Below, in pieces: positions 1 through 64,000 of a DNA stretch of 64,000 nt (positions are counted from its first letter, which is position 1; the number at the start of each line of letters is the position of its first letter). Under the pieces are notes generated by a model. It saw only the letters and a program-made list of their open reading frames with translations. It did no database searches and was not told the DNA's origin. This stretch comes from an uncultured Gemmatimonadaceae bacterium (GTDB taxonomy: Bacteria; Gemmatimonadota; Gemmatimonadetes; Gemmatimonadales; Gemmatimonadaceae). The stretch is from NCBI GenBank assembly GCA_963781585.1, contig CAWAGQ010000007.1:320001-384000 (forward strand). Direction: 5' to 3'. The position numbers and the translations under genes were made by a program.

Positions 1-79
1 TTGTCGCGCGCGACGCGGCGTGCCAAGATCCCCGGGTGCGGCGATGCGCATCGGCCCCCATTCTGACAGGACGGACCTT

Positions 80-619
80 ATGAAGACCACCCCCGCAGGT
101 ATTCTGTGCCTCCTCTTCGTATTCGCGACGAGAAGTGCCGGCGCGCAAAGAGATGTCAAAGTCTGCTCCCTGCTCACCGCGAGCGAAATCGAAACGGGCG
201 TGGGGAGCACGCCAGGCGCGCCACATCCCTCGAGCCACGTGATCGACGATGGACCCGCGAAGGGAGAGACGATGGACAACTGCACCTGGCCCGCGGGAGC
301 TCCCCTCTCGATGTTCGCGATCAACGTGATCCCGGTGCCGGCGGGAGTGTCTCGCGAGCAGGGCATCGCGCTGATCAAGAAGTCATACACGGATCTGCTG
401 GGCGAGGGGTGGACGGAGGAGAAAAAGGACTTCGGCGATGCCTATTGCACGCTTGTCTCGCCGCCAGCCGCCCAGGTCGGTCACGACCCCATCGTGAGCG
501 CGTGCATCGGCGAATCGAAGGGACTCGGGCTCAGCGTCATGTACATGAGCCCCACGAAAAAGCTCACCCTGGACAATGTGAAGGGGTTGTACGATCACGC
601 CGTCGGCCGCCTCAAGTAG
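80..619 (+). CDS. Secreted hypothetical protein with Cys pairs (DUF3558-like)
   Basis: ATG at 80 gives a signal peptide (MKTTPAGILCLLFVFATRSAGA); VCSLLT..EI and NCTW motifs; 4 Cys in the mature part. Confidence 0.6.
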   Translation: MKTTPAGILCLLFVFATRSAGAQRDVKVCSLLTASEIETGVGSTPGAPHPSSHVIDDGPAKGETMDNCTWPAGAPLSMFAINVIPVPAGVSREQGIALIKKSYTDLLGEGWTEEKKDFGDAYCTLVSPPAAQVGHDPIVSACIGESKGLGLSVMYMSPTKKLTLDNVKGLYDHAVGRLK

Positions 620-756
620 CGTCGTTCGTGATTGTGCATCGCGCCGGCCGCGCCTCAACCGGCCGGCGCCGACGTCCGTCACAGTGCCATTCCTGCGCCG
701 AGTTCAGGCCGATCTGAACTGACGCAGCGGGGGCGGGAGTCGCCGTCTCGGCGGAC

Positions 757-861
757 TCACTCCTCGCGCAGCACGCGCGCCGGCTGCACCCGGCGCGCGG
801 CCAGCGCCGGCACCAGCGATGCCGCCGCCGACACCGCCAGCAACGCCACGGCCGTCAGAAC
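757..861 (-). pseudogene. Orphan 3' fragment of an ADOP/FtsX-type ABC permease
   Basis: Reads VLTAVALLAVSAAASLVPALAARRVQPARVLREE*, matching the C-termini of the ADOP permeases in this window (e.g. VPARRATKADPAEALRGE); no upstream body. Confidence 0.65.
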
Positions 862-869
862 GGGGCGCG

Positions 870-2189
870 CTATTCCGCGGGACCCTTGCGCATCGGCATC
901 GCGCTCTCCACCCAGTCGCGCAACCGCTCGAACGATTGCGCGCCAAGGCGCCGGTCGATCAACACGCCGTCACGGAAGAGCAGCGTGGTCGGCATCTGAT
1001 TGCGCCCTTCGGTCAGCAGCAGCCCCTGTCGGGAGAGCGGTACGCGGGGCACCGTGACGTGAAACTCAGCGAGCTGACTCGCGATGTCCCGTTCCAGACT
1101 CCCAGGATCCGCCGCCTCCACGATCGACAGCTCCGGCAGACGTGTCGCAAAGTACTCGCGCGCCTTTTCGAGATCGTCGAACGCGTCCCGGCTGTGGACG
1201 CTCCACGGCGCCCAGATCAACACCAGCCGGGCGCCGCGGGCCGGCGCCGGCGTTCCCGGGAAGATGTCCCCCCAGGTCCGCTGGTCCGGCAACTTGTCAG
1301 GTACGGCGGGAAGCGGCTCGGCCGGGATGTCCAGCACGCCGCTCGCCAGCATGAAGCCACGGTAATCGGGTCCGTCATAGCGGAAGCACAGCCTGCCGTC
1401 CTGGGTCCAACTGGGGAACAGCGCCGATCCCCCGAGACCGGGCAATGTGCGAACGGTGTGCTGCTGCACGTCGACGATGCGAATCTCGTACCCGGCGCCG
1501 TCCTCCTTGAGCGCGTGAAACGCGATGTAGCGTCCGTCCCACGAGAAATCGGCCTTCGCGCCCTGAATGCCTGTGTCGAAGACGTCGTCGCAGTTGTCGA
1601 GGCCGCGCACCACGACGTTACCCCGCACGAACGTCGTGATACGCGTGCCGTCCTTGGAAATCAGCGGCCGGTCGCCGGTGCCGATCTTGTCGCAGGATTT
1701 CACTTTCGAGGATGGCAGGACCGCCTTGTTGCCGTCGAGATAGTAGTAGTTGCTCTCGATTGTGAGGATCAGGTCCCTACCGCCGCGGACCGCCCAGCTG
1801 TAGTAGTCGCCCAGCCCGTTTGCGCTGGAGCTCACCACCGCATCACCGCTCTCCATGTTCCGGACCGTGACCCCCTCGTCACCGGAGTAGATCAATTGCG
1901 TGCCGTCGACCGACCAGTACGCGTCGATGCCGGGTGTACTGAACAGCACGCGCTTCATCGCGAGGTCAACCACCGTTTCGGTCCACTGCTGCGAGCCGCT
2001 GGCGACCCGGGCCGACATCTGCGACGCGTACACGAGGCGCCGGCCGTCGGGAGAGATCCGCGCGTAGGCGAACACGCCTTCCCGGGGATTGAGAGGATAC
2101 GCCGGAGCGTAGTGGGGTCCCTGCGGCCGGCCGTGTGTACCGCCAAACGCGAGTATGGGGAGTGCGACAAGAACCGGTGTGATGCGCAT
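870..2189 (-). CDS. Secreted TolB-like (PD40) beta-propeller fused to a C-terminal thioredoxin/TlpA-like domain lacking CxxC
   Basis: Signal peptide; repeats ISPDGRRLVY, WSVDG, FSWDGRYIAF, SWTQDG; C-terminal LIWAPWSVHS and PTTLLFRDG..RRLGAQSFERLRDWV. Confidence 0.75.
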   Translation of the reverse strand: MRITPVLVALPILAFGGTHGRPQGPHYAPAYPLNPREGVFAYARISPDGRRLVYASQMSARVASGSQQWTETVVDLAMKRVLFSTPGIDAYWSVDGTQLIYSGDEGVTVRNMESGDAVVSSSANGLGDYYSWAVRGGRDLILTIESNYYYLDGNKAVLPSSKVKSCDKIGTGDRPLISKDGTRITTFVRGNVVVRGLDNCDDVFDTGIQGAKADFSWDGRYIAFHALKEDGAGYEIRIVDVQQHTVRTLPGLGGSALFPSWTQDGRLCFRYDGPDYRGFMLASGVLDIPAEPLPAVPDKLPDQRTWGDIFPGTPAPARGARLVLIWAPWSVHSRDAFDDLEKAREYFATRLPELSIVEAADPGSLERDIASQLAEFHVTVPRVPLSRQGLLLTEGRNQMPTTLLFRDGVLIDRRLGAQSFERLRDWVESAMPMRKGPAE

Positions 2190-2230
2190 GGATTACCAGC
2201 GGGATGAGAGGGATCGACTTCGTGGACGTG

Positions 2231-4180
2231 CTATCGGTTGTCGGGATTTCGTTTCGGCGCGAGATCCAGGGTGAAGACCGATGGCTGCAGCGACTCCCAG
2301 CCGAGCGACAGCACTGTTCGGTCGACGGGCGATACCGCGAGCTCGGGAGGCGGACCGTTCCGCACCTGATACGAGAACAGCTTCCGCACCGATTGCGTCG
2401 CGGCCGTCACCAGGAACACGCCGGGATCGCCATCCGGGCGGCGGTTCTCGGCGACGACCAGCTCCCGTCCTCCGCCCACGATCTGCATAAAGGGCCCCGG
2501 CGCGGCGAAGAACGGCAGGTGAATCGTCGTGCGGCTCGAGCCGTCGGTGTGCAGCAGGTCGATGACATCCATCTGTGCATTGGTTGCCGCGCGTGGATTG
2601 CGCCGCACGGCGAACCACGATCCGTCGGATGAGAGCACGGGGCCGGATGCAAACCCCGCCTGCTCGGGCAGAATCGTCGTTTCGGTGCTGTCGCCGGTCA
2701 ACGTCAGCAGCCGATACTCGTGCGGCCGGCTACGGACGAGGAGCGCACGATGCTCGTCGATCGCCACACCGACGCTCGGCAACTCGCCGAGCGCGACTTC
2801 GCGGAGTACGCTTGCCTTGCCATCCAATGTGAGCAGCCGGAAGATCACGCGTCGATCCGCGTCGGGTCCGCGGTACATCTCCGATACCACCACGCCGCGG
2901 GAGTCCATCAGCCACCGTATGACGGCCGTTTCCTCCTCCGCGAGGGTGTGCAACTGCACCACCTTGCCGGTCGCGAGTTCGACCGCCGAGATGTGCGGTG
3001 GGGCGTCGGCGAGAAAGCCCGTGTAGGCAATCCAGCGTCGATCAGGCGACCAGGCTATTCCGTCCGCGGCGGGCTCGGGCAGCGGAACCGACTGTTGCGG
3101 GGAGCCGTCTGCGCTGAGTATGCGGAGCTCGCCCTTTCCTGCGACACGCGCGACGAGCGCTATCGCCTTGCCGTCAGGCGACCACAACGGCCCGAACATG
3201 GGGTCGGTCGTCTCAAGCAGCACGCGCGATTGCTGGCCGGAGAGCGTCATCGAGCGCAAGCGGCGCACCCGACCGCCTGACGCGACCAGGACCGTCGAGC
3301 CGCGAAGCCATCCCAGGGCCGCTTGATTTGGCGGGAGCGTGAACGCGTCGCGGCGCCGGCCGTCGGCGTCCGCGACCACCCATCGCCGCACCCGGCCAGT
3401 ATCGATGTACGCGAGCGTCCTGCCGTCGGGGGACAATCCCGGCCAGAGTCCTTTCGCCGTCGCGACCACTGCAACCGGTCCACCGGAAACTGCAACGCGC
3501 CGAATCGTCCCCGCAGGCTGGCGATAGGGCGCCGCCAGCGGGAGACAACTCCACTGGGGGACGCACTCGACCGGCGGATTGACCCCGAAGTACAGCGTCG
3601 ATCCGTCCGGGGTCCATCGGATGTTCGCCACGCTCGACGGCAACGCCGCGACGACCACGCGCTCCATACCGCCGGTGATCGGGATGACGACGATACTCTG
3701 TCCAACACCGGTCGAGTCGTCGCGGGCGAATGCGACCGACCGGCCGTCCGGTGAAATCGACGGAACGTCGGCTCCGTTCGAACTGAGGCGCCGTTCGGGT
3801 CCCGCGGCGAGTCCGGTCTGCGGATTGAGCGGGAGCACCCAGACCTCGTGGTCCTTCGGCCGCTCTCCCGCTTTCGTGTACGCCAGCGCGTCCCGGGTTG
3901 GAGACAGATTCAGGTCCCAGGTACTTGCGGCGGCCAGGCGCGTCGGCGTCTTGCGCGCGCGATCGTACATCCAGATTTCGCCGGTCGCGTTCCGGAAGTA
4001 GGTGCGCGCGCTGTCCTCGGTCATCGCGACCAGTTCCATCGTTGCGTCGGGCGGAAACGCGTCGCGAAGTTCGCGGACCGGAGCCGGCGATTGCGCCGGG
4101 AGTCGCGTCGCGCCGTAAAGGAGGACCAGACCGGCTGCTGCCCAGCGATGCATGGGGCTCCGTCGCGGAAGGATGCGCAT
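2231..4180 (-). CDS. Secreted TolB-like beta-propeller (PD40 repeat) protein
   Basis: Many SPDG/WTPDG/WSPDG repeats; signal peptide after ATG 4180 (or 4153). Confidence 0.8.
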   Translation of the reverse strand: MRILPRRSPMHRWAAAGLVLLYGATRLPAQSPAPVRELRDAFPPDATMELVAMTEDSARTYFRNATGEIWMYDRARKTPTRLAAASTWDLNLSPTRDALAYTKAGERPKDHEVWVLPLNPQTGLAAGPERRLSSNGADVPSISPDGRSVAFARDDSTGVGQSIVVIPITGGMERVVVAALPSSVANIRWTPDGSTLYFGVNPPVECVPQWSCLPLAAPYRQPAGTIRRVAVSGGPVAVVATAKGLWPGLSPDGRTLAYIDTGRVRRWVVADADGRRRDAFTLPPNQAALGWLRGSTVLVASGGRVRRLRSMTLSGQQSRVLLETTDPMFGPLWSPDGKAIALVARVAGKGELRILSADGSPQQSVPLPEPAADGIAWSPDRRWIAYTGFLADAPPHISAVELATGKVVQLHTLAEEETAVIRWLMDSRGVVVSEMYRGPDADRRVIFRLLTLDGKASVLREVALGELPSVGVAIDEHRALLVRSRPHEYRLLTLTGDSTETTILPEQAGFASGPVLSSDGSWFAVRRNPRAATNAQMDVIDLLHTDGSSRTTIHLPFFAAPGPFMQIVGGGRELVVAENRRPDGDPGVFLVTAATQSVRKLFSYQVRNGPPPELAVSPVDRTVLSLGWESLQPSVFTLDLAPKRNPDNR

Positions 4181-4438
4181 GAGAATGGCACCGCGGGGCG
4201 TGGGTGGGCAATGGTGTTGATCGTACGCCGAACCCGCTGCCGGCACTCATCGCACCCCGTGTCGCCCTGCGGCTACGAGTGCAGCGTAGATGCCGCACCC
4301 AAGTCGGCTCAGGCAAGAATGGCGCGCCTCGCGCGAATCCGAGCTCAATATGCTCAGCACGGCTCCGCGAATTGCTGACGTGAACCGTCTGCGGGACGAA
4401 CGGCACAACCTCCCGAACGGTGCCGCCGCGCGATGCGG

Positions 4439-5549
4439 TCACTCCGGCGGCCTTCGTTTCTGCACTCTTCGATTGCGCAGATGACGTTGCGACCGTGCTG
4501 CGCTCCTGCTTTGCGGGCACCGACATGTCGGCAGCAATCAGCTTCAATGCAGCTACGAGCGCATTGGCAAGTTCCTCTGACGGGTCTTCGCGCTCGAGCG
4601 CAGTCTGCGGATGCGAGACATTTCGCGATCTCCGCAGCAAGATCGCAAGCTGGCCGTGCTCCTCAGTTATCCATCCCCGACTGCTTGCGAACTTCCCCAA
4701 GTCGTAAGCGCGCTGCCGCCGCCAATTGTCGCCCCATTTCGCTTGGCACTCTGCTTCGTGACGCTGACACACATCAAGCACGACGGTCTCCAGACATGAG
4801 CCCGCAAGTATCACTGTAGACTTGAACGCACCATGGCTGTGTACCAGGGACAACTCCGCCAACTCGCTTTGCAGCAGCGCATCGAGTCGTGGATCAGCCA
4901 ATCGATATTGGCCCAGGGCCAGTGACTCGTTACCACCGCTTGGATTTCCTGGCGCATAGTTGGGCTGCACCGGCAAGAACGGCAAGGTGGCTCTCTCGTC
5001 GCGCTCGATTTGTCGAGTCACCTGCCGGAATCGTTTGAACGAATCGATGCCACGGTAGAAGAAGGCCTTCTCCGACGGCTTGAGAGAGAACGTGCTGTTG
5101 TCAGAGGGCCAGGAGCCGCCGGTCCAGATTCGACTCGCTTGCTGCAGAAGGGCGCCGACGCGAGCGCGCTCGACACCGGATATTCCGAGGGCGTGACCGA
5201 TTTCGGCTGCGTCCACTATCGCGCCCGGCTGCTTCTCGTAGTGCGCTGCGACGAACGCCGCGGCCTGCGCAAGTCGTGCAAGATCATCAGCGGCCGCTGG
5301 CATCGCCGCCAGTGCCTCGAGGCGGATCTCGCACCGGCCGTCGTCGCCCTCTTGGCACAGGATCTTGGCGGTCCCCAGCTTGGCTGCCACGACGCGTACG
5401 TTCATTCGCGGCCCGTAAGCGATTTGGAGGTCGCGCACTCGTGGCCAGTAGCCGTGCTCACGAAAGTATTCGTAGCAATCTCCGAGAAGACGCGAGGATT
5501 TCACGACGTTATGGATGGAGCGGCGCAGTCCGGAGGTCGTTGCTGACAC
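4439..5549 (-). CDS. Hypothetical protein with a C-terminal HEPN/DUF4145-like domain (3' end uncertain)
   Basis: AFKSTVILAGSCLE helix followed by RRSRNVSHP (RxxxxH). The ORF formally runs to 3213 out of frame over the TolB gene; a nearby off-frame TGA at 4439-4441 suggests an indel. Confidence 0.55.
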
Positions 5550-5600
5550 ACCAAGCTAGCTTCCATGCCAGCGGGCAGGAGAGGGCCAACACTCTAAAGA

Positions 5601-6979
5601 GGGTCTTCTCCCGATCGACTGGGAATAATTGTGAGGTTTTTGGTTGAGACGGGGTGAGGCAGACTGAGCACGAGCCTTGCGTGACACGGCAGTGAGCGCA
5701 GGATGGGCGCATGCCAAGACGCCATCGAAAGCGCCGCCTCTGGGACGTGTACCGCTTCCCCGGGTTTTCGCCCAGCGCCACGATCACGGGGATCTTCGGT
5801 GATCCGCAGGCGCGGGTCATCACCCTCACGCGGCGCGCAAAAAACACGCTGCGGCACCTGTGGCCTGGTGCATCACACGTGGTACGATCGGCAGACGCGC
5901 CGCGTCCGCGATCTCTCGTGTGGCGATCGGCGAATCTATCTCGACCTCGAGCTCCGGCGCGTGGCGTGCCGGCGCTGCGGCACGGTGAAGCAGGAGCGGT
6001 TGGACTTCCTCGCCGACTCGCCGTTTTACACCAAACGTTTCGCCTTCTTCGTCGGTCGCCGATGTCGCGCGGCGACGATTCAGGATGTCGCCCGGGAGAC
6101 GCACCTGAATTGGAAGACTATCAAGGCGCTCGAAATGCAGTAGATGCGCGAGCAACTCCGCCGTACGGGCACGCCGGGGCCGCGGATCATCGGCCTCGAC
6201 GAGGTCTCGATCCGCAAAGGGCAGAGCTATCGCATCGTCGTGAGCGACTTGGTGCGCCGGCGGCCGATCTGGTTCGGCGGCACCGATCGCTCGGAAGCCA
6301 GCTTGGATCGGTTCTTCACTTGGCGCGGGCCGCGCAAGAGCGCGCGCATTCAGTTGGCGGTGATGGACATGTGGAAGGCGTTTACCAAATCGACGCGCAC
6401 GAACGCGCCGCACGCCAAGATTCTCTTCGACAAGTTTCATGTGCTCCGGCACCTCAGCGACGCGTTGGACACGGTCCGCAAGCACGAGTACGCGCGACTG
6501 AAGGGCAAAGATCGTCGCTTCATCAAGGGCCAGAAATACACGCTGCTCTCGCACCGCGAGAACCTCACGCTCGAAGGACGGCAGGCTCTCCAGACGCTGC
6601 TCCGCGCGAACAAGCGTCTCCACACGGCGTATCTCCTCAAGGAGTCCTTCGGGCAGCTGTGGGACTACCAGCGCGAGGGGTGGGCGCGCCGCTTCTTCGA
6701 GCACTGGCGGGCGGCGTTGAAGTGGCAGCGCCTGAAACCCTATGAAGCATTCGCCATGATGATCGAGCGGCACTGGGACGGCATCGCCGCTTACTGCGAA
6801 CCGGAGAACAAAGTGTCGCTCGGCTTCGTGGAAGGGTTGAACAACAAGATTCGCGTGCTGCAGCGACGGGCCTACGGCCTCCCTGATCCCGAGTTATCTC
6901 CGCCTCAAAGTCCTGACGTGCATGCTTCCGGAAATCTGAAAAACATCACAAAATCATCCACTCGTTTGGGAGAAGACTC
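5601..6979 (+). mobile_element. ISL3-family insertion sequence, 1379 bp
   Basis: Imperfect 40-bp terminal IRs (GGGTCTTCTCCC.. / ..GGGAGAAGACTC); 8-bp direct repeat TCTAAAGA at 5593-5600 and 6980-6987; ISL3 transposase inside. Confidence 0.95.
5711..6939 (+). pseudogene. ISL3 transposase, disrupted
   Basis: Zn-finger CGTCG..CRRCG, IGLDEVS, VMDMW, FDKFHV, VEGLNNKIR. Frame change at A6 (5839-5844), in-frame TAG at 6141, extra T near 6894 (removing it restores EYLRLKVLTCMLPEI*). Confidence 0.9.
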
Positions 6980-7185
6980 TCTAAAGAGAGGTCCGGTCAG
7001 GAACCCTCAACTGACTCCGGAGCAGGCGCTTCGCCGCGAGCGAGGCCCAAACGCCGATGGATGAACCGACGGCAATCAACCGCGCCGCTACAGCCCCGCG
7101 CCTTCCGCGTGCCGGGTAGAGGACTGGCGGCGGACCTCGGGGCCACGCGCCACGGTCAATTCCAAGTGGGCGAGCCCACGAGACG

Positions 7186-7743
7186 TCAATCGATGCGTCG
7201 ACGGGCACTCAGGGTGGTTCTGGGTTTGCTGAACTGGAACGCGCTCGATGTTCGATCGTCCAGGGCGAGCGAACTGCTGGATTGGTCGATGAGGAACAGT
7301 CGAAGGTGGTATGTGCCACCGGTCCCGCTATACGGCCACTCACCTGGGGAATGAGAGGAGTTCACCTCCCCAATGCGCAGAGTATCCTCGACGAGCGTGC
7401 CCTGCGGAATGGACGTGAACCGATTCGGCAGGTCCAGACAGCCCGCGATCCACTGCCGCTCCAAGGTGCCGTCGGTCTCCCGCAGCAATTCCGCACCACA
7501 ACGGTCGCGGTAGATCACGCCCGGGCCAAGGTTGTCGATGCTGAAGCGTATGTGAATATCCGCAGCGTCTCCCAGTACTGTCGCGTGTGCCGACACGATC
7601 TGGATTCGCGCGAGACCGGGGCGCAGTCCGGACGGGGAGCGACAGTCCACCAGAAGGAGGATCGCCGCCAGAAACGTGACACGGCCTAAGAACAAGCCGG
7701 CGCGCCCACCGCCATCACATTCAGCGTCTGTGTCGTGAAGCAT
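7186..7743 (-). CDS. Hypothetical exported/lipoprotein, beta-rich (start uncertain)
   Basis: Hydrophobic stretch ending LLLVDC; DNLGPGVIY...PQGT and GTYHLRL Ig-like pattern. Confidence 0.5.
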   Translation of the reverse strand: MLHDTDAECDGGGRAGLFLGRVTFLAAILLLVDCRSPSGLRPGLARIQIVSAHATVLGDAADIHIRFSIDNLGPGVIYRDRCGAELLRETDGTLERQWIAGCLDLPNRFTSIPQGTLVEDTLRIGEVNSSHSPGEWPYSGTGGTYHLRLFLIDQSSSSLALDDRTSSAFQFSKPRTTLSARRRID

Positions 7744-9250
7744 TGGCCGAGCGCGGCGCAGTCGTGATGAGCTTCGTAGCAATTGGATCAGGCGATGCCG
7801 CTGGTACCGCAGACTGGCACGGGAAGAACCAACAATCGCAGCCTCCCGGCAACGGACAGAGCGCCAGGTTCAAATGCGCGGTGATGTTGCCCCATCGGCT
7901 GTACCAGTACAAGCAGCCGGAAGTGCATGTCTGGCCGTTGACAATGGTCCCGGCATAGTATACGCCAAGAATGAAGTAGGGCGCATTCTGACTGTTCGAG
8001 GCCGGCGATGTGAAGACCGGAGCTCCGCTGTCTCCGCCCCCAGTGCGACTGCCTGTTACTCGGTCCGAACATAAGATCACTGAGCCGTCGATGACCTCGT
8101 TGACGCAGGTCCCGTTCACGGTACCTCGTGTCCATCCAGTGGTTCGGCCCACCTTGTCCACGCTGGAGTTCATCACGGCATCGGTCGCGCCCATCGGATT
8201 AACAAACCAGAAATCAGCTTCGAGGGACGGAGTGCCGTAGTTCGTGGCAACATACGTGGTCTTTACGACGCGCTTGACGCCGGTGTCCCCGGGAGTATTG
8301 GCGTACTTCACGAACATTGCATCCGCAAGGGCGCACAGACTAACGCCCATACAGTCCGCATCGGCCCGCGTCCATGCCGGGTTGGTGTGGACATAGCCCA
8401 AACGATTCTGCGTGTACGGGAAGCTTCCTCTGGTGGGCTGGTGAATGTAATCGTTGACTCCGCCTGAGCCGACCGTTGCCGCGTCGCAATGCGATGCAGT
8501 CAGAAAGCCTTCACCCACGCCCGTGCCGTGGACGTTCCAAGCCAGGGTGCAGACCTCGTAGCTGTCATTCTGGATCGAGTAGCCGGCTGATGTTGGCCGG
8601 ATGCGTGCGGAAAGCGAATGCTGCAAGCTCCCGGGTACGCCCGGCTCGATACTCAGCGCATCCTGCGGAATCTGAAACTCCTCAGCAAGGGTACGCACGT
8701 CAGCTTGTGCGGATGCGGTGGCGATGCGGACTACGACGCGATTACGCTCCTCGTCAGCGTCAATTCCCAGGAATGAGGGAACTGATGCTATCCTTGGCAT
8801 GAGAAGCTTTTCCCAAGCCAAGAGGGATGAAAAGGAGTAGTCCGCCTTGTAAATGGAGATGCCTGGTCCCGATATCACCTCACTCGCAAGACCAACCCCA
8901 CCTCTGCTCTCGCGGCCATGCCGCGTAGTTCCACGGTGGCCTCGTCTCCGCGGGCTAGGTCTGTGACCGAGACGACCACCCCGCCCCCATACCTGTCCAG
9001 GAAGATCCCTCCTACCTGCGGAACGTGGCTTTCGAGGCGGAGAATATCATCTTCGACGCCTCGGTACTTTCGACCGGCTGCTGCAGCGGCCAGTTCCTGG
9101 CGCGCGATGTTCGATCCAGCCGTGTAAGCCGTGCGAACGGGATTTGGCCGGAGAGGTTCATCCGCACACGCAGCTGCACCGACCACCAAGCACCCTGCAG
9201 CGAGGCCAAAGGTAAGAAACCTCGACTCCTGCCGATTTGAACTCTCGCAT
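7721..9250 (-). pseudogene. S1 (alpha-lytic/streptogrisin-like) serine protease lipoprotein with pro-region, frameshifted
   Basis: Catalytic motifs FLTASHC, DAMFV, GGDSGAP. Pro-region and lipobox (VVGAAAC) lie in another frame (8875-9189). The RBS+ATG at 9250 is one base out of frame. Confidence 0.75.
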
Positions 9251-9515
9251 GGTGACCAATCCTTCTGGCTCAGGTCAAGAGCCGTCGTACAACTCTACGA
9301 CTATTCGGTGCTGGAGGCAAGCAAGTGTCGCACGAGGTGATCCATCGGGGGTGAAGCGACGACGCGGATAGGGTGGTGAAACTCTGCCATCCAAGGTCGG
9401 CAGCCCATTCCATGACCCCGTAGTGCCTCATCGCTGCTGCATCGCTGTACCGAAATGGACCGGTCACAGTGGAGAGTCATGCGGCCATGATTGCGCCCCG
9501 ACTCACGGTTGGCTG

Positions 9516-12176
9516 CTACTCGCCCCTGAGCGCCTCCGCCGGATCCGCTTTCGTGGCGCGACGTGCGGGGACCATGGTCGCCGCGAGCGCGACCGCCGCC
9601 AGCACCGCCACCGCGAGGCCCAGCGACAGCGGATCGGTGGCCGCCACGTCCACCAGCTGACTCCGGAGGACTCGCGTCGCAGCGAGCGAGGCCAGCACGC
9701 CGACCGATGCCCCGACGACAACCACCCGCGCCGCCCCTCCGAGCACGAACAGCAGGAGTCCCCAGGCGCCGGCTCCGAGTGCCGCGCGCACCGCCAGTTC
9801 ACGATGCCGCTGCGCCACCGCATACGCGAGCATGCCATAGACGCCAAACGCCGAGAGAAGCACGGCCAGGCCGCCGAACAGCGAGAGCAGATCGAGCGTC
9901 ATCCGGCGCGGAGCCAGCTCGTTACTGAACGAACGGGCGAGCGTGCTCGTCTCCACGGGCACGGTGCGATCGACGGCGCGCGCGACGCGCTGAACCGCCT
10001 GGACGGACTGTTCAGCACGACCGGTCGTACGGACCACGGCGGTCATTCCGAACACCCAGTAGGGAACCTGTCGCCAGGAGACGTACATCTCGGCTTTCAT
10101 GTCCGACTCGACACCGTAGTGCCTGACGTTGCTCACCTCACCGATGATCCGGATCCACGCCGCGGGCGCGCCGGTGAACCCTCCTGCTTCCATGCTCGTC
10201 GCGCGCACGAAGTGTCCGAGCGGGCTCTGCCCCGGCCAGTACTTCTCGGTCATCGCCCGATTCACCAGCGCCACGCGCTCACCCCGGGCCACGTCGGTGG
10301 GGGCGATCCATCGTCCCGCCAGGAGGCGCACACCGAGCGCGGCGAGATAGTCCTCGCTGACCACGCGGTAGCCGGCGCCGGCGTTCGGCGTCTCCTTCAT
10401 GTCGAGGTCGATGAAGCCCGTGCCGCCGCCATTGAGCGGTACCGCGTTGGCCACTCCCACCCGCGTCACACCGGGGATCGCGCGCAATCGCGCGAGGAGT
10501 TGTTCCCAGTAGGCGTACGCCAGCGTCGTATCGCGCCGGAATCGGGGCGCCGACGGCGTGGCCGTGACCGTCACCACATTGGTGGTGAATCCGAGGTCGC
10601 GGCCCAGCAGCGCGCGAAAGCTGCGTACGAGCAGCGTGGTGGAGGACAGCAGGAGCACGGCGACGGCGATCTGCCCCGCCACCAACGGGGCCGCCGGCAC
10701 GCCGTGCCCGCCGCGCGCCGCGCCGCGATCGCCTGACGCCAGAACGCCGCGCAGCGCGCCGCGGGCGCCCAGCACCGCCGGCGCCAGGCCGGTGAGGATG
10801 CCGGCAACCAACGACACCGCGAGCGCGAACGCGAGGACCGGGAGATCCGCCGTCACCTGGTCCGCGCGCGGGATCCGAGATCCCCAGAGCAGAAGGACCA
10901 CCCGCAGCGAGCCAAAGGCGATCAGCGTTCCCAGCGCACCGGCCACCAGTGCGAGGGCCACGTGCTCCACCAGGAGCTGCCTGACGAGTCGGGCCCGATC
11001 GGCACCGAGGGCGGCGCGCACCGCCAGCTCGCGCAACCGCGTGACCCCGCGACCGAGATTGGCCGCCGACACGTTGGCGCAGGCAATGAGCAGCAGGAGC
11101 ACCACCGCGCCCATGAGCAGCGTGAAGTAGCTCCGGCTTTCCGCAACCATCGTCTCGCGCAATCCTCCCACATGCACGCCGTACGAGTAGAGGGCGCTCG
11201 GATCCCCGGCGCGCGCATTCGATGCGATCCGGGACAGTTCGCGTTGCGCAGCCGCGATCGAAATGCCCGGCGCGAGCCGGCCGATTGCCTCGTAGTTGAC
11301 GTTGTTGCGCGACGGATTTGAACGGCGGTCGAACGGGACGGGAATCCAGAGATCCGTTCCTGGAGGGTACTCGTCTCCCGAGGCGATCACCCCGACCACC
11401 GCGAGCTCGCGATTGGCCCCGTGCACGCGAGTGGCAAGCGTAGAATCGCCTCCCAGCATGTTCTGCCAGAACGCCTCGCTCACCACCGCCACGGCCGCGC
11501 CCGACTCGGCCTCGTCGGCGGCAAACGGGCGCCCGAGGGTGAATCGCGGGCGCAGGACGCGGAGAAAATCCGACGACACGACGGCGCCGGGGACATACAT
11601 CGCTCCGTCGCTGCCGACAATGTTGAACTGCAGCTGTTGGAGGATCGCCGACGCGTCGAGCACCGCCGCATCGTGCCAGTCGAGCCAACCGGCCGAGGAA
11701 ACCCGGGGGAAATGTCCACCGGTCGAGTCCGTCGATTCCAGCTCCACCAGCCGCCCGGACTGGGGAAACGACAGCGGCTGCAGCAGCACGTGGTCGACCA
11801 GCGTGAACGTGGTCGTCGCGAGACCGATGGCCACCCCGAGCGTCACGATGCCGAGGGCGGTCAGGGCCGGCGCCCGCCGACTTTGCCGGAATGCGAAGCG
11901 CAGGTCGTCGCGGAGAGCGCCGACCAGATCGCGTCGCGTCAGGGCCGCATCACGCTTGCGCGCCCCACTCCGCAGTCCGGAGCGCGCGCGTGGAAAATCG
12001 CCGAACCGAGCCATCGCCTCGGCGCGCGCCTGGTCGGGAGAGCGGCCGCGCCGCACCAGGTCGTCGATGCACAGCTGGAGGTGCGTCTCGAGCTCCTCGT
12101 CCAGCTCGGCCGCGAGCCGGGCGCGGCGTCCGAGTCCGGGGCGGAGCAGGCGGCGATAGCGACGCGGTTCGGCCAT
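9516..12176 (-). CDS. ADOP-family duplicated ABC permease (MacB_PCD/FtsX x2)
   Basis: N-terminal ELDEELETHL..ARFG; LLLIACANV..RELAVRAALGA twice; no ATPase gene adjacent. Confidence 0.9.
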   Translation of the reverse strand: MAEPRRYRRLLRPGLGRRARLAAELDEELETHLQLCIDDLVRRGRSPDQARAEAMARFGDFPRARSGLRSGARKRDAALTRRDLVGALRDDLRFAFRQSRRAPALTALGIVTLGVAIGLATTTFTLVDHVLLQPLSFPQSGRLVELESTDSTGGHFPRVSSAGWLDWHDAAVLDASAILQQLQFNIVGSDGAMYVPGAVVSSDFLRVLRPRFTLGRPFAADEAESGAAVAVVSEAFWQNMLGGDSTLATRVHGANRELAVVGVIASGDEYPPGTDLWIPVPFDRRSNPSRNNVNYEAIGRLAPGISIAAAQRELSRIASNARAGDPSALYSYGVHVGGLRETMVAESRSYFTLLMGAVVLLLLIACANVSAANLGRGVTRLRELAVRAALGADRARLVRQLLVEHVALALVAGALGTLIAFGSLRVVLLLWGSRIPRADQVTADLPVLAFALAVSLVAGILTGLAPAVLGARGALRGVLASGDRGAARGGHGVPAAPLVAGQIAVAVLLLSSTTLLVRSFRALLGRDLGFTTNVVTVTATPSAPRFRRDTTLAYAYWEQLLARLRAIPGVTRVGVANAVPLNGGGTGFIDLDMKETPNAGAGYRVVSEDYLAALGVRLLAGRWIAPTDVARGERVALVNRAMTEKYWPGQSPLGHFVRATSMEAGGFTGAPAAWIRIIGEVSNVRHYGVESDMKAEMYVSWRQVPYWVFGMTAVVRTTGRAEQSVQAVQRVARAVDRTVPVETSTLARSFSNELAPRRMTLDLLSLFGGLAVLLSAFGVYGMLAYAVAQRHRELAVRAALGAGAWGLLLFVLGGAARVVVVGASVGVLASLAATRVLRSQLVDVAATDPLSLGLAVAVLAAVALAATMVPARRATKADPAEALRGE

Positions 12177-12178
12177 GG

Positions 12179-12532
12179 TCAGGCGCTTCGCGACGTGAGG
12201 GCGAGGATGCCCGACACCGATGCCGCGTACCGGCGCCAGGTCTCGGCGTCGGCGCGGAGGCGGGTGCGCCCGGCCGTGGTCAGGCGGTAGTAGCGCGCGC
12301 GGCGGTTGTTCTCGCTCACGCCCCATTCGGCGGTCACCAGGTCGCGCGCCTCGAGGCGCTGGAGAGCCTGGTACAGCGCGCTGTCGTCCACGCCTAACGC
12401 GCCGTCGGAGCGCTGCTCGAGGAACGAGGCGATGCCGTAGCCGTGCATCGCGCCCCACGAGAGGGTCTTCAGGATCAGGAGGTCGAGCGTCCCCTTGAGC
12501 AGCGGCAGGTTCGCAGCGTCGTCCTTCGGCAC
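12179..12532 (-). CDS. PadR-family transcriptional regulator (acidobacterial type)
   Basis: LLKGTLDLLILKTL..MHGYGI..LYQALQRLE..EWGVSENNRRARYY; GTG 12532 with GGAG RBS. Confidence 0.92.
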   Translation of the reverse strand: MPKDDAANLPLLKGTLDLLILKTLSWGAMHGYGIASFLEQRSDGALGVDDSALYQALQRLEARDLVTAEWGVSENNRRARYYRLTTAGRTRLRADAETWRRYAASVSGILALTSRSA

Positions 12533-12538
12533 AGCACT

Positions 12539-12591
12539 CTCCCCGTATGTGCTAAGGGGGAATGGTAGCACCGCCGTGTCGCGACCCGCAA
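12539..12591 (-). promoter_or_regulatory. Putative sigma70 promoter and PadR operator
   Basis: TTGCGG-18-TACCAT; imperfect palindrome CTCCCCGTAT-GTG-CTAAGGGGGA (12539-12561) covering the RBS. Confidence 0.55.
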
Positions 12592-12602
12592 GCGAGGAAC
12601 CG

Positions 12603-13019
12603 TCAGCGGCCGACTGCGCCCGGTGCCGTCAGCGAGGGCCCAACGGTGACGACTGCGTTCCGACACGCGGCGCCACACGCGCGGCCATTGGGGAACCGGT
12701 CTTCGTACACCGGCTGAAGCTCCTGTGTCGTCGTGTCACCACGCGTGATGACGCGGATTCTAACCCAGGCGGGGGTGAAGTCCGGGAACAGGGCGGACGC
12801 ATCTCCGCAGCCCGCAGAAAGTGGGCAGGTCCAACGGTACACGGGACCCGAATCGTCCTCCTCTGCCTCGATGGCGACGACGTTGGCAACGCCGGACGCT
12901 TGAACGATCAGCCCGTTCGGGCATCCAATCAGCGTGCAAACGAGGGGGTCCGTGGCGCACGCCACGACGCCGTAGGCGAGTACCAGCACCCATGTTGTTC
13001 GGGGAGCGGTGGGACGCAC
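12603..13019 (-). CDS. Small Cys-rich lipoprotein
   Basis: Lipobox VVAC; CTLIGC and PNGRACGAAC motifs. Confidence 0.7.
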   Translation of the reverse strand: MRPTAPRTTWVLVLAYGVVACATDPLVCTLIGCPNGLIVQASGVANVVAIEAEEDDSGPVYRWTCPLSAGCGDASALFPDFTPAWVRIRVITRGDTTTQELQPVYEDRFPNGRACGAACRNAVVTVGPSLTAPGAVGR

Positions 13020-13224
13020 GGCTATTCACTGGAAGGGGACGAGATCGACAGCAAGCGCCGGGCAAGTCGGGAGGAATCACCGCGCCAGCGCCGAATTCAG
13101 ATTACGCTACCCGAGCGTCGATTGCAAGCGCCGCGCCTCTTGCCCCCCTCATGCGTCCGCTCGGCCGAGCTCTCAGCGTTTCGCGTTGCCAGTTCGCGAC
13201 GATCGGATCACCGAGACCCTGAAG

Positions 13225-13971
13225 TCAGCGTCCCGCACGCTCGAGGTAGCTCGGTATGGATTCGCTGGGGTTCGCTCGACGGCCGTGCGCTCGTTCCGCA
13301 ATTCCCTTGGCCATCTGTATCGCCGCCGACGCGACATGCACGAAGGGGCTTTGCGTACGGCGTCCAACCGCTCGCGCCAACCGCAACGACTGTCGGAATT
13401 CGTCGGCGGTGTGGAACTCCGGCAGTTCCGTCCAGGCCGCGCCGATCTCGCGGGGGAAATGGCTGTCGCTGCCCGCAGCAGCCGGGAGCTGCCGCGACTC
13501 CGCGGCACGCAACGCACGGCCATTCCAGAGCCCGAGGAACGCGCGGGAGTTGAACACTTCCACCAAGTCCGCCACCCCGATCGCCTCCTCGGCATGCCGC
13601 GCCGGCTCGGTGAGGTAGGCATACGGATGCGGGGCATACACCACGCCGCCCTGGGCCCGGATGCGCTCCGCGGTCTCACGTACCGGGAGTCCTGGTGGAA
13701 TCCGCTCGTGAAGGAAGAGCCCGATGAGATGCGTTCGCTCCCGGGTATCGATCTCCTCACCGATGATGATCAGCGACGGATCGATCGCGCTCGCGGCGCG
13801 GGCTCCATCTATGGTGTTATGGTCCGTCACGGCGATGCGGTGCAGTCCGACCGCGCGCGCGCGGGCAACCAGCTGTGCCGGTGCCATCACCGAATCGCGC
13901 GAGTACCGCGTGTGCGAATGTAGATCGACCTTCACGACTGCTGTCTCTCCCGTGGCCGTGGCGAGTTGCAT
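13225..13971 (-). CDS. PHP-domain metal-dependent phosphoesterase
   Basis: DLHSHTRYSRDS, AVTDHN, IGEEI, APHP, GSDSH. Confidence 0.9.
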   Translation of the reverse strand: MQLATATGETAVVKVDLHSHTRYSRDSVMAPAQLVARARAVGLHRIAVTDHNTIDGARAASAIDPSLIIIGEEIDTRERTHLIGLFLHERIPPGLPVRETAERIRAQGGVVYAPHPYAYLTEPARHAEEAIGVADLVEVFNSRAFLGLWNGRALRAAESRQLPAAAGSDSHFPREIGAAWTELPEFHTADEFRQSLRLARAVGRRTQSPFVHVASAAIQMAKGIAERAHGRRANPSESIPSYLERAGR

Positions 13972-14103
13972 ACCGCCGGGACCAGGAGATGTGCCACCCG
14001 TCAGGCCCCGTCCCGGTCTCCGCCTACGGAGACGACCAGCATTCGGACTGCGAAACGGGCCTGTGGCCTTCCGTTCACACCCTGCACCATCACCAACGTC
14101 GCG

Positions 14104-14883
14104 CTACGTCGCCATCATGAAGTCGACCGCGGTCGCCGCGATATCGGGCGGCACCATGTGATCGCCATCGAACTCATGGTAATCCACCACGAATCCTTCA
14201 TTCTCCAGCGTCGGAACGATGAGGCGGCTCGCCTGGTCAATCGGCAGAATCGTGTCCTGGCGGCCGTGGGAGATGAAGATCCGGGGTTTGGTCGGCTGGA
14301 TCTGCGTGGTGGTGACGAACCCGGGCGAGAACGCGACCAGGCGTGTGAACAGCGCCGAGTTCAGGATGCCCACGCCCAGGGCATAGGATGCGCCATCGGA
14401 GAACCCTTCCAGGCAAATGCGCGTGGGATCGACCGCGCAGCGGTCGAACGTCAGTTGGAGTCCGGCGTCGATGGTCACGATGTCCGGGCCGTAGTCGCCC
14501 CGGATGGCGTCCCAGGTGAACGAGAGCGAGTCGGGTACCAGGAGGAGAAAGCCGGCGGATTGGGCGTAGGGTCCGAGGAACGCGAGTGGTCCGTCAGCCG
14601 TGATGCCGGCGCCGTGCAATGACACCATCAAGGGCAGCGGCGTGGTCGAGACGTAGCCGTCGGGCACGATCAGCGTGCAGCTCGGCGAATCGTTCCAGAG
14701 ACGGTACTGCCCGCGCGTGGTGGTCTGCGACGGCGTCCCCGGGCGTGACGAGAGCCGTGCCCGCGTCGGGTCGAAGGCAGGGACGTCGGTGTTGCCGAGC
14801 CGGCAGGCGAGACCGGCGGCGGTCGCACCCACAGCGGCGCAGAACTGGCGTCGGCTGAGGGGTCGAGATGAGAGCGCGGGCAC
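14104..14883 (-). CDS. Tat-exported alpha/beta hydrolase (phospholipase/carboxylesterase)
   Basis: SRRQF Tat motif; LHGAG; GFSDG nucleophile elbow; HGRQD; FDGDH. Confidence 0.85.
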   Translation of the reverse strand: MPALSSRPLSRRQFCAAVGATAAGLACRLGNTDVPAFDPTRARLSSRPGTPSQTTTRGQYRLWNDSPSCTLIVPDGYVSTTPLPLMVSLHGAGITADGPLAFLGPYAQSAGFLLLVPDSLSFTWDAIRGDYGPDIVTIDAGLQLTFDRCAVDPTRICLEGFSDGASYALGVGILNSALFTRLVAFSPGFVTTTQIQPTKPRIFISHGRQDTILPIDQASRLIVPTLENEGFVVDYHEFDGDHMVPPDIAATAVDFMMAT

Positions 14884-14908
14884 GGAAGAGAGATTGTGAT
14901 GCGGGTTG

Positions 14909-14978
14909 TGGCCTATGGCCTATGCCCACTGGCCCATGGCGTATGGCCCATGGCCTATGGCCTATGACCTTTGGTCTC
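14909..14978. repeat. Degenerate heptamer tandem repeat (TGGCCTA)n, about 10 units
   Basis: tggccta tggccta tgccca ctggccca tggcgta tggccca tggccta tggccta tgacctt tggtctc. Confidence 0.85.
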
Positions 14979-15223
14979 TTCCCCTAATTCCGCCCGTTCT
15001 CGGGCCTTCGGCAGACTGTGTGTGACCAGGTGTACTCCCCGCGTGACGACCGGCGCGCCATGGCGGATGAAGATGGCCGGCACCTCCTGGAGCGAACCCG
15101 GCGGCTCTCGAAGGGCCCACTCGAGAGCCGGTGAAACCACGCTGACGACGGGGGGTCGCCCGGCCGTGGGGAAACGGTTGGAGGAAGGACGCGCGATCGG
15201 CGCCCGTCTTCGCGGCCGGCCGG

Positions 15224-16525
15224 TCATGCCTGGGAATTCTGCCCGGCCTGCGCGCGCGACGGTTTCGCCGCACACTCGGCGGCCCTGACGAGCAACAGAT
15301 CGCGCTCGCGGCCGTTCCTGGTCAGCGTCGCGGCGTGCTCGAATTCCGCGCGCGCCTCGTCGAATCGATCGAGCCTGAACAGCAAGTCGCCGCGCACGCT
15401 CGGCAGCAGGTGATAGCTCCGGAGTGCGGGATCAGATGCCAGCTCGTCCACCAGTTCCAGCGCCGCGGCCGGTCCGAATGCCATCATCACCGCCACCGCG
15501 CGATTGAGCTCCACGATCGGCGACGGCATCACCCGGGCGAGCGCGTCGTACAGCGTCACGATGCGAGCCCACTCTGTCTCCGATCCGGTGCGTGCCCGCG
15601 CGTGACACGCCGCGATCGCCGCCTGCAGTCCATACGGACCTAACGAATCGCCGAGTTGCGCGGCGCGCGCGAGCGCGGCCAGGCCGCGCCGGATCAGCAG
15701 CTGGTCCCAACGTCCGCGATCCTGATCCAGCAGCAGCACGGGCTCTCCCGAGGGGCCGATTCGCGCCCGTGCACGCGACGCCTGGAACTCCATCAGCGCC
15801 ACCAGCGCATGCACCTCGGAATCCTGCGGCATGAGCCCCGCGAGAATGCGACCGAGCCGCAGCGCATCCTCGCACAGCGCCGGGCGCATCCAGTCGTCGC
15901 CCGCGGTGGCCGTGTAGCCCTCATTGAAGATGAGGTAGATCACCTCGAGCACGGACGAGAGCCGCGCGGCCCGTTCCTCGCCACGCGGGACCTGGTACGG
16001 AACCCGGCGCTCGGCGAGCGTGCGCTTGGCCCGGACGATGCGCTGGGCGATGGTCGGTTCGGGAACCAGGAACGCGCGGGCGATCTCGTCGGTCGTGAGG
16101 CCGCCCAGCAGGCGGAGCGTCAGCGCGACCCGCGCCTCGGTGGAGAGCACCGGATGGCAGGCGGTGAAGATGAGGCGCAGCAGGTCGTCGCCCACGTCGT
16201 CGTCGATGGCGGCGGCGAGCTCGGGTTCCGGATTGACCTGCCGACCCTCGAGATCGCGGCCGAGCTCCTCGTGCTTGCGCTCGAGCATCTGTCCCCGTCG
16301 CATGAGATCGATCGCGCGGTGCTTGGCAGTCCCCATGAGCCAGGCGCCGGGGTTGTCCGGAACGCCGGATGTGGGCCACTGCTCGAGTGCGGCGACCAGC
16401 GCATCCTGCGCGAGGTCTTCGGCCACGCCGACGTCGCGCACCATGCGCGCGAGCCCGGCGATGAGTCTCGGCGCCTCGATCCGCCAGACCGCGTCGATAG
16501 CGCTATGGGGGTCGGAAGTTGTCAC
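15224..16525 (-). CDS. ECF sigma factor with C-terminal TPR-like extension
   Basis: AEDLAQDAL..WP..GVP.NPGAWL, LRLIFTACHP, TIAQRIVRAK, IYLIFNEGY, VELNRAVA. Confidence 0.9.
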   Translation of the reverse strand: MTTSDPHSAIDAVWRIEAPRLIAGLARMVRDVGVAEDLAQDALVAALEQWPTSGVPDNPGAWLMGTAKHRAIDLMRRGQMLERKHEELGRDLEGRQVNPEPELAAAIDDDVGDDLLRLIFTACHPVLSTEARVALTLRLLGGLTTDEIARAFLVPEPTIAQRIVRAKRTLAERRVPYQVPRGEERAARLSSVLEVIYLIFNEGYTATAGDDWMRPALCEDALRLGRILAGLMPQDSEVHALVALMEFQASRARARIGPSGEPVLLLDQDRGRWDQLLIRRGLAALARAAQLGDSLGPYGLQAAIAACHARARTGSETEWARIVTLYDALARVMPSPIVELNRAVAVMMAFGPAAALELVDELASDPALRSYHLLPSVRGDLLFRLDRFDEARAEFEHAATLTRNGRERDLLLVRAAECAAKPSRAQAGQNSQA

Positions 16526-16699
16526 GGCTGGCAATCACGCCAGAGTCGTGCAAAGGGGCAAGAGTACATAAAGAGCCGTTCGTCGCAGGGCAGGGCCGCG
16601 TCGAGAGCCGGCGCTCAGGCGTCCGGGATGGCAGAGCGCCAGCACTGACGCCGGGCGGCCATGGCGGTACACTTAGGGAGCGATCAGGAGGCGCATCCG

Positions 16700-17251
16700 A
16701 TGACGGCCGGCATGCTCGAGAAGCAGGAGACCGGGCTGGCGCGAGCGGCGGAGGATCACGCGGCCGCGGTGCAGGAGTTCGTCGAACTGGCGCGGGCCCT
16801 TCCCGCAGAGCGGTGGGAACGCCCACGGGCGCCCGGCAAGTGGACCCCTGCCCAGGAAACGAAGCACCTGTCCCTCGGTTATGCCGCGTTCCTCCGCGAT
16901 CTCAACGGCGAAGCCGTCATGCGCCTGCGCGGCCGGTGGTGGCAGCGACTGATCTGGCGATGGCGCATTCTGCCTCGCATTCTCTCGGAACAGCGACTTC
17001 CGGTGGCGGTCCGGGCATCCCGTGTATCGCGGCCGGATGATCATCCTGGCGACCGTCCCACGCTCTTGGGCGAACTGGAGGAGGCGGCCGCGACGTTTCA
17101 GACGCGCGTGCTGGAAACGCATCAGCGAACGCCGAGGCGACGCGTGACGCATCCATTCTTCAATAGACTTTCACTCGAGCAGCTGCTTCGACTTTCCGCT
17201 GTGCACACCAGACATCACGGAGCGTTTCTCCGCGCGTCGCTTCCCGAATAA
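16700..17251 (+). CDS. DinB-family protein
   Basis: GKWTPAQETKHL, HPFF, HTRHH; AGGAGG RBS before ATG 16700. Confidence 0.8.
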   Translation: MTAGMLEKQETGLARAAEDHAAAVQEFVELARALPAERWERPRAPGKWTPAQETKHLSLGYAAFLRDLNGEAVMRLRGRWWQRLIWRWRILPRILSEQRLPVAVRASRVSRPDDHPGDRPTLLGELEEAAATFQTRVLETHQRTPRRRVTHPFFNRLSLEQLLRLSAVHTRHHGAFLRASLPE

Positions 17252-17284
17252 CACGTCCTGCACCCGTTTCCAGGGTTCGTAGCC

Positions 17285-19817
17285 ATGCATTCCTCCCGAC
17301 GCGACTTCCTGCAGCGCTCGGCGGCCGCCGCGGCCGCGGTGACGCTTGGTCCGCTGACGCCGCGAGCCGGTGACCCCGGCGCGGCACTAATCGCCAGCGC
17401 CCTCACCACGACCGAGGATCCGAAGGTCCGCGCGTTCGAGGAGAAGATGCTCCGCTCGCGGCCGGTCCCTCTGGCCAATGTGCGCCTCCTGGGTGGTCCA
17501 CTGCAACGCGCGCAGGAACTCACGGCAAAGTACCTGCTCGAGCCTCGAGCCCGATCGCATGATGGCGTACTACCGCGTTCGCGCCGGCCTTCCGCAGAAG
17601 GCCGAACCATATAGTGGATGGGACGGTGGGGGACGGAACCTCACCGGGCACATCGCGGGGCACCACCTGTCGGCGGTGAGCTACATGTACCTCGCCACCG
17701 GCGACGCCCGCTTCAAGGCGCGTGCCGATTATCTGGTGAAGGAGATGAAGGAGGTACAGGACAAGAACGGCGATGGATTCCTGAGCGCGCTCGAAGGACT
17801 GCGCGAAGCGTTCGCCGCCGTGTCCAGGGGCGAGATCCGATCCGGAGGATTCGACCTGAATGGGTTGTGGTCGCCGTGGTACACACTGCACAAGACGTTC
17901 GCCGGATTGCGCGACGCATATCGTCACACCGGCAATCGGACCGCGCTGGACGTGGAGATCCGGTTCGCGACGTGGGCCGAGCACGTGCTCGCGCCGCTCA
18001 GCGAAGCGCAGGTGCAGCACATGCTGAATACCGAGCACGGAGGAATGAATGAAGTGCTCGCCGACCTCTACGCCGACACCGGCGACAAGCGGTGGCTCGA
18101 TCTCTCGTATCGCTTCGAGCACCACGCGTTCACCGATCCGCTGAAGCGCGGCCAGGACAACCTGTCCGGCAAGCACGGCAACTGTCAGATTCCGAAGCTG
18201 ATCGGCTCGGCGGCGCGGTACGGATACACGGCCGACACCGGCGACATTCTGGCCGCGTCATTCTTCTGGGAGCGGGTGGCTCAGCACCACAGCTACGCGA
18301 CTGGCGGCCACGGCCTGGCCGAGTACTTCGGACCGCCGGACCAGCTGAGCCCGCGTGTGGACGGGCGCACGTGCGAGAGCTGCAACGTGTACAACATGCT
18401 CAAGCTCACGCGGCGCCTGTTCTCCCTCCGTCCAGATCCGCTGTACGCCGATTTCCACGAGCGCGCCCTGTTCAATCACGTGCTCGCGTCGGTCGACTTC
18501 GAGACGTATCACACGTCGTACATGGTGCCGGTGGGGCGCGGCGTGCAGCAGGAGTACCAGAACATGCTCCAGAGCTTCACGTGTTGCGTGGGCACGGGCA
18601 TGGAGAACCATGGGCTGCACGGCTACGGCATCTATTACGAGTCGGCCGACGCGTCGAAGCCCACCCTGTGGGTGAATCTGTTCGCCCCGTCCACCGCGCG
18701 CTTTCCCCTGGCGGGAGTCGACCTGAGAATGGACACCGGTTTTCCCGATGGCGATGACGCGACCATGACCCTCACGGTTCCGCAGCCGAAGGAGTTCACC
18801 CTGGCAGTGAGGCGTCCGGTATGGGCTGGCGACGGATTCGCGGTGCGTGTGAATGGCGAGCTGATGGAGCGGCCTCCGCTGGAAAGTTTGCACGACGCTG
18901 CCGCGGGCGGGCGGGGCGGGGCGCCGGGGAACGAGGCGGCGACACCGTCCAGCACCTATGTGGAGCTTACCCGGACCTGGAAGACCGGTGACCGGGTGGA
19001 GCTCGCGCTGCCCAAGTCCGTGCACCTGGAGCCGACCCCCGACAACACGTCGGTTGCGGCGATCATGTGGGGTCCGCTGGTACTGGCGGGCGATCTGGGT
19101 GCGCGGCGGGAAGGGCGGGGGGCAGTCGAGCCGCCGATTCCGGTGCTGGTTGCCGCCGGCCGGCCGGTGACCGAATGGGTTCTGCCTGACGGGGCGAAGG
19201 CCGGCGACTTCCGCGTGCAGCAAGTGGCCCGGGTGATCGCCGAGCCCGGTGTACCGGGAGACGTGACGTTGGCGCCGTTCCACCGCACCGACGAGCGCAC
19301 CTACAGCGTCTACTTCGATGTCGTCACGCCGCAGGAATTCGACGCGCGGGTGGGGGCGCTGGCCGCCTCCCGCGAGCATGCGCGCCGGCTGGAGGCCGCC
19401 ACGGTGGGATTCGTGCAGCCCGGTTCGCCGGCCTCGGAGCAGACGGCGAACTACCGGAGCGACCCCGAGAATCGCCCGCCGCAGCGCGCCGCCGGCCGCA
19501 CCGGCCGCGGAGGACCGGGGTGGTTCTCCTATGATCTGGCCGTCGACGTCACCACCGGGATGGCGCTGGTGGTCACGTATCTGAACGAGCGCGGGTTGCC
19601 GCCGGCGACCGGAACATTCGAGATCCTGGTGGACGGCACGTCGATCGCACCGTTCATGCCTAACGAGACGGCCACCGGATTCTACGACGCGCAGTACACG
19701 GTGCCGGCGAACCTCGTCGAGGGGAAGTCGAAAGTGACAGTGCGCTTCCAGGCCGCTCCCAACGCGCGGATCGCGCCGGTGTTCGGCGTGCGGATGGTTC
19801 GCGCGAAGGACCTGTGA
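17285..19817 (+). CDS. Tat-exported GH127-like beta-L-arabinofuranosidase (one frameshift near 17540)
   Basis: SRRDFLQ Tat signal; LTGHIAGHHLSA, EHGGMNE, CESCNVYNMLKL, FTCCVGTGME; the N-terminus is in a different frame from the body. Confidence 0.85.
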
Positions 19818-19830
19818 GCCCGCGCACCGG

Positions 19831-20631
19831 GTGAACACCGACGAGTACAGACCGATCGCCGAGCTGTACGATCATGTGCCGCTCTATCGTGATCGAAGCG
19901 ATGTCGCGTTCTACGTCCACATGGCCACGGCAGCAGGTGGGCCGGTGCTGGAGCTCGGATGCGGTACCGGTCGCGTGCTCATCCCCACCGCGCGCGCCGG
20001 AGTCGAGGTCGTCGGGCTGGATGCGTCGCCGCACATGCTCGCGGCGTGTCGCGCGCACCTCGCCCGTGAGCCGGACGAGCTGCGAGCCCGGGTTGCGCTG
20101 GTGGCCGGCGACATGCGCGACTTCGATCTCGGACGCACCTTTGCGCTGGTGACGATTCCGTTCCGGCCGTTTCAGCATCTGACCGGGGTCGCCGATCAAC
20201 TGGCATGCCTGGCGACCGTGCGCCGCCACCTGGTGGACGGCGGCACGCTCGTGTTCGACGTATTCAATCCGTCGCTCGATGCTCTCGCGGCGGAGAAGCC
20301 GGGGGTGGAAGTGGGGGACGAAGCCCCGTTCACGACGCCGGACGGCCGTCGCGTGGTCCGTCGCTTCCGCATCGTTTCGTACGATCGGTTCAATCAGGTC
20401 AATCAGACGGAACTGATCTACTACGTCACCCATCCCGACGGTCGTGAAGAGCGGCTCGTGCATGCCTTCGCGATGCGATACCTCTTCCGCTACGAGGTCG
20501 AGCACTTGCTGGCGCGCGCCGGGTTCCAGCTGCAGCAGGTGTTTTCCGGATGCGATCGGGCGCCCTACGGATCAACCTATCCGGGCGACCTGGTGCTGGT
20601 CGCGCGCAAGGAAGGCGCGCCCGGGAGATGA
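19831..20631 (+). CDS. Class I SAM-dependent methyltransferase
   Basis: VLELGCGTGR, GLDAS, GDMRDF. Confidence 0.9.
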   Translation: MNTDEYRPIAELYDHVPLYRDRSDVAFYVHMATAAGGPVLELGCGTGRVLIPTARAGVEVVGLDASPHMLAACRAHLAREPDELRARVALVAGDMRDFDLGRTFALVTIPFRPFQHLTGVADQLACLATVRRHLVDGGTLVFDVFNPSLDALAAEKPGVEVGDEAPFTTPDGRRVVRRFRIVSYDRFNQVNQTELIYYVTHPDGREERLVHAFAMRYLFRYEVEHLLARAGFQLQQVFSGCDRAPYGSTYPGDLVLVARKEGAPGR

Positions 20632-20752
20632 AGTGCTGGCCGATGTCGGCGTAGCGAGTAGCCGAGGGCGGGCGTACCGTCATCTCGACTGGACGGAGAA
20701 TGCCGCCGATTCCCGGGTCGACTCAACCCGCGCGACCGTCAGGCCCTTCAGC

Positions 20753-22627
20753 TCATCGGCAAGCCGGATACGAGGGATCCGCTCCCGAGATGGCCGGTCG
20801 GTCCCTGCGGTTGGCGACGGCCAGCATGACGTCGTGAATGAAGCGCCCCAGGCGAGCCGCGTGGTCGTATTCGATGTACTGCGGTTCGTCGGTCGGCTGG
20901 TGATAGTCCTCGGCGTAGCCGGTGGAGAAATAGGTTACAGGTACGTCGTGGTGCACATAGTTCACCTGGTCGCTGCGGCAGAAGCGATTCATGGGATTGG
21001 CCGGTACGTCCCACGACCGGTCGATGGCCATGACCTCCGTGCGGTTCGCGTTCACGGAGTCGATGATGTCGCCGAACTCCCGCGAGAGGCGTCGCGAGCC
21101 GAGGGTCTGGACCGAGCTGGGGCCGCCGAATTTGACCTGATCCACCCGGCCCTTGCCGACCATGTCCATGTTGTGGGCGGCGGCAATCGACGCGAGCGGG
21201 ATGGTTGGATGGTCGGTGAACCACCGTGAGCCAAGCAGGCCTGCCTCCTCGCCTTCGTGGGAGACGAAGATGATGGACCGCGCCGGCTTCTCGCTGGCGA
21301 ACTGCTCCGCGATTTCGAGCAGCACCACCGTGCCGGAGCCGTCGTCGTCGGCGCCGTTCATGATCGAATCGCGTCGCGGCGGGCGAATGCCGCGAGCGCG
21401 TGCGATCAGCGAGTCGATCTCGTGCTGTTGAGATGCCGTGGGGCGGCACACCGGATCGTTCGCGCCCTGGCGCCTGGTCACCAGGTTCACGGCGCGCAGC
21501 GAATCGTGATCGACCGCCGTCGTCGCCGTCCCCACGTGATCGTTGTGCGCCCCGACCAGCACGTATTCGCCGGCCCGCGCCGGGTCTGATCCGGGGAGGA
21601 TGGCGATCACATTACGGGCCGGATACTTCGACATGTGCCAGGCGTAGGTCCAGCTCGCGGTCACCGGCTTCCCCGCCGCACCGATCGCGAGCTGGCCGAC
21701 CGGCGTGCCGAAGAGGCTCGACGCTGCCGCGGCAGTTATCGTCGCACCCGGCAGGCCGGTTGAATCGTCAGGCGCGGCCGGCTGCATTCCCATGCGTCCG
21801 CCGAACGCCGCCGCCACCGCGGCCGGGGCGATCTGATCAGGGTCCACGAACAGCGCCGCCACCGCACCGGCCCGCTCGGCCCGCGTGTCGCGCGCACCGG
21901 CACCGCCGCGGCCCCCGCGTCCGCCCCGACCACCACGTCCGCCCGACGCCGCATCGGCCTGCGCTGCGGCGAAGGCGCCGAAGCGATCCGGCAGCGAGTC
22001 GCACGGGGCCACGCGAGCCGGCCCGCGTCCCCCGCCGCCCGCGCCCGGTCCTCCCGTGAAGACCGCTACTTTGCCCCGGAACACGGCCGGATCGAGCGCG
22101 ACTGTATCACCCCACCGTCCGGCGAAGACGACCGGAACGTTCGTGAGGTCCGCATGTCCACCCAGCCCGTTCGCGGCCGCCGGCGCGACGGGAACCCAAT
22201 CCGATCCCGCGGCGAGCGGCTTGCCGGCCGCGATCAGGCGCGATGCACCGCTGTCGAATCCCAGAGGCCCATACGGCATCACCTGGAAGTAGGTCCCGTT
22301 GTCGCCGCCCGGCTTGAGGCCGAGTCGCTTGAATTCGCGTGCGATGTACTCGGTCCCCTTGTAGTTGCCCAGTTCGCCGATGCGGCGCCCCATCATGGAG
22401 TCGTCGGCGAACTGGTAGAGGCGTGTGCGCAGATCGTTGGCCGTGATCGCCGTGGTTGTGGGACGCGGCGCCCAGGTCCGTGGCCCTTCGTCGGGCCAGA
22501 CGGTCTTCGACGGTGCGGGCTTTACAGCGACGCCCCCGGGTCTGTTCTGTGCGCCGACGGGTGCGGCGAGAGACACGGCGAGCGCGGAGAGCGCGGCAGT
22601 GCGGGCGAGGAAGTGAGGTCTGGACAC
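20753..22627 (-). CDS. Secreted M28-family peptidase with PA-like insert and Gly/Arg-rich linkers
   Basis: GAHNDH, NGADDDGSG, GEEAGLLGS, NMDMVG, YHQPTD. Confidence 0.9.
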   Translation of the reverse strand: MSRPHFLARTAALSALAVSLAAPVGAQNRPGGVAVKPAPSKTVWPDEGPRTWAPRPTTTAITANDLRTRLYQFADDSMMGRRIGELGNYKGTEYIAREFKRLGLKPGGDNGTYFQVMPYGPLGFDSGASRLIAAGKPLAAGSDWVPVAPAAANGLGGHADLTNVPVVFAGRWGDTVALDPAVFRGKVAVFTGGPGAGGGGRGPARVAPCDSLPDRFGAFAAAQADAASGGRGGRGGRGGRGGAGARDTRAERAGAVAALFVDPDQIAPAAVAAAFGGRMGMQPAAPDDSTGLPGATITAAAASSLFGTPVGQLAIGAAGKPVTASWTYAWHMSKYPARNVIAILPGSDPARAGEYVLVGAHNDHVGTATTAVDHDSLRAVNLVTRRQGANDPVCRPTASQQHEIDSLIARARGIRPPRRDSIMNGADDDGSGTVVLLEIAEQFASEKPARSIIFVSHEGEEAGLLGSRWFTDHPTIPLASIAAAHNMDMVGKGRVDQVKFGGPSSVQTLGSRRLSREFGDIIDSVNANRTEVMAIDRSWDVPANPMNRFCRSDQVNYVHHDVPVTYFSTGYAEDYHQPTDEPQYIEYDHAARLGRFIHDVMLAVANRRDRPAISGADPSYPACR

Positions 22628-22663
22628 GGTGACTCTGTGACGGTGGATGGGAAGAACCGGGCT

Positions 22664-22771
22664 GGGAAATCAGGGTCAGACTCGAACTGGAGGAAATCCG
22701 GGTCAGACGCGAATCAGCGATGCGAGTCTGACCCTGATTTCTGTTCCGATTCGAGTCTGACCCTTATTCCC
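22664..22771. repeat. REP-like nested inverted-repeat cluster (two forward and two reverse copies of about 23 bp)
   Basis: GGAAATCAGGGTCAGACTCGAA at 22665 and a variant at 22692; reverse copies at 22719-22741 and 22748-22771. Confidence 0.85.
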
Positions 22772-22878
22772 ATGCGAGCGGGCGATGTCTCGAAGCTACG
22801 CCTGCTCCCGGTGTGTGGCGAGTAGTGGCGATCCAGCGCGCGCGTTCCTCCGAATCGGTGTCGGGGAACGGCCGACAC

Positions 22879-22928
22879 TTGACGTGGTGGCCGGCCATCC
22901 CTATGCTCCACTCACAACGTGAGTGGAG
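22879..22928 (+). promoter_or_regulatory. Sigma70 promoter and perfect palindromic PadR operator
   Basis: TTGACG-17-TATGCT; CTCCACTCAC-AAC-GTGAGTGGAG (22906-22928) overlapping the -10 box and RBS. Confidence 0.75.
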
Positions 22929-22933
22929 AGACC

Positions 22934-23278
22934 ATGGATCGCGCGCCGGCCGACATGCTGCGGGGCACCGTCGATCTGCTCGTCCTCAAGACGCTGAGCT
23001 GGGGTGAGATGCACGGCTACGCGATCTCCGAATGGCTGCGCGAGCGGAGCGACGGCGCGCTGCGGGTCGAGGATGCCGCGCTCTACCAGGCCCTCCACCG
23101 TCTGGAGCGTCAGGGTGTGATCGCCTCGGAGTGGGGCGCGTCGGAGAACAACCGGCGGGCGCGCTACTATCGTCTCACGGCACGCGGCCGGGCGCGGCTC
23201 CGCGCCGACGGGACCGCGTTCCGCGATTTCGCGCGGGCGGTGCTGGTGGTGCTCGACGCGCGTGTCCAGGGAGCGTGA
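22934..23278 (+). CDS. PadR-family regulator
   Basis: LRGTVDLLVLKTL..MHGYAI..LYQALHRLE..NNRRARYY. Confidence 0.92.
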   Translation: MDRAPADMLRGTVDLLVLKTLSWGEMHGYAISEWLRERSDGALRVEDAALYQALHRLERQGVIASEWGASENNRRARYYRLTARGRARLRADGTAFRDFARAVLVVLDARVQGA

Positions 23279-23283
23279 GACCG

Positions 23284-25820
23284 ATGTCGCCTGACGAGGC
23301 GGGGCGCCGGGCACGTTTCCATCTCCCCGGCCGGACTGATTCGCAGATCCGCCGCGAGATCGGCGAAGAGCTGGAGTTCCACATCGCGGCGCGCGCGGCG
23401 GCACTCGTCAGGCAGGGAATCGATCCCCAGCAGGCCCGGGCCGGCGCCGAGCGCGAATTCGGCGACATCGAGCGCACGCGGGCGTACTGCGCCGCGCAGG
23501 ACAGCGCGGTCGAGCGGGCGCGTCGGCGCGCGGCCTGGCACCGGGATCTGTCAAGCGACCTGCGCGTAGCGGTCCGCTCGGCCGGCCGCCGTCCGCTGCA
23601 CGCGGCGGTGGCGATCGCTACGCTCGCACTGGGCCTGGCATCGGTGCTCGCCATGAGCACGGTAGTGCGGCGGCTGGTGCTGTCGCCGAACCCGTATCCC
23701 GGGGGTGACCGGCTGGTCACGATCTGGCAGCAGCCGCCCGGGGGCGGCGACGTGCTGCTGCTTCCCTTCAGCGACGCTGCCGACGCGTGGCGCGTGCGCG
23801 CCACCACGCTCGAAGGGGTGGAGGACAACCGGCCGCGGGGCCCGGATGCTGCTCGACGACGGCGGGGACGCGGCTCTGGTGAGCGTGGCCGCGTGCGACG
23901 AGCGGCTGTTGTCGTTCCTGGGAATGACCGTGGCGCGCGGCCGCGGATTCACGGCCGACGACCGGCGTGCGGGAGCGCCGGCGGTGGCGCTCATCAGCCA
24001 CGCGCTCTGGCGGCGCCGCTTTGCCAGCGCGCCGGACATCGTGGGCCGGCACATCCGACTCGACGACGCTCAGGTCGAGATCGCGGGCGTGGCGCCGCCG
24101 GACTTGCGCGGCGTGCCGGGCCTGGGAATCCAAATCGATGTCTGGCTTCCGGCGGCGACGAGCGTGGCGCAACGGACGCCATGGTTCGTCGTCGCCCGAC
24201 TGCGTCCTGGCGTGTCGGCCGCCACCGCGGGAAAGGAAGCGACCGATATCCTGCAATCCCTGGTCGGCGGCCCGCCGCTCGCCCGCGGCACCGCCACGGT
24301 GCAGACGGCGCGTGATCTGCTTGGCGCTCGGCGCGTCGCGGTGGCGCATCGCGCGATTGAGTCTCGCCGAAGCGCTGGTGATGGGAGCGGCAGCCTTTGT
24401 GCTCCACCTGCCGCTTTCGGTCGCACTGATGCGCGCAGCGGCGCTGTCGCGACCGGAAGCCCTCTGGATGCTCGATCGCGTTTCGCCTGATGGTCGCGTG
24501 CTGCTCGCCGGTGCGTTAGGCACGATGCTGCTGACGGCTGGCTGCGCGCTGGCGGCGATGTGGAGCGGCGTCCCTCGCGATTTCACGCCGCTGCGCAGCG
24601 GCGAGGCGTCGGCCACGCCGGGCACGCATCGCCTGCGCCGAGTGCTCATCACCGCCGAAGTCGCGCTGGCCTGCGTGCTGGTGGTGGGGGCGGTGCTCCT
24701 CGGGCGTTCGTTCGTCGCGCTGGTGCGGCGCGACCCGGGGTTCCGTCCCGACGGCGCGCTGATCCTCACCCTCAGACCGCCGCCAGCCTCCGGAGCAAGG
24801 CCCGCCATCCGGGGAGACGATCCACGCTGGGAAACACTGGTGCGGGCGATCGAGGCGCAGCCGGGCATTGTTGGCGCCACGCGCGGTGTCTCGATGCCGC
24901 CGGAGAGCGGCATCGAGTTCGGGCAGCTCGAGATCGAGGGACGCGAGACGACCGGCGACCAGGGGGCCGCGACCGCCTCGGCGAGTTACGTGTCGGCAGG
25001 ATTCTTCCGGCTGGCTGGCATCCGGCTGATCGAGGGTGCCGACTTCCCCACGGGACTGACGACATCGGAGCAGCCGGTGATCATCAACCGATCGATGGCG
25101 CGGCGATTCTGGCCGACCGGCGGTGCGGTGGGAGCCCGGATCCGGTTCACGGTTCGCGGAAGCCGACAACAGGCGCCGCCGTGGCACCGCGTGGTTGGCG
25201 TGGCTGACGACGTTCTGGCGCAGGGACTCCACTCCGACGAACGCGCCATTCACGTCTACCACACTATGACCGAGTTCGGCGGCACGCCCGAGTACTTCGT
25301 GCGCTTCCGCGGCGCGCGCGACGCCGCGGCGCGACAGGTGCGTGCCATCGTTCACGAGGTGACGCCAGACGTTGCGGTCGAGAAGGTGTCGTTCGCGGAC
25401 GACCTGCTCCTGGAGAGTGCGCGCGCCGATCGCTTCTATCTGATCGTCCTCGGAGTCATCGCGGTGCTGGCCGGGTCGCTGGCAATCGTCGGTGTGTTCG
25501 GCGTGGTGGCCAGCATCACCCTGCAGCGCACCCGCGAGATTGCCGTCCGCATCGCGCTCGGCTCCACGCCGGCGCGCATCTACACGACGGTGATCGGCGA
25601 CGGGATGCGGGCGGTGTTGCTTGGTCTGGCGATTGGTATCGCCGGTGCGGGGGCGCTCGGACACGCGTTGCGAGCGCTGCTGTACGGCGTGAACGCGGAC
25701 GATCCCATCGCGTTCGCAATCGCGGTGGTGCTGATCGCTGCTGCCGCAACGGGTGCCTGCGTTTTTCCCGCGCGACGCGCGGCGCGGTTGGAACCGGCGG
25801 CCGTATTGCGGTCGGAGTAG
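23284..25820 (+). pseudogene. ADOP-family permease with a frameshift and an internal deletion
   Basis: Split over three frames (changes near 23830 and 24320); the first LLIACAN..REIAVR segment is missing before LALGASRWRIAR. Confidence 0.8.
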
Positions 25821-25831
25821 GTTGGCCGACG

Positions 25832-26254
25832 CTAGGTTTCGCGAGGACGGCGCAGCAAACGATCCAGCGACAGCTCGCCCGCGCCAAGAGCGGCGATGGT
25901 CAGGCAGGCTCCAAGCAGCGTGAGCTCGAACTCGTAGCCATATGGCGTGAAAAACCCGCCCTTGAACCGCGCCACCGGAATCGCGACCGACATCTCGATC
26001 GCCAGCAGCAAACCCACCCACCGGGCCTGGAACCCCAACAGGATCGCCAGCCCGCCGAACGGCTCGAGCACGAGGAGAATCAGCGCAAAAAACGTCGGGA
26101 TGGGGAACCCGAGTTTGGCGAGCATGTCTGTCACTCCGGAGAGGCCGAAGTAGAAGAGCTTTTGCCCACCGTGCATGAGAAAGACCAGTGCCACCACAAG
26201 CCGAAGTGGCACCAGTCCCCACCGCTCGAGACTACCGCCAGCCGTCTTCGTCAT
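25832..26254 (-). CDS. DoxX-family membrane protein
   Basis: LRLVVALVFLMHGGQKL, GYEFEL, GAGELSLD. Confidence 0.9.
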   Translation of the reverse strand: MTKTAGGSLERWGLVPLRLVVALVFLMHGGQKLFYFGLSGVTDMLAKLGFPIPTFFALILLVLEPFGGLAILLGFQARWVGLLLAIEMSVAIPVARFKGGFFTPYGYEFELTLLGACLTIAALGAGELSLDRLLRRPRET

Positions 26255-26292
26255 GCTGACCTTCCGTGCCGCAATCGAGTGAGCATGCAGGC

Positions 26293-27699
26293 CTAGAATG
26301 CGAACCAGATGTACAGGTACAGCGCGTCATTATCGCGCGCGTTCCGGCCGGCGGCGGACACATCGTAGGAAGTCGCCGACCCGTTGAACCGCTGGTACAG
26401 TACGTACTGTAGTCCCAGACGCGTGTTGAGCCACGGATTCACGGCGAACTCGACGATCTCACCGCTCGTCCGTGGACTCCCCGACCGGCTTCCGCTCACC
26501 GGTGCGGCGGTGTACTGCAAAACATCTCGCGATCCAGTCGTGGCGAAATACGCCAACGAGGTGGAATAGGTGGTCCCGAAGCCGTAGAGCGCGCTCAGGC
26601 GCAGGGAATTCAGCGAGTTGGATCCATTCGCGGATGCCGGCGGCGAGAGCGCGCGGGATCCGGCCGGCGATTGCCGTTCGTGCGTGAAGCTTGCTCGACC
26701 AACTATCAGACGATTGTTCCTCTCGTGTTCGATTTGCGCGTCCACCCCGACATCGGTGTAGCCGTTCGCCGGCGTCGATGACCCTGCAGGGTAGACGTGC
26801 GCCCAGAGACCGAACGTCCCGACCATCAGGTAGAAGGGTCCGGTGCGATTCTGCAATGCCACACGCCAGTACGGCGCGATGCCTCGCGTCGTATTGGCTT
26901 CTGTGGAATCGACCAGCGTACGTGGTCCCTGCGGGGCCGAGGCGTACCCAGTCACCTCGGCGTACAGCATGTTGCCGATCAAGGCGTAGCCACCCAGGCC
27001 GAGAACCGATTGCGCGAGCGCACCGTCCACGACGGGGGCGGCGCTCGGGTGCGGTGCGAGCCCCGGCGACGTGAATGGATAGCTCCACGCCGGCGCAGTG
27101 TTCCACACGTCCTGCACGGTCGGATTGTTGTGCAGGGTCAGGCCGTACAGCACATCCTGTTGCCCCACCCTCGTGTGCGACGCGAAGCGCAGGTCCGAAT
27201 TGTCGATCCCGATCTTTCCACTGATGTCCTCGTAGGTCACCTGGATCAACGTCCCCAGCTTTGGGCTGATCTCTCCGCCCAGAAACAGGCTCAATTCCTG
27301 CGGATACTCGCTGCGCGCAGCCGGTGTCCCCGGCAGAGCCTTCCGCACTCGCGTCGCCGAGACGACCGCCATGAGCGACAGGCCAGGTATTGGCGAGAGC
27401 TCGAGTGACCTCCGCGACGCGCTGTCCAGCTGTTCGACGATCTGCGGAAGGCCGGACAGCGTATACCCGTTGAGTTTGAAGAGCCGCCCGAAACGCGTGA
27501 GTTGCGGGAATCCTCCCAGGTGGCAAACGGCGCAACTGAGCTTCATCTGCCGCGCGAAGGAGGGAGTGCGTGCGGCCACGCGGCGAGCGAGCGCCGCGAC
27601 GGGCACTGGATGGCTGCCCTCGCGAGCGGCTTCGTGGTGCGCTCGCGGTATGCTTGCGACGACCGAAAGCGCTGCGGACAGGGTCAGCACGCCCTTCAT
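26293..27699 (-). CDS. Cyc2-like fused monoheme cytochrome c / outer-membrane porin
   Basis: PSFARQMKLSCAVCH..PQLTRFGRLFKLNGY; HNNPTVQDVWNTAPAW; beta-signal C-terminus YLYIWFAF. Confidence 0.8.
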   Translation of the reverse strand: MKGVLTLSAALSVVASIPRAHHEAAREGSHPVPVAALARRVAARTPSFARQMKLSCAVCHLGGFPQLTRFGRLFKLNGYTLSGLPQIVEQLDSASRRSLELSPIPGLSLMAVVSATRVRKALPGTPAARSEYPQELSLFLGGEISPKLGTLIQVTYEDISGKIGIDNSDLRFASHTRVGQQDVLYGLTLHNNPTVQDVWNTAPAWSYPFTSPGLAPHPSAAPVVDGALAQSVLGLGGYALIGNMLYAEVTGYASAPQGPRTLVDSTEANTTRGIAPYWRVALQNRTGPFYLMVGTFGLWAHVYPAGSSTPANGYTDVGVDAQIEHERNNRLIVGRASFTHERQSPAGSRALSPPASANGSNSLNSLRLSALYGFGTTYSTSLAYFATTGSRDVLQYTAAPVSGSRSGSPRTSGEIVEFAVNPWLNTRLGLQYVLYQRFNGSATSYDVSAAGRNARDNDALYLYIWFAF

Positions 27700-28082
27700 G
27701 GCTTCACCTTGCCCTGGCCGACCGACCACACGTAGGACGCCACACTGAGGGCGTCGGAGCGCGAGATGCCGCCGGGAAAGGCGACCATGAGCGTCGAAGG
27801 GACGCCATGGGTAACCACGAAGAAGATGTTCTTGAATTCACCGTTCTTGGCGTCTCGCCACTTGTGCGCCTTGAGTGTCGGCGCGACCTGCGTGCCCTCG
27901 AGGTGCGGGCCGTGACAGGCGAAACACGTCCCCTTGCCGTGAAAGATCGCGCGGCCCGCGTCGACCATCACCGGAGTGATGGCACTGGTGTCAGGTTCGG
28001 CCGGCACGGCTTGCTGCCCCCCTTGCCAGAGAATAGCCAGCAGCGCGCACGCGGACGCCAGTCGACCCTGAGGCCGCCACAT
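27696..28082 (-). CDS. Periplasmic monoheme cytochrome c
   Basis: Signal peptide; CFACHG; distal Met (TLMVAF); ATGA overlap with the next gene. Confidence 0.88.
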   Translation of the reverse strand: MWRPQGRLASACALLAILWQGGQQAVPAEPDTSAITPVMVDAGRAIFHGKGTCFACHGPHLEGTQVAPTLKAHKWRDAKNGEFKNIFFVVTHGVPSTLMVAFPGGISRSDALSVASYVWSVGQGKVKP

Positions 28083-28104
28083 CGTGAGGTCGATCGCTGG
28101 AGGG

Positions 28105-29505
28105 CTAGTACGCGAACCAGAGGTAGAGATACAGCGTGTTGTTGTCGTGCGCGCTGCGACCGTTCGGCGTCACGTCATACGCCGAAGACGATCCGTTGAA
28201 CTTCTGATAAATGACGTACTGGGCGCCAAGTCGCACATTCAGCCAGGGGTTCACCGTAAGCTCGACAGTTTCTCCGGAACTCGCCGGACTTCCAGTGCGG
28301 CTTCCGGTCACCGGCGCCGTGTCGTAGAGCACATGATCGGTCGAACCGGACACACCGAAGTACCCAACTGTGAGCGTCTTCTGCTGGTCAGGGAGGAACG
28401 ACAGGTTGAACTTGTAGGAGTTCAACTTGTTCGAGTTGTGTTCGGCCTCGTCCGCCGGGAATGACGCTGACAGCGTCTGGCTCTCGTGGATGTAGCTTGC
28501 GCGACCGATGAGCATGCCGTTCCCGACCTTGTGCTCGAGCTGGCCATCGACGCCGACGTCCGTGAAGTGATTGGTGGGCCCGATGATGCCGGTGGGGTAG
28601 ATCTGCGCGGAGAGTCCGAACGCCCCGAGCATGAGGTACGACGATCCGAAGTCGTGCTGCACAGCAAGGCGCCAGTAGGGAGAGACGGTCCGGGTCGTAT
28701 TCTCGGCGCTGTCGTCCAGCGGCAGCGTCGTCCCCTGTGGCGCGGCCACATATCCCGTGAGTTCGGCGTAAACCGTGTTGTCGATGAGCGAGTACGCTCC
28801 CAACCCGAGCACCGACTGCGCCAGCGCATCTTCGATGACGGTCGCCGCCGCGGGTGTCGGAGCCACGCTCGCCGAGGTGAAGGGGTAACTCCACGCCGGC
28901 GTCGAGTTCCACACGTCCTGCACCGTGGGGTTGTTGTGCAGCGTCACACCGTAGAGGAGATCGCGGTCGTGTATCATGGTGTGACTGGCGAAGCGAATGT
29001 CGATATTGTCGATCCCGATCGTCCCCGCCTGATCCTCGTAGGTGAATTGGCTGAAGATGCCCATCTTGGGCGCGATGGCCGATGCGGCGAACAGACTGAT
29101 CTCCTGGGGAAACTGCGCCGTCAGGGTCTGGCTGTTTGGAGTCGCCGTGGCGATGTGCGTCTCGTCGATGATCGCCATCAGGGAAATCGGCGCGATTGGC
29201 AAGAGCTGGAGCTGCGTCGCCGACGCGCTGTCCTTCTGGGCGACAATAGACTCCAGTCCGTTCAGCGTGTATCCGTTGAGCTTGAAGAGGCGGCCAAATG
29301 GCGTGAGTTGCGGAAACCCGTTGTGGCACGCGGTGCAGGCAAGCTTCGTCTGCCGCGAAAAGCTCGGAACCCGCAAGCGGGCGACCACCGCAGCAAACGC
29401 CGCGTGGCTCCCGATCTCCGGTGCAGTCGAACTGGGCCGGACCGCGCCCGTACGAGGGGCCGTTCCCAGGTGCAGCGTGGTGACAATGGCGGCGAACATC
29501 AGCAT
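28105..29505 (-). CDS. Cyc2-like fused monoheme cytochrome c / porin (paralog)
   Basis: PSFSRQTKLACTACH..PQLTPFGRLFKLNGY; HNNPTVQDVWNSTPAW; C-terminus YLYLWFAY. Confidence 0.8.
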   Translation of the reverse strand: MLMFAAIVTTLHLGTAPRTGAVRPSSTAPEIGSHAAFAAVVARLRVPSFSRQTKLACTACHNGFPQLTPFGRLFKLNGYTLNGLESIVAQKDSASATQLQLLPIAPISLMAIIDETHIATATPNSQTLTAQFPQEISLFAASAIAPKMGIFSQFTYEDQAGTIGIDNIDIRFASHTMIHDRDLLYGVTLHNNPTVQDVWNSTPAWSYPFTSASVAPTPAAATVIEDALAQSVLGLGAYSLIDNTVYAELTGYVAAPQGTTLPLDDSAENTTRTVSPYWRLAVQHDFGSSYLMLGAFGLSAQIYPTGIIGPTNHFTDVGVDGQLEHKVGNGMLIGRASYIHESQTLSASFPADEAEHNSNKLNSYKFNLSFLPDQQKTLTVGYFGVSGSTDHVLYDTAPVTGSRTGSPASSGETVELTVNPWLNVRLGAQYVIYQKFNGSSSAYDVTPNGRSAHDNNTLYLYLWFAY

Positions 29506-29913
29506 GGGGAGCTCCGTGGCTGAAACTTCAGCAGGATGAAGCCAGCATCGACGCCTGCGAGAATCTCCGAGGCCGCGTCGGCGCGTCAAGTCCCGCGGGT
29601 GCGAATCACAATTCGGGACAGTTGCCCGCATCGGGGTCTTCCGTTGCCCAGCGCGATGGGGACCTACGTCACCTGGGCGAAGGTGACCGACAACAGACTG
29701 AAGGATAGTGGGAAATGCCAGACACCGTGTCGGGGATCTCCCGACAAGGCGAGACACGCTGGATTGACGCATCGCGCCGCCGCCCCGCTGCAGAGTTCCG
29801 CCAGGCGCCGGGCGCCTCGCTTCGTGCGAAGAAAGGCAGCAGGCTCGTGCCTAACGAATTGGAATCATGCGTCTCGCGGACATTTCACGGCGCTATGCCG
29901 CAGTACTTGATCG

Positions 29914-29930
29914 CTGGCGTTCTTATTGCG
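29914..29930 (+). promoter_or_regulatory. Candidate sigma54 (-24/-12) promoter
   Basis: CTGGCGTTCTTATTGCG gives GG-N10-GC with TGGC/TTGC cores, 150 bp upstream of ORF 30080. Confidence 0.5.
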
Positions 29931-30003
29931 CGCCACACCCTGCACGGGCGCTGACCGCACAGGACGCTGCGTCACGAGCGCAATTCGTCAGGTACGCACG
30001 AGC

Positions 30004-30032
30004 TTGACACAATTCGAAAGCACCGGTACCGT
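30004..30032 (+). promoter_or_regulatory. Candidate sigma70 promoter
   Basis: TTGACA-17-TACCGT upstream of ORF 30080. Confidence 0.5.
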
Positions 30033-30079
30033 GTGCGCTCCCTGCACCGCACGTTGGCGCTGAACCGCGGTAGGCTGCG

Positions 30080-30619
30080 ATGGCTGACCTGGATATCACG
30101 TCCAGCTCCACGAACACGGTCGATGTCGTCGGTCTGAATGACATCAAGGCGGATCTCAAGCTCGAGTTGCCGCAGCCGCTGAAGACCGAGTCGTCGTACG
30201 ACTACGACATCAAGGCCGAGGTCGGTACGAAGTCGGATCTTGCGATCGAGCCGCTCAAGGCCGATCTCGGGACCACATCGCGGCTGGCAATCGATCCCCT
30301 CAAGACCGACAGCAGCGTCACCCTCGACCTGAAGCCGGCGGTGGTGGACCTCTGCCTCACGCTGAACATCGGCAAGGTGCCGAGCGTGTGCATCCGCCAG
30401 CCCTACTACCATCACTTCGGATTCACGCTCTTCGGCACCGAGGTCTGGGGGTTCACCGTATCGGGCGAGCAGGAGACGGTGGTGCAGGAGCTGGACCGCC
30501 ATCCGCACGTTGCGGTCGGCAGCGCGACTCCGCGCTGGCCGTCGCCGCATGCGTCGTCCCCAGCGGGCCAGCCGCCGACTCGTCACGCCGGCGGACTCCG
30601 GATCCGCATCGGGCCCTAA
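30080..30619 (+). CDS. Hypothetical beta-rich protein with internal repeats (operon ORF A)
   Basis: Strong GC3 codon bias; repeats SDLAIEPLKADL / SRLAIDPLKTDS; no signal peptide. Confidence 0.8.
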   Translation: MADLDITSSSTNTVDVVGLNDIKADLKLELPQPLKTESSYDYDIKAEVGTKSDLAIEPLKADLGTTSRLAIDPLKTDSSVTLDLKPAVVDLCLTLNIGKVPSVCIRQPYYHHFGFTLFGTEVWGFTVSGEQETVVQELDRHPHVAVGSATPRWPSPHASSPAGQPPTRHAGGLRIRIGP

Positions 30620-30630
30620 CGAGACAGCAT

Positions 30631-31515
30631 GTGCCCGAGTCGCCTCCCGCTCCCCTCCGCATCGTCGGAGTCTCCGAGGCCGAGCCCATTCTGCTCAGTG
30701 GGCCGCCAGGCAGGCTGAGCGGTCGCGTCCAGCTTCAGAATCCACGCGGCGTCAGTCTCGTTTTCCGCGACGCGACGCTGAGGGATCCGTCCGGCGTCCT
30801 CACCGGCCGCCCATCGCGTCACGCTTCCGGACCGATCGTGTTGCGCCCGGCGCAGGAGCGGACAGTCCCGCTCAACGTGGCCGTCGATCCAACTACTCCT
30901 CCCGGGGACTACCGGGCCGAGGTCGACTTGATGGGCCAGTCGCGTCCGGCGCTGCTGCGCGTGGCGGAGGTGTTCGATCTGACCGTGCAGCCTGACACGC
31001 TCGTCATCGACAACCGCGCCGACAGGCCACAGCAGAAACGTGTCATCGTCACCAACGACGGGAATGTCCCATTCACGGTCGGTGACATCGGCGATGTGGG
31101 ACTCCGCGATGACGTCATCTGGGAAAGGGACCTGCGGCTCATCGTCCAGCCGTGGATCAGGAGAGACCCGGATGCCGACGAGCTCTGCAGCGCATTGCTC
31201 GCGCTGGCGCGCGAGCGAACCCCTCCCGTGAGCGTCGTTTCGGTGCGCAGTGCCGATGGAGCGGTGCACGTGCGCCCGGGAGAGACCGCCACCCTCGATC
31301 TCGCGATCACGCTCCGGGACGCTCTGCCGGCCGCCGGACGATTTCGCGGTCGTGCCGCTCTGTTGACCAGGGATCTCGACATTGTCGTCGTTTCGTCAGG
31401 CGGCCACGGGCACCACGAGGGTCCGCACCCACCGGCCCGACGCGCCGCCTTTACGCCGCCGTCCGCCAGAACTGAATCGACCAAGCCCACCAGGAAGCGA
31501 GGAGGTGGAACGTGA
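30631..31515 (+). CDS. Hypothetical protein with two Ig-like (COG1470/PapD-like) domains (ORF B)
   Basis: GTG start 11 nt after ORF A; VQLQNP..LRPAQE..PPGDYR and VIVTNDGN..VRPGET motifs. Confidence 0.75.
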   Translation: MPESPPAPLRIVGVSEAEPILLSGPPGRLSGRVQLQNPRGVSLVFRDATLRDPSGVLTGRPSRHASGPIVLRPAQERTVPLNVAVDPTTPPGDYRAEVDLMGQSRPALLRVAEVFDLTVQPDTLVIDNRADRPQQKRVIVTNDGNVPFTVGDIGDVGLRDDVIWERDLRLIVQPWIRRDPDADELCSALLALARERTPPVSVVSVRSADGAVHVRPGETATLDLAITLRDALPAAGRFRGRAALLTRDLDIVVVSSGGHGHHEGPHPPARRAAFTPPSARTESTKPTRKRGGGT

Positions 31516-32327
31516 ACGCCACCATGACAGGCACGACGCCCGACTGGATGAACCTGACATTTTCCGACTGGATGGAGCGGACGCTGCCCGGGTGGCAGGA
31601 CCGAAGCTACGGCGATCTCCTGCGGGCCACGCCCGCTGACTGGTGGGCCATGATGTATCCGTCCACGGCGACGACCGCCACACCGCCGTCGCCGTCGAAG
31701 CCCGGCTGGCGTCGACACCCGCACCATCACCACGCCGGCTGCGGCTGCCACGAACATGGCGAGCATCGTGAATGGCGGCGTGAAGAACAGCACCATCACG
31801 ATCGTCCCTGCGGCCGCTGCGCGCCTGATTCGTGCGAGTGCTTCTGCTGCATTGGAGACGTCGACCTGGCGGTCTACGCACGGCTCGGTGAGCAGCGGGT
31901 CATTCCGATCGTGGTGGAAAACGAGCGGCGTCGTGAGAAGGAGATCAGCCTCGAGCTCAGCGGCTGGACCACCCGCGGCGGAAAGCCGGCGCCAATCGAC
32001 ACGCTTGGGCTGGAACCCAAGACTTTTTCGCTGGCGCCGTGCGCGGAGCGGGAGGTGACGCTGGTCGTCAGGGCACGCGGCACCGAGAAGGGCGACTCCG
32101 CCACCGGGAGTGTGCTCGACGTCGCCGGCGCCGAGGTCTCGCGGACGCCTGGCGACACGACGTCGGCCAATCAGCCGCGCACGCCGCCGGACGTGGACAG
32201 CTGCCTGGTGGCGACCGCCGATCTCCGACTGGTGGGATGCGACCATCGGCCGCTTCGTATCGCGATCGCCATCCTGCCCCGCGACTGCGATCCATTCCGG
32301 GTGGGCTGTGGCTGCAATTGCTGCTGA
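31512..32327 (+). CDS. His/Cys-rich hypothetical protein with an Ig-like domain (ORF C)
   Basis: GTGA overlap with ORF B; HPHHHHAGCGCH, CGRC, CECFCC and C-terminal GCGCNCC. Confidence 0.8.
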   Translation: MNATMTGTTPDWMNLTFSDWMERTLPGWQDRSYGDLLRATPADWWAMMYPSTATTATPPSPSKPGWRRHPHHHHAGCGCHEHGEHREWRREEQHHHDRPCGRCAPDSCECFCCIGDVDLAVYARLGEQRVIPIVVENERRREKEISLELSGWTTRGGKPAPIDTLGLEPKTFSLAPCAEREVTLVVRARGTEKGDSATGSVLDVAGAEVSRTPGDTTSANQPRTPPDVDSCLVATADLRLVGCDHRPLRIAIAILPRDCDPFRVGCGCNCC

Positions 32328-32358
32328 CCGCGACGGCGCCGATCGGGCAGCCGATCAG

Positions 32359-33339
32359 ATGGCGTGGGCCGCGGAGTGGTCCACGTGGTACACGCAATAC
32401 CTGAGACGCGCCGCCGAACAATCGGAACGCACGCTCGATCTGTATCAGCGGGTCATCGATTGCGTGTCACGCGGAGAGCTGGCACCCAGCGCGCACCAGG
32501 ACCGTCTCAACGCGTTCTACAAGACTCGCGGCGCCACGTACGGTGCGAAGCTCTCGGATCTCACGCTGCGCTTTTTCGGCGGCGTGGTGCAGAGCTCCAC
32601 CTCCTACTCCAGAGAAATGTCGGAGGTGGTCACTCCGAACGCGGCGCCGCCACCCCCCCTGCCGAGGCTGGACCCCGCCGATCCCGCAAGGTGGTTTCAG
32701 CAACTCGCGGACTACGGCCGCGACCTGAGCGCGAATGCTGCCACAGCGTATCAGGCGTTCCTGGATCGGGTGGCCGCTGGCGAAGTGGCGCCGCGCGAGG
32801 TGCAGCTGGCTGCGGCCAGTTTCTTCGAGCGGCGCGTCCCGGAATTCCTGCATGACCTGGGCGGCCGGTATTTCGAGCTGCTGAACGGCCTCAACGATAT
32901 TCGGAGCGCCGGCGAGCAGGAGTTCCTGGCCGACCTGCTCGCCACCGCCGGTCGCGACGGGCGGGAGCCCACCCTGGCGCTGACCCTGGTCGGGCCGCTG
33001 GGAACATCCTGTACGGCGACGATCTCGCTCGCCAATACCCGGGACGAGCCCGCCCTCATTCGCTGCAGCGTGACCGACGTGCGGCGCATCGATGGCGTGG
33101 GCCCCGCGTTCATTCCACGCATCGATATCACCCCAGACCGTCTGGATCTGGCGCCCGGAGAGGAAGCCAGCCTGTCGGTCGTCGTCAGGCTCGACGAGGA
33201 CGACTACGACCCGGACGTGCCGTATGTCGGCGCCGTCTACATCACCGGTCACGGCGAGCCCCGTCTCGAGGTGCCGCTCCGGATCACCGCCACGCAGCCC
33301 GTCCAGACCGCGACGTCGGCGGACGAGCACGCGATGTAG
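32359..33339 (+). CDS. Hypothetical protein with a duplicated helical N-domain and an Ig-like C-domain (ORF D)
   Basis: YQRVIDCVSRGELAP / YQAFLDRVAAGEVAP repeat; ISLANTRDEP..LAPGEE..YVGAV; the start could be slightly upstream. Confidence 0.78.
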   Translation: MAWAAEWSTWYTQYLRRAAEQSERTLDLYQRVIDCVSRGELAPSAHQDRLNAFYKTRGATYGAKLSDLTLRFFGGVVQSSTSYSREMSEVVTPNAAPPPPLPRLDPADPARWFQQLADYGRDLSANAATAYQAFLDRVAAGEVAPREVQLAAASFFERRVPEFLHDLGGRYFELLNGLNDIRSAGEQEFLADLLATAGRDGREPTLALTLVGPLGTSCTATISLANTRDEPALIRCSVTDVRRIDGVGPAFIPRIDITPDRLDLAPGEEASLSVVVRLDEDDYDPDVPYVGAVYITGHGEPRLEVPLRITATQPVQTATSADEHAM

Positions 33340-33347
33340 GAGCTGGG

Positions 33348-36300
33348 ATGAGCCGGGGGAACGGCGCCCACGCGCCACCAGCGTTCGAACCGATCGCCAT
33401 CATCGGCATGCGCGGCCGCTTTCCGGGCGCCGGCGATCTCGATCAGTACTGGGTCAACCTGGCGAACGGCGTCGAGTCCATCACCGTCCTCACCCACGAA
33501 GACATGCGCGCCGCCGGCGTGCCCGACGATATCATCGGTCTGCCCGGCTACGTCAACGCGTCGCCGATGCTCGACGCGGTCGATGAGTTCGATGCCGAGT
33601 TTTTCGGCTTCTCGGCCCGCGACGCCTCGCTCACCGACCCGCAGCACCGGTTGTTTCTGGAGACCACCTGGGAAGCCCTGGAAGACGCGGGATACGATCC
33701 GGCGGCCTACCCGGGGGCGATCGGCGTGTTCGGCGGCTGTGAGCTCAGCAGCTACCTGTACCAGCTCTATCTGCACCGGGAGTCGTTAGGCTATCTCGAC
33801 GGCATGCAGCTGATGGTCACCAACGACAAGGACCATCTCTGCACTCAGGTATCGTACCGCCTCAATCTCCGCGGGCCCAGCGTCGACGTGCAGACCACGT
33901 GTTCGACCTCCCTGGTCGCGGTCTCCCTGGCCTGCGAGAGCCTGCAGGCCGGGCGGTGCGACATGGCGCTCGCCGGGGGCGTCACGGTCCGGGTGCCGCA
34001 GCACGGCGGATACCTGTATACGCCCGGTTCGATTCTCTCCCCCGACGGACACTGCCGGCCGTTCGACGCCGAGGCACAGGGGACGATCGTGGGCAGCGGC
34101 GTCGGTATCGTGGTCCTGAAGCGACTCGAACAGGCCTTGGCCGATCACGACAACGTCCGCGCCGTCATTCTCGGGACGGGCCTGAACAACGACGGGAGCG
34201 ACAAGGCCGGGTATACGGCGCCGAGCTTCCGCGGTCAAGCGGGCGCGATCCGGACCGCCCAGGCCATGGCGCGGGTGCCGGCGGACTCGATCGGCTACGT
34301 GGAGGCCCACGGAACGGGCACCATCCTCGGCGATCCGATCGAGCTGTCCGCGCTGATCGAGGTCTTCCGCGAACAGACCGACCGGCGCGGCTTCTGCGGA
34401 ATCGGTTCCGCGAAATCGAACTTCGGTCACCTCTCGTGCGCGGCCGGAGTAGCGGGGCTGATCAAGACCGTCCTGGTGCTGGAGCACGGCGCCATTCCGC
34501 CAACGGTGCACTACACGGCGCCAAATCCGGCGATCGACCTCGCCGCCAGTCCGTTCTACGTCACGACCCGGCTCCGAAAGTGGGAGCGTAATGGATCACC
34601 ACGCCGCGCCGGCGTGAGCTCGTTCGGAGTGGGCGGTACGAACGCACACCTGGTCCTCGAGGAAGCACCGTCCCGCATCACGCCGGAAGCACAAAGCCGG
34701 CACCGGCTGCTCACCATTTCGGCGCGCACCAGGGACGGGCTGGATGCCGCGACGCGCAACCTCGCGTCACACGTCATCGCACATCCGGACCTCGACCTGG
34801 CGGACGCCGCCTTCACGCTGCACGTCGGTCGGCGGCCGTTCAAACATCGCCGCGTGCTGGTGGCGCGTGCCGACGACCGGCCGGGCCTCATCGCGGCGCT
34901 CGAGGATCCGTCGCGTCTGGGTGAGGGTGTGGCCGGCGCCGCACCGCCGGTGGTGTTCATGTTTCCCGGCCAGGGGTCCCAGTATCCGGGGATGGCGGCT
35001 GGATTGTATCACAGCGAGCCGGTCGTGCGTCGCGCGGTCGACTACTGTGCGCGCGTGCTCAAGCCGGAGCTGGGTGGCGATCTGAGACGCCTGCTCTTCC
35101 CGGCGCCGCGGCGCCGGAAGAGCGCGGCCGCGGAGCTCACCGACACGCGGTGGGCACAGCCGGCGCTCTTCACGGTGGAGTACGCCCTCGCACAACTGTG
35201 GAAATCGTGGGGAATCCCCCCGGCCGCGATGGTCGGGCACAGTGTGGGCGAGTATGTGGCGGCCACGCTCGCAGGAGTGATGACGCTGGAGGACGCGCTG
35301 GCGCTGATTGCGCGCCGCGGACAGCTCATCTCGTCGATGCCGCGCGGGTCCATGCTCGGCGTCATGGCTCCAGCGGCGACGCTCGAGCGTTTCGTGGACC
35401 ATGATATCTCGATCGCCGCGGTCAACGCTCCGTCGTACTCCGTGCTCTCCGGGCCGCATGAGGCGATCGATCGCGTGGAGGCCGCGCTCCTCAGCGAGAA
35501 CGTCGCGGCCCGGCGGCTGAAGACGTCGCACGCCTTCCACTCGGCGATGATGGAGCCGATTCTCGGCGAGTTCGAGAGCGCGGTGGCGGGGGTTCGTCTC
35601 TCCGCGCCGGCCATTCCGTTCGTTGCCACGCTGACCGGTCAATGGGCGGACGGTCCGGTGACGCAACCGGGCTACTGGAGCGGTCAGCTGCGGTCCACCG
35701 TCCGGTTCGCCGACGCGCTGCGCGCGCTCACCTCCGCCGGGAGTCCGATCGGCAAGGATCCGGTGCTGCTGGAGGTGGGTCCGGGTCGCACGCTGGTGAC
35801 CTTCGCGGCGCAATCCGCCATCAGCGACGGCCGGCCGGCCACGTGCCTGACGTCGGTGCCGGGATATGACGATGACCGGCCGGACACCGAGGTGATGCTC
35901 GGCGCGCTGGGGGAACTGTGGCTGCGCGGAGCGCCGGTCGACTGGCGTGCGTTTCACGAGCATGAGCCCCGGAAACGCGTCACGTTGCCGACGTACCCGT
36001 TCGAGCGGCGCAGCTACTGGATCGGTCCCCGGCCCGAGCGGGTGGCCACCGCGGTCCAGCCCCGCGATACGTCATCCTGGTTCCACCGGCCGGTCTGGCG
36101 TGAGGCGCCACGGGACGACGCGACCCTGGCGACGCTCGATGACCGGCGCATCCTGGTGTTCGACGAGGAATCCGGCGTCGGCGCCGCGGTGATCGGGCGC
36201 CTGCGGGCGGCCGGCGCCCGACCGCTTGTCGTTAGGCGTGGGCCGGCCTTCTCGCGCACCAACGAGGGATCCTGGACGATCGATCCCGCGCAGCCCGACG

Positions 36301-38687
36301 ACTTCCGGCGACTGGCCGCCGAGGTTTGCGCGGCCGACGATCGTCTGGCCGGTGTAGTGGATTGCTGGAGCGCCGAGCCGCCGGGGCGCACTGACCTCGA
36401 CGCCGCCGGTGTGGTGACGCTGCTCGCCCCAATGCGGCTCGCGCTCGCGCTCAGCAGCCAGCCCACCGTGCGTCCGCTGCCGATGCTGCTGGTGGCGCGC
36501 GGGGCCACCCGGGTCGATCCCGACGACGTGATCGACCCGCCGAGAGCGCTGGGAATCGGACCGGCGAAAGTCGTGCCGCAGGAGCACCCCGGACTCCGAC
36601 TGGCGCACCTCGACGTCGATGCCCACCCCGCGGTCGCCGATCAGATTCTCGCCGAGCTGGCAGCGGGCGCGTCCGAGCCGGCGGTGGCCCTGCGCGCGGG
36701 ACGCCGCTTCGTCGAAGCGTACGATCCGGTCGTGATCGAAGAGGCTCGTGCGCCGATTGCGCTGCCGGAACGCCCCGTGGTCATGATGACCGGCGGACTT
36801 GGCCACATCGGCCTGAGTCTGGCCGAAATCATGCACGCCCGGATGGGAGCGCGCCTGGCGTTGATCGGACGATCGCCACTGCCGTCGCCTGACAGGTGGA
36901 AGGCGAAGAGCGAGGACCCTTCCACACCGTTCGCCCAGCGAGATGTACTCCGACGCCTCGCGCGGCTCCGGTCCGAACGCGATGACCTGATCGTGCTGAG
37001 CGCCGACCTGAATGACCGCCAGCAACTTGTGGCGGCGGTGGATGCGGCCGTGGCGCACTTCGGGCAGATCGATCTCGTCGTGCACGGCGCGGGCCGCATC
37101 GACGCGGCGGCCTTCGGCGCGGTCGCCGATACCGGTCCCAGCGTCATGAATGCGCAGTTCTCGCCGAAGTTGCGCGGGTTGTACCAGCTCATGGAGGCGA
37201 TGCAGGGGCGCGAGCCAGGCCGGTGGATCCTGCATTCGAGTATCTCGACCGTACTCGGCGGACTCGGCCTCGCCGCGTACACCGGCGTCAATGCCGTGCT
37301 CGACGCGATCGCGATCGCGGGCGGCGATCGCTGGCTCAGCATCGACTGGGACGCGTGGGACAACGCCGCCGAGGCGCAGGTGGAAGGGATGCCCGTCGCC
37401 ATCCACCCTCCCGAGGGGCGCGACGCCTTTCTGCGACTGCTCGGCGCCGAGATCGGCCCTCGCGCAATCGTGGTCGTCAACGACCTCGAAGCTCGCGTCC
37501 GCGACTGGATCCGTCACGCCGATGGCGCGGCGAAGAACACTGCCGGCGCGGTACGCCATCCACGCCCGAACCTGTCGGTTCCATTCGAGGAACCGCGTAC
37601 CGAAACGGAGCGCAGGCTCGCCGAAATCTGGGGCGAGCAGCTCGGCGTGGCACCGGTGGGAGTGCACGATCGCTTCCTGGACCTCGGCGGCCATTCGCTG
37701 CTGGCGGTACAGGTCGCGTCCGAGATCCGCGACCAGTTCCAGATCGAAATGCCGGTGCTGCGGCTCTTCCAGGCGCCCACCGTGGGGCAACTGGCCACCA
37801 TCATCGAGCAGCTGCAGACGTCAGGCGGTTCCAACGTAAACGCGGCGGGGACGGCCGCGGCCAGGCCCGCCGCTGCGATTCCACTGCCAGCGACGCCCGT
37901 CCTCAAGGGCGACTCCCCGGCAAGTGCGGCCAAGGCCAGCTACCGCGAGTTCTACGACGACATCACGCGTCGCCTCGAACGTGCGGGCGTGGGGGCGGCG
38001 TCGTTCTTCCTCAACTATGGATACGTCAGTCTCGGCGACGGTGACGAAGCCCGGTTCGCGGTGCCCGACGGAGTCTTCAACGCGAGCTCCGTACGGCTGG
38101 CGTTCGAGCTGATCGGCGGCATCGACCTCGAAGGGCGACGCGTTCTGGACGTGGGGTCGGGGCGAGGGGGAACCGTCGCCCTCCTCGCCGACCGGTTCGG
38201 CGCGGACGGTACCGGCGTCGATCTCTCACCGGAAGCGGTCGCCTTCTGCCGGCGTACTCACCAGCAGCCTAACGTCCGGTTCGAGGTCGGTGATGCCGAA
38301 CACCTCCCCGTTGCCGATCAGTCGTTCGATGTCGTCACGAACATCGAGTCCTCGCACACCTATCCGAACCTTCGCGCGTTCTTCGTCGAAGTGCGGCGCG
38401 CGTTGGTGTCGGGGGGTTGGTTCCTCTATACGGACCTGCTTCCCGTGCAGCGCTGGGCCGAGGTCCATGTGCTGCTCACGTCGCTCGGCTTCACGCTGGC
38501 GACGGATCGGCACATCACGCCGAACGTGCTCGCCTCGTGCGATGCGGTGGCGGCTACCCGGGCACAGGCGTTCGGTGAGGAGAGCGTCCTGATGGACAAC
38601 TTCCTCGCCGTCCCCGGTTCGACCATCTACGAGCAGATGCACTCCGGCGCCTGGGAGTATCGCATCCTCCGAGCCCGTCGCGCGTGA
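33348..38687 (+). CDS. Single-module type I PKS: KS-AT-KR-ACP-methyltransferase
   Basis: KS VQTTCSTSL, EAHGTGT, KSNFGH; AT GHSVG and HAFHS; KR TGGLGHIG..YTGVN; ACP LGGHSLL; MT FLNYGY, LDVGSGRGG, NIESSHTYP. Confidence 0.93.
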   Translation: MSRGNGAHAPPAFEPIAIIGMRGRFPGAGDLDQYWVNLANGVESITVLTHEDMRAAGVPDDIIGLPGYVNASPMLDAVDEFDAEFFGFSARDASLTDPQHRLFLETTWEALEDAGYDPAAYPGAIGVFGGCELSSYLYQLYLHRESLGYLDGMQLMVTNDKDHLCTQVSYRLNLRGPSVDVQTTCSTSLVAVSLACESLQAGRCDMALAGGVTVRVPQHGGYLYTPGSILSPDGHCRPFDAEAQGTIVGSGVGIVVLKRLEQALADHDNVRAVILGTGLNNDGSDKAGYTAPSFRGQAGAIRTAQAMARVPADSIGYVEAHGTGTILGDPIELSALIEVFREQTDRRGFCGIGSAKSNFGHLSCAAGVAGLIKTVLVLEHGAIPPTVHYTAPNPAIDLAASPFYVTTRLRKWERNGSPRRAGVSSFGVGGTNAHLVLEEAPSRITPEAQSRHRLLTISARTRDGLDAATRNLASHVIAHPDLDLADAAFTLHVGRRPFKHRRVLVARADDRPGLIAALEDPSRLGEGVAGAAPPVVFMFPGQGSQYPGMAAGLYHSEPVVRRAVDYCARVLKPELGGDLRRLLFPAPRRRKSAAAELTDTRWAQPALFTVEYALAQLWKSWGIPPAAMVGHSVGEYVAATLAGVMTLEDALALIARRGQLISSMPRGSMLGVMAPAATLERFVDHDISIAAVNAPSYSVLSGPHEAIDRVEAALLSENVAARRLKTSHAFHSAMMEPILGEFESAVAGVRLSAPAIPFVATLTGQWADGPVTQPGYWSGQLRSTVRFADALRALTSAGSPIGKDPVLLEVGPGRTLVTFAAQSAISDGRPATCLTSVPGYDDDRPDTEVMLGALGELWLRGAPVDWRAFHEHEPRKRVTLPTYPFERRSYWIGPRPERVATAVQPRDTSSWFHRPVWREAPRDDATLATLDDRRILVFDEESGVGAAVIGRLRAAGARPLVVRRGPAFSRTNEGSWTIDPAQPDDFRRLAAEVCAADDRLAGVVDCWSAEPPGRTDLDAAGVVTLLAPMRLALALSSQPTVRPLPMLLVARGATRVDPDDVIDPPRALGIGPAKVVPQEHPGLRLAHLDVDAHPAVADQILAELAAGASEPAVALRAGRRFVEAYDPVVIEEARAPIALPERPVVMMTGGLGHIGLSLAEIMHARMGARLALIGRSPLPSPDRWKAKSEDPSTPFAQRDVLRRLARLRSERDDLIVLSADLNDRQQLVAAVDAAVAHFGQIDLVVHGAGRIDAAAFGAVADTGPSVMNAQFSPKLRGLYQLMEAMQGREPGRWILHSSISTVLGGLGLAAYTGVNAVLDAIAIAGGDRWLSIDWDAWDNAAEAQVEGMPVAIHPPEGRDAFLRLLGAEIGPRAIVVVNDLEARVRDWIRHADGAAKNTAGAVRHPRPNLSVPFEEPRTETERRLAEIWGEQLGVAPVGVHDRFLDLGGHSLLAVQVASEIRDQFQIEMPVLRLFQAPTVGQLATIIEQLQTSGGSNVNAAGTAAARPAAAIPLPATPVLKGDSPASAAKASYREFYDDITRRLERAGVGAASFFLNYGYVSLGDGDEARFAVPDGVFNASSVRLAFELIGGIDLEGRRVLDVGSGRGGTVALLADRFGADGTGVDLSPEAVAFCRRTHQQPNVRFEVGDAEHLPVADQSFDVVTNIESSHTYPNLRAFFVEVRRALVSGGWFLYTDLLPVQRWAEVHVLLTSLGFTLATDRHITPNVLASCDAVAATRAQAFGEESVLMDNFLAVPGSTIYEQMHSGAWEYRILRARRA

Positions 38688-39265
38688 TCGCCGTCTCGGC
38701 ATGGCTGATTGCGGTGCGTGGAGGGGCGGGCACCGATCGGGGACTGCTCGAGCTGCTCACCATGGCCGAACGTGAAACAGTTTTGCGCCTGGGCTTCGCC
38801 GCCGATCGGGATCGTGCCGTGACGGCGCGCGCGGCGGCCCGGCTCGAACTCGGTCGGCGGCTCGGCGTGCCGCCCGCGTGTGTTCCTCTCGTGAGGCAGG
38901 CGGGGGGCAAGCCGTTCGTCGACGGCCTGGGACTCGGCGTCAGCTGGTCACACAGTGGCTCCTGGATCGCGCTGGCTCTGGCGGAAGACCGGGCGGTAGG
39001 CGTGGACATCGAGCGAATTCCCGAACGTGTGCCGATCGACGCGCTCGTCAGGTTCGGCGTGACCTCGCTGGCGGACTTCGTGGCCCGTGAGGCAGCCGGC
39101 AAGGTGACGGGCCAGGGGCTGGTCGGGGACTCGCCACCCGGAGTGCGGGCCCAGGTACTCCACGCGCCCGCTGGATACCTGGCTGCCGTCGCGGCGCCGG
39201 GCGCCGACTGGTGCGTCCATGCGGCAGCGCCGATCACCACCGGCGTTCGCGCAGCCCTGGCATAG
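38684..39265 (+). CDS. 4'-phosphopantetheinyl transferase (short Sfp-like)
   Basis: GGKP, VSWSHSG, VGVDIE, FVAREAAGK; GTGA overlap with the PKS. Confidence 0.85.
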   Translation: MIAVSAWLIAVRGGAGTDRGLLELLTMAERETVLRLGFAADRDRAVTARAAARLELGRRLGVPPACVPLVRQAGGKPFVDGLGLGVSWSHSGSWIALALAEDRAVGVDIERIPERVPIDALVRFGVTSLADFVAREAAGKVTGQGLVGDSPPGVRAQVLHAPAGYLAAVAAPGADWCVHAAAPITTGVRAALA

Positions 39266-39495
39266 CGACTCTCACAGTCGTCGTCGCCATCGCGGACCGC
39301 GACCACGGCGGACGCTCGAGGCCGCATCACGCGCGGGACCCCCAAAGGAGATTTTCCTCTCGCAGTGTTACGTCATGTATCGCGACTTCCCATTGCGTGT
39401 TAGTCGCGCGACGCGCAGCACGCTACGTTTGGCACGCGGCGCTCAGCGTAACACCGCTGCTGCCGTGCTCGACCGCACGGCACGGACTCGAGGGC

Positions 39496-41529
39496 ATGAT
39501 GCCCACCCGTAGGAATGCCGTCCCTTTGCTCGCGCTGCTGGCTCTCGTTGGGCTCGGCGGGAGACGGGCGGGCGTTCCGCAGGCTGGCGCCCCTGTCACC
39601 ACACTCCGGGTTCAGGTCCGTCGCATCCCGCCAGTCGTCGGCAAGACGACGAAGGAGGCCATCGATTCGCTGTCGTGGACCCGTCTCGTGATCGTGCAGC
39701 GAGATACCGTCACGACGAGTGCTGTGGCCGGTCGCGTCGTGGCGCAGCGCCCGCCCGCCGGCACGCCTGTGAGCGCGGCGCGCGCCGAGACCCTGCTGGT
39801 CGCCACGCCGATGGCCTCCAGAACCGCGACCGTCACGCTCGCCAGCGCCGCCCTTGCCCGGGCGCGTGCGCTGGCGTCGGTCACGCCGCCGCCGACACGC
39901 AATCCGGATGATGTGGCGCACCCCGGCGCCAACGTCACGGTCACCGTACCAACCGACTCGCTCGCGATCACGGTCCCCGGCGTTCGGGTGCAGGATCGCA
40001 CCCGGGTGCCCGATCTCCACGGCGCTACGCCCGCGATGGTGGCGGGCGCCCTCAAGGAATTTCGACTCACTTCCGGCCCGGCGGTGCGCGACTTCTCCGA
40101 CGACGTTCCCGCGGGGCGAGTGTTCCAGCAGCGTCCGGCGGCGACCACGGAAGTGCCCACGTGGACCTCGGTCAGCGTCTGGTACTCGATCGGGCCGCAT
40201 CCGAGTGCCGACACGCTGACCATCCCGAGGGTGGTCGGACTCACACTGTCGCGTGCGGCAGACTCGCTGCAGCGTTCGCAGCTCGACGTTGGTCTGGTGG
40301 ACTCGATGCGCCAGGCGGGAGCGCGGGGGATCGTGGTGCACCAGCAGCCGGATGTGGGGTCGCCCGGGCACCGCGGCGACGCGGTGAATCTGTGGATCGC
40401 CGTCGGCGCTCCGACGGTCGCCGTTCCGGCGCTCATCGGCCTAACGAGGGCGGCCGCCGATGCCCGGCTGGACAACGCCGGTCTGGCGCTGGGGCGCATC
40501 ACGCTCGTCGCCCTGGTCGATCGGAAATCCGGCGTCGTCGCGCAGTCGCCGCCGGGCGGCACGCCGGTGGATTCGGGAGCCCTCGTGGATGTGGTGGAGA
40601 ACCGGCCGCCCGAGCCACGACAGGTGGCGGTCCCGGACCTCACCGGCCTCACGCCCCCGGCCGCCGAGCAGGCGCTCGAACGCGACAGTCTGTACCTGGG
40701 CCTGGTGCAGGAACCCCGCGCGTCGACACCCGGCACCGTGGTGTCGCAGACGCCGGAGGCGCGCACTCCGGTCTACCTGCACACCGCGGTCGACGTGGTG
40801 CTTGGCGCTCGCGACTCGACCATCGACCTGGTGGCGGTGCCACCGGTCGTCAACAAGACGGTCGAGTCCGCGCGCGGGCTGCTTCGCAACGCGGGCTTCA
40901 CCACCATTTCCATCCGGAGCGCGGGCGACACGGTGACCTCGTCGTCGCTGATCGAATCGCAGGTTCCCGTCGGAGGGACGCTGGTGCCGCCGGGCGCGCC
41001 GGTCGCGCTGGTGGCCGGGCCGCCCGCGGCGGCGGCGCCGCCCGTACCGGATCTGCGTGGCCTCGCTCGTGCCGATGCGGCAGCGTCCGCCGGCGTCAGC
41101 CTGCTCCAGATGGCGATCGATACCACCCTGCGACGGCTGCGTCTGCACGACATCGTCGTAAGGCAGCGTCCATCGGCCGGACCTCAGCGTCCGCCCGACA
41201 ACACGGTGCGGGTGGTGGTGGAGATCCCGTTCGTGCCTCCGGCACTGGCGGGGCTCGGACTCGGCCTCGCTGGCATCGGGGCCGCGATGATGCTGCGGCC
41301 CAGGCCGCCGCCTCCAAAGCCGCCGGCCGGCCACACGGACTCTGCGCCGCTCCCGGATGTCCACCTGCAGGAGCGTGTTCGGCGGGACCCGCCTGTCGTG
41401 GTCACCTCGGCGCACGGCTCGCTGGTTCGCGAGGCGCTGACCATGCGGTTCGCGCTCCAGTCCGGCCCGTGGAAAGTCGAGGCTGGAGCGACCTCTCTCG
41501 TGCGCTCGGAGACTCCTCGTCATGGCTGA
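39496..41529 (+). CDS. Multi-PASTA-domain membrane-anchored protein
   Basis: Signal peptide; seven (V/I)PxxxG..A repeats with VVxQxP; C-terminal TM segment and cytoplasmic tail. Confidence 0.85.
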   Translation: MMPTRRNAVPLLALLALVGLGGRRAGVPQAGAPVTTLRVQVRRIPPVVGKTTKEAIDSLSWTRLVIVQRDTVTTSAVAGRVVAQRPPAGTPVSAARAETLLVATPMASRTATVTLASAALARARALASVTPPPTRNPDDVAHPGANVTVTVPTDSLAITVPGVRVQDRTRVPDLHGATPAMVAGALKEFRLTSGPAVRDFSDDVPAGRVFQQRPAATTEVPTWTSVSVWYSIGPHPSADTLTIPRVVGLTLSRAADSLQRSQLDVGLVDSMRQAGARGIVVHQQPDVGSPGHRGDAVNLWIAVGAPTVAVPALIGLTRAAADARLDNAGLALGRITLVALVDRKSGVVAQSPPGGTPVDSGALVDVVENRPPEPRQVAVPDLTGLTPPAAEQALERDSLYLGLVQEPRASTPGTVVSQTPEARTPVYLHTAVDVVLGARDSTIDLVAVPPVVNKTVESARGLLRNAGFTTISIRSAGDTVTSSSLIESQVPVGGTLVPPGAPVALVAGPPAAAAPPVPDLRGLARADAAASAGVSLLQMAIDTTLRRLRLHDIVVRQRPSAGPQRPPDNTVRVVVEIPFVPPALAGLGLGLAGIGAAMMLRPRPPPPKPPAGHTDSAPLPDVHLQERVRRDPPVVVTSAHGSLVREALTMRFALQSGPWKVEAGATSLVRSETPRHG

Positions 41530-42121
41530 CGCTCCACTCACGATTTCGATGCTCGGCGGCCTCGAAACCGCGGCACAGGGGCTCCCGATCACCGCGGCAG
41601 ATCGGGAAAAACTCGCCGCCAGTCTGCGCGATCGGGCGCGGGAGTTCCGGGATCTGTCCCGTCACGACCTCGGCCAGCGGCTGCTGCAGTTCGTCGGGCA
41701 GTCGCTGCGAAAGCCGGTCGTGTCGGTGCTGGAGGAAGCATGGAGCCAGCGGCGGGAACTGCGAGCGCTGGCCGACAAGGGATCCGACCGCCGCGATGTG
41801 GAGTCGGAGGTTGCGCTCTACGAGCACACGATGTCCTGCGAGCTTCACCCGTCGGTGGAACTGCAACTCGACGGCGTGACGGTGGGCACCATGACATTCG
41901 ACATCGCCCTCCGCCTGGCGCTCGAGGGCGTGAAGCTGGTCATCCGGAATGCCCGCATCACCAGCATCAAAGCCGGCACACTCACGTCGACGCTTTCGCT
42001 GGAGTACGAGGGCATCGCCCTGATGCCGCCCAGGACACAGAAGGTCGAGCTCCCGGGAAGCGTGGACCTCCCCGCCGGCGGCATCAACCTCGGTGGATCG
42101 GCAGGGCGCGCGGCTTCCTGA
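41522..42121 (+). CDS. Hypothetical protein coupled to the PASTA protein
   Basis: 8-nt overlap with the upstream gene; good codon bias. Confidence 0.7.
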   Translation: MADAPLTISMLGGLETAAQGLPITAADREKLAASLRDRAREFRDLSRHDLGQRLLQFVGQSLRKPVVSVLEEAWSQRRELRALADKGSDRRDVESEVALYEHTMSCELHPSVELQLDGVTVGTMTFDIALRLALEGVKLVIRNARITSIKAGTLTSTLSLEYEGIALMPPRTQKVELPGSVDLPAGGINLGGSAGRAAS

Positions 42122-42314
42122 CCGGCGGTATATCCGCCGCCGCGGCGCGATCGCGGCCGGCCGGGCGAGTGGCGGCGGTGCGATGCCTAACGCCTCCCGA
42201 CCAGCAGCCTTCCGATCACCGCGAACACCACCAGCAATGCCGCGGTGTACCAGGCGGCGGTGGCGAAGCCGGTTGCTGCATCCAGGCCGGTCAGCACACT
42301 GCCGCCGATGCGCG

Positions 42315-42794
42315 TTAGGCCGGAGGCGGAAGGAGGTCGAGGTCGCCCGGTGGGGCGGCGAGGCGCTGGGCCCGGCGGGCGAGCCGCAGCGAAGCGGCCG
42401 CGGAGACTGCTCCGAGCGCGCTGCCGACGGGCACCAGGAACAGGGCCGGGATCAACGCGGCCGGCACCGTAAGCGCGACGAGCGGAAGAGCAGCGGCCGG
42501 CAACACGGCGCCGCCGAGAGCGCCCCACCACGCGACCCGGCGCCCAGTCAGCTCGTCGACCGCCCGGGCGCGCCGCTTCTCAGCGAGCGACAACGCGATC
42601 GCGAAGGCCGCGCCACTCACGGTGCCGAGCATTCCCCAGCGCAGGGTGGTCTGGAACAGGGCATTCGCGGGAAGCACCCCCGGCGGCACGAAGCGGAGGG
42701 CGATACTCCCCAACACGAGACCAACCGTTGCCCAGCTGGTGCCCCAGGTCAGGGCAGTGCCGACCACCCCTCGGAGACGGCGCAGTAACAGCAT
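42315..42794 (-). CDS. Four-TM membrane protein
   Basis: RRLRGVVGTALTWG.. followed by hydrophobic helices. Confidence 0.7.
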   Translation of the reverse strand: MLLLRRLRGVVGTALTWGTSWATVGLVLGSIALRFVPPGVLPANALFQTTLRWGMLGTVSGAAFAIALSLAEKRRARAVDELTGRRVAWWGALGGAVLPAAALPLVALTVPAALIPALFLVPVGSALGAVSAAASLRLARRAQRLAAPPGDLDLLPPPA

Positions 42795-42997
42795 CCGAAC
42801 CTCGTTGTCTATGGCCACCTAACGCGCTGTGCCCAGCTGGGCGATCCCGTCGGCCAGCCGCAACGCCTGTCAGTGGCCTCGCGGTCGGTCCGGGACGACA
42901 AGATAGCGCACTTGTCCCGCATCGGCGCTGCGATGAGGATTCGAGATGAGCCGTCGACCGGCGACGGGCTCCGTCCACCCCCTTTTCCGGCGAGCGC

Positions 42998-43906
42998 GTG
43001 CGCATCGGAGTCGACCTCGGCGGGACGAAGATCGAAGCCATCGCCCTCGCGGACTCGGGCGAGATCGCAGCCCGCGAGCGCGTGTCGACGCCGCCGCACG
43101 CCTACCAGGGCACGATCGACGCGGTCGCGGGTCTCGTGCGGGACGTCGAAAGAGTGGCTGGCGCCGGCGCGTCCATCGGAGTCGGCATCCCTGGCGCGAT
43201 AATACCGTCCACGGGCCTCGTGAAGAACGCCAATTCGGTTTGGCTCATCGGCAGGCCGTTGGGGCGGCATCTCGAGGACCGGCTCGGGAGGCCGGTGCGA
43301 ATCGAGAACGACGCCAACTGCTTCGCGATTTCCGAGGCTGCGGACGGGGCTGGGGCCGGTGCGGACGTCGTGTTCGGCGTGATCCTCGGCACCGGCGTGG
43401 GCGGCGGCGTCGTCGTGGGCGGACGCGTTCTGATCGGTCCGAACCTCATCGCCGGCGAGTGGGGGCACAATCCGCTGCCGTGGATCACGGATGATGAGCA
43501 CCCTGGCCCGTCGTGCTACTGCGGCAAGCACGGATGCATCGAGACATTTCTCTCGGGACCGGGCCTCGTGCGCGACTTCACCGTGGCGACAGGTCGCACC
43601 CTCTCGACCCGCGAGATCGTCGCCGCCGCGCAGCATGGCGACCCCGGGGCGGCCGCCGCGATGGACCGCTACTATGACCGGCTCGCGCGCGGGCTGGCGT
43701 CGGTCATCAATGTGCTCGATCCCGATGTCATCGTCCTCGGCGGCGGGATGTCGAACATCCCGCGACTCGCCGAGATCGCGACGGAGCGGCTGCCGGGATT
43801 TGTGTTCTCCGATTCGATGTTGACGCGCGTCGTGCGCAACATGCATGGCGACTCGAGCGGCGCCCGGGGTGCGGCGTGGCTCTGGCCGAGGGCGCGGAGC
43901 GAGTGA
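42998..43906 (+). CDS. mak: ROK-family sugar kinase (fructokinase Mak-like)
   Basis: IGVDLGGTK, ENDANCFA, GTGVGGG, GEWGHNPLP, CYCGKHGCIE. Confidence 0.88.
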   Translation: MRIGVDLGGTKIEAIALADSGEIAARERVSTPPHAYQGTIDAVAGLVRDVERVAGAGASIGVGIPGAIIPSTGLVKNANSVWLIGRPLGRHLEDRLGRPVRIENDANCFAISEAADGAGAGADVVFGVILGTGVGGGVVVGGRVLIGPNLIAGEWGHNPLPWITDDEHPGPSCYCGKHGCIETFLSGPGLVRDFTVATGRTLSTREIVAAAQHGDPGAAAAMDRYYDRLARGLASVINVLDPDVIVLGGGMSNIPRLAEIATERLPGFVFSDSMLTRVVRNMHGDSSGARGAAWLWPRARSE

Positions 43907-44121
43907 CGGCGTCGGATCGGGCGAGCGCCACGGACGCATGGAAGCTCCCCATCACGGCTTGGCGACAGGTGCGGCGCAGTCGAACCGTTTGTCGCCGTGT
44001 CGCAACGCGGCGGCCCACCAGAGGAAGCGACAGCCGCGAGCCCCGGCACTCGCGCTGGCCCGCGCCGTGGGGTGCGGCGTGCTGTGCGCGAGGCCACACG
44101 CGCGATTCCCCCAGTCATACC

Positions 44122-44163
44122 TTGCAGCCTTGTGCCGCATCCCCCCATACTTGGTGTGGGGAG
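44122..44163 (+). promoter_or_regulatory. Putative promoter and PadR operator
   Basis: TTGCAG-18-CATACT; CCCCATAC-TTG-GTGTGGGG palindrome (44143-44161) running into the RBS. Confidence 0.55.
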
Positions 44164-44170
44164 GGACTCA

Positions 44171-44503
44171 ATGCCACGGGAATCAGCCGGACCATTGCAG
44201 GGAACCCTGGACGTGCTCGTCCTGCGCGCGCTCGCGCTCCAGCCGGCGCACGGCTACGGCGTCTCGGAATGGATTCGCGCGCGCACCAACGACGCCATCG
44301 TCATCGAGGACGCCGCGCTCTACAAGGCACTTCACCGTCTGGAGCGCGACGGTGCAATCGCGGCCGAATGGGGATTGTCGGACAACAACCGCAAGGCGCG
44401 CTACTACCGCCTGACGCCGGCCGGCCGGCGGCTGCTCAAGGCGGAGGAAGCCGCATGGCGCGCGTACGTCGCGGCGGTCGCCCGCGTGCTGGCTCCGGCA
44501 TGA
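44171..44503 (+). CDS. PadR-family regulator
   Basis: LQGTLDVLVLRAL..AHGYGV..LYKALHRLE..NNRKARYY. Confidence 0.92.
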   Translation: MPRESAGPLQGTLDVLVLRALALQPAHGYGVSEWIRARTNDAIVIEDAALYKALHRLERDGAIAAEWGLSDNNRKARYYRLTPAGRRLLKAEEAAWRAYVAAVARVLAPA

Positions 44504-47238
44504 AGCGCCTCTTCCGCCTGCCTTGGCGCACCACACGCCGCATCGCCGAAGAGGCCGAGTCCGAGTTCCTCTTCCACATAGAGGCGAGAACCGAGCGCCT
44601 GGTGGCCCAGGGACTGAGCCTTGACGCGGCGCGCACGAAGGCGTTACGCGAGTTCGGCGACATGGACGACGCACGGCGCTACATCCAGGACATGGACCGG
44701 CAGGCGGAGGCCGCACGCAGGCGGCGCGACTTCGTGGGAGAGTTTCTCCAGGACCTCCGGTTTGCGACGCGACGGTTGTGTGCGGCGCCCCTGTTCAGCA
44801 CGATCGCCGTGGTGAGCCTGGCGATCGCGCTCGGCGTCAACGTGACGGCCTTCAGCCTGCTCGACGCGCTACTCTTCAACGACCTCCCGGGTGTCGTACG
44901 GCAGCACGAGCTGTCGGCCGTGCTCAAGAGCTACGAGTACCAGTTCGGCCGGACGTCACCGTCGCACCTCTCGACGCTGGAATGGGAGATGTTCCGGGGT
45001 GCGATTCCGGGATTCTCGCGCAGCGCGGTGACCGGCGTCGCGCCGGTCGCGCTCCGCATGGACGGGGAGCCGCGCGTCGTGCGTGGCGACTTCGTGTCGG
45101 GCGACTTCTTCGCGATGCTGGGCACGCGGCCAGCCGCGGGACGGCTGCTCACGACGGACGACGACCGCGCGGGTGCGCCACCGGTCGCCGTGATCAGCCA
45201 CGCGCTGTGGACGACGGAGTTCGATTCCGCGGCCGACGTCGTCGGCAAGCCGGTGTTCGTCGGCAATGCGCCGTTCACGATCGTCGGCGTGATGCCGGAG
45301 GGATTTGTAGGGCTCTATCCCGGCGAACTCGACGGGGACCTCGAGCACGGCGCGCCATGGGTGATGGTCCCGCTCTCAGCGGCGCCGCTGGTGCGCCTCG
45401 CCTCGCGAGCGACCGACGTCAAGGCGATGCTGGACGACGACTGGCTCGTGTTCTTCGGCCGCAGGAAACCGGGCGTGAGCACGCGGGCGATCACCGCCCA
45501 GGCGACCGCGGTCGCGGCGCGCGTTGGCGCCGCGTATCACGCCGAACGCCGAAACGCACGCGCCGAGGCACGCGACGTCAGCACCGGGACGGCCGCCGAG
45601 TTGCTCGCGGTCAGCCTCGCGTCCCAGGCGCTTCCCGCGCTCATCCTCCTCGTGGCGTGCGCGAATCTCGCCAACCAGCTTCTCGCGCGAGCGGTGCAGC
45701 GTGGGCGCGAAATCGCGGTACGGCTTTCACTCGGCGCCACGCGAGCCCGACTCGTGAGGCAGCTGCTCGTGGAATCGACGCTGCTTGCTGCGCTCGCGAG
45801 CGCAGCCGGCATCGCGCTGGCACGCGTGCTCATTGACTTCGTGGGCCGTTCCGTGATGGTGATGCCGTTCCGCGTGCCGATCGACGCGCGCGTGCTCGCC
45901 TTCACGGGGGGTCTGGCTGCCCTGACGTCGCTCGCGTTCGGGCTGTTGCCGGCGCTGCGCGCCACGCGAATGGATCTCTCGCAGGCGGTGAAGGACGGCG
46001 GTCGCGCGGGTGGCTACCGGCATTCGCGCCTCCGCAGCGCTCTTGTGGTCGTGCAGGTGGCGACGTCCGTGGCGTTCATGGCGCTCGCAGGCGTGTTCAT
46101 GCGCGGCGCGCAGCGCGCGCGGATCTCGGACACGGGGGCGAACGCAGACCGCATCGTCACGGTCGCGCTCGACCTCAACCTCCTCGGGTTCACACCGGAC
46201 GCCGGGCGCGCGTTCCTGGTCCGGGCGGCTGACCGCCTCGGTGCCCTGACCGGCGCGGAGGCCGTGGCGATCGCGCCGTTCCGTCCGGCCGAGCAGGCCA
46301 CCTATTTGCGCGTCCGGGTTGCGGGCGACGCTCCGGACCGGAAGCGATGGGAGCACGTGGCCGAAGTTTCCGGGGACTGGTTCGCAGTGCAGAACAGCCG
46401 CGTGGTGGCCGGCCGGCTCTTCACGCCGGCCGAGTCGAGGAGCCGGGTTCCCGTCGCGGTGGTGGACGAGGCGGAGGCGCAGTACCTCTGGCCCGGCGCG
46501 AACGCCATTGGCCAGGCGATCACGATCGGCGAGCCGTGCGACGTGAACTCCGCCTCCGACATCTGCATCCAGACGCCCGGCGCGGCGTCGCGCGGCGTGA
46601 CCGTCGCCACCGTGATCGGAGTCGTGCCGACGATCGTGAACGCCCGGGCGGAGCGCCCGTCGGGCGTGGTCATCGTGCCCGCGCCGGGGGTCTACCGGCC
46701 GCGGTCGGTGCTGTACGTGCGCGCGCGCGGGAGCGCCGCTGCGCTCAAACCGTCGGTACGCAATGCGATGCGGGAGCTGGACCCGCGGATGCCGCTGCGG
46801 TCGGTGGAGACACTCGGTGAAGCGCTCGACGCGCGTGGGGACCCGGTGGCGCAGATGGCGGCGGGCGTGGGCGCGATGGGAATCGTCTCCTTGCTGCTGT
46901 CGGCGTTAGGCATCGCGGCGGTGCTGTCGTTCGTCGTCGAACAGCGCCGGCACGAGATCGGCGTGCGCATGGCGCTGGGCGCCAGGCCGAGCGCCGTTCA
47001 GACGATGATCCTGCGGCAGTCGCTCACAACGGTCGCGGCGGGGGTTGCGATCGGCGCGCTTCTGGCAGCCGCCGGCGCGACGACGGTGCGCGGAATTCTG
47101 TTCGGGCTACCGCCGATCGACCCGATCGCGTTCACGGCGTCGACGGCGATCATCGTCGCGGTCGCACTGGCGTCCAGCGCGGGGCCAGCCCGGCGCGCGG
47201 CACGGGTGGAGCCGCTGGTGGCACTTCGCGGCGACTGA
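44500..47238 (+). CDS. ADOP-family duplicated ABC permease
   Basis: ATGA overlap with PadR; LLVACANLAN..REIAVRLSLGA; EIGVRMALGA. Confidence 0.9.
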   Translation: MKRLFRLPWRTTRRIAEEAESEFLFHIEARTERLVAQGLSLDAARTKALREFGDMDDARRYIQDMDRQAEAARRRRDFVGEFLQDLRFATRRLCAAPLFSTIAVVSLAIALGVNVTAFSLLDALLFNDLPGVVRQHELSAVLKSYEYQFGRTSPSHLSTLEWEMFRGAIPGFSRSAVTGVAPVALRMDGEPRVVRGDFVSGDFFAMLGTRPAAGRLLTTDDDRAGAPPVAVISHALWTTEFDSAADVVGKPVFVGNAPFTIVGVMPEGFVGLYPGELDGDLEHGAPWVMVPLSAAPLVRLASRATDVKAMLDDDWLVFFGRRKPGVSTRAITAQATAVAARVGAAYHAERRNARAEARDVSTGTAAELLAVSLASQALPALILLVACANLANQLLARAVQRGREIAVRLSLGATRARLVRQLLVESTLLAALASAAGIALARVLIDFVGRSVMVMPFRVPIDARVLAFTGGLAALTSLAFGLLPALRATRMDLSQAVKDGGRAGGYRHSRLRSALVVVQVATSVAFMALAGVFMRGAQRARISDTGANADRIVTVALDLNLLGFTPDAGRAFLVRAADRLGALTGAEAVAIAPFRPAEQATYLRVRVAGDAPDRKRWEHVAEVSGDWFAVQNSRVVAGRLFTPAESRSRVPVAVVDEAEAQYLWPGANAIGQAITIGEPCDVNSASDICIQTPGAASRGVTVATVIGVVPTIVNARAERPSGVVIVPAPGVYRPRSVLYVRARGSAAALKPSVRNAMRELDPRMPLRSVETLGEALDARGDPVAQMAAGVGAMGIVSLLLSALGIAAVLSFVVEQRRHEIGVRMALGARPSAVQTMILRQSLTTVAAGVAIGALLAAAGATTVRGILFGLPPIDPIAFTASTAIIVAVALASSAGPARRAARVEPLVALRGD

Positions 47239-47300
47239 CCTCGTGCCGAGTGGCGCCGCGGTGCCCGCGTCGGCGCCGGTCCCGCCCCGGCCCGATCCGC

Positions 47301-47669
47301 TCAGCGTGCGTCAGGCACGGGTCGCGCGGCACCGTAGCGCTGGGTGGCGTAGCCGACGATCGTCCCCAGCACCCCGCCGGGCAGCATGATCTGCCAGTAG
47401 TAGCTCTGGCCCGCGGCCGCATTCATCCAAGCCACCAGGAAGGCCAGCACCAGACCGACCCCGGTGCCGAACACGATGCCGAGGGCGAGCGAGTGCACCC
47501 GCCGCGCGAAGTAGCCGATAATCGCTCCAGCGATGAGCCCCTTGAACGTGGACCCAATGACGATCGTCACGATCTGCGGCGCCGTTTCGGGCGCGGAAAC
47601 CAGAGCCGACAGACCATCGAATACGCCGAGCACGCCTCCCAGAACGAGGCCAAGCACCGTCTTGCTCAT
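47301..47669 (-). CDS. Small Gly-rich four-TM membrane protein
   Basis: Four hydrophobic segments; downstream of the kinase. Confidence 0.75.
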   Translation of the reverse strand: MSKTVLGLVLGGVLGVFDGLSALVSAPETAPQIVTIVIGSTFKGLIAGAIIGYFARRVHSLALGIVFGTGVGLVLAFLVAWMNAAAGQSYYWQIMLPGGVLGTIVGYATQRYGAARPVPDAR

Positions 47670-47744
47670 TGGACCATCCTCGCGCGACCGGTTTCGAATG
47701 GATTTCGCGACTGCTGGTTCTATTCAACGAGCCGCGATTGGTCT

Positions 47745-48740
47745 TTAGCGACGGGCCAGCAGGAGGAGGAGCACCCGCATGCCCACGTACGCGAGGACGA
47801 GCGCCAGCGGCACGCGGTATTTCGACGCCAGCCGGCGCGCGCGGTCGGGCAACCGCTCCGGGAAGGCGCTCACGGGGAGGGCATTGCGAAATCGCGCCAC
47901 GTCGGCGGCGAGGTGCCCGACCGTCTGATATCGCTCCGCGGGAACATGCGCCGTCGCCTTGCGACAGATCGCCTCGATGGCGCGCGGCACGGCGGGGTTG
48001 CCTGCTCGCGCCGACCCATCGGTTTCCGCAGGTGCGCCGGTCACCAGGAATCGCAGGATGGCGCCCAGCGCATGCACGTCCGATCGCTCGTCGATCGCGC
48101 CTGGTTGCCCGCTGCGTTGTTCGGGCGCCATGTAACCGGGGGTCCCGAGCACAGTCCCCGGAATCGTGTCCGGACCGTCCGGCAACACTGTCGATCGGGA
48201 GACCGGAGGCAGGTCGACCACGTCGCGCACCTTGGCCACCCCCCAGTCCATCACAAGCACTTCACCGAAAGCGCCCACCATGATGTTTCCGGGCTTCAGG
48301 TCCCGATGCACGACACCCTGTGCATGCGCGAATCGCACCGCCTCGCAGATACGCTCGAAGATCTGCAGGCATTCGGCCAGCGGCGTATTCGCCACGACGA
48401 GATGGTCGAGCCGATTGCCGCGGACGAGCTTCATCGTATAGAAGGCGCGACCGTCGCGTAGCCGGCCAACGTCGTGCACCGGGACGATGCCAGGGTGTTC
48501 CAACCGCGCGAGAACGCGGGCTTCCTGTGCCAGCCGCTCAAGTCCTTCGGCCGTGTCGGCTGCGGCAGCGAGGACCTTCAGCGCGACCTCACGCTGAAGC
48601 TCACGATCGGCGACCCGATACACCGTTCCCATCCCGCCGCGGCCCAGTGGCTCGATCAGTTCATATCTCGTCCCCGTGAGGTCCGGTTGATCGGCCACGG
48701 CGCGGAGATGATGCAGAGCGGCGTCGGACAGGTGAGTCAC
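47745..48740 (-). CDS. Hanks-type Ser/Thr protein kinase with a C-terminal TM segment
   Basis: [35 protein letters not shown] overlap with the sigma gene. Confidence 0.92.
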
Positions 48741-49585
48741 GGGACGCCTCGGTTCGATGCCGCCGAGCCGCCGGCGCCACTCGTCGCGTGCACGACCGTG
48801 CCATGGCGCGCCGACACGACCGGTCGCGGGTCGCGCACCGCGTTCCTGATCTCCTCCCCCGAATAACCGAGCACGTCCTCCGCCTCCGCCCTGAACTCGC
48901 GGTCCGTTGCGGTCAGCTCGCGGAGCACGTCGAGGACGTGGTGTCGCAGACGGCGACGAACGTACGCGAGATAGTTCGTGATCTGGGTCCCCGGAACGCC
49001 GAACTCGCGGGCCAGGTCGGCGTAGGTGAGCGTTTGCCTGGCATTCTGCGCCTCGATGTCGTAGCGCTCGAAGACGGCAAACTGCTCGGCCTTTCCGGTT
49101 TCGACGCACTCGACGCGCAGTCGCCCGATGGCCACCTCGAACAGCGAGCGGATCCACTCCGCGCGGAAAAGTGCATCGTCATCCTGGATTCCGGGCGCGA
49201 CCGCTTCGGCGAGTTCGCCCTCGGCGCCCGGGAAATCGAGCGGCACGAAGGACGCGCCGCCGCCCCGCTTGAGCCGCGTGGCTGCCTTGCGCGCGTTCTT
49301 CACCAATCCGTCGACCAGCAGCCTGACGAAGGTGCGGAACTCCGCGCGTGACGGATCGTGCCGTTCGAGCGAGCCATGCTCGAATGCCCGCGCGAAGAAC
49401 TCCTGGGTGAGGTCCTCGGCGTCTTCGGGCGACGCGTGCCAGCGCAGACGGATGTACTTGTACACGGGCTTCCAGTAGCTCGCCACGAGCACGTCGAAGG
49501 CCCGCTGACGAGTCGCGGGGTCACTGGCGCCGATTGCTTCGACGATCGACTGCCGGGTGGCCGGGAAAGGGCCGCTCACCCCCAT
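48737..49585 (-). CDS. ECF sigma factor, kinase-associated type
   Basis: [28 protein letters not shown]-terminal [13 protein letters not shown]. Confidence 0.85.
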
Positions 49586-49654
49586 TTAAAGCACCGTCCC
49601 ATCGATGGTGAATAGGAATATGGGCCCCATGGTGCAAGGTGGATGGCGGGGCTT

Positions 49655-49716
49655 GAGGCCAGCGGCCACGGGTCAGAGGCCAAAGGCCAGACGCAAGAGG
49701 TAGAGGCCAAGGGCCA
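49655..49716. repeat. Degenerate heptamer tandem repeat (GAGGCCA)n, about 9 units
   Basis: gaggcca gcggcca cgggtca gaggcca aaggcca gacgcaa gaggta gaggcca agggcca. Confidence 0.75.
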
Positions 49717-49757
49717 GAGTCGTCACCGACTGGAACCATGCTGTCCATGAGCCGCCA

Positions 49758-50150
49758 ATGACCGACCAACATCGTCTTCGATGCCCGATCGTCACGAGAC
49801 TGAACCTCCGCTGGCCCACCAGGCCTCTCACGTCTTTCGGATCTGCGGACGCGATTCCGCTCGCCCTCGCGATCGTTGCGACGCTGTGTGTCCTTCCGCG
49901 GTGCCTTCCGGCACAGGATCCGAATCCGCTCGAGGGGGTCGCGTTTCTGGCCGGCGGGACGTGGCAAGGCGAGGGACGCTGGCCCGACGGCACCGCAATG
50001 CGCGTGGACGTCCGCTACTTCTGGGGGCCGACCAGACGCGTGCTGCACTTCGAGACCTATGACCTCGAGACCGGCGAACGCCGCCTCCTCTACGAGGGAT
50101 TGATTCTCTTCGATCCATCGCGCCGGAAGCTGGTGCAGTGGATGTCAAAC
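49758..50150 (+). pseudogene. Truncated secreted beta-barrel-like hypothetical protein
   Basis: Signal-like segment, then LEGVAFLAGGTWQGEG..YEGLILFDP; turns into low-complexity sequence after about 50145 and overlaps the convergent permease. Confidence 0.45.
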
Positions 50151-50234
50151 CCGCGGCCCGACAGCGTCCCCCTGTCCCACCGCGAGATGATGCGTGGGAG
50201 GACGCAACGGGCCGGCAGAGCGGGGAAGGCTCCC

Positions 50235-52859
50235 CTACCCGGACCCGATCGCCTCCATTGGGCGGATCCGCGCGGCACGGCGGCCGGGCAGCCAACACGC
50301 CAACAGGGCCGTCGCGAGCAGCAAGAGTGCCACGCCGGCAATGGTGCGCGCATCGGTGGGTCGCACGCCGAACAACAACCCCTGCAGCCGGTGCGCTGCG
50401 CCTAACGTGATGACCAGGCCGATCGCGCTTCCCGCCAGCGCGTACCGCATCCCGCGCGAGATGACCAGCGCCGCGACCTTGGCGGGCCGCGCGCCCAGCG
50501 CCAGGCGCACGCCGATTTCCCGGCGTCGCTGGCGCACCACGTAGGACATCAGCCCGAACACCCCCATCGCCGCCAGGCCCAGACCGACGCCGGCGAACGC
50601 GACCAGTATCGCCGCCCACCGCCGCGGGTCGGCCAGGGCGTCGTGGAAACGGTCGGTCAACGTCGCCTCCGCCAGCGGCAATTGCGGATCCAGCGCGCCC
50701 AGTGCGCCGCGCATCGCCCGGATGACGGCCGCCGTGCCCGCGCTGCTTCGTGCCACCAGGGTCATCGCCCGCGGGTCCGCCTGGACCACCGGTCCGTACA
50801 CGGCGTCCATCGAGCCCGCCGCCCCGAGATTCCTGATGTCGGACACCACGCCGATGATCGTCGTGCGCGGGCAGTTGTAGCACCCACCCTGGATCAGCCG
50901 CCGACCCACCGCCCGCTCGTCAGGCAGGTAGTGTCGCGCCCACGACCGGCTCACCACGACCACCGGGTTTGTCTCGAAGGTATCGGCCGCGGTGAAGAGC
51001 CGTCCGTCCAGCAGGCGGATACCGAGCGTGCGAAAATACCCGCTGGTCACGTAGTACCACGGCGACGTCGGCTCGGCCGACCCCGCCGGGACCGGTTGGT
51101 CCACCAGATTGAAGTTGTCGTTGTTCCCGGAATTGTCCGGCGGAATCTGCGTCGCCAGTCCCACCGCCGATGTGCCGGGGACGTCCGACATCCGTTGCTC
51201 CGCCTCGCTCCAGAAACGCTGCCGCGCCCGGATATCCGGATAGCGGACCTGCGGGAGCGCGACGCTCACGGCGGCCACGCCCCTCGGATCGAACCCCGGA
51301 TCCACCCCCTGCAGCCGGACGAAACTCTCGAGCAGCAGGCCGCCTCCGGCCAGCAGGGGCAGCGCGAGTGCGAATTCCGCAATCACCAGAGCGCTGCGCA
51401 GCGCAGTGGTGCGGCGTCCGGTGCCGGTTCGGCGCGTATCGGTCTGGAGCGATCCGGATGCACGCGCCGACAAGGTGGCCAGCGGCGACAGGCTCACCAG
51501 CAACCCTGAGAAAATCGCGGCAACCACCGCGACGGTCACCGCGCGCCAGTCGAGGGTCGCGTTCTGGACCCGAGGCAGATCAGGGAGTTGTGTGACCGCG
51601 AGCTTCAGCGCGAGGACCGCCAGTGCGAGACCGGCAACCGCCGCGCTCAGCGTGAGCAGGAGATTCTCGGTGGCGAGCAGGCGCGCAATGCGTCCACGTC
51701 GCGCCCCGAGCATCAGCCGCAGCGCCACCTCGGATTCGCGCGCCGAGGCGCGAACCAGCACCAGCGTCGCGACGTTGGTAATCGCGAGGAACAGCACCAG
51801 GAGCACAGCGCCCGCGAAAAGGCCCACCTGACGGTCCGCCTTGCCGACGATCGCTTCCCGCAACGACTGCGGCGTCAGCTTCGCGGTGGTGTCGCGGAAG
51901 TCAGACCACAGCGGAAGCATCCGCGTGCTGATGCCGGCCAGATCGCGCGCCGCCGCATCGATGGTGACACCAGGCTTCAATCGTCCGATGCCTCTCAGCC
52001 AGAATGGGCCGCGGCGGGTGGGCAGCTGCACCCGGAGCGCTGGCCATGCGTCGGCGCGCAGTCCGCCCAGTTCGTCGCGACCGGGCGGCAGCACGCCGAC
52101 TACCGCGTGGGCGACGCCATCGATGTCGAGCGACCGGCCGACGGCGCTGTCGGCGCCGCCGAGCAGCCGCGCCGCGAGCGCGTGCGACACGACCATCACC
52201 GGCGGCGCGTCGGGAGCTTCGTCGCCGGGCTCGATAGGCCGTCCCCGGGCGACCGGAATTCCCACCGCCACGAAGAAGCCGGAGGTGGCGCGTCCCACCA
52301 CCACGTGCTCGGGGGCGCCGGCGCCGGAGAGCGCGGCCTCGCCCCGCTGCGCCGCGCCCCACGCCTCGAAGCTCCGCTGCTGGGCCGCAATGGCCGTCAC
52401 GTCCGCGGTGGAGAGCGCCCACATGTTCGTGGGCGAGTTCTTCTCGACCACGCGCACCAGCCGGCCGGGTTCGGGGTAGGGCAGGTCGGCCAGAACCACC
52501 GAGTCCATGATGCTGAACACGGCCGTGGTGGCGCCGAGTCCGAGGGCCAGCACCAGGACGACACTGGCAGTGAAGCCCGGGTTGCGCCGGAGGCCGCGCA
52601 GGGCGAAGCGGACATCGGCGGCCAGTTCCTCCAGCGGTCGAATGCCTCGGGCGTCGCGCGCCTGCTCCCGGTATTGTGCCACGCCCCCGAATGCCAGCCG
52701 CGCCGCGCGTAACGCCTCGTCAGGCGGCATGCCGCCACGCATCCGTTCTTCAGCCTCGCGCTCGACATGGAACTGGAGCTCCTCGTCCAGCTCCCGGTCT
52801 TCGCGCCGCCGCGACAGCAGGGCGCGGAGCCGCTCCACGGCGTCGGTGAAGAGGGTCAC
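50235..52859 (-). CDS. ADOP-family duplicated ABC permease
   Basis: RELDEELQFH..ARLAFGG; DPGFDP; RRREIGVRLALGA. Confidence 0.92.
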   Translation of the reverse strand: MTLFTDAVERLRALLSRRREDRELDEELQFHVEREAEERMRGGMPPDEALRAARLAFGGVAQYREQARDARGIRPLEELAADVRFALRGLRRNPGFTASVVLVLALGLGATTAVFSIMDSVVLADLPYPEPGRLVRVVEKNSPTNMWALSTADVTAIAAQQRSFEAWGAAQRGEAALSGAGAPEHVVVGRATSGFFVAVGIPVARGRPIEPGDEAPDAPPVMVVSHALAARLLGGADSAVGRSLDIDGVAHAVVGVLPPGRDELGGLRADAWPALRVQLPTRRGPFWLRGIGRLKPGVTIDAAARDLAGISTRMLPLWSDFRDTTAKLTPQSLREAIVGKADRQVGLFAGAVLLVLFLAITNVATLVLVRASARESEVALRLMLGARRGRIARLLATENLLLTLSAAVAGLALAVLALKLAVTQLPDLPRVQNATLDWRAVTVAVVAAIFSGLLVSLSPLATLSARASGSLQTDTRRTGTGRRTTALRSALVIAEFALALPLLAGGGLLLESFVRLQGVDPGFDPRGVAAVSVALPQVRYPDIRARQRFWSEAEQRMSDVPGTSAVGLATQIPPDNSGNNDNFNLVDQPVPAGSAEPTSPWYYVTSGYFRTLGIRLLDGRLFTAADTFETNPVVVVSRSWARHYLPDERAVGRRLIQGGCYNCPRTTIIGVVSDIRNLGAAGSMDAVYGPVVQADPRAMTLVARSSAGTAAVIRAMRGALGALDPQLPLAEATLTDRFHDALADPRRWAAILVAFAGVGLGLAAMGVFGLMSYVVRQRRREIGVRLALGARPAKVAALVISRGMRYALAGSAIGLVITLGAAHRLQGLLFGVRPTDARTIAGVALLLLATALLACWLPGRRAARIRPMEAIGSG

Positions 52860-53200
52860 GGTACCGCGCGTAGTCGGAGCACGCCGTTCAGCGCCTGCGA
52901 GGCGCGCTCCCAGGTGGCGGCTTCGACGCCGAGCTGCTTCTCGCCGGCCTTCGTGAGCAGGTAGTAGCGGGCGCGCCGGTTGTGTTCAGTGACCCGCCAC
53001 TCGCTCCGGATCCAGCCCTTGCGACGCATGCGCACGAGGGCCGGGTAGAGCGATCCCTGTTGTACGCGGAACGCGCCGTTGGAGAGCTGGTCGATGCGGT
53101 GGCCGATGCCCCATCCGTGCAGCGGGGCGAGCGAAAGCGCCTTGAGCACGAGCAATTCCAGCGTGCCCTGCAGCAGGGCGGATTGGGACGCCACGGCCAT
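52856..53200 (-). CDS. PadR-family regulator
   Basis: LLQGTLELLVLKAL..LHGWGI..QQGSLYPAL..HNRRARYY. Confidence 0.92.
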   Translation of the reverse strand: MAVASQSALLQGTLELLVLKALSLAPLHGWGIGHRIDQLSNGAFRVQQGSLYPALVRMRRKGWIRSEWRVTEHNRRARYYLLTKAGEKQLGVEAATWERASQALNGVLRLRAVP

Positions 53201-53254
53201 TCCTCCAGATGATCTGAAGGAGTATGCGGTCACTTCTCCAGATAATCAAGAGGA
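53201..53254 (-). promoter_or_regulatory. Sigma70 promoter with two tandem PadR operators
   Basis: TTGATT-17-CATACT on the minus strand; TCCTCCAGA-TGA-TCTGAAGGA (53201-53221) and TTCTCCAGA-TAA-TCAAGAGGA (53234-53254). Confidence 0.7.
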
Positions 53255-53400
53255 GAGCTGCCCCTGCGCGGGGCCACCGGTCCAGTGACGCCGGTCTCCC
53301 CGTGCATCGCGGCCGCTGCTGTCTTGCGGGTCTGCCGGTGCACCCCGATGTTGGCTGCGCCATGCGCGTCCGCATGAGCATTTCGTTCGGAGGACTGCCA

Positions 53401-54342
53401 ATGCGCACTCGAGTGTTGGGCGCCGTCACGGGGCTTGCGGCGGGAGCGCTTCTCGCCGCCGCGTGTTCGACCAGGAGCGGGGCGCCGGTCGCGGCCGCGC
53501 CTGCGGCAGGACTGTGGCAGGTGTACGAGCAGTCGCTGAAATCCGCGAAGTACGTCGATCTGACGCACACCATCACCCCGGACATTCCGGTGTGGAAAGG
53601 ATTCGGTCCGTCGAAGTTCGGCCCGACGGTGAATCCGGCAACCGGAAAGGCGTATGACTACGCTACCGACGGCTTCGCGGCGACGGCCTACCGGCTCTCG
53701 ACCGACCAGTTAGGCACCCAACTCGATCCGCCGGCGCACTGGGCGCCGGAGTTCCCGTCCATCGACGAGCTGCCGGCCACGTTCGCGGTGCGGCCGCTGG
53801 TCGTCATCTCGATCGCCGACCGGGTCGCGAGTGCGCCGGGATACCAACTGCAGGTGTCCGACATCGAGGACTGGGAGCGTCGGAACGGACGGATTCCCGG
53901 AGGCTCGGTCGTGATGGTGCGCTCCGACTGGTCGAAGGACTGGCCCAATCCGGATCTGGCGGCACGCACGGTGTTTCCCGGCGTGACGCTCGCCGCGCTC
54001 AAGTTCCTGCACGAGCAGCGGCACATCCTGTTCCATGGGCACGAGGCGCTCGACACCGATACCACGAGCACGCTCGAGGGCGAATCGTGGTTGATGCACA
54101 ACGGATACACGCAGGCCGAAGGCGTAGCCAATCTCGATCAGGTTCCCGAGACGGGGTGCCTGATTTCGATCGGGTATCCGAAGTTCGAGGGCGGGGTCGG
54201 CGGCTACGCCCGCTACATCGCGATCTGTCCGCCCGACTGGAAATACGGTGTGTCGGTGGGCGAAGTCCCCGATTCGCCGCTGCCGAGGAGCGAGAAACTG
54301 CTCCACTGGGACAAGGCGAAAGGGGTGCGCGTGCGGGAGTAA
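53401..54342 (+). CDS. Cyclase-family (kynurenine formamidase-like) lipoprotein
   Basis: Lipobox LAAAC; VDLTHTI; DQLGTQLDPPAH; EGVANLDQVP. Confidence 0.85.
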   Translation: MRTRVLGAVTGLAAGALLAAACSTRSGAPVAAAPAAGLWQVYEQSLKSAKYVDLTHTITPDIPVWKGFGPSKFGPTVNPATGKAYDYATDGFAATAYRLSTDQLGTQLDPPAHWAPEFPSIDELPATFAVRPLVVISIADRVASAPGYQLQVSDIEDWERRNGRIPGGSVVMVRSDWSKDWPNPDLAARTVFPGVTLAALKFLHEQRHILFHGHEALDTDTTSTLEGESWLMHNGYTQAEGVANLDQVPETGCLISIGYPKFEGGVGGYARYIAICPPDWKYGVSVGEVPDSPLPRSEKLLHWDKAKGVRVRE

Positions 54343-54353
54343 GCGACCTGCTT

Positions 54354-54845
54354 CTAGCACCGCCCCATCGTGGGCGGCGGCGGAGGGGCGGTTGGCAATT
54401 CTCCGGCCCGCGTGACCACAAAACTCAGCAGGACCTGTACGGCTCGCTTGTACACGACGAGCTGGCGCACGGGTTGATCGCCCAACCGCGCTGGAACGTA
54501 CCGCAGTTCGGGGAGCGCATCGAGAACGACGCGCTCGAGCACCGGGTTGTTGCCAGCCTTCTTCCGGACGGTTAACGGCTCGGGCAGGCCCGCGGTATCG
54601 ACGACGAACTCGAGCTCCACGCGCATGCAGCCATTTGATGCCGCGCGTCCTCCGAGGAGTTCCGTGTCGAGCTTCGGATCGGACCCCCGTTGCCGGGCCT
54701 TCCTGTCCACCTCGCAGTCCCGATACACTGGCGCGGGCGCCATCCAGGCGGAGTCAGGGGGGTTACCGGTGCAATGGCCGTTCGCTTGTGCGGTCGCACA
54801 GGCCGGAAGCACCAGCAGGCAGGCAAGCACCAGGGCAGATCGCAT
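54354..54845 (-). CDS. Lipoprotein with a TonB C-terminal-like domain
   Basis: LPAC lipobox; VELEFVVDTAG..RYVPARLGDQPVRQ. Confidence 0.7.
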   Translation of the reverse strand: MRSALVLACLLVLPACATAQANGHCTGNPPDSAWMAPAPVYRDCEVDRKARQRGSDPKLDTELLGGRAASNGCMRVELEFVVDTAGLPEPLTVRKKAGNNPVLERVVLDALPELRYVPARLGDQPVRQLVVYKRAVQVLLSFVVTRAGELPTAPPPPPTMGRC

Positions 54846-54903
54846 ACATGTCTCTCCAGCGGCGCGCCTCATGGAAGGAGCAGCTGGACAGAACTCCCTC
54901 GCA

Positions 54904-55089
54904 TCAGGCAGTGCGCCGAAACAGGCGCCAGGCCCAGTAGCACAGCGCCGCGGCACACATGCCAATCGCGGTCTCCACCGCGAACCAGGGATCGGTGATC
55001 AGTCGTGGCCATTCGGCGATGGTCTGCCACAGGTGCACGAGCGCCAGCACCGCGAACAGCGAACCGGTCGTCACAAGATACGCTTTCAT
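54904..55089 (-). CDS. Small two-TM membrane protein
   Basis: MKAYLVTTGSLFAVLALVH.. with GGAGG RBS. Confidence 0.7.
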   Translation of the reverse strand: MKAYLVTTGSLFAVLALVHLWQTIAEWPRLITDPWFAVETAIGMCAAALCYWAWRLFRRTA

Positions 55090-55116
55090 AATGATGGCCT
55101 CCAGTCGGATGGTGAC

Positions 55117-55875
55117 TCAGGTCGAGCGCGGCTCATACGCCAATTCGACCCGCGTGAAGAGCTGGACCATCTCTTCGGCGGCACGCGGCGCCAGAATATC
55201 GCGCGCGAAGTCCGCTGCCTGGGGGTAGTCGGTGGTCCGAACGCGCTCCGCGGCATCCTGGAGGTCATACGACGTGCGCCGCAAGGCAACATCAGGTCCG
55301 ATCAGGAGCCAATACGCCCCGGGTTCCCCGAACGGCATCCCGACACTGCCGGCGTTCACGACCCGCGTCGCCGCGACTGTTCGATCGAACTGCATGTGGG
55401 TGTGCCCGCACACCACCAAAGGTACGTGGAGTCCCGCGAAGACGGGCACGAGACGCTCCTCGGCGGTCTGCGCGCTGAAGATCTCGTTCTCATGCCGCGG
55501 TGTGCCGTGGCAGAAGAGTACTTCGCCGATTCCCGGGATGTCGAGACGCAACGTCCTGGGCCAGGCCGCCAGGACCGACCGATGCTCGGAAGACAACGTG
55601 TCCGCCGTCCATTGCATCGACCGCCGTACCGGTTCGGGCAGGCCCGGATCGGCGCCCGCCAACTGCGTGAGGATCGCCACCTCGCAGTTGCCATGGATAA
55701 ACTGCACGGGCCGGTCGAGGTCCAGCAGGCGGACGAGTGCCTCACGCGCCATGGGTCCGGGAACGACATCGCCGCCCACTACCACGCGGTCGACGTCCGC
55801 GCGCCGGACGTCGTCGAGCACTGCCTCCAGGGCCGGGAGGTTCCCATGAATGTCGTACAGGGCAGCGACCCTCAT
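55117..55875 (-). CDS. Metallophosphoesterase
   Basis: DIHGN, GGD, HGNCE, CHGTP, GHTH, NAGSVG. Confidence 0.92.
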   Translation of the reverse strand: MRVAALYDIHGNLPALEAVLDDVRRADVDRVVVGGDVVPGPMAREALVRLLDLDRPVQFIHGNCEVAILTQLAGADPGLPEPVRRSMQWTADTLSSEHRSVLAAWPRTLRLDIPGIGEVLFCHGTPRHENEIFSAQTAEERLVPVFAGLHVPLVVCGHTHMQFDRTVAATRVVNAGSVGMPFGEPGAYWLLIGPDVALRRTSYDLQDAAERVRTTDYPQAADFARDILAPRAAEEMVQLFTRVELAYEPRST

Positions 55876-56339
55876 GGCAGTCGTTCGTCCGCGACGACTG
55901 TCTTGCGGAAGCAGCGAATCACTCCCACGTCGCTGAACCCCACGGCGCGATGTGCCGCAGCGCTCTCCGCGTTGGCGACTCCGGTATCCGAGGCGAACTC
56001 GGAGCACCCTTGCCCCCGGGCCCATTCCTCAGCGGCGCCCACCAGGGCACGACCCACGCCGCGGCGCCTCGATTCCGGCGCCACGTACCACCCCTCGAGA
56101 TAGGCCACCCGCGTGGAGCGACACCCTTCGGCGCAGGGCCGGATCGAGAGCTCAGCGAAACCCAGGTAGCCACCGTCCGACTCCTGGGCGATGAGTACTG
56201 CCAGCGGCTCAGGGGCCCGCCCCTCGAAGAACGCGACGATCTCCGCGGCGTGTTCCGCCTCGGCGCCATCGGGCCAGAACGCCTGACGCATGCGCAGCCA
56301 CGGGCCGGCATCGTCAGGTGTGGCGAGTCGCACGATCAT
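55872..56339 (-). CDS. GNAT acetyltransferase, AAC(6')-I-like
   Basis: GFAELSIR, YLEGWYV..RRRGVG, EFASDT, SAAAHRAVGF. Confidence 0.8.
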   Translation of the reverse strand: MIVRLATPDDAGPWLRMRQAFWPDGAEAEHAAEIVAFFEGRAPEPLAVLIAQESDGGYLGFAELSIRPCAEGCRSTRVAYLEGWYVAPESRRRGVGRALVGAAEEWARGQGCSEFASDTGVANAESAAAHRAVGFSDVGVIRCFRKTVVADERLP

Positions 56340-57805
56340 ATGGCCCTCGCGGACCGCGCTTCGAGAGAAGCCAGCAGTGCCGGAATGAAACCTCCAAATG
56401 CGCCGTTGCTCATGACCAGGATGACATCGCCGGGTCGGGACTCGGAGGAAACGAGCCGCACCATCTCGTCCACGTCATCCAGCGCTGCGGAGTCAACACC
56501 ACGCATCTGGATCTCGCTCACCAGTCGAGGCACGTCGAGCTGCTGGTCGGCGGGCACCTTGTCGTGCGGTTCGGGGAGGCGAATGGTCGCGCGATCGGCG
56601 TGGTCGAACGCGTGGGCATACTCCGCCTGATGGATGCTGCGACGGCTGGTGTTGGAGCGCGGCTCGAACACGGCCCAGAGCCGCCGCCCCGGATAGCGCC
56701 GCCGTACGCCTTCTATAGTAGTGCGCACGGCGGTGGGGTGGTGGGCGAAATCGTCGATCACGAGCACGCCGCCGATTTCCCCTCGCGGCTCCTGACGCCG
56801 CTTCACACCCCTGAAGCTCGCCAGCCCGACCGCGATCGCGTGGTGCGGCACGCCGAGCGAACGTGCCGCCGCGTAGACGCCGGTCGCGTTCTCCACGTTG
56901 TGGAAGCCGGACATCGGCAGGAAGATCTCGCTAGCGGCAGACCCGGGACCCCGGATGACGAAGCGCGCCCCATCCGCTTCGAGACGCGCGTTCTCCGCCC
57001 GCCAGTCCGCTTCGCGATTGGCCGCATAGGTGGTAACGGGCGCGCCCGAATGCTCGCGGGCGATCGCCACCGCCGCAGGGTATGACGCGCTCACGCCAAG
57101 CCAGCCGTCGGCGGGAAGGCTGGCGCAGAATTGAGCGAATGCTGCCTCGTACTGTGTCAGGTCCCTGAAGATGTCGGCGTGATCGAATTCCACGCTGGTG
57201 AGGAGTGCCGTGCGTGCGCGGTAGTGCAGGAACTTGGGGCCCTTGTCGAAGTACGCGGTGTCGTACTCGTCTCCTTCCACCACGACGTGCTCGCCGCCGC
57301 CGAGCCGGAAGTTGGCGCCATAGTTCGCCGCCACGCCACCGACCAGGAAGGTCGGATCGAGTCCCGCCTCTACCAGCACGTGCGCCATCAGCGCCGCGGT
57401 CGTGGTCTTCCCGTGGGTGCCGGCAATGACCACGCTGTGCCGGCCGGTCAGGATCAGCGCGCCAAGGGCGGCGGGAAAGCTCATCTGGGGGATGCGGCGC
57501 TCGCGCACCGCGGTCGCTTCCGGGTTCACCCGCCGGATGACGTTGCCGATGATGACCAGATCGGGCCGCGCACGATCGAGGTTGACCGGCGCGTATGGCG
57601 TGAAGACGTCTATGCCCCACTCGTGCAGCATGTCGCTCATGGGAGGGTAGACGTTCTCGTCGCTGCCGGTCACCCGGTATCCGGCGGCCTTGAGCATCCC
57701 CGCGAACGCGCCCATGCCGGTGCCGGCCACGCCGACGAGGTGAATGCGGTTCACCGCCTGAGGCGCAAGGTGGGTGAGGATGAGACCGTGGTCCTCGTCA
57801 GGCAT
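56336..57805 (-). CDS. mpl: Murein peptide ligase
   Basis: GVAGTGMG, NVYPPMS, GTHGKTTT, EGDEYDTAYFDK, DDFAHHPTA, FEPRSNT, MSNGAFGG. Confidence 0.92.
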   Translation of the reverse strand: MPDEDHGLILTHLAPQAVNRIHLVGVAGTGMGAFAGMLKAAGYRVTGSDENVYPPMSDMLHEWGIDVFTPYAPVNLDRARPDLVIIGNVIRRVNPEATAVRERRIPQMSFPAALGALILTGRHSVVIAGTHGKTTTAALMAHVLVEAGLDPTFLVGGVAANYGANFRLGGGEHVVVEGDEYDTAYFDKGPKFLHYRARTALLTSVEFDHADIFRDLTQYEAAFAQFCASLPADGWLGVSASYPAAVAIAREHSGAPVTTYAANREADWRAENARLEADGARFVIRGPGSAASEIFLPMSGFHNVENATGVYAAARSLGVPHHAIAVGLASFRGVKRRQEPRGEIGGVLVIDDFAHHPTAVRTTIEGVRRRYPGRRLWAVFEPRSNTSRRSIHQAEYAHAFDHADRATIRLPEPHDKVPADQQLDVPRLVSEIQMRGVDSAALDDVDEMVRLVSSESRPGDVILVMSNGAFGGFIPALLASLEARSARAI

Positions 57806-58038
57806 TTCAGTGCCGCGCAAATGCAGGTGGCGTTCGCGAGCGCGCCCATCGGTCGCGCTCCACCCTCTCGGGGGGTCGGGCCCGCTGGGCAAATGCTGCC
57901 GCCGGAAGGGAACGGGTGGAAACTGCCGGCCCGAAGACGCGCCGTCGCCGGCGATGCTGCACCGTCGGCGTCAAACGACGCCGGAACATCGGCGTGAGGC
58001 GCTGCGAGCGCGCTGAGGCGCTGTGACGGTTGGCGGCA

Positions 58039-58098
58039 GCGGCCGGGGGATACGCGATTCGTGGCACGGCGGCCGGGGGATACGCGATTCGTGGCACG
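58039..58098. repeat. Perfect 30-bp tandem duplication
   Basis: GCGGCCGGGGGATACGCGATTCGTGGCACG x2. Confidence 0.9.
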
Positions 58099-58262
58099 GG
58101 CTCAGCGCGAGTGAGGGGAGCGGGCAACGGTGACGACGCCACAGTGCGCAACCGTGACTGGCGTTACGCTGCGCTCGTCAATTGATGCTGCCCCCATTGC
58201 CCCGGGCGCACAAGTGCAGCGGCGGGCGGGAAGGCGGTGACCAATCCGGGAGGCGACACCGC

Positions 58263-60319
58263 GTGCCCAACCTGGCGGTGCAGGCGGCCAGTTCCCCTGA
58301 GTCCTTGCCGGCGGAGCTCCTCGAGCTCGTCGCTGGAGCTTGGCGCTCGTCATCCAGAAGCGCGCCATGTATCCGGGCGCGCATCCCATGCTCCGCGGTG
58401 CGATCGAGGCGCTGGTGGCGAAGATGGGCACCGTCGCCGAGCTCTGGGGATCGGTGACCATCGCCGTGACCGCCGACCAGGTGCTGATCGAAGGCCGGGC
58501 GGCCGACACCGGGAATCCGATTCTCCGCGAATTCGGCGCCCACTTGCGAGCGCACCAACTGGCGGCGATAAGGTTCCTCCCCGGAGCCGACGCCGCCGAA
58601 GTGGACGACCTGGTTACCACGCTCGCCACGCCCGCCCGCCGGGTGGACCGGCCGCTTGGCACGTTAGGCGACGATGCGCTGTTCCGCTGGCGCCACGTTG
58701 CCCTGTACCCGCTCACGTTCGACGCACTCGAGTTGCGCGACCGGGAGTCCACCGATCGGCACGTTCCCGGGATCAGCGGGCAGCTGAGTGAGGTCTGGGC
58801 CGACCTCACGCGCGCGGCGCTCGGCGACGTCATCGACTCCGAGGCAACGCCGGAACGGATTTCCGATGCCATCAGCCGGCGGGCCGCCAACGGCTCGTAC
58901 AGCCGTGACGTGCTGGCCGCGCTGCTGCGAGCGGCCGGCGAGATCAGGGAACAGGACTCGCTTCAGGCCACATCGATGCGGCGACGGCTGTCCGACGTCA
59001 TCGCGACCATGAGTCCGGAGGCCCTGTCGCGCCTGCTGGAAATGGGCGGCGATGCAAACATCCGCGCCCGCTTTCTCCAGCAGTCCATGGACGTGCTCGG
59101 TACGGACGCGCTAGTGCGACTCGTGATCGCCGGCGGCGAGGCGTCAGGCGCGTCGATCTCACAGTCCATGCTGCGGCTGCTGTCGAAACTGTCGCGCAAT
59201 GCCGACGCCGGGCGCGTTCCGGGCGCAGGTACGGAACCCGAGCTGCGGCTACTGCTTCAACGGCTCACGCAGGACTGGACGCTCGACGATCCGAATCCAG
59301 GCGAATACAGCACCACGCTGCATCACCTGAGCCGACGGGGCGCGGCCGACGCCGTAACCGATCAGGCCCGCGATCAGTGCGAGCCGGATCGGGTGGTGGA
59401 ACTGTCGCTCGACGCCGACCAGTCGGGCGAGGCGACGGAACGCGCGTTGAGCCGGATGGTGGTCGTGCACGGACTGGCCGCGGTGCTCGATCGGCTGGCC
59501 GGCTTTCCGCCTACCGCATTGCGCGAGAAGCTGATCGACAGCCTGGTGAGCGGGAGCATGTTGCGCGAGCAGCTGGCGGCGGAATATCCCGACCATCGCG
59601 TGCTCCAGCACGCGGTATCTCGCTTGCGCGGGGCGGCAGTCGAGCCGCTGCTGGACGCGCTCGAGGCGCGGGCGGACACCGACACCGATTTCATTGCCGA
59701 CCTCCTCGTGACGATCGGGATCGATGCGGCACCGCCGCTGGCAGCCAGGCTCGCCACCAGCGCGCGCCAGGTGCAACAGAAGATCCTCGCGATTCTCGAC
59801 CGGCTGGACGCGTGGCCCGATACGGCGTACCTGCGGGAACTCGGACGACACCCGGACGCGGCGCTGCGACGCGAGGCGGTTCGCCTGCTGCTCAAGCACG
59901 ACGCGCTGCGCGATGACGCGATCATGTTCGCGAGCGCGGACGAGGACCTGCAGATCCTCAGTCTGGTGCTCGCGGCGGCGCTCAAGCACCCCACGGCGCG
60001 AACGGCGGAGATGCTCATGCGCCGGGTCGATGCCGATCCCCACCTGAACGCCGAGCTGCGCGGCCGGGCCGTGCGCGTCATTGCAGCGTCGGAGTCGTCC
60101 GACGGAATGCGATGGATCGCGGGCCGTATCGTGACGCGTCACTGGCTCACCCGGCGACTGCGACTCAAGCGGAAATCTCCCGAGATCGTGGCGGCGCTTG
60201 CCGGGCTGGCAGTGCATTGGAGCGACTCGACCGAGGTATTGCGGGTGCTCGAGATGGCGAAACGGAGCCGCGATTCCGAACTCCGTCGCGCGGCGTCGTT
60301 GAGACCTGTGGGGCGCTGA
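58263..60319 (+). CDS. HEAT-repeat helical protein (N-terminal frameshift near 58330)
   Basis: GGAGG + GTG 58263 in a different frame from the body; MYPGAHP; HPDAALRREAVRLL repeats. Confidence 0.75.
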
Positions 60320-60320
60320 C

Positions 60321-61526
60321 ATGATCGAGGCGACGCGATACCTCATCTCGCTGGCGCAGGCACTCGCCAAGATGTCCCTCTATGCGGCGGGCCATCCGGC
60401 GCGTTCGCGCGCGGCCGCCGCTTCGTTCGAGCAGCTGACCGCGCTACAACTGGTCGATGCGCGACCGACCTTCTCGTTCCTGGGACGGGAAGTCGTGTTC
60501 CAGCAGCAGACCCTGCGCGACCTCGCGGACTGGGACTGGGCGGAGCGGTTCTCGGCGGTGGGTGTGCAGCGCATCGAGTTCGACGGGCACGTTGATGAAG
60601 CGGAATATCAGCTCTTCCTCGACGACGTGCTGGCCCGCCTGAATCTTCCCGACCGCGCCGTCGCTCGTCATTCCACGACCGTCGCGGGCCACGCCGATCC
60701 GTTTCGGAGCGATCGGGGTGCGCGAAGAAGCCGCGCCCACCGTCGACCCCACCAGGACCGCCAGTCCCGGGCCGCCGAGTCGTCGGGTCCCGTCGCCGTG
60801 CAGGAGGAGGTGGAAGCGGTCGAGTGGGCGCACGAAGAAGTCCGTGCCCGGCGTCGCCTTCCGGTAGCCGAGGCGGAGCTGGTGGTGAACTCGCTGCTGT
60901 TGGCGATGCGGACCGACTCGCACCTCGCGCTCCCGCTCATGACGATGAGGGATTTCGACCAGTACACGACGACCCACGCGATGAACGTGGCGGTGTTGTC
61001 GATGGGTCTGGCCGAGACGCTCGGCCTATCGGCGCGCGAGGTGCGCGCCTACGGCATCGCGGGGCTGCTGCATGACCTGGGCAAGGTGCGGGTGCCTGCC
61101 GAGCTGCTGCGCAAACCCGGTGCGCTCACCACCGAGGAGCGGAGCATCCTGCAGCGGCACACGGTCGAAGGGGCGAAGCTGATTCTCGAGGGGAGCCAGC
61201 GCCAGGAGCTGTGCGCGGTGGTGGCATTCGAACATCACATCATGATCGACGGCGGTGGTTATCCCGCGCGGCACACGCGACGCGACTGCCATCACGCCAG
61301 CGTGCTGGTGCACGTCTGCGATGTGTTCGACGCCCTCCGAACGCACCGGCCGTATCGTGTGGCGATCGCGCAGGATGCGATCGTGCGGTACATCGAAAAG
61401 CGGGCGGGCGTCGAATTCCATCCGGACATCGCGCGGGCGTTCCTGACGATGCTGCGCAACTGCCAGATCCGACGCGCCGAAGGGTTCGTCGAAGAATCGG
61501 CGCCGGTGCCGGCTCCCAGGGGGTGA
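60321..61526 (+). CDS. HD-GYP domain phosphodiesterase
   Basis: DQYTTTHAMNV, LLHDLGK, FEHH, GGGYP, CDVFDAL..RPYR. Confidence 0.9.
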   Translation: MIEATRYLISLAQALAKMSLYAAGHPARSRAAAASFEQLTALQLVDARPTFSFLGREVVFQQQTLRDLADWDWAERFSAVGVQRIEFDGHVDEAEYQLFLDDVLARLNLPDRAVARHSTTVAGHADPFRSDRGARRSRAHRRPHQDRQSRAAESSGPVAVQEEVEAVEWAHEEVRARRRLPVAEAELVVNSLLLAMRTDSHLALPLMTMRDFDQYTTTHAMNVAVLSMGLAETLGLSAREVRAYGIAGLLHDLGKVRVPAELLRKPGALTTEERSILQRHTVEGAKLILEGSQRQELCAVVAFEHHIMIDGGGYPARHTRRDCHHASVLVHVCDVFDALRTHRPYRVAIAQDAIVRYIEKRAGVEFHPDIARAFLTMLRNCQIRRAEGFVEESAPVPAPRG

Positions 61527-61693
61527 GGCCGGGCGGCCGGCCGCCGACCGTCGGCTCGCGCGCGATGGTATGCGGCGCTCGCACGCTTCGCCGGTGCCCC
61601 CGCGGCTCGCGGCGGTCAGGCCCCACCGACTCCAAGGAAGCGGGGAGCCCCCACGGTCAGCACAAGTAGGAGGGCCAGCAGGAGCCCGCTCGC

Positions 61694-61924
61694 CTACAAC
61701 CCCGCCCCCGCGAGCGAACGGGCCAGTCCAGCGCGACGTCGCCAGTACACCAGCGCCGCCGTCGCGTAGGCCGCCGACCACAGCACCCAGGGCACCACGA
61801 GGATGATGTCCTTCTCGCCGCCTCCGAAGTTCAGCAAACCGCGGTTGATGGCTGATGCCAACGCCGGTGTCAGGACGAGCGGAAGAAGCGCGGTGGTGAG
61901 TCGGACAACCGGATGATCTGACAT
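61694..61924 (-). CDS. Small membrane protein (possibly partial)
   Basis: Hydrophobic segments around LNFGGGEKDI. Confidence 0.5.
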   Translation of the reverse strand: MSDHPVVRLTTALLPLVLTPALASAINRGLLNFGGGEKDIILVVPWVLWSAAYATAALVYWRRRAGLARSLAGAGL

Positions 61925-62029
61925 CGATGATGCCGCTCCTCACGGCGACGTTCGCGCGGTCAAGGAGTCTACGGCCGGGATGGGACGGCGCCAGTCGGTC
62001 ATCCTTCGCTCGAATCGCGCCGTCTCACC

Positions 62030-62088
62030 TTGACGCCCGCCCCGGGCGATTGTAGATAATCGAGGTGTAATTGTAGATAAACTAGGTA
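62030..62088 (+). promoter_or_regulatory. Putative promoter with two tandem PadR operators
   Basis: TTGACG at 62030; AT-rich direct repeat ATTGTAGATAA at 62049 and 62070 (21-bp period), each followed 3 nt later by AGGT. Confidence 0.65.
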
Positions 62089-62099
62089 CATCGGCCACC

Positions 62100-62426
62100 A
62101 TGCGGCCTTCGGACCTCATTCAGGGCACGCTCGACGTGCTGATCCTCAAGGCGGTCGCTGCGGAGCCGCGGCACGGCTGGGCGATCGCCAAGCGCATCCA
62201 GGCCGTCTCGGGCGATGTGCTCCAGGTGAAGCAGGGCTCCCTCTATCCCGCGCTGCACCGGCTCGAGCACCAGGGCCTGATCCGCGGCGAGTGGCGCACG
62301 CATGAGACCGGCCGCGAAGCGAAGTTCTATTCGCTCACCCGAGCCGGTCGCGCCCAGCTCCAGGACGAGATCACGCAATGGGAGCGGCTCTCGGCCGCGA
62401 TGCGGCTCGTCCTGCGCAACGCCTAG
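62100..62426 (+). CDS. PadR-family regulator
   Basis: LIQGTLDVLILKAV..RHGWAI..KQGSLYPALHRLE..GREAKFY. Confidence 0.92.
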   Translation: MRPSDLIQGTLDVLILKAVAAEPRHGWAIAKRIQAVSGDVLQVKQGSLYPALHRLEHQGLIRGEWRTHETGREAKFYSLTRAGRAQLQDEITQWERLSAAMRLVLRNA

Positions 62427-62438
62427 CGGCCGGTCACG

Positions 62439-64000
62439 ATGCCCGCCCGCTGGCTCGACGTCGTCAGGCTGCGGCTTCGGTCGCTTGCGCGCCGGACTCG
62501 CGCGGACCACGAACTGGATCGCGAACTGCGCGATCATCTCGAGCGGCAGGCCGAGGAGAACATGTCCCGGGGCATGTCGCCTGACGAGGCGCATCGCGAG
62601 GCGGTGCGAATGTTCGGCGGCGTGCAGCGTGTGCGCGAGGAGGCTCGGGATGCGCGTGGCGTTGCCGTGATCGAGAACCTCGCCCGCGACCTGCGCTACA
62701 CCCTGCGCGGCCTCCGCCGCGAGCCGCTGCTGCTGGTGGCCGCGGCAATGTCGATCGCGCTCGGCGCGGCCGCGAACATCGCCGTCTTCTCGCTGGCCCG
62801 CGCGTTTCTGCTCGCGTCGCCCGATGCGCGACGCCCCGAGCAGCTGGTGCAGATGCGCGTCAGTCACTCGAGTCACGTCACGTTTCAGCACTGGCGAGAC
62901 CTGAGGGAGAGCGGTGCGCTGGCCGACGTTGCCGGCTACTCGATCGAGAAGCAGGTCAACTGGTTCCACGACGGGGCGGCGGAGTCGATCACGCCGATGC
63001 TCGTGACATCGAACTTCTTCGAGCTGACGGGCGTGCCGCTGTCTCGCGGCCGCGGCTTCACCGAAGCCGAGGCCCGCGCCGACAACGATCCGCATGTCGC
63101 CGTGGTGTCGGACGCGTTCTGGCGGCATGCGCTGGCCGGCGACCCGGGCGTGGTGGGTCGATCGCTGCTGCTCAACGGCGAGCCGTATGCGATCGTCGGC
63201 ATGCTCATTCCGCGGCTGCGCAGTGTTGCCGGGCACGGCATCGCGCCGCAGGTCTACCTGCCGCTCAATCGCTCGCTCGTGCCGGAGATTCTCCAGCCCG
63301 GCGCCGGGGTCGTGCAGCTGATCGGACGACTCCGCCCCGATCAGACGATGGCACAGGGCCGCTCCGCGATGGATGCCGCCGACCGCCGCCTCGGCGCGGT
63401 GGCCGGGGACACGCTCTACGCGGGGGTGGACGAATTCGCGAAGCTGGGAGGAATCGGGAGCGCCAAGGAAGGACGCACCCTCGGCGGGTTTTTCGTGCTG
63501 CTCGGGGTGGTTTCGCTGTTCGTGCTGCTGATCGCCTGCGCGAACGTCGCCGGGCTGCTCGTGGCACGAGGGACGACGCGTCGCCGCGAGATCGCCATCC
63601 GTCTCGCGATCGGGGGCACGCGAGCGCGCCTGGTGCAACAGTTCCTGGCCGAGGGGTTCTGGCTCGCCTTGTTCGGGACCGGTGCGGGACTCGTGCTCAG
63701 CGTGTGGTTCATGCGACTCGTCAATGGCGTCACCCTTCCGCTGCCGTTCCCGATCGACCCCCACCTTGCGCTCGACCGGCCGGCGCTCGTCTGCGCTGTC
63801 GCCGTCGTCCTGGTCAGCACTCTTCTCTGCGCGCTCCTTCCCGCGGTTGGCGCGACTCGTCTCCAGCTGACCCAGGCGCTGAAGCGCGAGGAGCGCAGTT
63901 TCGGCGCGCGGCGCCTGACGAGCCGTGCGGTCCTGCTGACCGGACAGGTGGCGGTATCGACCGTCCTGGTCGTCACCGCGCTTCTCTTCGTGCAGAATCT
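62439..64000 (+). CDS. ADOP-family permease (runs off the window end)
   Basis: MPARWLDVVRLR..ELDRELRDHLE..GMSPDEA; LLIACANVAGLL..RREIAIRLAIG; open to the edge. Confidence 0.9.
   Translation, partial: MPARWLDVVRLRLRSLARRTRADHELDRELRDHLERQAEENMSRGMSPDEAHREAVRMFGGVQRVREEARDARGVAVIENLARDLRYTLRGLRREPLLLVAAAMSIALGAAANIAVFSLARAFLLASPDARRPEQLVQMRVSHSSHVTFQHWRDLRESGALADVAGYSIEKQVNWFHDGAAESITPMLVTSNFFELTGVPLSRGRGFTEAEARADNDPHVAVVSDAFWRHALAGDPGVVGRSLLLNGEPYAIVGMLIPRLRSVAGHGIAPQVYLPLNRSLVPEILQPGAGVVQLIGRLRPDQTMAQGRSAMDAADRRLGAVAGDTLYAGVDEFAKLGGIGSAKEGRTLGGFFVLLGVVSLFVLLIACANVAGLLVARGTTRRREIAIRLAIGGTRARLVQQFLAEGFWLALFGTGAGLVLSVWFMRLVNGVTLPLPFPIDPHLALDRPALVCAVAVVLVSTLLCALLPAVGATRLQLTQALKREERSFGARRLTSRAVLLTGQVAVSTVLVVTALLFVQN

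Follow-up and report, generated by a model that had tools for sequence, protein, structure and literature searches.

A recurrent cassette of four uncharacterised proteins encoded with a single-module PKS

The window analysed here, a stretch of 64,000 nucleotides of contig CAWAGQ010000007.1 from an uncultured Gemmatimonadaceae bacterium, holds at positions 30080-39265 six co-oriented, close-packed genes on the + strand (Table 1). Four of them, A to D, are followed by a type I PKS and by a probable phosphopantetheinyl transferase (PPTase). The spacing agrees with that given in a preliminary description of this DNA: A and B are separated by 11 nt, C and D by 31 nt, and D and the PKS by 8 nt, while B/C and PKS/PPTase overlap at GTGA. 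Given these short gaps and overlaps, and as no terminator-like sites were seen between the operon genes, co-transcription would fit the layout. Third-position GC of A, C, D and the PKS is 0.80-0.86. In the presumed promoter region 5' of A, neither a sigma-70-like match nor an Rfam match of note (best E 0.39) was found. The operon had also been said to lack transporter, NRPS, acyl-ligase and tailoring genes. Pfam/NCBIfam searches and gene content bear this out as far as separate genes go; the PKS has a methyltransferase domain of its own.

Table 1. Positions of genes, protein regions and the upstream stretch in the window.
Feature	Position	Strand	Evidence
Non-coding stretch 5' of A, presumed promoter region	29773..30079		sequence
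Gene A, 179 aa	30080..30619	+	ORF, relatives
A: long beta-hairpin, residues 103-135, sole confident element	30386..30484	+	AF2
Gene B, 294 aa, GTG start	30631..31515	+	ORF; start consistent with homologue N-termini
Gene C, 271 aa, Cys/His-rich, central beta-rich domain between cysteine clusters	31512..32327	+	alignment, composition
C: CGC, variable His-rich tract, CxCxCC cluster, residues 77-113	31740..31850	+	22-sequence alignment
C: C-terminal cysteine cluster, C259 ... CGCNCC at very end	32286..32324	+	22-sequence alignment
Gene D (D1 type), 326 aa	32359..33339	+	119 relatives; AF2 pLDDT 92.2, pTM 0.66
D: two helical hairpins, helices 2-37, 45-91, 109-139, 145-195	32362..32943	+	AF2
D: PapD/MSP/ASH-type beta-sandwich, residues 208-312	32980..33294	+	Foldseek vs PDB
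Type I PKS, 1779 aa, one module KS-AT-KR-ACP-MT	33348..38687	+	Pfam, NCBIfam
KS, residues 14-389	33387..34514	+	PF00109 9e-70, PF02801 4e-40
AT, residues 536-854	34953..35909	+	PF00698 1e-53
KR with structural prefix, residues 910-1338	36075..37361	+	NF047870 KR prefix 9e-20, PF08659 2e-24
Carrier domain (ACP), residues 1422-1484	37611..37799	+	PF00550 2.6e-16
C-terminal SAM methyltransferase domain (MT), residues 1529-1774	37932..38669	+	NF045823, NF045825
Probable Sfp/HetI-type PPTase, 193 aa	38684..39265	+	weak matches

Pfam and NCBIfam place no DH, ER, TE or loading domain in the PKS, whose orthologues in 29 related loci are 57-76% identical, or 58-74% when compared along the full length. 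The active-site Cys and His motifs of the KS are present; TTCSTS and EAHGTGT occur in all 25 full-length copies, and NFGHL, under a strict pattern, in 21 of them. Equally invariant (25/25) are the AT motifs GHSVGE and HAFH, the latter of which we take to be malonyl-specific, the KR catalytic Tyr motif, the phosphopantetheine site GGHSL of the ACP and SAM motif I of the MT. The MT matches NF045823 (phthiotriol/phenolphthiotriol dimycocerosates methyltransferase; 4.4e-40) and NF045825 (fatty-acid O-methyltransferase Mtf2; 9.8e-36), both below their cut-offs, and its sequence matches in the PDB are generic class I methyltransferases only. Since the domain resembles O-methyltransferases acting on lipid hydroxyl groups, the "methylated lipid" of the preliminary description is most likely a methoxy rather than a C-methyl compound; as the family matches are sub-threshold, the methyl group may go to a 3-hydroxyl, to a carboxyl as methyl ester, or even to a protein. 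The PPTase is weakly matched as well (AASDHPPT_N 2.8e-5, 24.7 bits for a cut-off of 27; HetI model 6.6e-7), and ORFs homologous to it are found in 11 of the 29 loci.

None of A-D falls into a Pfam, NCBIfam or PADLOC family, the Pfam/NCBIfam rows at E<=1 being at chance level only; no characterised family, of the kind that could have given them an unrelated function, claims A, B, C or D. No enzyme-family match, TM segment or signal-peptide-like N-terminus was found in any of the four, in agreement with what had been claimed of signal peptides and catalytic motifs, and no 19-residue stretch exceeds 1.56 on the Kyte-Doolittle scale. As far as their sequences tell, A-D are real, conserved, non-enzymatic-looking proteins. 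Their median identity is 23-36% versus 64% for the PKS, and such fast evolution beside a slowly evolving PKS would fit the pattern of adaptor or structural proteins. A prior description of the A-D/PKS cassette was not found in the literature searched.

Linkage to the PKS was followed in a genome scan seeded with a D1-specific peptide, whose reach is D1-bearing loci and not A, B or C without the PKS, or a PKS without A-D. A D homologue lies directly upstream of, and co-oriented with, an orthologous PKS in 29/29 of the loci so gathered, so that homologues mostly lacking the PKS, which the preliminary description had allowed for, were not what this D1-seeded scan returned. These loci span Acidobacteriota, Pseudomonadota (alpha and gamma), Actinomycetota and Gemmatimonadota, at least four phyla, and in many of them the D stop overlaps the PKS start. 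A and C are each present in 25 of the 29, and B in 21 by tblastn or 25 by ORF clustering; in the loci missing A, B or C the contig ends in or beside the cassette, and all three are found wherever it extends far enough. Gene order takes about five arrangements in which the set is kept, built of the modules {A,B}, {C,D2} and {D1,PKS}. All-against-all ORF clustering of the 29 loci and the window gave no other family conserved in at least four loci except shadow ORFs lying within the cassette genes and a PPTase; no conserved thioesterase, ligase or transporter emerged among the cassette loci. Moreover, pairwise distances of A, B, C and D correlate with those of the PKS (r = 0.54, 0.53, 0.51 and 0.78; 20 loci; Mantel p <= 0.001 each), as shared ancestry alone would also predict. 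Recurrence of the same gene set in 29 loci of other genomes indicates more than chance, and A-D look like dedicated protein partners of the PKS. That they are merely its neighbours without shared function, or that some of them are not real genes, is hardly credible in view of conservation across the four named phyla, a shuffled order with a kept set, and coding-type GC3.

Protein D had been described as a helical repeat, which the AF2 model upholds with four long helices; a C-terminal beta-sandwich had been missed. The hairpins represent an internal duplication, as the two halves match each other in tblastn (for example at loci L005 and L016), and W7 and W112 are nearly invariant. Against the PDB, Foldseek aligns the sandwich with the chaperones Caf1M, PapD, FimC and SfaE, with the MSP domain of VAP-A and with the ASH domain of CEP192 (E 2e-6 to 3e-5, TM (target) up to 0.57); sub-threshold matches among 60 D homologues were to PapD_N (7/60) and ASH (4/60). 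A loop, V/LRRxDGVGPAF, is found in all D1 proteins and deleted in D2 paralogues, and is strictly kept only in the PKS-adjacent copy. The modelled fold points to a protein-binding module, which would fit an assembly and equally a small PKS-centred complex. No fusion of D into longer proteins was found, which in itself says little; a single gene call in which D runs into a KS start degenerates into frameshifts and looks like an assembly error.

Protein A opens with short repeats that vary between relatives; after them come a core in which DLKPxxVDxC ... QPY ... G.E..G is conserved and, at the C-terminus, the motif GGLR[IV]R. Its residues D83, P86, D90, C92, P108 and G119 are invariant. It has 171 representative relatives at E<=0.001, and none of 308 clusters obtained with its core profile contains a Pfam domain. 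Of the earlier view of A as a beta-repeat protein, short PLK[TA][ED]-like repeats stand, whereas AF2 is confident of one beta-hairpin only (strands 103-117 and 120-135; block pLDDT 90-97 over residues 101-130) in a mostly unstructured chain (pLDDT 57 overall). B is probably made of two beta-sandwich domains and ends in a basic tail; N37, N142, G144 and N145 are invariant, as is an N.GN motif. The Ig-like domains once ascribed to it receive weak support from sub-threshold matches of its homologues to fn3_5 (10/23) and NPCBM_assoc (8/23), and from an hhalign match of its first domain to the D sandwich (E 4.8e-4, probability 32%).

The MSP fold polymerises into filaments in nematode sperm, and the resemblance of the D sandwich to this filament former would speak for the structure put forward in the preliminary description, a coat, inclusion shell or filament that contains or is modified by a methylated lipid. 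A-D would then self-assemble into a large body, inside the cell or at the envelope, which the PKS lipid would enter or decorate. The lack of enzyme domains in A-D, their fixed co-occurrence and the tightly packed operons are in line with such a body, as is the AF2 model of A, which on its own shows a single long beta-hairpin in a mostly disordered chain, as one would expect of a subunit that folds on assembly; the long helical hairpins modelled for D could, in addition, coat a hydrophobic surface. However, we consider this unlikely, as PapD/MSP/ASH domains are mostly one-to-one binding modules, Pfam, NCBIfam and the ORF clustering revealed neither an assembly ATPase nor a nucleator nor any family known from shells or filaments, and strict D-PKS coupling suggests enzyme docking over bulk structure.

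C is as rich in His and Cys as first described, with 16 Cys and 12 His in its 271 residues. Across 22 aligned sequences C77, C108, C110, C112 and C177 are invariant, and C113, C231, C243, C259, C266, C268 and C271 nearly so, about 13 cysteines being conserved in all; C259, C266, C268 and C271 are each kept in at least 90% of the sequences, while the His-rich tract differs widely in length. A profile comparison of C with D stayed at chance level (E 0.062, probability 0.9%). C is probably a metal-stapled cysteine-cluster protein. Beta-sandwich proteins such as RhoGDI and PDE-delta hold lipidated C-termini in eukaryotes, and by analogy the TE-less PKS could acylate a cassette protein, at the invariant C92 of A or at the conserved CxCxCC ending C, by transthioesterification or acyl transfer, with the sandwich proteins shielding or ferrying the lipidated partner. 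The absence of a conserved release domain or release gene would agree with this; nevertheless, it seems distinctly unlikely, given that no acyltransferase or condensation domain is encoded, that the cysteines of C resemble metal ligands more than sites of acylation, and that no precedent was found in the literature searched.

A free small lipid would be a further possible outcome, for instance a fatty acid with a 3-hydroxy or 3-methoxy group, or the methyl ester of such an acid. It might act as a signal or belong to the membrane, with A-D as receptors, regulators or storage proteins outside its synthesis. Bacteria do use 3-hydroxy fatty-acid methyl esters as signals, and a mycobacterial fatty-acid methyltransferase is known to make such esters; likeness of the MT to fatty-acid and lipid O-methyltransferases is compatible with such a product, and the Cys/His richness of C could mean metal or redox sensing. 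Yet A-D contain no DNA-binding, kinase or other signalling domain, ORF clustering gave no conserved exporter, and the translational coupling of D to the PKS argues for a role at the enzyme, which makes this outcome quite improbable.

Based on these results, we tentatively propose, with a probability of roughly 40%, a role for A-D as partners of the PKS in the cytoplasm: they would dock on it and receive the 3-hydroxy/3-methoxy-acyl chain that it makes. The KS would take a fatty-acyl primer, the AT add one malonyl unit, the KR reduce the 3-keto group and the MT methylate the 3-hydroxyl. The chain left on the ACP would be a 3-hydroxy- or 3-methoxy-acyl one; iteration of the module would give a polymethoxy chain instead. 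D, with its helical hairpin bundle and PapD/MSP-type sandwich, would dock on the PKS, and A-D with the PKS would form a complex that plays the part of a thioesterase by receiving, retaining or handing over the lipid; to this complex B would bring its sandwich-rich structure and A a largely unfolded chain with a beta-hairpin and an invariant cysteine. Release may also be performed by a thioesterase encoded elsewhere. Overall, the locus is best read as an autonomous cassette of five genes, A-D plus the PKS, to which this genome adds a dedicated PPTase; a one-module, lipid-making PKS without a release domain, together with the same four proteins, is spread over at least four phyla.

Two of the closest known systems are mycobacterial. 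The acyl chain of glycopeptidolipids is 3-hydroxylated. In mycobacterial glycopeptidolipid synthesis the equivalent tasks are divided among a Pks, fmt as a separate lipid O-methyltransferase, and the acyltransferase PapA3: the fatty-acyl part comes from the PKS and stays Pks-bound, and a hydroxyl on the lipid moiety is methylated by fmt (PMC1885439). The window MT matches the Mtf2 model of that lipid module (Pks, Fmt/Mtf2, PapA3, FadD23) at 9.8e-36, yet with 123 bits for a 400-bit cut-off, and it is fused to the PKS; four uncharacterised proteins stand in place of a FadD ligase, PapA, NRPS and MmpL. Similarly, the phthiotriol/phenolphthiotriol dimycocerosates methyltransferase, its best family match, aligns over model positions 6-251 of 256 with residues 1529-1774, but the MT, fused behind the ACP, is not its equivalog (137.5 bits versus a 300-bit cut-off). 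The C-terminal fold of D places it near the PapD-like/MSP/ASH superfamily (chaperone-usher chaperones, VAP MSP, CEP192/OCRL ASH). Unlike the two-domain, periplasmic PapD chaperones, D has a single sandwich and no signal peptide, and is therefore presumably cytoplasmic; no usher or pilin is encoded near it, and the four-helix hairpin bundle fused to its sandwich has no counterpart in the PapD/MSP/ASH families. Metallothionein-like proteins are patterned by CxC/CC cysteine clusters, to which the CGC, CxCxCC and terminal CxCxCC of C, with the adjoining His-rich tract, are comparable, but in C they enclose a conserved, beta-rich domain of some 150 aa, and C has no family match. Lastly, lipolanthine-type PKS-RiPP hybrids lipidate ribosomal peptides, and the cassette shares with their clusters a PKS co-encoded with small ribosomal proteins as possible acyl acceptors; it differs in having no peptide-maturation enzyme, ligase, acyltransferase, protease or exporter, present or conserved, and in proteins of 179-326 aa of which at least one, D, is predicted to fold.

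The genes for the proteins A, B, C and D, for the polyketide synthase (PKS) and for a PPTase-like protein are all read in one direction. Their spacing was confirmed as given in the preliminary description, with 11 nt between A and B, a GTGA overlap of B and C, 31 nt between C and D, 8 nt between D and the PKS gene, and a second GTGA overlap where the PKS gene meets the PPTase-like gene. A, C, D and the PKS gene are marked as coding by their third-position GC of 0.80-0.86, in a genome of 68% GC. No intergenic terminator-like site was detected in the cassette, all six detected sites being intragenic and without excess over shuffled sequences. Moreover, a scan for sigma-70-like promoters returned 0 sites, and an Rfam search of the 300-nt leader 5' of A gave no family match.

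Features of the cassette and its surroundings (window positions; residues for the PKS domains, from Pfam and NCBIfam)
Feature	Position	Strand	Length
PadR regulator then ADOP-family duplicated permease, and two further MacB/FtsX-type permeases	22883-25820, 43876-47238, 50235-52985
Small ORF	25832-26254	-
Candidate ORF	26293-27729	-	478 aa
Candidate ORF	28105-29772	-	555 aa
Gene A	30080-30619	+	179 aa
Gene B (GTG start)	30631-31515	+	294 aa
Gene C	31512-32327	+	271 aa
Gene D	32359-33339	+	326 aa
PKS gene	33348-38687	+	1779 aa
PKS, KS domain	residues 14-389
PKS, AT domain	residues 536-854
PKS, KR domain with structural prefix	residues 910-1338
PKS, carrier domain	residues 1422-1484
PKS, class I methyltransferase (MT) domain	residues 1529-1774
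PPTase-like gene	38684-39265	+	193 aa
ORF with six PASTA repeats	39211-41529	+	772 aa

None of the genes flanking the cassette, which encode PadR, permeases of the ADOP/MacB type (the ADOP model carries the name of the Acidobacteria), a ROK kinase and the PASTA-repeat protein, is conserved in the related loci. The PASTA ORF abuts or overlaps the end of the PPTase-like gene and is matched by the PknB-PASTA kinase model in its PASTA part only; neither a kinase nor a transpeptidase domain was found in its first ~250 aa, and the ORF is not conserved in the 29 loci. Just upstream of the cassette, the stretch holding the 478- and 555-aa ORFs, neither with a Pfam or NCBIfam match, has a GC content of 0.63 versus 0.68-0.70. 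The small ORF gave a sub-threshold match to HvfX, a family of proteins for the maturation of Cu-binding RiPPs (5.4e-12, 46 bits versus a cut-off of 80). The PPTase-like protein itself, a candidate 4'-phosphopantetheinyl transferase of the Sfp/HetI type, received weak scores below the cut-offs (AASDHPPT_N, 24.7 bits with a cut-off of 27; ACPS, 12.2 with 25; HetI model, 28.9 with 370), and its presumed GVDIE and REAAGK-like motifs were spotted by eye.

We then compared the cassette with related loci in other genomes. For each species, one genome was scanned with the D1-specific motif RRxDGVGP[AS]F as seed (D1 being the D type beside the PKS), a design blind to orphan A, B, C or PKS orthologues; this returned 29 loci in Acidobacteriota, Alpha- and Gammaproteobacteria, Actinomycetota (including Mycobacterium MAGs) and Gemmatimonadota, among them that of the cultured isolate Luteimonas marina FR1330 (L012). 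In all 29, a D copy immediately precedes an orthologous PKS gene (58-74% identity over the full length) in the same orientation, and the stop of D often overlaps the PKS start. A and C were each found in 25 loci, and B in 21 by tblastn or 25 by ORF clustering; the loci short of at least one of A-C (L009, L017, L020, L024 and L029) are on contigs that end in or beside the cassette. The preliminary description had set three outcomes against its proposal, namely homologues occurring mostly without the PKS, membership in a characterised family, and lack of co-transcription; none of them was encountered for D, nor for A-C as far as the contigs reach. All-against-all clustering of ORFs gave no other family in at least four loci, apart from shadow ORFs and the PPTase-like ORF, which is present in 11 of the 29.

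Gene order varies among the loci. The order A-B-C-D-PKS is shared by the window, L001-L005 and L019; D-PKS faces C-A-B in L006-L008 and L012-L014; A-B-C-D2, where D2 is a paralogue of D, diverges from D1-PKS in L010, L015, L018, L023, L025, L026 and L028; D1-PKS-(PPTase)-A-B-C-D2 occurs in L011, L016, L021 and L022; and L017, L020 and L027 are mixed. The units of the cassette are therefore {A,B}, {C,D2} and {D1,PKS}. In the acidobacterial MAG locus L019 (8286-16290), B, C, D and the PKS gene are each split into several frames, as pseudogenes or through assembly errors.

A tree of KS-AT regions was built from 29 rows, with L019 omitted on account of its frame-split PKS. It largely tracks phyla, with two changes each needed for Pseudomonadota and Acidobacteriota; Gemmatimonadota form one clade (SH-aLRT 99), Actinomycetota fall to one side of a branch with weak support (53), and the window PKS groups with two alphaproteobacterial MAGs (98). 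Over 20 loci, median identity is 64% for the PKS, 32% for A, 23% for B, 36% for C and 34% for D. The distances of A, B, C and D correlate with those of the PKS (r = 0.54, 0.53, 0.51 and 0.78, respectively; Mantel p ≤ 0.001; 20 loci), which would fit inheritance as one unit, a result that shared ancestry alone also predicts.

No family in Pfam or NCBIfam was found for any of A-D, the PADLOC models of anti-phage defence matched neither these four proteins nor the PPTase, and A-D contain neither a hydrophobic segment nor a signal-peptide-like start. D was modelled by AF2 with a pLDDT of 92.2, as helical hairpins (2-37/45-91 and 109-139/145-195) followed by a beta-sandwich (208-312). In a Foldseek search of the PDB, the sandwich resembled the chaperones Caf1M, PapD, FimC and SfaE, the MSP domain of VAP-A, MSP, and the ASH domains of CEP192 and OCRL, with E values of 2e-6 to 3e-5, a probability of 1.00 and a target TM of 0.45-0.57 to MSP/ASH domains; the helical part had no informative fold match among the matches listed. 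As predicted, the sandwich fits a seven-stranded, s-type Ig-like fold superimposable on PapD domain 1 or an MSP domain. D had no Pfam match at E ≤ 1, membership in PapD_N, ASH or Motile_Sperm not being reached, and sub-threshold matches among 60 homologues were to PapD_N in seven and ASH in four; against PDB sequence profiles, its one weak match was an uninformative "uncharacterized protein" (5eur_A, E 0.006). D also differs from a chaperone of chaperone-usher pili, which is periplasmic, has two domains and carries a signal peptide, whereas D has one sandwich and no signal peptide; no usher or pilin family was found near the cassette. MSP forms filaments, and the preliminary description had proposed that A-D co-assemble into a structure such as a coat, shell or filament. 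We regard a large self-assembled body of this kind as unlikely. A complex prediction of B (residues 1-262) with A, each entered with its own alignment, scored 0.00 in two runs and speaks neither for nor against binding.

A near-length search returned 119 relatives of D, the named ones from Acidobacteriota, Alphaproteobacteria and Chloroflexota, and a search for longer D fusions found none. Two gene calls joining D to a KS start (P0049 and P0124) were rejected as fusions, since both enter frameshifted sequence. One homologue of 448 aa (P0115) has two consecutive beta-sandwiches, a domain duplication within the family. Every PKS-adjacent D1 keeps a V/LRRxDGVGPAF loop, which is absent from D2 (23-30% identical to the window D). 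D2 copies lie beside C in L010, L011, L015, L016, L018, L021-L023 and L025-L028, and the window and other single-D loci have the D1 type only.

Regarding the remaining proteins, 171 representative relatives of A were found at E ≤ 0.001, and its core profile is found in 308 clusters, the 120 listed of which carry neither a Pfam domain nor an informative name; likewise, Atlas look-alikes of A and D are unnamed "hypothetical protein" clusters only. A combines short N-terminal repeats of variable number with a conserved core (DLKPxxVDxC ... QPY ... G.E..G) and a C-terminal GGLR[IV]R motif, D83, P86, D90, C92, P108 and G119 being invariant in 43 sequences. Its AF2 model (pLDDT 57 overall) is confident only in a long beta-hairpin (103-135). 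Many A homologues start with a glycine/lysine-rich M(P)GGKGG[GS], absent from the window A. The JGI label of one homologue, "predicted component of type VI secretion", was rejected, no supporting Pfam match being present in 43 A homologues. B has an invariant N.GN motif, and 23 homologues gave sub-threshold Ig-like matches to fn3_5 (10) and NPCBM_assoc (8). In C, about 13 cysteines are conserved, forming a CGC, a CxCxCC, a CxCxCC at the very end and four isolated positions; they surround a beta-rich core and adjoin a His-rich tract of strongly varying length. Their metallothionein-like pattern suggests metal ligation, making C a candidate metal-thiolate or Fe-S protein. Against PDB sequence profiles, C had no match, and A and B only chance-level ones. 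Common descent of the B, C and D sandwich domains is not claimed, as their profile similarity is too weak (B-D, E 4.8e-4, probability 32%; B-C, E 1.8e-3, 15%; C-D, E 0.062, 0.9%).

The synthase is a type I PKS, with KS (9e-70), AT (1e-53) and PP-binding (2.6e-16) domains on one polypeptide (Pfam). The KS Cys and first His, the AT GHSxGE and HAFH motifs (the latter presumably the malonyl signature), the KR Tyr, the GGHSL carrier site and SAM motif I are kept in all 25 full-length copies, 24 from the loci and one from the window (a 26th long ORF being an opposite-strand shadow ORF), and the second KS His in 21 of them by a strict pattern. The nearest NCBIfam models of the MT domain are the methyltransferase of phthiotriol/phenolphthiotriol dimycocerosates (4.4e-40, 137.5 bits with a cut-off of 300) and the fatty-acid O-methyltransferase Mtf2 (9.8e-36, 123.2 bits with a cut-off of 400). 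Judged by these scores, the putative MT resembles mycobacterial lipid O-methyltransferases (phthiotriol MT; Mtf2/Fmt), of which it is a non-member, being below the cut-offs; PDB sequences added generic methyltransferases only. Following established PKS logic, the module would join an acyl primer to one malonyl unit, and reduction would then yield a 3-hydroxyacyl thioester, which could be O-methylated by the MT domain; iterative use of the module would give a polymethoxy chain. Pfam and NCBIfam detected no DH, ER, TE, reductase, condensation or loading domain in the PKS, and no gene for chain release (TE, reductase or condensation) is conserved across the 29 loci.

Based on these results, we favour, at a probability of about 0.4, a cytoplasmic complex centred on the PKS, in which D would dock on the synthase and A-C would receive, hold or pass on its 3-hydroxy- or 3-methoxyacyl product. 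This reading is preferred because A-D have no recognisable catalytic domain, because the D sandwich belongs to a protein-binding fold class, because the genes of D and the PKS stay coupled throughout the loci, and because chain release is provided neither by the synthase nor by any conserved neighbour. It is quite unlikely, in our view, that the acyl chain is put covalently on A or C, a reading to which the lipid pockets of RhoGDI-type proteins offer an analogy. We see a similarly small chance for a combined system of protein lipidation and assembly, in which the TE-less PKS would off-load a 3-methoxyacyl chain directly onto a cysteine in either A or C, and the cytoplasmic PapD/MSP-like sandwich proteins B and D would hold these lipidated proteins or arrange them into a body of lipid and protein; if true, such a PKS-driven system would have no described bacterial counterpart. 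Slightly less likely still is that the PKS makes a small lipid which stays free and to which A-D serve as binders or regulators; 3-hydroxy fatty-acid methyl esters are known as signals.

Overall, the cassette is real, conserved and apparently undescribed, no description having been found in the full-text literature, a scope that leaves most subscription journals outside and earlier work possible. It is a type I PKS cluster, and that it represents something categorically new is improbable. Its unusual part is the companion proteins rather than the PKS enzyme. PKS clusters are usually read as sets of enzyme, tailoring and export genes; here, the sole conserved companions of a very well-conserved synthase (57-76% identity between phyla) are four non-enzymatic-looking proteins of undescribed families, at least one with a protein-docking fold. 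If, within the favoured PKS-centred complex, A-D replace the missing release step, this would be a new exit route of a PKS product from its carrier, e.g., by covalent or non-covalent hand-off to a protein, and a first function for four protein families, two of which are widespread in public genomic and metagenomic data (A with 308 clusters, D with 119 relatives). As Luteimonas marina FR1330 is cultured, the question is accessible to experiment.

In relation to known systems, the cassette differs from a RiPP-PKS hybrid cluster, which consists of a precursor peptide, maturation enzymes and an acyl-transfer enzyme; maturation, ligase and acyltransferase families were found neither in the window operon nor conserved in the related loci. 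In mycobacterial glycopeptidolipid (GPL) synthesis, jobs corresponding to those of the window PKS are distributed over separate proteins: a Pks, Fmt as the O-methyltransferase of the lipid, and PapA3, which transfers the Pks-bound acid (PMC1885439).
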